Shown here piece by piece: positions 1 through 64,000 of a DNA stretch of 64,000 nucleotides. Positions within the stretch are counted from its first letter, which is position 1, and every line of letters starts with the position of its first letter. A program made the position numbers and the translations under genes. Source of the DNA: Savitreella phatthalungensis (lineage: Eukaryota); assembly GCA_051599415.1 (NCBI GenBank), contig AP039691.1, positions 186,001 to 250,000 of the forward strand, given 5' to 3'. The notes beneath the pieces are model-generated. The model was not told where the DNA came from. It did no database searches and saw only the letters and a program-made list of their open reading frames with translations.

Positions 1-576
1 GTCCACCACAGGCATACTGTCCTTCGCGCGCATGCGCACATCCCTATCATCATCTTGACCTTTTCAGCAGACCGTATGCAAGCGATAGACACGGCCTTCG
101 CCCGTGTTCTTCAGGCCAGAATTAGCATCATCATTGGCCACGGTGAGCAAGAGAGGAACTCTTGTGAGGATACACCAAACTACATGGCAGGAGCCATTGT
201 CGTTGGGGGATCCACAGTCATGGATGGCTGGATGGCCGAGCAAGGTAGCGAAGAGTCTTCGAACTGTGTCGCAATCATAGCGCCCGCTGAACGAGTCCTC
301 TCAATGTTCTACGACTTCAGAGCTCGAGAGCAGTGGTACGTGCGGGACTCAAATACCGTCTTCAGCGCGGCCCTCGTCGCCGGCACACTTGCTACTTGGC
401 TCTCATATCCAGTGATCTCCAGGCGTCCTGATCTCACGCCAGAACGACTCAAAGCTCTCTTACAGATCCAAGCGAACGACAATCAGATCTCGAATGTGCC
501 ACCGACCGTACCGAACCTGCTTTTGTTTGCACGTGTACCAGAGTATCCATCGGGGATGGCCGCAGCCGCTGCTTAG
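1..576 (+). CDS. Subtilase-like pseudo-protease copy 1 (5'-truncated by window edge)
   Basis: Frame is open from base 1 to TAG at 574-576. C-terminal half of an S8A fold: AIVVGGST, CVAIIAPAE, SNTVFSAALVAGTLA (GTSMA site, Ser->Val), PTVPNLLLF. C-terminus closely matches copy 2. Confidence 0.8.
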   Translation, partial: VHHRHTVLRAHAHIPIIILTFSADRMQAIDTAFARVLQARISIIIGHGEQERNSCEDTPNYMAGAIVVGGSTVMDGWMAEQGSEESSNCVAIIAPAERVLSMFYDFRAREQWYVRDSNTVFSAALVAGTLATWLSYPVISRRPDLTPERLKALLQIQANDNQISNVPPTVPNLLLFARVPEYPSGMAAAAA

Positions 577-887
577 CTTGAGCCCGAGACAGAGCCTGAC
601 CTCAGCCCTCTATCAGCGTATCACGAGAGCCTCAAGAACAAACATCGCCTCGTCGCGTTTAGGCCTCGTGCGTCGCCGATTGAGATAAGGCACCCTAAAT
701 GCGTTCCTGTTCTCACCCATCCGTCCCTTTCGGCCCGTAAGATTCGCGTCTCAGGCCGTGCACAATATTCCACTTCAAACGTCCGAGCCTCAGATCTCTC
801 AGTCCCAGACTTCTTTGATAAAGCTCCAGATCTTCTCGATCTTCGCCATTTTCACTCAACTCAACTCACTTCATATACTAGCTCGCG

Positions 888-1970
888 ATGCGACTGAATC
901 GTATCTCATTCATCCTTTGTCTGCTACTGCAAGCAGCTTGCCACGACATCATCCATCGGACGCGCAGCTGGGCACTCGAACGCATCTCCTTGCAGCGCGA
1001 ACGACCCAACATGCAGATCCAACGGGCTCGCGAGGAGTTGGGGTTGGATGCATTCCACTATCTGTATGAGTCTCTTGCCAAAGGCGTCGGCTCGCACGTT
1101 TACATTCTCGGGTCCGGTATTGCGTGCGATGCCGACTTCTTCGACGGCCATGCACACTGCTCACCGGCTGCGGACGTACGATCATTCAGCCACATTCGAT
1201 CGCTGACAGGCAAGTCGCCCTCATCACTCGACACTAAAGGCGATTCGACGGCGACCTGCGTAGCATCCGTTGTAGGCCACTCGAGCATTGGCGTCTCCCC
1301 GAACGCTACGATTCACTCCGTCAAGATACTCTCCGGCACGTCCCACTACGCACGCACCTCCTCGATCATCAAAGGAATCGAATACGTTATCACCCGTCAG
1401 CGACTCGGCCACCATTCCGTCTTGCCGATCCTCGTCAACACCTTGATGATGACCAGGAACGGCCAAGGCGCTATTCAGACCGCATTCGATCAAGCCATTT
1501 CAGCCAAAGTGGTAGTCGTCTCGTCAGCTGGCGTAGAGCAGAAAGACGCTTCATATCTGATTCCGCACGAAAACCCCGGAGTGATCGTCGTCGGTGGGAC
1601 AACGATCAAGGATGAGTGGTGGCAGCCAAGCAATCACGGTCCAACGGTCACTCTGCTTGCGCCTGCAGAGCGTGTGCCGGTCAATATGGTCGTCAGGACA
1701 GGTCCAAAAAGATCCATCACGATTGAAGTTAGCAGCTATTCATCGTCCACGCTGTTGGCAGCGTCTCTCGTCGCAGGAACCTTAGCCAATTGGCAGTCAT
1801 ACCGAACCATTCGTGAAGTGCCAAATCTCACCCCTGCGCGACTCAAAGCTCTTCTCCTCGCACAGACTAATCCTGACCGGATCGACAATGTCCCAAGCAA
1901 CACCGTTAATAAGCTCCTGTTTGCAAGACCGCCTGAGTATCCTGCTGGGACGGCGGCTGCAGCTGCGTAG
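888..1970 (+). CDS. Secreted subtilase-like pseudo-protease copy 2 (360 aa)
   Basis: Signal peptide MRLNRISFILCLLLQAAC is followed directly by SWALERIS, then YLYE. Asp site VYILGSG (D->G), His site lacks His, SSAGV (N->V), SSTLLAASLVAG (S->L). Confidence 0.85.
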   Translation: MRLNRISFILCLLLQAACHDIIHRTRSWALERISLQRERPNMQIQRAREELGLDAFHYLYESLAKGVGSHVYILGSGIACDADFFDGHAHCSPAADVRSFSHIRSLTGKSPSSLDTKGDSTATCVASVVGHSSIGVSPNATIHSVKILSGTSHYARTSSIIKGIEYVITRQRLGHHSVLPILVNTLMMTRNGQGAIQTAFDQAISAKVVVVSSAGVEQKDASYLIPHENPGVIVVGGTTIKDEWWQPSNHGPTVTLLAPAERVPVNMVVRTGPKRSITIEVSSYSSSTLLAASLVAGTLANWQSYRTIREVPNLTPARLKALLLAQTNPDRIDNVPSNTVNKLLFARPPEYPAGTAAAAA

Positions 1971-2898
1971 GGGCTGTTCGCTCGAAGGAGAACAGAGATA
2001 TAGAGAGCAAGAGACGTCCGAGCAGTCATACGCCTCATCGAATGAGATTGAAACACGAGAAAGAAGAATAGACAGCCGATCGGAACGGAATCGACTTGTA
2101 ACGCGCTGAGTCAGTTCTACAGATTATGCTTTCCGAAGGTGTGGGTATTCTTCCGATGGGCTTGACATCATGTTTAAGCTCCCCTGCCTCAACGTCTGTG
2201 GCCCACAATCGGTGTGACCAAAGTCGAGATTTCCTCTCTCAGGTGATCATGACGCCCAGTGCTCTCAATCAGCATCATACATGACGTGCTGCTAGACGTC
2301 CAATTTGCTCAGGTCGGGCACTTCATCCCCACCTCCTCCACATTCGCCTCCGCATCCGCATCCGCATCCCGCCGTCGTGGGAGCATTGTCTCGTCAGCAC
2401 AGCTAGCCGCTTGCCACTTTACCATTCGGTCTCTTCTTTGGAGAACGGGTCTAGCACTATACAAGCGACGTGAGGATCTCTCCTTAATTCCTGCTTCTCA
2501 TCAATCGCTTTACCCGGCCTCATTCGCGCCCGGCAATCACTACTTCCGGCTATTCGGAAGACCCCGGCAACACTTCCTTCGTCGTCGTTGAACCTCGACA
2601 TCGCGCATCACACGACGTCTGTACTCGACTGGTTCAACCTTGTTGGCCAATCAGCAGAACGTTCGTCATCAGACATCGCCTCATTTGCAGCTATTCTGTC
2701 GACTGACCCATATCAGCCTATTCTTCGTCACGACCCAGGGTTGTCGACGTCTCGCTGCCGATTACACCCGTCTTCGACTCGCTGACGGCTGTACAAATAC
2801 GACGATCGCAAGTCTGACTTGGAGACTCCTTGTACAGAGAAGACAGCGGCCTCATACGACACGACCTGATCCGGCTCCTTATCCAATCACCTCAAGCC

Positions 2899-4260
2899 AT
2901 GCTGATCAACTTGTGCGCACATCCACTGATCCCTGCTCTTTTTCTCATTTGCCTATCGAGCGCGCGCATCGTCCATGACATGCAGTCCACCTGGGCGCTC
3001 GAGCGTATCAGCCAAAGCAACAGACAGAGCGAGCGAATCGATGATAGCACGTTCAAAGACATCCCTATGGCGAAAACCGACAGCGATCTGTCGTATGAGT
3101 ATGCGTACGAGTCAAATGCGCAAGGCGAAGGCGTCACCGCATACGTGGTCTCTGAAGGAATTTACTGCAAACACGTGGCATTTGGAGGACGCGCGAAATG
3201 TCCGTGGCGCGCAGACTGGGTCGATGGGTGTGTCGGAGCGCTGTGTGGTAGCCAGGTGATGGACTTCCATATCGGCACTTTCGTCGCTGGCATCATCGGC
3301 GCCGAACATGTCGGTGTTGCTCGCAAAGCCACTCTCTTCTCCGTTCGAATAGAAGATGACATTGACGACAGCAGCACGCGCTCAGATCTGATCGAAGCTG
3401 TCGAGTACGTCATTGGACGTCAGAAGAAGTACAAGACGCGGGGACTCATAATGCTCACCGTCTCAGCGCACAAAAGGTATGAAGACATCGACCGTGTCAT
3501 CACCTCCGCATGGTTCCATGATCTCCCCATCGTAGTCAGCTCCGGCGGTTCTCAAAGAGACGCCTGCAGCCTCTCACCGCAGCATAAGTCAGAGGTCATC
3601 ACTGTCGCCGGCACCACAATCAAGGACCAATTCTTCTCAGCTATGGCTGGAGGCTCATGTGTCACGATCATGGCTCCCGGTGAGAACGTGCCATCGCTCT
3701 GGTGGCGTTCATACAATGCTGAAGAGCGTTCTGTCTCAATTGCTGTCGGTTCAGGAACAGCGCCAGCTCCTGCGTACGTTGCTGGCGTTTTAGCCGGCTG
3801 GCTCTCAAGTCCAGCCTTACAGAACATTTACGCCACTCAGCTACAGCACTTCCTCATTCGCAACGCTCTTCGCAATCGCATCACCGATATTCCGGCTGAC
3901 ACGCCTAACCTGTTCACTCAATCAATCCTCAATAACGATCTGCGAGACCTCCGTTCGCTTTCCGAGCGGCCCTCTTCCAGCTCCTCCACTCGGCCAGAGC
4001 CCCTGCCTCGCGAAGGCCTGCAGCGATCATCCTCCGGAAGATCTTCTTACCAACGACAGCGCTCTGGCAAAATGCCAATGATTCAGGAGTCTCCTGACAG
4101 AGACGATGAAGCGAGTAGCTCGAGACGTCGCGGTGGAAGCCGTCGCCGTGGTAGGAGTCGCACCGGCAGCAACTACGACGACGACGATGACGATTTCCGA
4201 AGTGACCGTGACGGAAGGCGTTATGCATACGCTGACCCGATGATCTCTGAGACACCGTAA
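2899..4260 (+). CDS. Secreted subtilase-like pseudo-protease copy 3 with Ser/Arg/Asp-rich C-terminal tail
   Basis: ATG 2899 (MLINLCAHPLIPALFLICLSSA, signal-like), TWALERIS, YVVSEG (D->S), HIGTFVAG, SSGG (N->G), SGTAPA (S->A; GCG at 3760-3762), low-complexity tail of about 110 aa. Confidence 0.85.
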   Translation: MLINLCAHPLIPALFLICLSSARIVHDMQSTWALERISQSNRQSERIDDSTFKDIPMAKTDSDLSYEYAYESNAQGEGVTAYVVSEGIYCKHVAFGGRAKCPWRADWVDGCVGALCGSQVMDFHIGTFVAGIIGAEHVGVARKATLFSVRIEDDIDDSSTRSDLIEAVEYVIGRQKKYKTRGLIMLTVSAHKRYEDIDRVITSAWFHDLPIVVSSGGSQRDACSLSPQHKSEVITVAGTTIKDQFFSAMAGGSCVTIMAPGENVPSLWWRSYNAEERSVSIAVGSGTAPAPAYVAGVLAGWLSSPALQNIYATQLQHFLIRNALRNRITDIPADTPNLFTQSILNNDLRDLRSLSERPSSSSSTRPEPLPREGLQRSSSGRSSYQRQRSGKMPMIQESPDRDDEASSSRRRGGSRRRGRSRTGSNYDDDDDDFRSDRDGRRYAYADPMISETP

Positions 4261-4583
4261 ATGCCTCTTTCTAGCACATGGTAGCTGAGCGGGTCCCGCC
4301 ACGCCTGCCTCGTTAGAGTCACCATGAACACATGATTCACATCATTCTCTGTTCATCCGTTCCGATCCACGCGTTCGTCACTTCCATCCGACACTGTCAC
4401 GCAATATCTTTAAAGCCGCGTTCAGGTGATCTCGTGACTGAAGGCCTGAGGGATGTGACACCTGTTCCGGGACTACATGTGGGGGTGTGAGTCTCTGAAT
4501 CATTCGCGCCGTGTCGGATCGTGTCATAAAGAGTTGTACAAGTTCGTCTGGACCCGAGCGTGACTTCCTGTACGAAAGAAGAT

Positions 4584-5738
4584 ATGCCGCGACTCGGTCT
4601 GTCAGCCTCGACGCTGATGTCGATCGCGATAAAGCTGTTGTTGTCCTTCCTATCGCTAGCCTATCTCACTGATGCAGCGATTTTGACACAGCCGCATACC
4701 TCCTGGGCGCTAGCTCGGATCTCCAGCAACAACGACAACCCACTCTCTCGCGTCCTGTCTGGCGGTCTCCAACGGCGTCTCAAGCCTGGTGAGACCCCGC
4801 TCTCGCGCGTGTTCCGGTACAAGTACGACGAGGATGCCTTAGGTCAGGGCGTCACCGTGTACGTGCTCGATCAAGGCGTATCGTGCAAGCACATCGACTT
4901 CGGTGGGAGAGCAAAATGCCCCCAAGCTGGCGATCTGACGGCTCACTGGATCTCCAGGCTGAATGCGTGGGCAAAACCAAAAGCACTGGACCATGGGACT
5001 GCCGTTGCTGGCGTAGTCGCCTCGAACACCTGGGGAGTGGCGAAACGCGCTAACATTGTGTCTGTGAAGGTAGTCAAAGACGATCGGAGTGTGAAGGCAT
5101 CGTTAGTTATTCAAGGACTCATGTATGCGGCCTCGAAGGAACGGAAGAAAGGTCCGGAGAGCGACTCCAGAGCTATCATCACTATGTCGATCCAGCTCCG
5201 GCGAGAAGCTGCTGTCCGGATGGCCATCGAAGCCGTCAGCTCACAACACCAGATCGTCGTCACCTCGGCCGCTGGTAACACCGGTCAGGATGCATGTGCG
5301 TTCGATCCTACGCGGATGGCAGATGTGGTCGTTTCTGGCGGCTCTGATATTGCAGATGAGATGTACGGGATGTCGAACTACGGGTCGTGTATCAGTGTGA
5401 TTGCTCCTGCAGTTGACTGTCTTTCAACAGCCTGGCGGGAGGACGATACGGCCTTCGATCTGGCAGCCGGATACACTGGAACTGCGATGGCGTCTGCATA
5501 CACTGCAGGCACAATCGCCAACATGCTCTCTCGTCCAGTGTTTGCGCACTACGGCCCAGACCTCCTCAAGAGCATCATCATCCGCAGAGCCCAGCGTGGC
5601 GCCATCAGGAACATCCCACACGGAACGCCCAACAGAGTCCTCATGTCCATCATCAAGCCGAGCACTTCGGAGACCGCCTCAGCACAATCAGCAAGCAGTC
5701 GTGCTAGCAGTAGCAATCAACAGAATCGAATTAGCTAG
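4584..5738 (+). CDS. Secreted subtilase-like protein copy 4, only catalytic Ser replaced (Ser->Ala)
   Basis: Start at ATG 4584 or 4617. Hydrophobic signal, SWALARISS, VYVLDQG (Asp kept), DHGTAVAG (His kept), AAGN (Asn kept), GTAMA (GCG at 5484-5486). Confidence 0.88.
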   Translation: MPRLGLSASTLMSIAIKLLLSFLSLAYLTDAAILTQPHTSWALARISSNNDNPLSRVLSGGLQRRLKPGETPLSRVFRYKYDEDALGQGVTVYVLDQGVSCKHIDFGGRAKCPQAGDLTAHWISRLNAWAKPKALDHGTAVAGVVASNTWGVAKRANIVSVKVVKDDRSVKASLVIQGLMYAASKERKKGPESDSRAIITMSIQLRREAAVRMAIEAVSSQHQIVVTSAAGNTGQDACAFDPTRMADVVVSGGSDIADEMYGMSNYGSCISVIAPAVDCLSTAWREDDTAFDLAAGYTGTAMASAYTAGTIANMLSRPVFAHYGPDLLKSIIIRRAQRGAIRNIPHGTPNRVLMSIIKPSTSETASAQSASSRASSSNQQNRIS

Positions 5739-6095
5739 TCACTTGACCGTACTAGGGATATCTATCATACTTGCACTTACCAAGCATCAAATGACCAGCT
5801 GCCTGTCCACTGAGTGGAAAGTTTATGGTGGCTTTGATCGTTGTAAAAGGTTGTCGGTGTCTTACGTGACGTGTCTAAGAACGTTGTCGTCTGCGTGCTT
5901 CCGCAGAAGGTATGACAGATGCGCTAGACGGCGCTTTGCGAGGAATGGCTTGGATCAATGGCGATCGTGCCAGCGACAAAGCCTGCTGCGAGATATGGTG
6001 CAGGGACTTCCGCCGCGAGTCTAGTGTCTTGCGGATCAATTGAGTCTCAAAGCAACATTCATACAAGTACACCTGGTGCTCATCAGGGCCTGCTC

Positions 6096-7130
6096 CTACG
6101 GTGGCAATGACCTGAGTACGCTGTTTGGAGTACCTGGAGGCACGCCGCTCAACACGTTATGGTCTGCGTGATTGATGAGCAGCTTCTTCATCATCTCTGG
6201 AGACTGGATCGACCATCGGTCGATCGACAACCAGGAAGCAAGTGTTCCTGCGACGTAGCCAGCTGCCAGGTAGGGTGCGGTGGCCGCAGCAGCACTATTG
6301 ACAATTTCCGGTGAATGACGGTCCCAGTAGACGGTATTGACTGCCACGCTCGGCGCAAAAAGAGAAATACAGTCTTCGGCCGTTATCCCCGTCGCTACTC
6401 GATCGAGAGAGTCCATACCGCCAGTGACGATGATACCGGCCAGCGACATCTCGTTGTGAGACTTGCATGGGTGGCTTGTCGATGTCTGAGGGGGTGCCGA
6501 GACGACTAAGTGGAAACCGTCGCCAATCATCCTGCCGATCGCGATGGTCAGTGCACCGGCAGTCTCAGGTAGATCAGGAATGACAATGACCGCGGCTAGC
6601 CGAGAAAGCATATCGGCTTCTTCTCTCATAGTGGCGAGTGCGTAAAGCAGTGTTGTCGCTTGTGTTCGCTCAAGGATGTCATTCACCTTGATACTGAAGA
6701 TGATACACTTTTTGCACACGCCGTAAACAGATCCCGCGAGCACCCCCGCCAGAGCCGTTGAGTCAGGGCCTGAAGGTTCGACAGCATGCAGTCGGTCGAT
6801 GTCACGCCAATCGGCGTCACTGGGGCCATCGACAAAGTCGAAGAGGCGAGAGCAAATCGCCCTGTCACCGAAATCCTTGTGGCGACACTGTACCCCGTCT
6901 CCAACCACAAACGCCGTCACTCCTACTCCCATCGCTGTGACATCGTACACGTACGTGAAGTTCGGCTTGTTAGCAAAGTCAATGCTATGACTGATTGGTC
7001 CTGTTGAGATACGGTGAAGAGCCCAACCCGCGTTGGCTTGCCGCGCGAGTTCAGTGGCTGCAAGGACAACCTCGCAGAACAGAATTGCCACAACCGCGCT
7101 CCTGAAGACCACGACAAGCATATGAAGCAT
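6096..7130 (-). CDS. Secreted subtilase-like pseudo-protease copy 5 (344 aa)
   Basis: Signal peptide, GWALHRIS, YVYD, FVVGDG (D->G), PDSTALAG (H->D), VSAPP, TAPYLAAGYVAG (no Ser), GTPNSVLRSLPP. Confidence 0.85.
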   Translation of the reverse strand: MLHMLVVVFRSAVVAILFCEVVLAATELARQANAGWALHRISTGPISHSIDFANKPNFTYVYDVTAMGVGVTAFVVGDGVQCRHKDFGDRAICSRLFDFVDGPSDADWRDIDRLHAVEPSGPDSTALAGVLAGSVYGVCKKCIIFSIKVNDILERTQATTLLYALATMREEADMLSRLAAVIVIPDLPETAGALTIAIGRMIGDGFHLVVSAPPQTSTSHPCKSHNEMSLAGIIVTGGMDSLDRVATGITAEDCISLFAPSVAVNTVYWDRHSPEIVNSAAAATAPYLAAGYVAGTLASWLSIDRWSIQSPEMMKKLLINHADHNVLSGVPPGTPNSVLRSLPP

Positions 7131-8015
7131 GCGCTGGCGACATGATTGTCTTATATGCCAGCTACATCATGAGGAGGGACCATCAAGCGCAGCTTTGACA
7201 GCGCTTGCATGGCAGCTAACCGCGGTCGTTGCAGCTCAGAGCGGCAAACGTCTTATCATTTGGGATCAATTTAGCTCCCCAAACCAAGATGGGGTCTTTG
7301 CACAGGAGTCATGGCATTGCGCGGCGGCAAAGATAAGTGACGTATCCATGACTCATTATCCTGAGCCGGACTATTCCGGCCGCTGCGCTAAGAAGCTTAG
7401 TTTGGTTGTGTCGACGATGTCGAGTTTCTCACTGTGAATGCTCGCGGGATCAGGATAGTTTCATGCTCTGGCAGCGTCACATCTGATTGAACAGGATGCG
7501 ATAAGGGGTGTATAAGGGATGTACACCATCTCGTATGGCCTTCCGAACAGGAGAGTAAGGGGTTTTGCCCGGAGAGAATCAGATTAGCTAGTACGTGACA
7601 AGAAGAGGTATGAAGTATGATAGATTGTGACTTGTCTTGTTTTCCGAGACTCCCGAGTCGAGCTCTTCGATCATTGGGAACTTCAGTCGTTCCTTACCGT
7701 CAAGCGAGATGAACCTAATCTATTACCTTCCTTTCGCGCTCGACGACTCAAACTGTATGAATCGAGCTCTCCAGCCGTGGTCTTCCACATCGGCCGAAGC
7801 TTGACTCTCCTGTTCAGCTAACGCGACTATCTGAGACGCAAGTCACCCTTCCTCTGTCAATCATGTGTGAACCGATCGATTTGCGAACAGTAACTACGCT
7901 ATGGGCGCTGGTCTACGTTTCCATACCGGGACCGTGAACGGCTTCCGAAAGATCTGCGCATGTCAACAACGTTTACCCTCTACGATTTGAGCGCTGATGA
8001 TGCTCGTGCCATTGC

Positions 8016-9107
8016 TCATGGAGGCAGAGATCTGAGAAGGTAGTTTGGTGTGCCGCTCGGCAGAGCTCCTACGACATTTGCGTCAGCGTGTCTCTGGATG
8101 AGGGCCTTCATCTGGTCTGGTTTCGTCAATCTGTACTTTTCGATGGAGAGCCAGGTAGCGAGAGTGCCTGCGACGAGACCTGCTGCGAGGTGCGGTGCTG
8201 TTCCTCGTACCGCTAGATCTTTCTCTTGCGGACGGTCTTTCGCCCACCAGACCGTGTAGACGTCTGCTCCTGGTGCGAAGACAGAGACACAGGATCCCGT
8301 GTGGGACCACGGCAGTACTGTGTCGTTGGCGCGAGTAAAGCTTGTGCCGATTACGCCTTCTGCACCCATACCCAGGAACGAGTTGCACTGGTCCCTTTCT
8401 CCTGGAGACGCACCAGATACCACGACGTGGATTCCCTTCCGCACGAGCGCTTCTAGGGCACGAGGAAGTGCGGCTGTTCGTGACCACACTGCCGGATATA
8501 CAACTACTCCAGGCTGCCAGTAAACGAGATTCTGTGTTCCGGCGATCATCTCCATCGCATCCAGCACATCCGAGATTCGCGTTATCTCCGAAGATCCCGT
8601 CACCTTGACACTGACGATTGTGCACTGCTTACACACACCGAACGTCGCTCCTCCGGCAGTTCCCGCAATTTGCGTAGCCTTGCCTTCTGACGGTCGTACG
8701 TCGTTCCAGTCATCTTCGTCTCCGTCGTTGCCGTCGTCATCGTCGAGTTCGGCGGAGGTTGGTCGTGGACGACGGTGAGTTGATCTGCCGCGACTCGGTG
8801 AGGATGAGTCTGAATCGCTCGAGGTCGTCAGCAGGGTTCTCGCAAAGTCGTAGTTGCTGTTGCACAGCGCTCGACCTCCGAAGTCAACGTGCTCGCACTG
8901 AACGCCATCGCCCATGACGTAGAGACGTACGCCTTTGCCTAGCACATCGTCGTCATACGTGTAGTCAAAGTCATGACGCTCGATCGCGTTCGCGTCCTTC
9001 CCTAACGCACCCGAGGAAATCCGGTGAAGAGCCCAGCCGGCATGAGGCTGTTGCTGTATGGCGCCCGAGACACCGCTAGTGATAATCGCAAAGAGACTCC
9101 ACAACAT
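8016..9107 (-). CDS. Secreted subtilase-like pseudo-protease copy 6 with internal Ser/Arg + acidic insertion
   Basis: ATG 9107 (MLWSLFAIITSGVSG), GWALHRISS, YTYD, YVMGDG (D->G), GKATQIAG (H->K), GTAPHLAAGLVAG (no Ser). Close paralog of copy 5. Confidence 0.85.
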   Translation of the reverse strand: MLWSLFAIITSGVSGAIQQQPHAGWALHRISSGALGKDANAIERHDFDYTYDDDVLGKGVRLYVMGDGVQCEHVDFGGRALCNSNYDFARTLLTTSSDSDSSSPSRGRSTHRRPRPTSAELDDDDGNDGDEDDWNDVRPSEGKATQIAGTAGGATFGVCKQCTIVSVKVTGSSEITRISDVLDAMEMIAGTQNLVYWQPGVVVYPAVWSRTAALPRALEALVRKGIHVVVSGASPGERDQCNSFLGMGAEGVIGTSFTRANDTVLPWSHTGSCVSVFAPGADVYTVWWAKDRPQEKDLAVRGTAPHLAAGLVAGTLATWLSIEKYRLTKPDQMKALIQRHADANVVGALPSGTPNYLLRSLPP

Positions 9108-9614
9108 AGGTAGCGATGCGTGTGTCGCCAAGCTGGTGAGTCGCCTCTACTTCTGTATTGCTGTCCTCGATCAAGGAGATGGCTGCGGTCGCGTCAAGAG
9201 CACGAGAGCATATGACTAGCTGTCCATGGTCGCGTGCACTCTACACGCAGCCAGCCCGCGCATGCAGGCTTGTATCTGCTGACGGTTGACCCAGGCAACG
9301 GCACTGCACTGTGACAGCCAACTGAGATCGAGGGCTCTACCACATTCTCGGCCACAGCTGGCCTCGACCGCATAGGTCATGACGTGAGGCTACCACGAGG
9401 GTGCACCAGGTGATGCTGGATAAATCATCGACTCGCCGACGAGAGACCCTGCCATGCGTCGTCTGAGTCTCGTGAGCGTTGGGGTCTTCGGAACGAGTTT
9501 CCGAGGATCTCGGACGACCTCGGCAATGGTGTTAGCGGAAGCGGCGATGACGAACCTCGATTATATCATCTTATTGTGCCTCGGATGCGTCTACCTTCCC
9601 CTTCTTCGTGCACA

Positions 9615-10685
9615 ATGATCTTGCTGAGGGGGTGGGTCTTGGGATCGCTGCCACTCTGGGTTGTTGGGGAGATGGTCCGCCAACCAGACACCAGTTGGGC
9701 TTTGGAACGTATCTCTGCTGCGAGAGATCCCGGGACGGGGTTGCAGAGGCCATTGACCGATCGTGATCCGCGACTGCCCGTATTTAACTACCTGTACGAC
9801 GCCGGGGTCACCGGTAAGGGCACCATCACGTACCTGGTCGACAGCGGCGTGATGTGCAACCACATGCAATTCGAAGGGAGAACGGTGTGTTACCGGCGAG
9901 CTGACTTCACGAAGCGGCTTCCCGCGGGGATGCGCTTTGGAGCGCCCTCAGACCAGTTGGGCCATGGCACAGCTGTTGCCGGGGTGATTGGTGGGAAGCA
10001 GTGGGGTGTGTCAAAGGGGACGACGATCGTATCGGTCAAGGTGATAGGCAAGAAGCTCCGGTTTCGTGCAAGCCGAGTGATTGCTGCAATGAACTGGATC
10101 GTCAAGCATGTGCAGTCTACCGGGGAAGCAAACAGCGTGGTGGCGCTGACATTCGTCACCCCGCGAAATCCAGCGATCGAGTACGCGGTCGATACTCTGA
10201 TCCAGTCGAAGCTTGTCGTAGTGGCAGCAGCAGGCAGTCACCAGCGCGATATCTGCGACATGACGCCCGTCAATAACCCTGCCGTGATCACTGTCGCCGG
10301 CACGACGACAGACGATAAATGGTGGGGGAACAACAACTTTGGCAAGTGTATCGACATGCTGGCGCCATCGCAGCGCGTATATACTGCATACATCGGGAGT
10401 CCGAGTACTTCTGGCTTGTTATCGAACGGACCACTGGCTGCGGGTCTGGTTGCCGGCACGGCAGCTGTGTGGCTATCATCCCCAAAGATGCAGCGGAAGA
10501 TGCTGCTGCCATCTGACACGATGAAGTACTGGATGATTCAGGCGGCATTGAAAGACATCATTAATGGCGTGCCCTTAGATACGCGCAACAACTTCCTCAA
10601 CACGCTTGTACCGAGAGATTTCTCGAGTCCATCATCCTCAGGCAGGAGCAGCAGTCGCCAGGTAGCTGACAGCTCGGGTGGCTAG
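9615..10685 (+). CDS. Secreted subtilase-like pseudo-protease copy 7
   Basis: Start at ATG 9615 (or 9585). SWALERIS, YLYD, YLVDSG (Asp kept), GHGTAVAG (His kept), AAGS (N->S), SNGPLAAGLVAG (S->P; CCA at 10431-10433). Confidence 0.85.
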   Translation: MILLRGWVLGSLPLWVVGEMVRQPDTSWALERISAARDPGTGLQRPLTDRDPRLPVFNYLYDAGVTGKGTITYLVDSGVMCNHMQFEGRTVCYRRADFTKRLPAGMRFGAPSDQLGHGTAVAGVIGGKQWGVSKGTTIVSVKVIGKKLRFRASRVIAAMNWIVKHVQSTGEANSVVALTFVTPRNPAIEYAVDTLIQSKLVVVAAAGSHQRDICDMTPVNNPAVITVAGTTTDDKWWGNNNFGKCIDMLAPSQRVYTAYIGSPSTSGLLSNGPLAAGLVAGTAAVWLSSPKMQRKMLLPSDTMKYWMIQAALKDIINGVPLDTRNNFLNTLVPRDFSSPSSSGRSSSRQVADSSGG

Positions 10686-19070: not shown

Positions 19071-21921
19071 TCAAACTGGTGGTGGATGGATGCTGGTATC
19101 GTGACCTAGCTTCATGATGACTAGTCGTTCTTCGTTGACGATGCCTGATCTGGAGGTGCCCATTCTCGGGAAGACGCACCTGAGAATGCGCTGGACGATA
19201 GAGTCGAGACCATCAGTCTCGCCTGCAGTCACTTTCTCTCGCAGGATTCGGCACTGGCGGTACACGTACTGTGGGTCTGTTGCATGCGCGTTCGCGTCCG
19301 GGCCTGAGACAGGTGGACTTTTGGCTGCTGCTGCCGCTGCAGCGTTTGCGAGCGATGTCGTAGGGTCGTACATGCTGTCATTTGAGGTCGAGATGCCGGC
19401 TGATGATCGGCCTGGCGGAGCTTCCATAGCTGTTGATGCTGTGATGGACACTGATGAGGGTGTGCTGCCTGTGCCACCGGCTAAGAGGGAGGTGGTCGAC
19501 GTCGAAGTACCTGGACGGCCGCCACCAACGGTCGCTGACGTGGCCTGATTTGACTGCCGCGGAGATTGGCCACGCTCTCGCTTGACGCTGAGCAGGAACG
19601 CCCAGACCATCAGTCCCGCATTGTACAACATCGTGGGCAGCATCATCTCTTTTGCCATCAGATTCGTGCCAGCAGGCACAGGCTGCAGATCTGAGCAGAG
19701 TTCCTCGATGTTATTGAGGGCAGCTTCCACCTGATCGAGGGACAATTTCTGGGAGGTGACTCTCTTGATGGCGGCTTGCGCTCGCTCTGGAAGGACAACT
19801 TTGCCACCGGAGTAGACGGCACCAGCAGCAGCCTCGATGTCTTGCGGATTCACGTACAGGTAGCTGCAGGCAAGGCGATAATATCGGCGTGCGTTTGCGG
19901 CGAAGGGATTGTCTGGCACACCCGTAGTAGGGCTGTGGGGTTCTCGTGCTGCAGCATTGACAAGTACCTTGTTGAAGAGTGCTAGAGCTTTCTCCAGAAC
20001 GAGACGTTCTGACCTGGCTGTAGCGGAATTGCCGGGAGTGGACTGGGTTGAAAAGATGATTCGCGCAGATCGTCGCTCTGTGTGCTGAGAGATCATGTTC
20101 AGGAGACCATGAGCAACGAGATAGCGGTGGGTCGGGTGAAAGCGCTGCTGCTCGAGCACGGTCTCGTCTTCGACGATGAAGGCATTGATAAGGTCGCGGT
20201 ATAAAATGCTGGAGTCGTGCCTGTTGGACGGTGTTTTTGCCTGGATGGCCATCCATTTGGACGCTGACTCTGCTTCCCAGAGCTCGTCATTACAGGGCAT
20301 GGCGATCTTCATATCCTCGACCGTGAGTACCTGGGCGTGGTTGAAGTGAACAGAGTGCTGGACATCGGTGACGAAGATGAAGTGAGCCAATCGCTTGACG
20401 CTTTCTCGCTTCACCCATTCTCGCCACTTCTCCCCGGAACTCAGACGAGGACCGTGGAACTTCATCGTGTCCTCGATCGTCATGAAGGTACTGCGGCGGG
20501 CGAGGACGACGAGCTGGCCATGGAGAATGTCTGATTTCTCGTGCTCGGTGCGAGAGCCGAGGAAGGTGCCTGCGATCTCGTGGAGGAGCATAGCCTGGAG
20601 GAATTCGAGGTTGACTTCGGATAAAGGCTTGTCCGGATTGTAGAGGCGCCTGCGAGCGATCGTGTGCACCTCGAGACCGACACTCCAGGTATCCGACCTC
20701 GAGGTCTGGATGAGGAAGCCGAAGGAGACAAGTGCCATCAGCATCTCAACCTCCATGTTGTCCGGTCGGAGGGTAGGTCTATGGAGGATTGGAAGGGCTG
20801 TGTCGAGAGAGTCGAGCGCATCTCGAATCGCTCGCTGGATGCTTTGTGGGGCAAACCAGTGCTGCGCCTGAAGCTCGAGAGGCAAGCAGGCGAGGATCCT
20901 GTCACGCACACGCGGAGAAATCAGCAGCTCGTCCTGGCTGCCGAGGTACTGATGGTCGCCGGTAGAGCTTGTCCTGATGGAGACATTGTCCTGCCAGCCG
21001 TCTTGTGGAGTGTCCTGAAGGAGAGGCTCATCGAAGAGACCGTTGTTTCCAAGGAGCCAATTCCAATCGACAGACTCGAGATTGCCGACCTGACCATTGT
21101 TCATCGCTGTCGGTAGAACCGGCACAAAGCCTGGCATCGACATGGGCGAGGCTGCAGCTGGAGCGGATGCGACGGCGTATGGGTTTGGGCCGCCCCATGC
21201 ATTTGCAGGCCACTGCTGTTGCTGGTGTTGCTGCGGTTGCCCAGTGCGTTCCTGGAGGTGTTGCTGATGCTGCTTCTGGTACCCGTGAGCATGATGCTGG
21301 TTGGACTGGATTGAGCCTGGAGAAAGGCCTGAGGGCGATAGGCTGGAATGGTCTGACCTTGCGTATTGTAGCGGATCGAGAGAGTGGTTGCTCTGCTGCT
21401 GCAATTGCTGGACTGAAGTGCCGCCTCCGGGCGCCTGCGGCTGAGCCATCATACCGTTGTTGTTGTGTGAGTGCTGTGAGCCTGGTGTGAGCGGGTCGGG
21501 GTAATTTAGAGGAGAGTAACCGCTGCCATGACGAGCAAGGGCAGGTCTGCTGAGTGAGGGCATGGACGAGCGATGCTGATAGTTTGGCCGTACAGGAGCA
21601 CTGTGCTGCTGTTGCTGCTGCTGCTGCTGCCCAGGTGATGGCTGTGGTGGTGGCGGGAGAACCGCATCTCGTGAGATGGCATCGAGGTCCGATGCATCTG
21701 CTGTGGAGATGGCTCGACGCTTGAGTGCCCTGCTGTCTGTGGAGTCCCTCCTCTCGTGTCGCTGGAGATGACGCTGGAGAAGGTCGTTGCGGGTGAACAG
21801 CTTGTTGCAGTACTTGCACGACATGGTTGCTGCCTGATGGTTGAGCTGGTGACGCGTGAGATGTTCTAGACGAATGTATGCCTTTGTGCAGCCTTCGAAG
21901 TCACAGACATAGCGCTTGTGC

Positions 21922-21992
<71 letters not shown>

Positions 21993-22019
21993 AGAGTCAT
22001 CCCCTTCTGTCGAGTCCAT
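19071..22019 (-). CDS. C2H2 zinc-finger transcription factor with fungal-specific TF (Fungal_trans) domain
   Basis: Two C2H2 fingers (CDFEGC..HLTRHQLNH; CKYC..LQRHLQRH), Q-rich region, LPILHRPT, WREWVKRESVKRL, MPCNDELWEA. Confidence 0.85.
21924..21992 (-). repeat. Perfect (CAG)23 microsatellite encoding polyQ
   Basis: 69 nt of uninterrupted ctg on the + strand. Confidence 0.95.
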
Positions 22020-22559
22020 GATGGACTAGGTGGACAGGACTCTTGGACAGCAGAGCGCGAGCGCGGAGGGCGTCCTGGTGTAAGAGGGATGAATGTGTGT
22101 GTGCGAAGGCTAGGATGGGTGTTTGGACATCTGTGAAGGTCGCGCGTGTTTCGTAGCTGCTATCGGGTAGACGGGCTTGAGTCCTGAAGGCCTATGCTGA
22201 TGGATAGGCTGCGAGCACGTCGGGATTTGAGGGTTGCGGCTGTCAAGATCGGGATTGTGCAAAGTTAGCGGCCGAGAAGCAGCACGCGGCTCGGGAAGGC
22301 TGTCGCAGGAGGGTCTGCGGGAGAGGGATAGGGAGCTGTAGTTAGAGGGGTAAGGGGCAGAAGGAAGTCGCGCGATAGGGAAGAGATGTTTTGCTGTGAA
22401 TGATGAAGGGGGATAAGCGGGAGTCTAGGTCGGTATTTGAGGGAGGAGAAGATTGTCTGTGCGGAAGAGGTCAGGGTTTGGATCTGTTGTGTAGATATGT
22501 GGTGTGGATGATATGTTGCGTGGATATGTGATTGTTACGCAGGTTTGACTCGTCGATAG

Positions 22560-23030
22560 GGGGAGAAAGAGAGAGAGAGAGTGGCTCGAGAGGATAGTTT
22601 CGAGCAGCAGAGAGAACGCTTTGACTGTGTGTGTGTGTGACTGTAGGTATGAGTCTGTCTAAATGCGAAGGTAGGTGTGATGGTGTTGATGGAGGATGAT
22701 AGAGAGAGAGGCGTGTTGATCGACCGTTAGAGGTGGATGTGTGTGGATGTGTGTGGGAGTGTGGGCGTGTGGATGGGAGTGTGGGTGTAGTGAGAGAGAG
22801 AGTAGAGAGTCTGGTAGAGTAGAGTAGAGTAGAGTAGACTGTCTCTGCTGTTGCTGACGCCCACTGAGCATATCCATGGCAATCAATGACCTTTTTCACT
22901 TTTAAATTTAGCGTCTACTCACTCCACCCCCACGCATTCATTCATTCATTCATCCGGCCATCCACCTCTACAACTACAGCTAGTGCTCCCTTCACTCCAC
23001 TCACTCGACTCACTCGACTCACTCGACTCT
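22560..23030. repeat. Cluster of simple repeats (GA, GT, (AGAGT)4 at 22816-22835, (CATT)n, (CACTCGACT)3 at 23002-23028)
   Basis: Directly visible in the long region upstream of the C2H2 TF gene. Confidence 0.75.
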
Positions 23031-23238
23031 TTTCACTCATCCATACGAGCTAAGAAAAGTCTCTTTCTCTTTCCCGCCGTTCAGGTTTGAATGCTTCTGA
23101 ACCTGAACCTGGACCTGCATAGGCCATGGTGGGGAAAGAGGGAGAGGATGGTTATGGAGTGGAAGGAGATATGAATAGAGGATATCCAAAGTGGAAGACA
23201 GACTTTTGTTTAGGTGTATTCATCTCTGCTTGAATCAA

Positions 23239-23240
<2 letters not shown>

Positions 23241-23269
<29 letters not shown>

Positions 23270-23279
23270 CTTCTTCTTC
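23241..23279. repeat. (TTC)13 microsatellite
   Basis: Perfect 39-nt trinucleotide run. Confidence 0.95.
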
Positions 23280-24004
23280 TGGTGCTTCTTCTGCTCTTCC
23301 TTCTACAGATTCTACCTCTTTCCTCCTTCTCTCCAATCTACCCTAATGAAGCAAGTTACGGCCGTCAGGTTCCTGCGACCGATGACCGACTTGCTCTTCC
23401 CATTAGACCTGCGCTAAAGCCAGCCAAGATGGAGATAAATCCAAAGGAGCTAGATACTTTCTACTTCCTGTCTTCAATGTCTCTGGTCTGTAGAATGGCC
23501 AGCTGCAACTGAAGAGGATTTATTCAGTGTATACATATGTATAAATTATAGTCTGACTCTGGTGGGGTTGATGTTTGAGGTGAAATTGAAATGGGTGGGA
23601 TTTAGATCTGAGTCAGGTCAAAAACAAAACCATTCACCTAATTCTAATCTGGGGTAAGTAACTCCAGGTTTACCAAGCAGCAGCAGCATCAGCATCATCA
23701 TCACAGTACTCAGTACGATAAACGATGAAAGGCAGAAGAGGATCGAGCATGACGATGTAGATACAGCCTGAGAGAGTCAAAGAGAGTCAAAGATAAGACT
23801 ATGCACTTGGACGTCCACTTGGGAGTCGTATTGTTCACACTCACAAGAACGCGTGTCTTGTTAAAGGAAGCCTTGATCGTCCTATATACTGTGCTTCAGC
23901 TTGGACTTGTCCTTGTACTCGTACTTATTCTTGTGTTCATCCATACAGGCTACGCTAGCCTTCCAAAATCCTCTTTCTCTCCATCGTATCCACATCTCTC
24001 CCTC

Positions 24005-24877
24005 TCACACAACCTTCTCGTCCAACGGGATCCTCTTCCGGGGCTTGATAAAGTTTGACAAATCTCCGACAGGTAGGACGATTGGGAAGTCGAGTGAGTC
24101 TAGGAGTATGACGATGAGCAGATACCATCCTGCCATTGTACACACAAATCCGAATGCACCTGCTGCGACTGTACACTTATGTGCTGCATCCATATTCCCT
24201 GCTGCCGTGTGCCAGTACGTGCCTGCGAGTAGGAGGAATGCCATGTCGACAGTTAAGAAAATGGTTGCAAAGACGACATTTGTCCTGAGGCTGATGACAA
24301 AGTAGACTGTGCACATCAGTCCCCAGAACAACAGGTAGAAGCTGAACCCGGAGTTATACCCAATCGATTCTGCACCTTGAGCTGCAGATCCTGTGGTCGA
24401 GTACGCTGCTTGGAGTCCGTAGAATGATGAATTGAGGATGGCGAATGAGACCCAGAAGCTGCCGAATGAGAAGAAGACGACGAAGGGGAAGGTGTTGCCT
24501 AGGATCCACTCACCGATTCCGGCAAAGATCATACAGGTTCCACCGAGGGCGTAGTAGGCGCCTGTTTGGACGACGGCCGACGTCGCACCTCGCCATCCCA
24601 TCAGCACGCACGACAACGGTGTCAGCGATAGCAGGAATCCCACTAGTCCCAGAGGTGTCGGGTTTCCAAACGTCGCCCGCAGTTGTGACCCTCCAGCCGA
24701 TCTCGTCGGCGACAGGAACAACCTCTCGAATTGTTCTTGTGTCAACGTCACATTCGTCCCGACTCGCGTCAACTCAGCCCCGTTGCTGCCATCGCTCTTG
24801 GGACCGTTGATCCCGATATCGTCAGACCGGCTATTCGATCGATAGTGGTCTCGTCCGTGTGGGTAGGTGTCTGCCAT
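24005..24877 (-). CDS. GPR1/FUN34/YaaH (Ato/Ady2-like) acetate/ammonia transporter
   Basis: FGNPTPLGLVGF signature, GNTFPFVVFFSFGSFW, about six hydrophobic helices. Confidence 0.9.
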   Translation of the reverse strand: MADTYPHGRDHYRSNSRSDDIGINGPKSDGSNGAELTRVGTNVTLTQEQFERLFLSPTRSAGGSQLRATFGNPTPLGLVGFLLSLTPLSCVLMGWRGATSAVVQTGAYYALGGTCMIFAGIGEWILGNTFPFVVFFSFGSFWVSFAILNSSFYGLQAAYSTTGSAAQGAESIGYNSGFSFYLLFWGLMCTVYFVISLRTNVVFATIFLTVDMAFLLLAGTYWHTAAGNMDAAHKCTVAAGAFGFVCTMAGWYLLIVILLDSLDFPIVLPVGDLSNFIKPRKRIPLDEKVV

Positions 24878-24922
24878 TGTGTAGTGTAGTCCGTCTTTAT
24901 TCGACCAACCATGGTCCGAACC

Positions 24923-24930
24923 TTTATATA
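24923..24930 (-). promoter_or_regulatory. Putative TATA box of the Ato-like gene
   Basis: TATATAAA on the minus strand about 45 nt upstream of ATG 24877. Confidence 0.5.
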
Positions 24931-25754
24931 TGTACCAGGCTCCTTACAGCACGGTCGACTCACAACTCACTCCTGCCTGCTGTCTACTCGCGCCTGAAGA
25001 ATCCCTGCCTGTTGGACAAGCGAGAGTGAGTCACTGGACTGCAGAGACTTAGGCACAAGAATGAACTGGTGGGATGAAAGAATAAAATCGAGTAATGAGG
25101 TCCGCAGGAAGCAAGTCATGTGAGATGCATGCGTTGTTGATCAAATCGGGAGCCATAGAGCTCTGTGGGTCCAGGATGGTCGGTCGATCTACGCTGATGC
25201 TGATTTGATGTACACCAGGTCAGCTGGTCTCCCGAAGTGCAGGGCCACAATGGACCCATGGTCCAGCTCCAGCTCATTCACGGCCGTTTTTGTGGGTCGT
25301 GCAGCTTGTTTGCCTTTGCCTGGTCTCGGACTGTAGATCGCTGTGGCTGCCGATGGTCACTGGCTTCCTGCACGCTTTCTGACTTGTTGCTCTATAAAAC
25401 TCCGGTCACCTGCTCCTGTACTTGCGTCGATTTTCTCGCCTGCTGTAGATCAGAAGCGCGTATTCCATTACCCCGGATCGTCGTTTTTTCCCCACACCCC
25501 ACACCCCACACTTTTTTTTTCCCTTCCTCAAATTCCTTCAGACACCGATTCCGAAATTCGCTTCAAGCTAGCTAGCATAGCATTGTCAGTCGCTCGGACC
25601 TGCACGTCAATTTGCAGAGCCAGCTCTGTCCGTTGGCTTCGGTCCGCGTACGCCCTGCTCAGACCGCACTCAGCCATTGATTGACTCGATCGTGTGCCAG
25701 TACAGCCGTTGGTGATCCACCTGGCGTCGAATGTGAGAATGAAAGAGAGACCTG

Positions 25755-27491
25755 TCACAAAAGCCTCCTGCGCTTGCGCACGTACACTGTGTCTTGGCCG
25801 AACGTCCGCTTGGCAATGACTGGATAGTGCTCCGTCTCGGCCTGTAGATCGACTTGAATACCTGCACCGACTGTCTTCGGAGAGACTGTGACGATGAGGA
25901 GATCGAGGTCTTGTGGATGTGCTAGGAGGTCGTTGATGATGGCTGCACCGCCTTCGACCATCAGACTAACGTCCTTGCGTGTCTTTTGGAGGTGATCTCG
26001 GACTGTTCGCCAGGCGAATCTTGATTCCGCTCCTGACACTCCAACCTGCTCGACTGTCGCGACAGACTCTCCAGCGACATCCACACCCTCCCCGACGAGA
26101 TGCACAGGCTTCTTACCACTGCCGGCCACGTGCAATTGCCACAGCTTGCTCGACTCCCTGATGGCGAGCTTGCCCCGGGGGTCGAGGACGAACGGCTCTG
26201 GCTGTTGATGCAGGGGCATCGGCGTAGTACCATCGGCTTCACGTGCATTCAACCCTGGATCGTCAGACTGGAAAGTGCCTGAGCCGACGGCAATCTGTCG
26301 GTGCACGCGACGAAGGTGGTGTGTCATCCGCATGCTCTCGCTACCCGATATCCGCATGGGTTTACGATCCGGTCCAGCGATGAATCCGTCTGACGTGCGC
26401 GCGTACGTCAACGTGATGCCGCGTGGTCTCAGTAGGCGCACAAACTCGCGTGCCATCGTCTCAGGGTCTGCAAGTGATTCAGACGGAGGTTTGACGCCTT
26501 CGAGACGCGTTGCCAATGTGTCTTCCCAATCTCCAGTCTCGAAGGGCTTCCAGGGCAAAGCGTCCTTCAGCTCGTGATCTGCTACCCGTGTTCGTGTGAG
26601 AGCAACCATGTGAGCTGCTGATCCACAAGCCTTGCCGAGATCATGAATGAGTGAGCGCACATACGTCCCGCCCGATACGGTCATTCGTAGCTTGACAGCC
26701 ACGGTCTGACTAGATGCATCTGCTGCTGTAACACCATGGCCATTCTCGAGCTTGACTCGTTTGGTGGGCTGAGAATCTGCCTCATCAGCCTGGATCTCGT
26801 CCTCTGGAGCGCCTTTGTTGACACCCAGACTCTCTGCTATCAGCCGACTACTGAGCTTCGTGTCCTCTTCCGCCTCGCTTTCTGGCAGCCTCCACGTGTG
26901 GTCAGTCGTGTAGTCGAGCATCTCGAGAACGCTGACAGTTGCGTTGCGAGGCTTGATCGGTTCTGGCAGGGGTTTGTTGTTCCGGGCGTACCAGTACAGT
27001 GGCTGACCCTGCATCTTGATGGCCGAGTAGATTGGCGGTGTTTGAGTGATATTACCTCGGAGACCTTCGAGCTTGGACTCGATCAGATCTCTCGTCAGAT
27101 GCGAGGTCGAGGCACGCTCGAGGATCTTGCCTTCGGCGTCGTACGTGTCGGTAGAACACCCGAACAGGGCGACTGCCTCGTACTCCTTCGTGCAATCGAG
27201 GAAAGCCTGGAGTTTCCTGGTGCCGTTCCCGATGCCGACAACAAGCACACCGTCTGCAAGCGGGTCTAACGTGCCTCCATGACCCATCTTGACCTGTGCA
27301 GAACCTCCTCCACCTCGCTTTCCACCGCGACCTCGTCTGGCACCCGCCCCACGACTCTGATGGTCCAGCGCATCTGCAGCCGAGAGTGAGTCGGCAAACA
27401 TCGGCGACATGCTAAATACGAGCTTCAGGTAGTCGAGACATGCGGCAGAAGAGGAGCCAGAAGGCTTATTGATGGCAAAAACGCCGCTCAT
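25755..27491 (-). CDS. PUS4: Fusion: tRNA pseudouridine-55 synthase (Pus4/TruB) + Rib7-like (RibD_C) riboflavin-pathway reductase
   Basis: N-terminal part: FAINKPSG, KMGHGGTLDPLADGVLVVGIG, TDTYDAEG, QTPPIYSAIKMQG, VSGGTYVRSLIHDLG. C-terminal part (about 26430-25755): ITLTYARTSDG, ISGSES..MTHHLR, VGSGT...DDPGLNAR, SLMVEGGA. No stop codon between the two. Confidence 0.85.
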   Translation of the reverse strand: MSGVFAINKPSGSSSAACLDYLKLVFSMSPMFADSLSAADALDHQSRGAGARRGRGGKRGGGGSAQVKMGHGGTLDPLADGVLVVGIGNGTRKLQAFLDCTKEYEAVALFGCSTDTYDAEGKILERASTSHLTRDLIESKLEGLRGNITQTPPIYSAIKMQGQPLYWYARNNKPLPEPIKPRNATVSVLEMLDYTTDHTWRLPESEAEEDTKLSSRLIAESLGVNKGAPEDEIQADEADSQPTKRVKLENGHGVTAADASSQTVAVKLRMTVSGGTYVRSLIHDLGKACGSAAHMVALTRTRVADHELKDALPWKPFETGDWEDTLATRLEGVKPPSESLADPETMAREFVRLLRPRGITLTYARTSDGFIAGPDRKPMRISGSESMRMTHHLRRVHRQIAVGSGTFQSDDPGLNAREADGTTPMPLHQQPEPFVLDPRGKLAIRESSKLWQLHVAGSGKKPVHLVGEGVDVAGESVATVEQVGVSGAESRFAWRTVRDHLQKTRKDVSLMVEGGAAIINDLLAHPQDLDLLIVTVSPKTVGAGIQVDLQAETEHYPVIAKRTFGQDTVYVRKRRRLL

Positions 27492-28099
27492 CGTGGACAG
27501 GCACCGTCGCGAACGAGTTGAAGTGGCTAGCACGGTCGTGATGCCCTGCGGAATGGACCGAAGCAGCTTGAGGATTCGTCGGAAGGAAGCGAGGCCTACT
27601 GCCTCATGTAGAGACCTGTCGGAGACTTGTAGATGAGTGTGTGAAAGAGTGAACGACCAGAGCTGCTTCTGGAGTGTGTTATTCTACATATGCCATCATC
27701 AAGACTCAATTGATCCACCGATCAATCCTTTTTCCATTGGGGCTACGTACATAGTTAGATAGTCCGTACGCGAAAGAAGACAACATTGGAGCATCGTCTT
27801 CCCTCAAAGACCTTACGCGCGTTCTCGCTTTGTCTCTTCTGTTTCGCGCTGCGAGTCGCAGATCCACTCGACTGATTTCAGAAAATCTTCCTCGCATTAC
27901 CAGCATGATACAAGCCCAACTCGCGCTGTCACGCTCGTATGTGGTCATCTGAACCCTGTCACATACCTGTCCCAGGCCGCGACCACGCCGCTTACATGAA
28001 CTCGTGACGCAACAGCATCAAGATCACGCTCCGCTGATATCGGAAAGAATGCTGAACTAGCTATTCTCGTGCAGGCACGCAAGAAACCACGCACGAGCC

Positions 28100-29677
28100 A
28101 TGAATTGGCATGACAGCTTGCACGGCAATCTCAAAGCCAACATTTCTGGGAAACACGCTCAGGCGAATGACGTGCAGAGGCCGCGTCCGCGAATGACTCG
28201 TTCGGAAAGCGTGCTTCCCGTGAAAGTGCGCGCACTTACACCTGGGCTTCCATCTACCAGTGCTTCTGCTACACCTGGTACCAACACAAGAGAGAGCTCA
28301 GGTGACGAAACACCACCGTTGTCCATCACACCGCGCGTCAAGAGCAGTCTTCAGGCCGGAAAATCACAAAGATCAGCTTCCACGCGCGTAGGCCCTGAGT
28401 CGTCACCGAGACTCGTCAAGTCCTTGTCAGCACGGCAGGTGGCCACGACGCATAGCTCTGCAGCATCACAAGCACCGAATAGACCCGATAAGCTGACACG
28501 AAGTCGATCGTCTGCTGCTGTCATCGTCCAGACCGATCCACAGGCCTTGCCGACGGGCAACACCATGCCGCTAGTACCGCGAGCTCAGCAGAACAAGGGC
28601 TCGCACGCCACACCTGTGCTGCGTGCACGTGCAAGCAGCAGCAATCTGGTATCGTCTGGCGTGGGCAGTGCCGGCAGCAGGTCACGAACACGCACAGTCA
28701 CCTCATCGCAAGGCTCTGACGGCAGCACGTCAGTGGGTGAACCTCGGCCGAGCTCACGTCTGACCCAGCGACTTTCCACAGCGTTGAGCCCAAATACATC
28801 CGACATCGAGCATGCCTCATCCGCCGGTCCTCGACCAGGTCCCCGAATGAAGACGATGAGGCGACTGCCATCAGAATCGACAATATCGAATGGTGTCTCG
28901 CCCGCGTCTCCTGCCAAGGAATTTCCCGGTGCTGTGATGGCGGTATCACCGATCGCTTCTCCGGTTAAGGAATTCCCGTCCTCTGGAGTTCACACCGGCA
29001 TTGACTCGCCCACTCGTAAGCGCCATCCCCTCCAGCCGCCGCAGCTCTCGCGCCAGCCGAGCCGCGTTGAGCTCACATCGCCACGACTCGGTTCAGAGAC
29101 ATCGGATTCCTCATCCACGGTATTCAGCATCCCTCACCCGCAGACGAACTCCCTAAGCCGTGAGCCTCACCAGCCTGAAGACGAGGCAGTTGTCCACACG
29201 ACCGCACAGAATGCTCGCAAGCTCGCAGACCTCGAGATCCGGAATGCGAGTCTGATGGCGGTGAACGCGTCGCTGGAACGGCGGACGCGACGGTGGGCGA
29301 AAGAGATTGCTGACCTGCGACGCTGTGGTCCGTCAAGTGGTGGCCAACCGACATCGACAGCAATACTGCCAGACGATCTGGTCAATGAAGAGAATCCGGA
29401 CGACCACCACCCATCCATACCGCTCGATGCAGCCATCGACAGAGCTCTCGTCCTAGCCGACCACCTCGTCAGGGCAGCCGAGGAAGGACTTGCTTGGCGA
29501 CCTAAGATCCACGAGGATGCGATCGCTCGAGCAACAGAGGGCGTTCGACGTGTCGTGTCACGTGATCGGCGCATGAATGAGGATGATGGAGATTCCACTG
29601 TCGATCACTCCCATATCACAAACCCGGAAGATATCACATTCGATGACGACCCACCAGCAAACCACCTTGCACCCTAA
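28100..29677 (+). CDS. Ser/Pro/Arg-rich disordered protein with C-terminal coiled coil (unknown function)
   Basis: 525-aa ORF. RKLADLEIRNASLMAVNASLERR resembles a coiled-coil motif seen in uncharacterised fungal proteins. Confidence 0.7.
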   Translation: MNWHDSLHGNLKANISGKHAQANDVQRPRPRMTRSESVLPVKVRALTPGLPSTSASATPGTNTRESSGDETPPLSITPRVKSSLQAGKSQRSASTRVGPESSPRLVKSLSARQVATTHSSAASQAPNRPDKLTRSRSSAAVIVQTDPQALPTGNTMPLVPRAQQNKGSHATPVLRARASSSNLVSSGVGSAGSRSRTRTVTSSQGSDGSTSVGEPRPSSRLTQRLSTALSPNTSDIEHASSAGPRPGPRMKTMRRLPSESTISNGVSPASPAKEFPGAVMAVSPIASPVKEFPSSGVHTGIDSPTRKRHPLQPPQLSRQPSRVELTSPRLGSETSDSSSTVFSIPHPQTNSLSREPHQPEDEAVVHTTAQNARKLADLEIRNASLMAVNASLERRTRRWAKEIADLRRCGPSSGGQPTSTAILPDDLVNEENPDDHHPSIPLDAAIDRALVLADHLVRAAEEGLAWRPKIHEDAIARATEGVRRVVSRDRRMNEDDGDSTVDHSHITNPEDITFDDDPPANHLAP

Positions 29678-29886
29678 CTATAGCTTCACCCACAATCACC
29701 CACCACCGAAGCAAGATGACCAGATGTATACGTAGTCTGCAATGCATGAGTAACGACGATTGTTTGGTTAATGAATGTGTGTGCATCAATCAGTCACCTT
29801 GCTACAATAATAGGGAACTCTGGAACATTGTCTGTGTAGATGTGGTAGACTTGTCCGGTCTTTGTATGGATGAACGAACGCTAAGC

Positions 29887-30432
29887 CTACTGTGGCTTGA
29901 GGATACCCTTGCCCTCTAGCTCTTTCTGGTCAGGTCTGCCTGCGATCTTGGCGTCGAGCGTGTCTTCTAGCTGTGACTTCTTGAGCTGGTCCTGCTTTGC
30001 CTGGAGTGCTGGAGCGACGTTGTTGCCAGCCTGCTTGAGGATGTTCTTCTGCTGGAGTTCTTCAGGTGAAGGTCTGTGAGCAAGCGCATCGTCAAGCTTC
30101 TTCTCCTCCTTCGGAGACAGCGGACCGATCGGCTTGTACGCCTTGCCGTCAGCGTCAACGGCGGCAGGCTCTCCGGTGATCGCAGTGTTGATCTTCTGGC
30201 CAGCGTCCTTCACAGCAGCAGAGGCACTGTCAAGGTACGGCTTGGTTGCCTGGTGAGCCTGCTCGAGGTACGGCTTTGTAGCAGCGGTTGCTTGGTCCAC
30301 GTATGGCTTTGTCGCAGCGGCGGCCTGATCGACGTACGGCTTTGTGGCAGCAGCAGCCTGGTCGACGTAAGGTTGGACGGTCTTCTGGACGTCAGCAGCT
30401 GCCTTTGAAAGTGTCTCGCGAATGGAGTCCAT
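29887..30432 (-). CDS. RPEL-repeat protein with N-terminal 11-mer amphipathic repeats
   Basis: Two RPEL motifs (LAHRPSPEELQQKNILK; IAGRPDQKELEGKGILK) and five KPYVDQAAAAT-type repeats. Confidence 0.8.
   Translation of the reverse strand: MDSIRETLSKAAADVQKTVQPYVDQAAAATKPYVDQAAAATKPYVDQATAATKPYLEQAHQATKPYLDSASAAVKDAGQKINTAITGEPAAVDADGKAYKPIGPLSPKEEKKLDDALAHRPSPEELQQKNILKQAGNNVAPALQAKQDQLKKSQLEDTLDAKIAGRPDQKELEGKGILKPQ
30211..30375 (-). repeat. Five degenerate 33-bp coding tandem repeats
   Basis: QPYVDQAAAAT/KPYVDQAAAAT/KPYVDQATAAT/KPYLEQAHQAT/KPYLDSASAAV. Confidence 0.85.
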
Positions 30433-31447
30433 TGTGTTTGGGGTCTAGCGTTGCTCGGGCTGTGTAAAGGATTATGCTAGAGAGGTTGCGGAAGGTTTCC
30501 AGTTGCCCCGATGACTCTTTGTTTGTAATGAGATGAGTGTGAGAGTGAGTCAGGGAGTGAGTGAGTACAGGAGTGAAAGGACGATGAATGAGCTGTGTGG
30601 AGGTATAGGTGACTGCCGGTCAGTTGCCGTTGGAGGATGTTCCCGTGCTTCACTGTCGATCGCCGAGACTGTGTGTGCGTGATCGAGTGTGTATATGTGG
30701 GTGTGTGCATGTATGTATGTGTGGATATGTGTGGATATGTGATCTGGCGGATTTTAGAGCTGCACGGGGTCAAACATCTGAAATGACTTCATACCCACCC
30801 GCCTGACCACTGACAGATATGCACGAGCAGGAGCAGCTTAAATCAATCTATACTGCTGCAGGCGAATGCATAGCTGCTGGCATCGAAGGATGCAGACACA
30901 CGTGACCCTTTGGATCACCTTCAACACAAGGGGCACATATATCCATATGTATTTGCACAAATGGATATGCATGATTGATGGATGGTTGTTCAATATGCTT
31001 ATGTGCCTCTAAGGTCCAAGTGAGAGTCCAAGCTCTAAAAACTGGAAAGTGTGAATTGGATGGAAAGTCAGCTCTGATACACAACTGCAATTGATAAAGG
31101 CCTGGGGTAAACAATTAGATTATAGCTAGCTGCCTTGATTAATGAGCTCCAAATTGAGGTCTAAACACGTGATTATCAAACCCAATACTCAATATTGCAG
31201 GCGTCCATTCACCCAGTCATTCAAATGCATCCATATGCACAAGGACGTAGATGCACAACACCCACAGGTACACTGATCACAGGCACAGACAAATACACAG
31301 CCCCCTACCCATTCACCACCTGAAGCCATCAGCATCTGCACACATCTCGCTCTGGTCCTCAGCTGAACGCCTGATCTTCCAGCATTCTGTTTCTGGTCGT
31401 CTTCAACTTCAAAACCTGATTCATTTTTCCCTCTAGACACATACTCG

Positions 31448-32149
31448 ATGCCACGCAGCAAGCGCGACAAGAAGGTCAGTCTCACCCAGACCGACAAAAA
31501 GGGTAGAGAAGGCAAAGAACTCCTATTCGATGCTATCCGCGAACAACTAGACTCTGTCCGATACGTCTGGGCATTCTCAGTAGAAAATATGCGCAACACA
31601 TACCTGAAGGACGTACGGGCACAGTGGTCAGACTCCAGAATCTTCCTCGGCCGGACAAAAGTGATGGCGAAAGCACTAGGCCTTTCCCCAGAAGACGAGT
31701 ACAAGGACAACTTGCATGAGCTCACGCCCCTCATCAAGGGTACTGTCGGTCTCCTCTGCACACAGCACCCGCCCGAGCTTGTCCGGGAGTGGTTTGACGA
31801 GTACCGCAAGACAGACTTTGCACGTGCAGGCACGCCTTCACCCATCACTTTTACCTTGCCAGAAGGCCCAGTCATGTCCCGTGGAGGAACGATCTCCGCC
31901 GAAGATGACGTTCGCATGACACATATCCTGGAACCCACACTTCGACAACTGGGCGTCCCCACACGACTACAGAACGGTGTCATCACGCTTGGCTCTCAGC
32001 ACACAGTCTGCAACGAAGGTGATATCCTCAACTCCAACCAGACACGTCTGCTCAAGCTGTTCGGTCTAGCGGTGGCAGACTTTGAGGTCAGGTTGCTAGG
32101 CTACTATGATGCAGAAGATGCAAAAACCACGATGCTCGAGCAGCCCTAG
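31448..32149 (+). CDS. MRT4: Ribosome assembly factor Mrt4
   Basis: MPRSKRDKKVSLTQTDKKGRE, NMRNTYLK, IFLGRTKVM, DFARAG, EPTLRQLGVPT. Confidence 0.95.
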   Translation: MPRSKRDKKVSLTQTDKKGREGKELLFDAIREQLDSVRYVWAFSVENMRNTYLKDVRAQWSDSRIFLGRTKVMAKALGLSPEDEYKDNLHELTPLIKGTVGLLCTQHPPELVREWFDEYRKTDFARAGTPSPITFTLPEGPVMSRGGTISAEDDVRMTHILEPTLRQLGVPTRLQNGVITLGSQHTVCNEGDILNSNQTRLLKLFGLAVADFEVRLLGYYDAEDAKTTMLEQP

Positions 32150-32819
32150 ATCGCCCCAGCACCAGTTGTTGCTGCAGCTTCCCGCTCTCACACACACACA
32201 ATGTATCCAACCCACGCAGCTATTACGATAGTCTCCTCCGATAGTCTAGCCTTGTGAATGACCCATGTACAATAGGCAAGCTCCTCACCACCTGACATGA
32301 CTGCAGATGACTTCTGTAAGACACTCGATCTAGTTATGTATTGCAATGCTCCTTTGCGATCGAGGGATGCGATATTCCAGTCGCAGGCGTAGCATTGCTT
32401 CCCAAGATCTCGATTGATTGAGTGCTGGAATAGTGTGATGTGGGGCCCAAATAATGGATCGATCAATCGATCACAACAGCAGAATACATCGATCGCGTCT
32501 ACGACAGATCTCGACTGAACATGCACGCCGTCATTGGAATGCACTCAAGATAAACTACGTACCTTCGCTTCAACCACTGCACACTGGAATCTCAAACGCT
32601 CCCTAAACCTCACAGACCCCTGTGATCACTCTCTTAAGTCATTTTGTCCTCTGACAGGTGTTTGGCAAGCAGAAAATCCCGTCTCGAAATCCACCCAAGC
32701 TGTCGCGCAGGAGCTTCTCCATCGAACTCGAGAGTGCGCGGGTCTCACCTCGACCATCCACCACACGATCCATATCCCAGACAGGACCACGACCGAGACG
32801 CTTAGATCTACTCGGTGCC

Positions 32820-34313
32820 ATGGGTAGCGTCCAGCGCTTTACTTTTGGCAGAAGACAAGCCTCTTTCCTCGCATGCACGTTCGGTGGCTTGTTCTGCGGG
32901 ACCAACTATGTCTTCTCCTCCTACGCACCACAGCTCTCTGACCGTGCACATCTCACAGCCCTCGAGATCAACCTCGTTGGTATTGCCGGAAATATGGGTG
33001 TCTACCTGCTCAGTCCGTTCACCGGGAAACTCGTCGATACGCTTGGAGTCAAAAGCCCTCTAGCCATCGCAGGTGCATGCCTATTCATTGGATACTACGG
33101 GATCTACACGGTGTACGTGCGTGAATGGCAGCATGCCGCAGCGATCCTGTGTCTCTTCAGTGCGCTGACCGGCGTCGGCAGCTCGCTCGGCAACTCAGCC
33201 GTCATCAATGCAAGTGCAAAATCCTTTCCGCACAACCGCGGCACAGCGACTGCGTTTCCGGTAGCAGCATTTGGTCTGTCTGCTTTCGTCTTCAGCAGGA
33301 TCAACCATGGCTTGTTCATCGGCAACACGCCGGCATTTCTTCAGACACTAGCATTCGCCTGTGGAATCAGCCTGATCGCATGCTCGCTCGTCGTCGGCGT
33401 CTACCCGCCGAGTGGCAAAGTCGACGAGCAAAGGCCATTCAGTCATCAGTCAACTGGCTCAGCAGATCGACGTGGACGTCGGAAAAGTGACGATGATGAC
33501 GTAGCAGAACGTTCTTCTTTGCTCTCGCGAGACGACTCAGATACGTACAGAGATGATGCAGGTGATAACGAAGCCAGCCTTGGTATCCGACAAGTGCGGT
33601 CTGGTGGATCCACACCTGTACCAACAGTCGAGCTGACCGGTATTCCCCTGATGCAGAACTGGGATTTCCAGCTGATGATCACCGTCGTCGCGCTTTTGTC
33701 CGGTTCAGGACTGATGTACATCAACAATGTCTCCAACACCCTAGTGGCTCTTTCCAGAGCTGAATCACCAGCGTCGGAGGATACAATGCACCCAGAGGCA
33801 CTTCAGCAGCTCAATGTCTCCGTCCTATCCATCTTTAATTGCGCAGGCCGCATCTTCGCAGGGATCGTGAGCGATATTGTCAAAGCACGATTCGGCATCC
33901 AGCGTTCAATCTTCCTCGTCTTCTCGGCAATTCTGTTTGTTCTTCTAGCAGCCGGCATTTACACTAACACTTCCTCTCACGCCGTCGTCCTCTACACATC
34001 CCTGATGGGCTTTGGGTACGGCCAGCTGTTTGGAATCGCGCCAGTCCTGACCTCGGAGCTGTTTGGCCTTCGCCACTTCAGCACCAACTGGGGAATGATG
34101 TCCATCGCTCCAGGCATCTCTGGCAATATCTTCAACCTCCTGTTCGGCCACATCTACGACACTCACTCAGACCCACACACCCACATCTGCGCCCAAGGCA
34201 TCAATTGCTACAGGTCAGCCTTTCTCTTCACGGGCGCAGCAAGTCTAGCCGCAGCAGCTTTTGCCATCGTCCTCTTCAGACACCATACAAAAGAGTGGAC
34301 ACGATTACGATAA
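32820..34313 (+). CDS. MFS transporter (Mch1/Nodulin-like)
   Basis: GTNYVFSSYAPQL, FPHNRGTATAFPVAAFGLSAF, GLMYINNV, FGLRHFSTNWG, about 12 TM segments. Probable ATG at 32820. Confidence 0.85.
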   Translation: MGSVQRFTFGRRQASFLACTFGGLFCGTNYVFSSYAPQLSDRAHLTALEINLVGIAGNMGVYLLSPFTGKLVDTLGVKSPLAIAGACLFIGYYGIYTVYVREWQHAAAILCLFSALTGVGSSLGNSAVINASAKSFPHNRGTATAFPVAAFGLSAFVFSRINHGLFIGNTPAFLQTLAFACGISLIACSLVVGVYPPSGKVDEQRPFSHQSTGSADRRGRRKSDDDDVAERSSLLSRDDSDTYRDDAGDNEASLGIRQVRSGGSTPVPTVELTGIPLMQNWDFQLMITVVALLSGSGLMYINNVSNTLVALSRAESPASEDTMHPEALQQLNVSVLSIFNCAGRIFAGIVSDIVKARFGIQRSIFLVFSAILFVLLAAGIYTNTSSHAVVLYTSLMGFGYGQLFGIAPVLTSELFGLRHFSTNWGMMSIAPGISGNIFNLLFGHIYDTHSDPHTHICAQGINCYRSAFLFTGAASLAAAAFAIVLFRHHTKEWTRLR

Positions 34314-34798
34314 TACGTAGGCGAGTAGTAATCAGGTCGGTCAGGCATCTGTGGCATGGACTTGTTGGCTATCAGGTGGTTGATATGAGAGGGAAGAGTG
34401 TCATCCCTCGTACTGTGTACTGGGTGCGTGTGCATTGACTGTGGTATACAGAACCATGCAGCCTGGCATGAGCAAGCGAGAAAGAAAGAAAGAAACATGA
34501 ATTCATTTATGCGCACATGCACGCACACACGCAACAACAAAAACAGGAAATTGCCTACAGGACGTATACGTGACATACGCAAGCAACCGACATAAACATC
34601 AGCACAGACGTCTACTGCTCTTCATTGAGTCAGTATAGGAGCTAGCTATCACTTTGGCAGTCGCGCACGCGTCTACTAGCTTCTTACAGCCCGTCTTTCA
34701 CTCTCTGCCATCGGAAATGGTGTGCGCAACCAGGTAAAGAGAATTACCCCGATACTCCCTGTAGAAACTCCTCATCACTTCTCCTGCCTAATCTCATC

Positions 34799-37108
34799 AT
34801 GTCATCGTCGAAACAGTATCAGCGCATCTACGATCACGATCTGGAGTCAGGTCTCGCACCTGGTGCTGGCACTGGTCACACTCGGAATCGCTCAGGCTCT
34901 GGCTCTCACCCATTCGGTGAAGATGATGGCGTCCTTGACAACCTTGTCGATCTCAAGCAGATCAACGCCAGACTTTCAGAGTGGTTTGCCAAGATCAAGC
35001 TCAAGCAAGGTGGTGCACATGCCTCTCGCAAGGACTTTGACAAATTTGCAGAGGAAATCCACTCGTCCGTCTTCACGCCCACGTACTCCCAGGTCATCAG
35101 CGACGAAGAGCATCTTGCAAGGCGCGCCATCACTCGAGCAGGCTTTGAGGATATTGTAGAAAGCGTTCGGCAAGCTATCCGTGCAGACATCCAACCGCGT
35201 CTCGTCACAAAAGGATCTTCAGGCTCATATTTTGCCCTCAACAAGCGCGGCAAGGTCGTTGGTATCTTCAAGCCGAAGAACGAGGAACCATATGGGCAAT
35301 TGAATCCCAAGTGGACCAAGTGGCTGCATCGAAACCTCTTTCCCTGCTTCTTTGGCAGATCATGTCTCATTCCCAATCTCTCGTACATCTCTGAAGCCGG
35401 CGCGTATCTGCTAGACCAGCAACTTAGAGCAAACATTGTCCCACCGACGGGTGTTGTCTGGTTCGCAAGTCCCTCTTTCAACTACGACTACTTCGATCGG
35501 CGCGCACATTGGACCAAAGGTAAGCCGCTGCCTCCGAAGCAGGGTTCCTTTCAGGTCTTCCTCGATGGCTTCAAAGACGCAACAGAGTTCCTCAAAGAAC
35601 ACCCTTGGCCAGATGCATCACAGCGACCAGCCACGCAGTCCGCCCAGAGGCAATCATGGGCATCATGTGTCGGCGCAGGTGCAGCTGCCACCGGGTCTGA
35701 TGATGCAAGCGATGGATCTGGTGGGAATGCTGGAGATCAGCAAGACGAGCTTGACCGCTTGAACGAGCAGATCACCACTGGTGGCACTGCTACCACGACG
35801 GCTTTCTGGTCTGAAGAGCTAATGCAGTCGATGCGGGAAGAGCTAGAGAAGCTCGTCATCCTCGATTACATCATGCGCAACACCGACCGTGGCCTCGACA
35901 ACTGGATGCTCAAAGTCGTCCCTTGTGGGCCAGATGGCAAATCCTCGAAAGTCCAGATCGTTGCAGCAGGCGCAGGCCTCGACTCCCGCAGTACCAGCAC
36001 ATCACACCTCGGCGCAACCGTCGATCAGGAGCCACAACGAGCATCTTCCATGTCACAGACGCAGACGCCACCGAGTGAGTCCACATCAGCATCGTACCAT
36101 GCCAGCGATACAGATATGCAGCTTGGCGCGATCGATAACTCCCTCGCATTCCCATGGAAGCATCCAGACGAGTGGCGATCATTCCCGTTCGGCTGGCTGT
36201 TCCTGCCGGCTTCCCTCATCGGCAAGCCATTCTCACAGCGAACGCGACAGCATTTCCTCCCACTTCTGACCGACCCGCGCTGGTGGCGGCAGACAACGTC
36301 CAAACTGAAGGAACTCTTCTCACAGGATGCAGACTACCAGGAGCGCATGTTTGCGAAGCAGATGGCCGTCCTCAAAGGCCAAGCCTGGAATGTTGTGGAG
36401 ACCCTGAAATCGTCAGACCAGGGTCCGCTCGAACTTGCACGCAGACCTCGACTACACGTGTGGACGGACATCATGGAGGTCCCTGTCACCGTCGGGGGCG
36501 CTACTCCTTCACGCAAGCAGGCCGCCACCGCGCAAGGACCGTACGACCCTGTGAACCCGATGCCACAACCTTCCGCTCCCGGTACTGCCCATCCGACCCC
36601 GTCAAAGTCAGTCGTTCGTCACGGCAAGGGCAAGAAGAAAGCGGCACCGCCCAGCGTCTTGTTTGACGGGGACGAGATTGACCTGGGAGTCGTGGGTGAC
36701 GAGGATCTCGGGAATGGACAAGTCCGCCCAACAGCGACAGACCCGTTCGCCGACAAGCATGCGATTGCCAATGCCGACGACGACGATGTTGTCGACAACC
36801 TCCCACATGCTCGATCACGTCCACCGGCATTCGCGAGGTCAAGAACCTCAAACGACTTCCCCGATCGGCCGCGCTCGAGCGCCGACCGATCAAGATCACG
36901 AGGTCTCTCTCTCTCTAACCTGGGTCCAAATGCCCAGTACTCAGGAGAATTGTCCGGTACTGGTGCAAATGGCAACTTCAACGAGGAATCAGATCTGGGC
37001 GATCTAGGATACGGTCTGGCGAGAACGCAGGAGACATCGACCAGGAGAGTTGTAGTCGAGCGGCTCGAGACCGTGCATGGTGCAGAGGCTGTCTTCAGCT
37101 GGTGCTAG
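34799..37108 (+). CDS. LSB6: Phosphatidylinositol 4-kinase type II
   Basis: KGSSGSYF, FKPKNEEPYG, CFFGRSC palmitoylation-type motif, LDYIMRNTDRGLDNW, AIDNSLAFP, WRSFPFGW. Confidence 0.92.
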   Translation: MSSSKQYQRIYDHDLESGLAPGAGTGHTRNRSGSGSHPFGEDDGVLDNLVDLKQINARLSEWFAKIKLKQGGAHASRKDFDKFAEEIHSSVFTPTYSQVISDEEHLARRAITRAGFEDIVESVRQAIRADIQPRLVTKGSSGSYFALNKRGKVVGIFKPKNEEPYGQLNPKWTKWLHRNLFPCFFGRSCLIPNLSYISEAGAYLLDQQLRANIVPPTGVVWFASPSFNYDYFDRRAHWTKGKPLPPKQGSFQVFLDGFKDATEFLKEHPWPDASQRPATQSAQRQSWASCVGAGAAATGSDDASDGSGGNAGDQQDELDRLNEQITTGGTATTTAFWSEELMQSMREELEKLVILDYIMRNTDRGLDNWMLKVVPCGPDGKSSKVQIVAAGAGLDSRSTSTSHLGATVDQEPQRASSMSQTQTPPSESTSASYHASDTDMQLGAIDNSLAFPWKHPDEWRSFPFGWLFLPASLIGKPFSQRTRQHFLPLLTDPRWWRQTTSKLKELFSQDADYQERMFAKQMAVLKGQAWNVVETLKSSDQGPLELARRPRLHVWTDIMEVPVTVGGATPSRKQAATAQGPYDPVNPMPQPSAPGTAHPTPSKSVVRHGKGKKKAAPPSVLFDGDEIDLGVVGDEDLGNGQVRPTATDPFADKHAIANADDDDVVDNLPHARSRPPAFARSRTSNDFPDRPRSSADRSRSRGLSLSNLGPNAQYSGELSGTGANGNFNEESDLGDLGYGLARTQETSTRRVVVERLETVHGAEAVFSWC

Positions 37109-37180
37109 GGACACCATGACGCCGCGAAGCGATTTTTATGATATGATCTTATCTGTACATGCGTGTCCTCGTTCTCGATC

Positions 37181-38464
37181 CTACGTGTCAATGTCCTTAA
37201 ACAGCCAAGACACAACTTGCCTTGCCACTCGCTCGCTCTCGACAGCGCTCGTACACCATGCGTGAGACACCTCCCTGCACTCGACCACGCGATCCGTCCT
37301 CTTCAGCAACGCAGCCGCACCGGCGCTTCCAACCCCTCCACCAACTGCCCTATCGACGAGCCCACATATCTCGCGCCGTGCATCACTACTGACCCAGTGA
37401 TCCTCAGCGACCACCGCCGGCTTTCCCCTGTGCATACCCTCACTCGCAAGCCTGCGTGCCGCTGCTAGTGCTGTGGCTCTAGCATCGTGTTTCTCCCTCG
37501 TCCTCGGTGTCGCATGCATCTCGTCCGATGGCGATGTGAGCGTGACCGAGGACGTATTTGACCCGATATCGTCCTCATAGTTCGACACACCGTGCGTGCC
37601 CACGGCATAGTAGAACCTCGACTTCGCCAACACCTCCTCCCACAATCTTCCCTTCCCACCACCCGACACCGCTCGCACAAACGCATCCACCTTCTCAACA
37701 CTCGTGATCTCGACCATCTCAGACACCCCAAGCTTCAGCGCGCCCCACACATTCCGGGGCCGGCACACCAGCCCATCAACAGTCACCGCAACAGCCTCGT
37801 CCGAATGACCCCCACCCACCCAACCACGCACACACCTACCGACCCACCGACGCCCTCCGCACGCTGCAATCGCGCCTACAACCCCTGACACCGCGGTGAC
37901 CAGTGGGATGAGTGGCGCTGCTAGAGCGATGGCTGTGCGTGCGACGAGATTGGTTGCTGCTGGTGCGTTCGCGATGTGGGTGAGTGTTGGGGTGAGGTGG
38001 TAGATTGCGAGTGGTTGGGTGGTTGGGCTGATAGCGAGTGGGAGTGCCATGAATGCGCCGACAGAGTGGCCAATCACAATCCGCCTAGAGTGACTCGGCG
38101 TCCCGGCCACCACCACATCCTCCCACACCCCCAACTTGTCACCACACTGCGACCACAGATCCACATCGCCAAAACCAAACCACCGGCCCCAAACCCCAGA
38201 CGACAAAGGTCCAGGCCGTGTGGGGATGGCGTAAGGTGAGGGTGGGGTGTGGGTGAGACCGAGGTGATCGCAGGTGATGATGGTTGGCTTGGGTGAGATG
38301 CGGAGGTTTAGTTTTGGGGACCGCCGGTCGTTGGTGTGGGCTTCGGTGAGCAGGCGGGTTAGGGCATCGAGGAAGGGCGTGTAGTAGGCTGCGAGGCCTG
38401 GGTTGCCAGGGATGAAGAAGATAGTCACATGGACGTCGTCAGACTCGGTCTGATTATTACTCAT
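37181..38464 (-). CDS. Lipid-droplet-associated alpha/beta hydrolase (LDAH/DUF2305-like)
   Basis: FFIPGNPGLAAYY..FL, IGHSVGA nucleophile elbow, LTPTL, DHWV, SHAWC. Confidence 0.75.
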   Translation of the reverse strand: MSNNQTESDDVHVTIFFIPGNPGLAAYYTPFLDALTRLLTEAHTNDRRSPKLNLRISPKPTIITCDHLGLTHTPPSPYAIPTRPGPLSSGVWGRWFGFGDVDLWSQCGDKLGVWEDVVVAGTPSHSRRIVIGHSVGAFMALPLAISPTTQPLAIYHLTPTLTHIANAPAATNLVARTAIALAAPLIPLVTAVSGVVGAIAACGGRRWVGRCVRGWVGGGHSDEAVAVTVDGLVCRPRNVWGALKLGVSEMVEITSVEKVDAFVRAVSGGGKGRLWEEVLAKSRFYYAVGTHGVSNYEDDIGSNTSSVTLTSPSDEMHATPRTREKHDARATALAAARRLASEGMHRGKPAVVAEDHWVSSDARREICGLVDRAVGGGVGSAGAAALLKRTDRVVECREVSHAWCTSAVESERVARQVVSWLFKDIDT

Positions 38465-38700
38465 AGCTGACTTAGAGGGATGAGGGACATGTTTTGGAAG
38501 TGGCAGACGCGGTATATGAGGTCAGTCCTCGTGATCCGTTACGCAGCCGCTGTATGTCCTGATCCCCGCAGAATACATGTGATTTTTGTAATTCTAATTT
38601 GACATGTGACAGGCCAGGAATTTTAAGCTAGAATCATTCATTGGATCGTTAAGGCGACGAAGAGTGTAGTCGATATGTAGTGGCTAAGTGCTGTAGCAGC

Positions 38701-40977
38701 CTACTTCTGCCCTGAAGATCCCTCTGCACGGGTTTCCGCAGTCGAGTTGGTCGTTGGCTGTGATGGCTGGGTGACGAGGGTCGGTTGAATTCGCCTCTTC
38801 TTGCCTTGGCCGGCGGCTGGAGGTTCGTCCGTGCCTGCTGGTCCAGCGAGCGTTCTCTTGATGCCGCTCGAGGATGAGACTGCTGAAACGGCAGTTGTGG
38901 CAGCTGGCGTGGCAGGCGGTGTCTGGAGCGGTGGTGTTGCCGCGGCATGGGCGGTAGACGAGTGCCTCGTAGGGACTGGCGCTGCCGCCGGCTGGCCGAA
39001 AACGCTGCCGCTGAGACTAGCGTTCGAAGCGATGCTGTCGCTGCGCGCAGGCGAAGCTGTCCTGACTGCAGGTACAATGAATGACTCCGAGTCGAAGAGA
39101 GACGGTCCACTGCCTGATCCTCGACCTCGTGAACCGTGCGAATGACCATGTCGGATGACCCCGGGTACATGGCCCGTATGGACTTCTCCCAGCTCTCCGG
39201 GTGCAAACACGCATGCGGAACAGTAGCCATCTGTGCTTGTCATGATGAGCGTATGGCCGTCGTGCGACCACGCAAGGTCTGTGAAAGTCGCGTAGTGGAG
39301 GTTCGACAGTACTGCAATTGGCGTCAGCTGTTGTGTGTCGTAGATGCTTACAGCATCCTGTGTCGCGACTGCATATATCATTCTGTATGGAAGCTTGAAT
39401 GCGGCGTCTGTTGGAGTCGGGTTGCTCCCAGTCGTTGTACCAGAAGGCGCGGCTGCTGATGTATCGTCATTGTCGGATGACGCCTTGACAATAAGATCAG
39501 GTGCGCCTGTAGCCGCTGCTGCTGATGCAGCATCTGACGTGTTGGCGTTGGAATCGCTGCTATTGCGTAATCCTGGGACTTCTGCCTGCGAAGGCGGCAG
39601 ATCGCCGAGTGCTTCAATCGAGGAGGTGTCAATGCTAGCCGTGAGTGTTGGTCGTGGGGACGTGGTCCCTTGTCGGAGCTGAAATAGGACTGGGGAGCAG
39701 CGGATAGCGATGGCGGCTTTCCGTTGGTTTGGCAGATGCGCAACCGGAGGACGGGCAAAACCTGCGCGAGAGTAGATGTAGATGGTATTGAGCATCTCCT
39801 CCTCTTTTGTGACGTGCTCGCCCACCTGCTTGTACTGGCCTGCAGGTGCGAGCAGGAGACTGCCATCGGGCGTGAAGGTGAGACGTCGGAAGAAGGAAGG
39901 CAGTGCTTCATCATGGTACAGGTTGAATGGTCGCAGCTTGATCTGGCCGCCAGACGCCGATGGAGAGCCGGCAACGAGCGGCTTGACTGCAGGCAGCGGT
40001 GCGCCGGGAGCAGGACTTAGCGAGCGCCCTCGGTTGGAAGCGCTGGTTTCGAAAGAAGATCTGCGGGACGGTGTTATGGCTGGCGGACGCATCGGTAATG
40101 GCATGTGAACAGGTGTACCTGGAGCAGACGGCGATGGCGAGGCTATAGCATTCTCAGGTGGAGCGCTTGTAGGCGCGATTGCCTGTGGCTGCGGCACACT
40201 TTGTGCTGATGGTGGCAAGAGATTCTTGCCTAAGACTGCGGATGAGTCTCGCATCGGCGAGGCAGATCTGCCTTTGAGCGCTGCTGATGATGCTGTCGAG
40301 GCAACGTGATTGGGTAGGATATGCCTGGAAGAGCTTTGCGCGTTTGACACCATGAGCTGACCGTCCTTAGTCTTGAGGTGGTAGACATTGAGTGAGCGGT
40401 CACTAGATTGTGTCGCGACAAAGTCATTCAATGGATCCCAGGCAACGCCTTGAACGTAGTGGTTGTGCTCCGCAATCTGTCGGACGCACTGCCCATCTCT
40501 GGCATCGTATATTCGCGCGATATTGTCCATAGAGCCTGTGATGAGGTAGTTCCCGTCTGGCGACCAAGCTAGATCGTAAATTTCCGCACCGGACGTCGAT
40601 CTGCACATGTACTTCACACGCCAGTGCTCGCGTTCAATACCGAGCTGGTCATCTGCGGCTGCAGCGACATTGCCCTCTCGGGAGGAAGCCTCGGCTGGAA
40701 CCCAGATGAGGACGTTGCCATCGTCACCCGCAGACGCCAGGTGCTCGCCTTTTGGACTGAAGCGTACCACATTGACTGCCTGTGTATGGCGCGAGAGAGT
40801 TGCTAGGTAGGTGACTGTTGGGATCTCTCCAGGCGAGGGATGTGAGAGCTGCCATAATCTGACGCAATTGTCACCGCCAGCGGTAGCAAGTCTCCCTTTG
40901 CCGTGAGGCTCGATGTGAGCGGAGTAGATGGGACAGTCTTCACTGTGCCAGTGAACTTGAATGGCACTCGCCTTCAT
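38701..40977 (-). CDS. CAC2: Chromatin assembly factor 1 subunit B (p60, WD40)
   Basis: LATAGGD, HTQAVNVVRFSP, EIYDLAWSPD, EHNHYVQGVAWDPL, SFFRRLTFTPDG, LHYATFTDLAWS, C-terminal KKRRI B-domain-like motif. Confidence 0.92.
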   Translation of the reverse strand: MKASAIQVHWHSEDCPIYSAHIEPHGKGRLATAGGDNCVRLWQLSHPSPGEIPTVTYLATLSRHTQAVNVVRFSPKGEHLASAGDDGNVLIWVPAEASSREGNVAAAADDQLGIEREHWRVKYMCRSTSGAEIYDLAWSPDGNYLITGSMDNIARIYDARDGQCVRQIAEHNHYVQGVAWDPLNDFVATQSSDRSLNVYHLKTKDGQLMVSNAQSSSRHILPNHVASTASSAALKGRSASPMRDSSAVLGKNLLPPSAQSVPQPQAIAPTSAPPENAIASPSPSAPGTPVHMPLPMRPPAITPSRRSSFETSASNRGRSLSPAPGAPLPAVKPLVAGSPSASGGQIKLRPFNLYHDEALPSFFRRLTFTPDGSLLLAPAGQYKQVGEHVTKEEEMLNTIYIYSRAGFARPPVAHLPNQRKAAIAIRCSPVLFQLRQGTTSPRPTLTASIDTSSIEALGDLPPSQAEVPGLRNSSDSNANTSDAASAAAATGAPDLIVKASSDNDDTSAAAPSGTTTGSNPTPTDAAFKLPYRMIYAVATQDAVSIYDTQQLTPIAVLSNLHYATFTDLAWSHDGHTLIMTSTDGYCSACVFAPGELGEVHTGHVPGVIRHGHSHGSRGRGSGSGPSLFDSESFIVPAVRTASPARSDSIASNASLSGSVFGQPAAAPVPTRHSSTAHAAATPPLQTPPATPAATTAVSAVSSSSGIKRTLAGPAGTDEPPAAGQGKKRRIQPTLVTQPSQPTTNSTAETRAEGSSGQK

Positions 40978-41639
40978 GAATGTGTGCGGTTATGAGATCA
41001 GATGAGCGTTTGAGCTAAGGAGGATTGCCTCCTTGATCCTCCTCTGTCTGTATTACACCGCTCGCAGAATCGAATAAACGACTTTGGGCTCCTGACAAAG
41101 CGACAGGTCAGCTGTACGGACGTATGTGTGTGACTGACGAAGAAACGAGCTGCGGCGAAGCGGTGAAAGCTGTGATTCGTCAGAGTAGAGTAGCGCAGTT
41201 GATAGATTGAGGAAAGGTTAGAGTGGAGAAGGATCGCTGGAGTCTCAGAGTGGCGTGAACAGAACAACAGGAGCTCTCGCTTGCTTCTGACTTGACTGAC
41301 GTGCGAGACTGAGTGACTAAGAGGACGATGATGACCTGTTGCAGGGATGTGCACTTGAGTTGGTGTGGTCTGCAGTGTAATGTGCTGTACAGAGATTGAT
41401 CACTCTCTGAGTCAGTCAATCACGCGGGTACGAGCGAGGTGCACGAGTATATACACATACGAACGCCAAATTTCCGACCTCAGATGCACAAAACTATGAG
41501 ATATCTCTTGCTCGGAAGTGAAGAAGGCAAGTAGTCTATAGCTAGTACACACAAGCAAGCAAAGCATTATCTCCGATACTGATACATCAATCAGCGGTCC
41601 TGGAAGACTTGATCGTGGGGCGGAGGGGTAGATTGGATG

Positions 41640-41948
41640 CTAGTGAGTGTGCTCTGAGCCACCTGGACCGATATCTGCGTCAGTCAATGTAGCTCCATCG
41701 TCACCACCAGACTCTTCCGCCGCTGCTGCTGTTGCTGCTGCTACTACTGCATACGTCAGATCACTGTGGTCTCCCGCCGACGGTTGAGATGCTTCAGATG
41801 CACCTGGTGCCAAATCTCCTGAAGTCAAGATCTCGTCCTGATTCTGATGTATATGGTCATTGTCTCGTGTTGCATTACCGGCAGAAGAGTGCTTTAAGGT
41901 GGACACTGCCAACTGAGGATCCGAAACTTCCGCTACGCTCTCTGACAT
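41640..41948 (-). CDS. Possible small acidic disordered protein (102 aa)
   Basis: ATG 41948 (MSESVAEVSD...) with protein-like D/E/A/S composition. No recognisable domain. Confidence 0.35.
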   Translation of the reverse strand: MSESVAEVSDPQLAVSTLKHSSAGNATRDNDHIHQNQDEILTSGDLAPGASEASQPSAGDHSDLTYAVVAAATAAAAEESGGDDGATLTDADIGPGGSEHTH

Positions 41949-42292
41949 GTCGCCCGTGGCGGTTGTAAAGGCGAGCAGTCTGTATGCTGTTGGTCGGTGC
42001 AAGCCTTTAGATGGAAGTCTGTATAGTAAATGATGGTCGACTGCATACTAGATCAATAAGGTAACATGGGTTTGAAATGTGGGGAAAACTCATGAGGACG
42101 TTGAATGCGCCTCGAGTACACGTGCAGATAGAAGTCCACATATAGACATAGATGAGGCGGATATCCTTTTCACCGGATCAGTCGACACAGTTCAAGAGGC
42201 TTCTTATACTTGATAGGAGCTGAGAGGAGTATGCAGGTGCATTGCATTCAAGAGTGCTACGAGATGTTGGCTTGAAGGGTAAATGACTCATA

Positions 42293-45016
42293 TCATACCT
42301 GGTAAGTCTGTGCCATGACTTGCCTTGCTGATGGCTCGAGGTTGGCCATGAGCCTTTCCCAGTCTGGGTAGACTGGTTTGAATCCTTGGAGGATTTTGGC
42401 AAACATGTCGTGCAGTTCTGGGGAGGGCTCGCCGTACTTGGCCACTGCCAAGACAAAGTCTGGGAAGAAGGCGGCAAGGGCGTTTGGATTGGCTGCGATG
42501 GTCTGGCAGAGCCCGCGGAATGCAGAATCCTTCTCCCGATTAGGCACAGAGTCCTGTAGCGCATGGCAGAGCTGTCGACCTGCAACATCGAGTCGGCGCG
42601 CCGTCCGCTCTGTCGATGTCAGACCCATCCGACCGAACGTGATCGCAGCGTTCTCCAATAGCGCGCTCTGCACCTTCGGTGTGCGCATCACGGCGACAAG
42701 ACGATCTAGCAGGACTTCTGCCCACGGCTCGATCCCTGCGCCGGCCTGAAGACAGATCTCGCCGGCAGACCAGGTAGCGTTGTTGGCCACAGAGACGGAA
42801 TCCGTCTTAGTGTCAATCTGCTGAACGAGCTCGCTCATGACCTGCGTCAGATACGGTTCGACGTCTTGCCAGCAGTTCATGACAAGATCGCCGAGCAGGG
42901 CGTACGCAGATTGGCGGACTTCTCCAATCGGGTCAGCCATGCAAAGCTGGAGCAGCTGCATGAGCGGTGGCTGCGCTTGCGCAATCAGTGGTCGAATTGA
43001 TGCACCAAGACCTTGCACCATGCCGGACAACAGGTCCACAGCGGTGATCAGGAAGTCCTTCTCTGGCGCGTCTGCCGAAGTGCCGTTGGCGAAAGCATCC
43101 ACTTGAGACAGGTTATGGCGAAGAATAGCGATGCTTCGACCGAAGACGGGTTCTGCGAAGGGCGCGAATCCGCCGCCCAACGCAACCGTCACGCTCGACA
43201 AGCATTCTAGCAGAGGGAAGAGATCCCGGTCATCGTCTGGAATACTTGACCACCTCTGCAACAACGGGGGCATCAGCACATCGATGTACTCTTGCTTGCT
43301 CAGCTCTGGACCGACCGCATCTGCTAGTGTCTGGACAGCATCGTACAAGATAAGCAGATTCTTCTGTTGATACTTATCGAATGCAGCGACGATGTGACGG
43401 AGGATGTGTGGCAGGTACGGCACGAGTAGCTGCTGAGCGCAGTCCTCTAGGTTGGCGAATGCAGAGCAGCCTGCCTCCTGTACCCTCTTATTGTTGTCGA
43501 GCATCGTGCCGAGAAGACCTTCGAGAAGAGGTGGGAAGTGCTCAGTGTTGCAGACCCAGGTTCCGTAACGACCAAGAGTCCAGCAGGTGATCTGTCGGAT
43601 CAGCGGCTTCTGATCCTTGAGAAAGTTGAGCAGCGGTGGGAAGATGTCTGGCAAATAGGTCGACATGCCGTCGAGACATCCTTCTGCTATTGCTCCCAGG
43701 GCCAGGACGCCGGCCTCACGCTCCTTCCAGTCGGCAGATTGCAGAGTAGCCTGGAGATGTGGGAGACACTGCTCCAAGAGCGTCGTGCCGTACACGGTAG
43801 AGAGGACGTCTAGTGCGGCTGCGGAACATTTACGCAGGTTCCATTCGGCATATAGGTCGTCCTCCTCTTCATCGTCATCATAGTCCTCGTCATCATCTTC
43901 GTCATCTGCAGTCGCGTCATCGTAATGCAGGCCGTTGATTTTCCGTGAGGCTTCGTTCGAGGTCTGTTCAGTCACGACATGCTGCTTGGCCTTTGCATGC
44001 TGCGGCCGAATGTCTTCAGCCTTGTCAGCAACGTGAGCATCATCCTCGTCGGCGCCAAGCGCGAGCAGATCCATCTCGCTATAAACCATGCCCTTGAGAA
44101 GCATCGGTACGATCTTTGACAAGTAAGGCTCGAGAGAGCCCTGAAGGTCTGGTTGCTCTGCAATCGCCAGCCAAAATTCACAAGCCTCAAGAGCGACTTG
44201 CTCGTCCTCATCCTGGGTCGAGTAGAGCATATATTCGACAATCGAACCGAGATTCGGAGCAATCTTGTCTGGCCGGACGTCGAGCAGCATGACGAGTGCC
44301 TGGCAGACGTTCTTTCGAACATTTGTCGAGCTGTCTGTAGCTAGCGCGAACAGTCTCGTGAGGAATGCGTCGATGTGGGCAAAGAGAGATTGGCTCTTCA
44401 TGAGAATGAACTGGTTGATGCAGAAGAGAGCCTCTGATCTGAGCTTCTCCTTCGGGCTCTCGGTGAGTGCAAGGAATTTGGGGATCATGAAGTTGAGCGG
44501 CCGTGTGCCATCAAAGTCGTTGTCGAGCTCTTTTGCTGAGTCCTCGCAGATCTTGCTAAGAGCACCGATGGCGCCGTCGACGAGCCTGTCGTCTGCATCG
44601 TCGAGCAGCTGCATGAGATACGGCAGTGCATCCGGCCATGATCTGACGCCACCGCGGTAGATAATCGATGTGATGATGTTACCTGCGATTGAGCGAATCA
44701 GATGTTCATCGTCTCGCAAACCCTGAAAGGAAGCTTCCTGGACATATGCGAGGGAGTCTGGCGAGATGGTTGGATATTCAAACCTGACGTTGTTCTTAAG
44801 CAGGAGTCCGGCAGCTGATCGAATGCTCGTTTCCGTCGCGCCTGGCTGTAGGAAGATGTAGGCTAGATAGTTATTGCAGTCTGGGACAGATGATTTGGCG
44901 ATATCGATCTGTTCTAATGCGGATGTGCGTGCTTGAGCGTCTGCAGACATGGACGCCTGGAGGACTGATCTGAATTGTCCAAGGACATCCTGTTGTGGTT
45001 GCCAGGTGGATGTCAT
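42293..45016 (-). CDS. KAP104: Transportin-1 / importin beta-2
   Basis: AAGLLLKNN, KICEDSA, VALEACEFWLA, acidic H8 loop followed by WNLRKCSAAALD, NKRVQEAGCSAFA, LLENAAITFGR. Confidence 0.95.
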   Translation of the reverse strand: MTSTWQPQQDVLGQFRSVLQASMSADAQARTSALEQIDIAKSSVPDCNNYLAYIFLQPGATETSIRSAAGLLLKNNVRFEYPTISPDSLAYVQEASFQGLRDDEHLIRSIAGNIITSIIYRGGVRSWPDALPYLMQLLDDADDRLVDGAIGALSKICEDSAKELDNDFDGTRPLNFMIPKFLALTESPKEKLRSEALFCINQFILMKSQSLFAHIDAFLTRLFALATDSSTNVRKNVCQALVMLLDVRPDKIAPNLGSIVEYMLYSTQDEDEQVALEACEFWLAIAEQPDLQGSLEPYLSKIVPMLLKGMVYSEMDLLALGADEDDAHVADKAEDIRPQHAKAKQHVVTEQTSNEASRKINGLHYDDATADDEDDDEDYDDDEEEDDLYAEWNLRKCSAAALDVLSTVYGTTLLEQCLPHLQATLQSADWKEREAGVLALGAIAEGCLDGMSTYLPDIFPPLLNFLKDQKPLIRQITCWTLGRYGTWVCNTEHFPPLLEGLLGTMLDNNKRVQEAGCSAFANLEDCAQQLLVPYLPHILRHIVAAFDKYQQKNLLILYDAVQTLADAVGPELSKQEYIDVLMPPLLQRWSSIPDDDRDLFPLLECLSSVTVALGGGFAPFAEPVFGRSIAILRHNLSQVDAFANGTSADAPEKDFLITAVDLLSGMVQGLGASIRPLIAQAQPPLMQLLQLCMADPIGEVRQSAYALLGDLVMNCWQDVEPYLTQVMSELVQQIDTKTDSVSVANNATWSAGEICLQAGAGIEPWAEVLLDRLVAVMRTPKVQSALLENAAITFGRMGLTSTERTARRLDVAGRQLCHALQDSVPNREKDSAFRGLCQTIAANPNALAAFFPDFVLAVAKYGEPSPELHDMFAKILQGFKPVYPDWERLMANLEPSARQVMAQTYQV

Positions 45017-45611
45017 GATGAATAGGAAGAGCGAGCGTGAACAGTGGGAGAAGCTATTGGGATTGTTGTAGCCACTGTCAAGTATAAGTCACAACCGAGA
45101 TTATAGATTGATTGTATCGCGCAAGAGACCTGTGGATACCAGATAAGTATTGCGCTCAACGGCTTTCTGTATCGATCTCTGTATCGAAGTCCAAGTGCCC
45201 TTGTAGATGGAGGAAGACTGGGCTAGCAGAGCATCATCAGGATGCCGTTCTTTTCGTGAACCTGTACTTTGTGCTTCTTCTTGAGCTCTTACCGAGTCAA
45301 GTTGTCCTGTATCTCGTGAAAGATGACAGTATTGATAGAGGATGAGTGCTCTTTGAGATCTGAGAAAGTAATTGAGAGGCTACCAGTGGCTGTCGGGGAA
45401 AGAAGGTCGATGCTGTACAGCTTTTGTTACAGAAATTTCTGTGGATCGGTTTGGTGTGGTTGTACTGTATTACTGGCTGCGTGGGTGCTGTAGTGCTGTA
45501 GTGGCTGTTAGTTGTGCCGGTGCAGATGCATGCTCAAGTGGTAATTTACTAATAGCGCGCTCGTGCAAATGATGGATGAATCCATCGATCGTTCGTTCGT
45601 TGTTCAGACTC

Positions 45612-45643
45612 TCACTCATTCACTCACTCACTCACTCACTCAC
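45612..45643. repeat. (TCAC)n tetranucleotide microsatellite
   Basis: tcactcattcactcactcactcactcactcac. Confidence 0.8.
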
Positions 45644-46895
45644 CCACCAGATTCTTGAGCTCTCTCTCTTCCTCTCTCTCAAGATTATCTATCAAAAGGC
45701 ATTTTCTTTTGAGTCGATGAATGCAGCTAAATTTATGCCTTAGATCTGCAATACTGTGCTCGGAAATAAGTCGATTCAAATATTTCACCTTATCAATACA
45801 GTGGGTCCATTAATCATTACAACTATTGAGGGATCAGAAATTGGTTCTGAGTATTTAGGACAATTAATGATAAGACTGACCCAGAGTTGAGCCGAATCAC
45901 TAAAATCCAAGAATTCTGTGCCAGCTTTTTATGTCGTATGATCAGAGCATGGAAGTAAAACAATTTTAGATGTGATTTTTGCATTTAGAATTTCAGCATG
46001 CCGTGGCCAAAGTTGAGAGGCCGATGGAGCATGCAGTCACACATGCGGTTCCAGCTGTGCATATTCATCAATAGCCCACAGAGTCTAAAATACTCCGAAC
46101 GGAGTATTACCCAAACTGTAAGAATATTCGCCACTCTGAGCAAGTCAGTGTCAAGCCAGGCAGGTATTGACCGAGTGATTATGTCGAAGCTTGATCACGA
46201 TTCCACTACATCCCGTCTCGCTAATGAAACACTGAGACGTTGAGAGAAACTTGTCCATGCTTGTCTTGTCTATGCTCAGTTTTTGGAGCTTTCACTCTCT
46301 CACCAGGTTGTCGAAGGTTTACAACCGTGACCTCAAAAGGTCGATAGTAGGGGCAGATTGTCGAAGATAGTGCTGCTACTTCTTACAGATTGACAATTGT
46401 TTGAGAATCGCTTTGCCTGACATCAGTTCATTTAGTGAGGATCGTATTCCTGGCTGGTTTGGAGCATCCAATTGACTCTAGCAAACAGATTGATGAGTTG
46501 ATTGACTATTGAAGCCTTGCCTCGGATGTTTACTTGTTTGCTCCCAGACTTATACACGGAGGGCATTCCTTTGCTAGCTGTTGCGCCCCATACGTGGCAA
46601 GCTACATATGTTCCTCCGTGACTCACGTTCACAACAGCAATGTTGATATTAATCGAGATGCCATGGATGATGTCTAAACTCTATATTCGAATCACATCCG
46701 CGCAGGTAGATTCCTGATCATTCTATGGTAGATGCTCCACCAAAGTCGGTGCTCTCCAGTTTTGCAAGAAATCCAATCTCATGCGTGAATCACTTGATCA
46801 ACCACAAACGCTGTCGCTATAAAAACTACTCAACTACCGGCAAGCAACTGTCCGCTTTGTCAAAGGTGGGGAATGATACCCTGCTTCCCTCGACT

Positions 46896-47639
46896 TCAGT
46901 CTCGCATCTCGTGCTGTGCATCGTCCATCAGCGACTCCTGCGAGCACAGCCACGGTGGGTTGGTGAATTCCCAGTTGGGGTCTGTGAGCTGGTCGGGAAT
47001 GAAAACGTCGAGTGGCAGTGATTGTGTTGGTCTCAGTGAGGGTCTTGATCTCGGTGAGATAAATCTGCCTGCTGTGACCTCTCGCAAACCAGTCTCACGA
47101 TCTCGGTCGTCCTCGTCTTCATCCACCACCGTCGCCGTCTCGTCGTCGTACGTCGTGTGCGACCGCTTCAACCCAGCCTGTCCGACCGTCGGCACCACAA
47201 TTTTGTCACGCGCGAGCTCAAAAGCCTGCTGCGCCTGACGTGCCTCGAAATCAGCCTGCCCTTTAAGTCGGAATGCCTCGAACGGATCTCGCTGCTTCGT
47301 CTCGGCGTATGGAGTCATGCGCGACGACGACAGGTTCGAGACTGCGATCGGCTTGCTGAATGCTGCTGTTGTGTTCTTGAATGCAGAGTCACTGGCAGCT
47401 GAGGGAGAAAACATGTCAGTATGATCTGCAAGGATGAAAGTCTTGCGGATGTTATACCTTTGCGCACACGCATGCCGACCGTCAAGAGTGAGGATTGAAC
47501 ATCACGCGGAACGGAAGGTCGAGTGATGTGTCGGTGCTGCTCGCATCGATGTGCGCCGCCCGCCTCTACGACCTGTTAGTAGGGTATTCATGAGAGGAGA
47601 AGAGGGAGGCATACGATGACGCTTGGCTGGCACGCTCAT
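46896..47639 (-). CDS. spd1: Spd1/Dif1-family ribonucleotide-reductase inhibitor (3 exons: 47639-47615, 47565-47458, 47398-46896; 211 aa)
   Basis: Exon 2 encodes VQSSLLTVGMRVRK (Spd1 Hug-type motif) and the C-terminus has WEFTNPPWL. Introns GTATGC..TACTAAC..TAG and GTATAA..ACTGAC..CAG join the exons in frame. Confidence 0.8.
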
Positions 47640-48840
47640 CTTCAGACGGCCGCCGTATACAAATTATCGATGCGCTTCTTCTTGTCGCGCGATATGACGT
47701 TCTCCAGCCAGTCACTGATAAGCTCGACTGCTCTGCGCTCTTCGAGTATTGACACAGAGGAGAGTCACGATGATCTGCCTTGTTCGTTTCCCTCGACTAG
47801 TCTGTTGCGTATAGTCCGTTGCCCGTTGCACTTTTCGATGGCCGTACTGTTTCCTTAATCCGATGTGATGGAGCCAGAAACGGTGGAAACGGCGATGGAG
47901 CTGATAAAACGCATCAGGTGAGAAATTGGAAATTTGATCAAATTGTTTCCTGGATGATTTGACCTTGTTGAAGTTTGGGAAGATCAGCGTTGCTTGTTTC
48001 AAAGAGAGGCTGGCGTGCAATTCGCGTTTCACTGTTGCATGTTGTGTGGATAGATTGCTCAAGATGAACGATCCGGTCGACTGCTACTGCGCAGTAGAGA
48101 TCCCGGACGTTCGACACTTGTGAATTCTTGCAGATGTGATATATGCTGATCCCGAACTCTCACGTGCTTGATCTTTGAAAGCTTCGAGTCAATGCATGCT
48201 CAATCAGAATCATTTTGCAAGACGACTTACAAGGCACCTCAGCTACTTATATGGTCCCGAAAGGTCAGCGTCTAGTTAGTTCAGTCCGTTACGTTTGCTC
48301 ATGAACAGGTCTGATGCTATGAAACCGCCTTCGCTCGACTGATGAAGGCGATTTCTAATGCTCCATCAGCCTGGCGTCGTTGAGCAGACTAGGTCATCAC
48401 CTCAGTTGCATCGCGTTCAACCATACGTAGCATTCTTTCAGTTGGAAGACGAGCTTGGTTTGGATCCCTTGAACCAAAGCTTTGTTGTAGTGCTTGCGCA
48501 GTTCCGCTGTCAAATTGGAGGCCTGAAGCTCTTTCACCTCGAAAGATTCACCTGTGCTCGGGGCCTCTGCCGAATCAGGAACGAGAGGGAAGCAGCCCTG
48601 GTCCGGCTTATCTAGCCTCGCTCTTTCCGAGAGCTGGGCGATAAGCCTTGTGACCTACAATGCCACGTGTGACGTACTCGACCTCAATTGCTGCTAGCAC
48701 TAGCAGAGTTACGTCCCTGTGGCCACAATCAATACAAATTGCATTCGACGACCTCGATACATAGATTCTACGTACGTAGATATTCTGGTTGAGTCGTCGT
48801 GACCGGCGCGAGGGTCTTGATCGATATATTGTTCCCAAAA

Positions 48841-50049
48841 CTACGTCTGCCGCTTACGTGGTGCACCAGGAGAGTCAGCCTTTCTGGCAGTCAGAATCTC
48901 GCAGCCGTCTTTTGTGACGAGGATGGTGTGCTCGAATTGTGCAGAACGCTTGCCATCGACTGTGGACGCCGTCCAGTTGTCCGGCCAACTGATATCGCGG
49001 TGACTGCCAAGATTGATCATTGGCTCGATCGTGAAGCACATACCCTCTGTGCACATTCCAGGTGCTTTGTTCTTGCCGTAGTGGGGGATATTTGGGGAGC
49101 AGTGGAACAGCTGGTTGATGCCGTGACCGCAGTACGTCGTCACTACAGAACACGAATTCTTCGTCGCATGCTCCTCGATCACCTTGCCGAACGACCTGAA
49201 AGGCACACCGGGCTTGACACTCGCAAGTGCTAGGTCCAAGCACTCTCTAGCCGTCTCAACCACTCTCACAGAATCGCCATCGATCTTCTGACCAACGTAG
49301 TACGTTTCGTTCAGGTCACCATGGAACCCGTTGTGGTAGAGCGTGACGTCCAGGTTGACAATATCTCCCTCGGCCAGCTTCCGCGCATCGGGAATGCCGT
49401 GGCAGATGATCTCGTTTACCGAGGTACATACCGATTTCGGGAAGCGGTAGTAGTTCAGCGGTGATGGGTAGCTGTCACGCTTGACACACTCGTCGTGCAC
49501 GATCTGGTCAATCTCATCCGTGGTGATGCCAGGTCGTAGAGCAGCGGCGGCGATATCAAGCACCTCACGCGCCAGTCTACACACTTTCCTCATTCCTTCC
49601 CGCTCCTCTGCATTCAGGATCTTGACACCCTTGATCCGAGCACGCTCCTCCGAGAGCGATCGTCCCTCTGGATGATCGGCGTAGTCAGGCCGGCTGACAC
49701 CTGCAGGTACCTCACGCTTCGCGCTCAACGGGTAACAAGCTCTTAAAGGTCCTGGGTAACTGAACGTCTTCGCGAACGGGTCATGCTGATGTGTTTTTTT
49801 GTGCGTAGGCTCTTGTGGTCAGCTTCAGAAACATGATGGCAGGTATGGGATCGTGTTTGCTTACGAAGTTGCGTTTGAAACAGTCTGTTCCGCAAAAGCG
49901 AACTGTACGACCTTCTTTGAGGCATATAGGACAAGCCTGAGGATGGAGTCAGCCCGATGCTGCCTGGATAATAATGCCATGCCGATTGTATAGCTTACCA
50001 TTGATGAAGCCTCTGTCACACATCCTGCCGAAGCACATGTGAGCGCCAT
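48841..50049 (-). CDS. MAP1: Methionine aminopeptidase 1 (3 exons: 50049-49999, 49936-49865, 49809-48841; 363 aa)
   Basis: Spliced N-terminal zinc finger (C..C..CPIC..FC...CFKRNFPTHKKTH). Catalytic motifs [42 protein letters not shown]. Confidence 0.95.
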
Positions 50050-50729
50050 GCTTAAGAGCTATGATGATAGACTGGGCCCCTAGATGCCCGCGGTTCTATC
50101 TTTGCGTCACAACAGCTACACTTTTGCTGAGATGTAAACGATGATGATACTGATATGAGTCGAAGCTGAATCGCCAGAAGGTAAAAGAGAACGGTTCCTG
50201 ATGCCTCAGTGGATGTTGTCGTGACTATACTGCAAGCAGACTGCTTAATGAAGAGTTTTTGTCACATGTATGCATCCATCCAGTTACCCGTCATGTGCAA
50301 TACGTCTGATAAGTACACCCCATTAGAAGCTGAGGAACCGGTATGAATAACATTGTCCGAAGGTCTCGATATCGATACGGAAGACATACTGTAGTCAACT
50401 CAAGCGGATGAATGATATCATCACCCGCATTCATTCAATCAATCCACTTTCCACAGACTGCACGGATACTGGGTACGTGTTGTGAGCTGCTGTAGCCCTA
50501 CTCACGTATCTTCATACGTTTGAACATGTGTATGAGCATATGTATGAAAGTGACCCGGCTTTCTGGATCTTTATCCGCGGGTTGGAAGACTAAGTTCATG
50601 CGCTCTGCAAGGCGTGACGTTAAACACTAGCGCGAAGTCGTCGACGACAGGGAAAACGGCCGACGTATTGTTGTTCATCGAACATAGATATGGCCGCCTA
50701 GTCTGTAGCCGCACTCTGGCCGCTGAAAG

Positions 50730-53700
50730 ATGTATTCTCCGTCGCGCCTGGTGGCGGTCGCCGCAACAGCGCTGATAGCCGTTCATGCAATCCTCTATCT
50801 CATTTGCGTCCTCACAGGCATTCGCGTCGGCAGATTAGGCTTTCTGTCTCTTCGCCATGTCGAGATCAAGTCTCAGCCTGGCGTCGTGGTGCGAATTGGT
50901 ACAGTTGGCTTTCGATTGCACCGCCCAACGATATCTCAACCATCATGGGTCACTCTCGTCGTGTCCAAGACGGAAGTCTCGGTAGCGCTGGATGAGCTTC
51001 AGCAACGCAACCGTCCATCAAAAGCCGGAAGGCCTGAGACGTCGTACGACACGGCGCCATATGGTCAAAAGATCGCGAATCTCAAGGCAAAAATGAAGAA
51101 GCTGGTCGGACATATGTCGCACCTGCCGTTGCATCTTGTGGACATCTCGATCTCAAATACGGTGCTTGTGCTGCGAAATGTTGCAAAGGTCGAGTTAGGC
51201 ACCTTGAATCTCCGGCTGTCTCAACGTCGCGCTGGTGCCACCGAGACATATGACACAGGTAGCAAGATCATCGACAATTCACGAGGCATTGAGCTCGTGG
51301 CTGCATTCTTGAAGCTATTTATAAGTGTCGATGGCGGAGAGCGACATGAGATCACAGATCTTACGCTCGTCAACCTATGGGCGGCATATGGTGGAGAGTT
51401 CGGCGTACACGACGTTGGCGTATCTGTCAAGATGAGCAAAGTCGACTTGCCTCTCGACTCTGTCCTAGAAGTGCTGCCCAGACTCAAGCAGACACGATTA
51501 GAGTTGCAGTCAGCAGATGATGCGGAACCCAAACATGCAGCACGAGACAGCAGCGAAGAAGCCGCAATTTTACGGAGAGAGATGCTAATCCTCCTCATGG
51601 ATCTGGTGCGTGATGTCCAACTTCACCTTGGCTTCCTTAAGGTAGCCTATGAGACCACAGCCGTCGCTCCCGGTGGCAAAGCGGCGAGGTTGACATTCCG
51701 TTCAAAGGATATCGTGCTCGATCTCAACCGTTTAGCTAAGGATTCTCCAGACTTCAGGATGCTTTTCGACGGCGGACTCCGCCATGATGCCCATCAAGCC
51801 ATCATCACTGCGATATCGTCTACAATACACCTGCAGAGCGATGCTGTCGAGCAGCAGATCGTTGGTGTCCCGATGTTGACTGTCGCATCCAAGTTCAGCA
51901 CAGCAGCTTGGTTGACCCGTGACAGGAGTATCGACCTCGATCCGAATGCGCATTTAGTCCAGTTGGACACAGTCATCACCTCGCCGGCTGTCGATGTCTA
52001 CGTCACTCAGCTACCGGTGCTGTTCGGATTCCTTCGTCTCCGTAAGATGTACACCTCGTCTGCAAACAGTCTAGACGACGATGAGCTCAAGGAATCTCGG
52101 AGAAATCGGCTGCGAAGATCTATTCCCAAGCTGAATGTCTCTTTCGGAATTCACGAGCCGAGCGTACGCATCATTCTGCCAATAGCAGAACCTGGTGCTT
52201 CCTCAGCCATGATTGTCGGCCGCCAGGCTTCAATTTACCTCGACGTCTGCGGTTATTTCCCCAATCCATCGAATTACGCTGTAACAGCGACTTTACGACT
52301 CGCCGCAGGTGGTTTGTACTTCCAGTCGCCGACTGACCAACGCCACGATATCGTTTATTCAGACGGTGCGATCATCAAATTTGACATGTCAACCGACCCC
52401 ATCAAGAAGGTCAACGTCAGCTTCGTGTCTGAAAGCAGTAAAGTACGCATTACTCAGCAGGAGGTCATCTCATGCTGCAGAGCGATTTCCGCTGCACTTG
52501 TCGCTGCTAGATTCAAGCCAGATAAATTGTCAGAACCGTTATCAACTCCGCCACGCAATCAGACTCCAAAAGCGCTACTACCCGGCTGGCTCAACTCTGT
52601 TTCTCTTGTATGTCGACAGACAACGATGGAAGTCTGCGGCAAGGATAAGCAGGTCGCCGAAGATGCGCGCGGTATTCGGTTCGAGCTTGGTTCGATCCAC
52701 CTGCAGCTGAATCGAGAGAATACATGGCTGGTCTTGAACCGCATCTCGGACCTCCGTCTGTATCCGATTGAATCCGATGATTCAGTCAATACGAAGCACC
52801 ATATAGCACATCTGCCGCACTGGCAGCTTGAAGCAAGACTCGTCGAGCAGCATCCTGCTCAGCTTGCATTGACACAAATCGTGGCAAAAATGGATGAGTT
52901 TCACCTCGGCTTCTCCCTGTTCTGGCTCTACACCGGTCTACAAGCGGCACAGGTCGTCAGATCTTGCTTTCTTCCTCACAATAAGAAGCAGGAGGAGGCA
53001 GACGTGACAGAGCAGACTCCCAAGTCAAAAGATCCTCGCTTCGTGCTCTCAACGTGCCGGGTTGACCTCAGCTGCCGCTTGATTCGTCTCCAGGCGTTCC
53101 TACCGCAGGAACAGCACCTCATGCTGGATTTCGACCACCTTCACATCTACAAACACGCTCAAGAGCCTGTTGCAAAGATCAATTTTGTGCGATTATACAC
53201 CCGATCGCCTGTGAAGCGTGGCTCTTGGGATCGTCTGCTCAGCATCCGCGATGCTCATATCACACGCGAAGGGGCCACATCGAAAGCGGGTGGTCAGACG
53301 CACCATGTCCGATCGATCAACATCCGCACAGACGGCCTCAGAATTCGTCTGCCACACAAGTTCGTCTTCTATGAGACGCTCGAGGCGCTTCTGAACACAA
53401 TCAAAGCAACTACACAAGTTGTTCACCGCTGGAAGACAAATCAGAACAGCTATGTGATCGCCCAAGAGCCAAAAAAGCCAAAGAAGCTACCACGTATTCG
53501 TGTGCGCTCGAGGATCGTCCTAGTCGGTGCTGAAGATGACCCTTTCGAGGCTCGGCTTGGCCTCATTTACCGCACTGGTATGCAGGAACAGAAGATGCGA
53601 GAAGCGCGCGACCTGGCATTCGAGAATCGTCTTGCAGAACTCAAATTACAGAAGCACCGCGCCCACGAAGATTTCTCAAATGAATTGCAAGCCATGCGCG

Positions 53701-64000: not shown

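Follow-up and report, generated by a model that had tools for sequence, protein, structure and literature searches.

The PUS4-RIB7 reading frame and its surroundings

The window analysed here, a stretch of 64,000 nt from the early-branching fungus Savitreella phatthalungensis, carries on its minus strand (25755..27491, read from 27491 to 25755) one stop-free frame that translates into 578 aa (62.6 kDa). A Pfam search identified in it TruB_N (aa 67-197, E 1e-40), TruB_C_2 (aa 279-317) and RibD_C (aa 359-543, E 1e-17), confirming a genuine in-frame fusion in the DNA of PUS4 (TruB family) and RIB7, in which, as the preliminary description had claimed, the TruB domain runs through a short linker into RibD_C. 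All the features of the fusion given below lie on the same strand.

The Pus4 half (aa 1-331, 26499..27491), a predicted tRNA pseudouridine-55 synthase, was recognised by Pfam, by matches to TruB and TRUB1 structures in the PDB and by a fold match to 1k8w. The GHGGTLDP-bearing TruB of the preliminary description was recovered, as the GHGGTLD motif at aa 70-76 (27264..27284) aligned to TruB structures and included D76, which we take to be the catalytic Asp. D76 is the Asp of the HxGxLD signature of the family, and the K-x-Y motif reads K102-E-Y104. This half has no PUA domain and was placed in the tree with fungal Pus4, not with Cbf5. A disordered insertion (pLDDT <50) contains a basic PTKRVK motif (26751..26768) that may be NLS-like, and a similar motif (pattern P-x-K-[KR]-x-[KR]) is present in Taphrina-like Pus4.

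The Rib7 reductase half (aa 339-578, 25755..26477), matched by Pfam and by both sequence and fold to PDB 4ha7, opens with the fungal helix alpha1. In the alignment to 4ha7, to whose chain an offset of 5 was applied for mapping Saccharomyces cerevisiae Rib7 (ScRib7) residues, G403-x-G405-T406...D410 (26262..26285) corresponds to G76-x-G78, T79 and D83, and E513-G514-G515 (25947..25955) to E180-G181-G182. ScRib7 is described in PMC3631187 as an NADPH-dependent, homodimeric reductase of DAROPP for which T79, D83, E180 and G182 are necessary, T35 being the fungal specificity residue; these five residues are T406, D410, E513, G515 and T362 in the fusion. Of the 12 differences listed for the Rib7 half in a relative sequenced in another study (run X3), 11 are synonymous, compared with an expected fraction of 0.26 (P=3e-6), the contigs being of low depth and further differences near their ends lying outside the listing. 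The window Rib7 itself sits on a long branch, and after TLTYA it reads RTS in place of QSL, three residues that are conserved in the other 10 rows of the alignment.

The linker spans about aa 332-338 (26478..26498), with pLDDT <50 at aa 333-337. An AlphaFold model built from a 30-row alignment showed both halves folded (mean pLDDT 80, pTM 0.55) and the linker at low confidence, as would be expected if the two domains have no fixed position relative to each other. Scanning the linker for splicing revealed no intron-like pattern, no donor-plus-branch combination and no branch site, and an intron inside it was ruled out since splice signals are absent. With neither a stop nor an intron between the halves, Pus4 is translatable only with Rib7 attached. 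The in-frame ATG at 26456 (26454..26456, M346) had been proposed as the ancestral RIB7 start, a proposal that we had to abandon: M346 lies within a helix (aa 343-354), the first of Rib7, Rib7-like sequence continues upstream of it (SLADPE vs SLTPAE), and none of 11 Taphrinales relatives has Met at this position, where Q, D, A or R is found instead. Its -3A/+4G context is common to 21 of the 274 internal in-frame ATGs in 25 ORFs of the window. M346 is thus not the ancestral start of RIB7, and could be a secondary start at most.

Contigs from two sequencing runs (X1 and X2) cross the linker with identical letters, no gaps and no joints, both runs coming from the same source sample and hence not being biologically independent. 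The stop or indel in the linker that would have undone the fusion is absent from these contigs. Run X4 gave no cover over the locus, and run X3 only short low-depth pieces. Contig depths in X2 are 88, 148 and 2641, whereas X1 is flat at 51. A 700-nt X2 contig at depth 2641 (29768-30467) fits a 181-aa RPEL-repeat ORF plus short flanks, starting 35 nt ahead of this neighbour of the fusion and ending 119 nt past it, which suggests that X2 is RNA-like, though it was labelled 'DNA?' by guess, and that the RPEL gene is highly expressed. The X2 contig over the fusion leaves the linker unchanged but crosses the divergent intergenic stretch too, so a single transcript cannot be read from it.

Elsewhere in the window, a 525-aa low-complexity ORF (28100-29677) without a Pfam match is oriented divergently to the fusion, with 608 nt between them. 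A cluster of ORFs at 888-12721 includes four that encode divergent subtilases (Peptidase_S8), at 2899, 4584, 8016 and 9585; ORFs of similar size without a Pfam match lie at 888 and at 6096, and one of 541 aa at 11096. Uninterrupted ORFs encode a Hobbit/FMP27 protein of 2713 aa (50730-58871) and an importin-beta-like protein of 907 aa (42293-45016); such very long uninterrupted frames suggest that introns are few in this genome, though some are present, for example in locus L021.

Gene copies and the riboflavin pathway

In a profile search of the genome (12.7 Mb, 27 contigs), TruB_N matched twice, in the fusion and in a separate gene that appears, from its sequence alone, to be Cbf5-like, and RibD_C matched once, in the fusion. 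The fusion is thus the only PUS4 of the genome, and the suggested check for another RIB7 turned up none. The RIB1, RIB2, RIB3, RIB4 and RIB5 families are all present, so that the Rib7 half is the sole reductase of a complete riboflavin pathway. A weaker second GTP cyclohydrolase II-like gene occurs besides RIB1 (L007, G000:C9:372303-372653), and is possibly Urg1-like. Given the single copies, the complete pathway, the catalytic residues kept and the synonymous differences in X3, both halves of the fusion look functional.

The single Rib2-type deaminase is on another contig than the RluA-type synthases and has no pseudouridine synthase fused to it. Its ORF, identified by Pfam, follows a hexokinase ORF on the minus strand (L102:3762-5686, that is G000:C22:13761-15685), with its first ATG 59 nt behind the hexokinase stop. 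The gap contains a branch site GCTGAC and an acceptor TGTAG, a combination of motifs that occurs in the window at 0.29 per kb per strand, and the Pfam deaminase match opens at the acceptor codon, four residues before the first ATG of Rib2. Three GT[AG] donors are found upstream, and only the one in the hexokinase tail, which would define a 71-nt intron, is in frame from hexokinase; for an alternative intron of 46 nt, the 30 open codons upstream contain no ATG. These donor frames and the lack of an ATG in the alternative leave two possibilities for Rib2: splicing onto hexokinase, or a start at an ATG that lies 11 codons within the hexokinase end. An intron may thus connect Rib2 with hexokinase. 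Neither of the two ORFs in unspliced form, hexokinase or Rib2, has an exact entry in the protein collection, while the fusion is present, a result that a different choice of start could explain and to which we give no weight.

PUS4 and RIB7 in the relatives

In the tree the Pus4 half is sister to Taphrina plus Protomyces (90/93), on a long branch, and the Rib7 half falls within the Taphrina/Protomyces clade (99/95). RibD_C was found in two of the best 120 of 507 Pus4 matches (317-1012 aa): the query and Taphrina deformans CCG81049.1 (UniRef100_R4X9Y2), whose 626 aa contain TruB_N, TruB_C_2 and RibD_C in the same order and align end to end with the fusion, at 42% identity over 633 columns. The search for this architecture proposed in the preliminary description thus yielded a fused gene model in a second species, and by the same token the architecture was already in databases, unremarked. 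The T. deformans linker is about 14 aa longer and would probably be joined across an intron, in contrast to the intronless join of the window. The gene models of T. deformans are described as automated MAKER predictions with ESTs (PMC3648899), and CCG81049.1 may be a merge of neighbouring genes by annotation, as in the DnaJ+Pus4 entry of Pneumocystis wakefieldiae (P0126). This entry and the two others of unusual architecture (P0033 and P0007), a methyltransferase+aminotransferase+Rib7 protein of Rhizophlyctis and a pirin+Rib7 protein, are probably merged gene models.

Further searches for the fusion gave no additional case. The Rib7-half search (64 matches, 317-1012 aa) returned no other TruB+RibD_C protein, a weak blank because the T. 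deformans fusion was missed too; no other full-length match was found among the best 150 of 21,841 in a 50%-representative search, and none of eight long Pus4 matches scanned has RibD_C. ESM Atlas gave no usable match for the fusion, and only bacterial deaminases for the Rib2 query. Scans for loci of the Taphrina/Protomyces type returned five loci in metagenomes by pattern, all nearest to Pezizales proteins, none in viruses, and 80 in GTDB, all with bacterial titles and none above 39% identity.

The other Taphrinales Pus4 clusters (n=11, nine Taphrina-like and two Protomyces-like) end soon after the domain. For seven of these 11, a Rib7 lies on a contig of identical length (11 matches, 3,301 to 690,853 nt), contig sharing being read here from equal lengths, which give neither order nor strand; of the four unmatched clusters three are on contigs <3.6 kb and one on a contig of 16.7 kb. 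In Protomyces lactucae-debilis the two genes have consecutive accessions (ORY86301/ORY86302) and are annotated as separate. PUS4 and RIB7 are on different contigs in Pneumocystis oryctolagi, and RIB7 is near PUS4 in none of five Pezizales-like loci (2-6 kb each). Taken together, PUS4 and RIB7 appear to be old neighbours in Taphrinales. Their join could be ancestral, with a later separation in Protomyces, or could have occurred twice; the tree fits both.

The Pus4 tails of the Taphrina-like relatives suggest how the two genes may be connected there. In all nine, the last domain residues are followed two to four residues later by G-K or G-N, at the place where CCG81049.1 crosses over and in tails that are otherwise unlike; these nine are kin, and the pattern was spotted before it was counted. 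The same dipeptides are found in 12 of 69 other fungal Pus4 and in neither of the two from Protomyces. This count leaves out 37 of 106 others, whose tail was too short or in which no Trp aligned, and one of the 120 for lack of the anchor motif. G-K is seen in the Pus4 tails of Neolecta and of agarics as well. At the DNA level, G|GTAAG or G|GTAAY could specify G-K/G-N and at the same time provide a phase-1 donor, and an intron in the S. phatthalungensis genome begins G|GTAACG. Where two close relatives read G, CCG81049.1 reads E, the expected product of a phase-1 splice. In CCG81049.1 the only Met within the 40 residues before TLTY is at -5, and the gene-called starts of eight Taphrina-like Rib7 lie 5, 12, 13, 23, 25, 36, 42 and 42 residues before TLTY, a scatter that speaks against a common start. 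Taphrina introns are reported to average about 48-78 nt (PMC4007546, PMC3648899). On this evidence we find it reasonably probable that a short phase-1 intron connects PUS4 and RIB7 of Taphrina, in which case retention would yield free Pus4 and splicing the fusion. The hexokinase-Rib2 pair would have the same architecture.

A proposed bifunctional protein and its counterparts in known systems

We consider it likely that the locus is one gene for one bifunctional protein of 63 kDa, with independent domains, that originated by fusion of neighbours. One mRNA would give one polypeptide, whose N-terminal half would act as Pus4, converting U55 of tRNA to pseudouridine, and whose C-terminal half would act as Rib7, which carries out step 2 of riboflavin synthesis in fungi, an NADPH-dependent reduction. 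The domains would fold and work separately across the flexible linker, and Rib7 would probably still dimerise, as expected from PMC3631187, rendering Pus4 dimeric. The fusion would have arisen from the old adjacency of the two genes in Taphrinales, with Rib7 as a passenger on the promoter and start codon of its neighbour, and the pseudouridine synthase is probably an incidental partner. Rib2, the other riboflavin enzyme considered here, lies behind hexokinase, a partner unrelated to tRNA, and this favours such a passenger fusion over a link specific to pseudouridine. A broader scheme, which we put forward as tentative and rather doubtful, is that two successive middle steps of riboflavin synthesis in Taphrinales are encoded by alternative last exons of unrelated housekeeping genes (Rib7 of Pus4, Rib2 of hexokinase), a stop-bearing phase-1 intron being the switch, splicing setting the flux and the Pus4-Rib7 of S. 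phatthalungensis being fixed in the fused state. If true, intron retention would yield the free host enzyme and splicing the host-riboflavin fusion, and vitamin B2 flux would be splice-controlled.

The locus might instead make the fusion together with a separate Rib7 of 233 aa, from an internal transcription start and the ATG at 26456, which would supply most of the reductase and leave the Rib7 tail on Pus4 largely as a by-product of a lost stop. M346 has A at -3 and G at +4, and a start there would keep the RibD_C core whole; helix alpha1 is described as absent from the archaeal enzyme (PMC3631187), and Protomyces has two annotated genes; yet the frequency of this context among internal ATGs, the lack of conservation of M346, which cuts helix alpha1, and the similarity of the Rib7 N-terminus extending upstream of it render this reading unlikely. 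That the assembly is wrong here, or that one strain lost a stop only very recently, we regard as very improbable indeed: the linker is spanned by the source-sample runs only and the contig of the relative starts at 26487, short of the Pus4 domain, but the two runs are identical letter for letter, the join recurs in the T. deformans model, and a free RIB7 would have neither space nor a start codon apart from M346.

It could also be proposed that tRNA pseudouridylation and riboflavin synthesis have been tied repeatedly because one regulates or localises the other, in line with the precedent of yeast Pus8/Rib2, the interplay of whose two activities is presented as open in PMC5699540, and with an adjacency that persists across Taphrinales and a fusion in two lineages. 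Such a coupling seems distinctly improbable to us, as the model has no fixed domain arrangement (pTM 0.55), the Rib2 of moulds is, as described in PMC8256712, a deaminase only, Rib2 of S. phatthalungensis abuts hexokinase on a contig other than those of the RluA-type synthases, and neither the P. oryctolagi genes, on different contigs, nor the Pezizales-like loci, over their 2-6 kb, keep PUS4 and RIB7 together. The preliminary description had seen here a second, independent link between a pseudouridine synthase and riboflavin synthesis. Its independence stands, the synthase being TruB instead of RluA and the riboflavin enzyme a reductase instead of a deaminase; the specificity of the link is weakened by the old neighbourhood and by the position of Rib2 behind hexokinase.

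With the fusion, a second and independent tRNA pseudouridine synthase carries a riboflavin enzyme, with other families on both sides, and it apparently results from the merger of long-time neighbour genes. Taphrinales seem to show the stages of such a merger, from separate neighbours (Protomyces annotation) through a probable intron-joined state (Taphrina) to the intronless one (S. phatthalungensis), so that they may offer a tractable model for the fusion of neighbouring eukaryotic genes, and a natural test of the functional meaning of Pus-Rib fusions, an open question for yeast Pus8/Rib2. If hexokinase and Rib2 are spliced together, the middle enzymes of the pathway ride on housekeeping genes, and we met no description of this. 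Nor did the literature searched, in which few subscription papers are included, contain a description of a Pus4-Rib7 or TruB+RibD_C fusion, in agreement with the preliminary description, which had not recognised it as described; the domain pair might be listed in supplements to the publications on Taphrina genomes. A Rib2-methyltransferase fusion of Schizosaccharomyces pombe, considered as a parallel, was not confirmed, the literature match giving the gene only as a Pus6 BLAST match.

In many bacteria truB is adjacent to ribF. The closest known counterpart is Saccharomyces Pus8/Rib2, described as an RluA-type Psi32 synthase and a DRAP deaminase in one polypeptide (PMC5699540, PMC8256712). Like it, the fusion has an N-terminal tRNA pseudouridine synthase and a C-terminal riboflavin-pathway enzyme; unlike it, the fusion is of the TruB/Psi55 and not the RluA/Psi32 type, contains TruB instead of PF00849 and RibD_C instead of a CDA-family deaminase, thus serving step 2 and not step 3, and belongs to Taphrinales and not to budding yeasts, S. 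phatthalungensis having no Pus-Rib2 fusion. With the stand-alone fungal Pus4 and Rib7 (ScRib7, PDB 4HA7) it shares folds, catalytic residues and the fungal-type Thr35 (T362), whereas these are separate proteins in the other fungi examined and consecutive separate genes in the Protomyces annotation. RibD_C as a C-terminal fusion module is also known from bacterial RibD/RibG (deaminase plus reductase) and from RibA-like plus RibD_C proteins, but there the partner acts within the same pathway, whereas the Pus4 of the fusion lies outside it.
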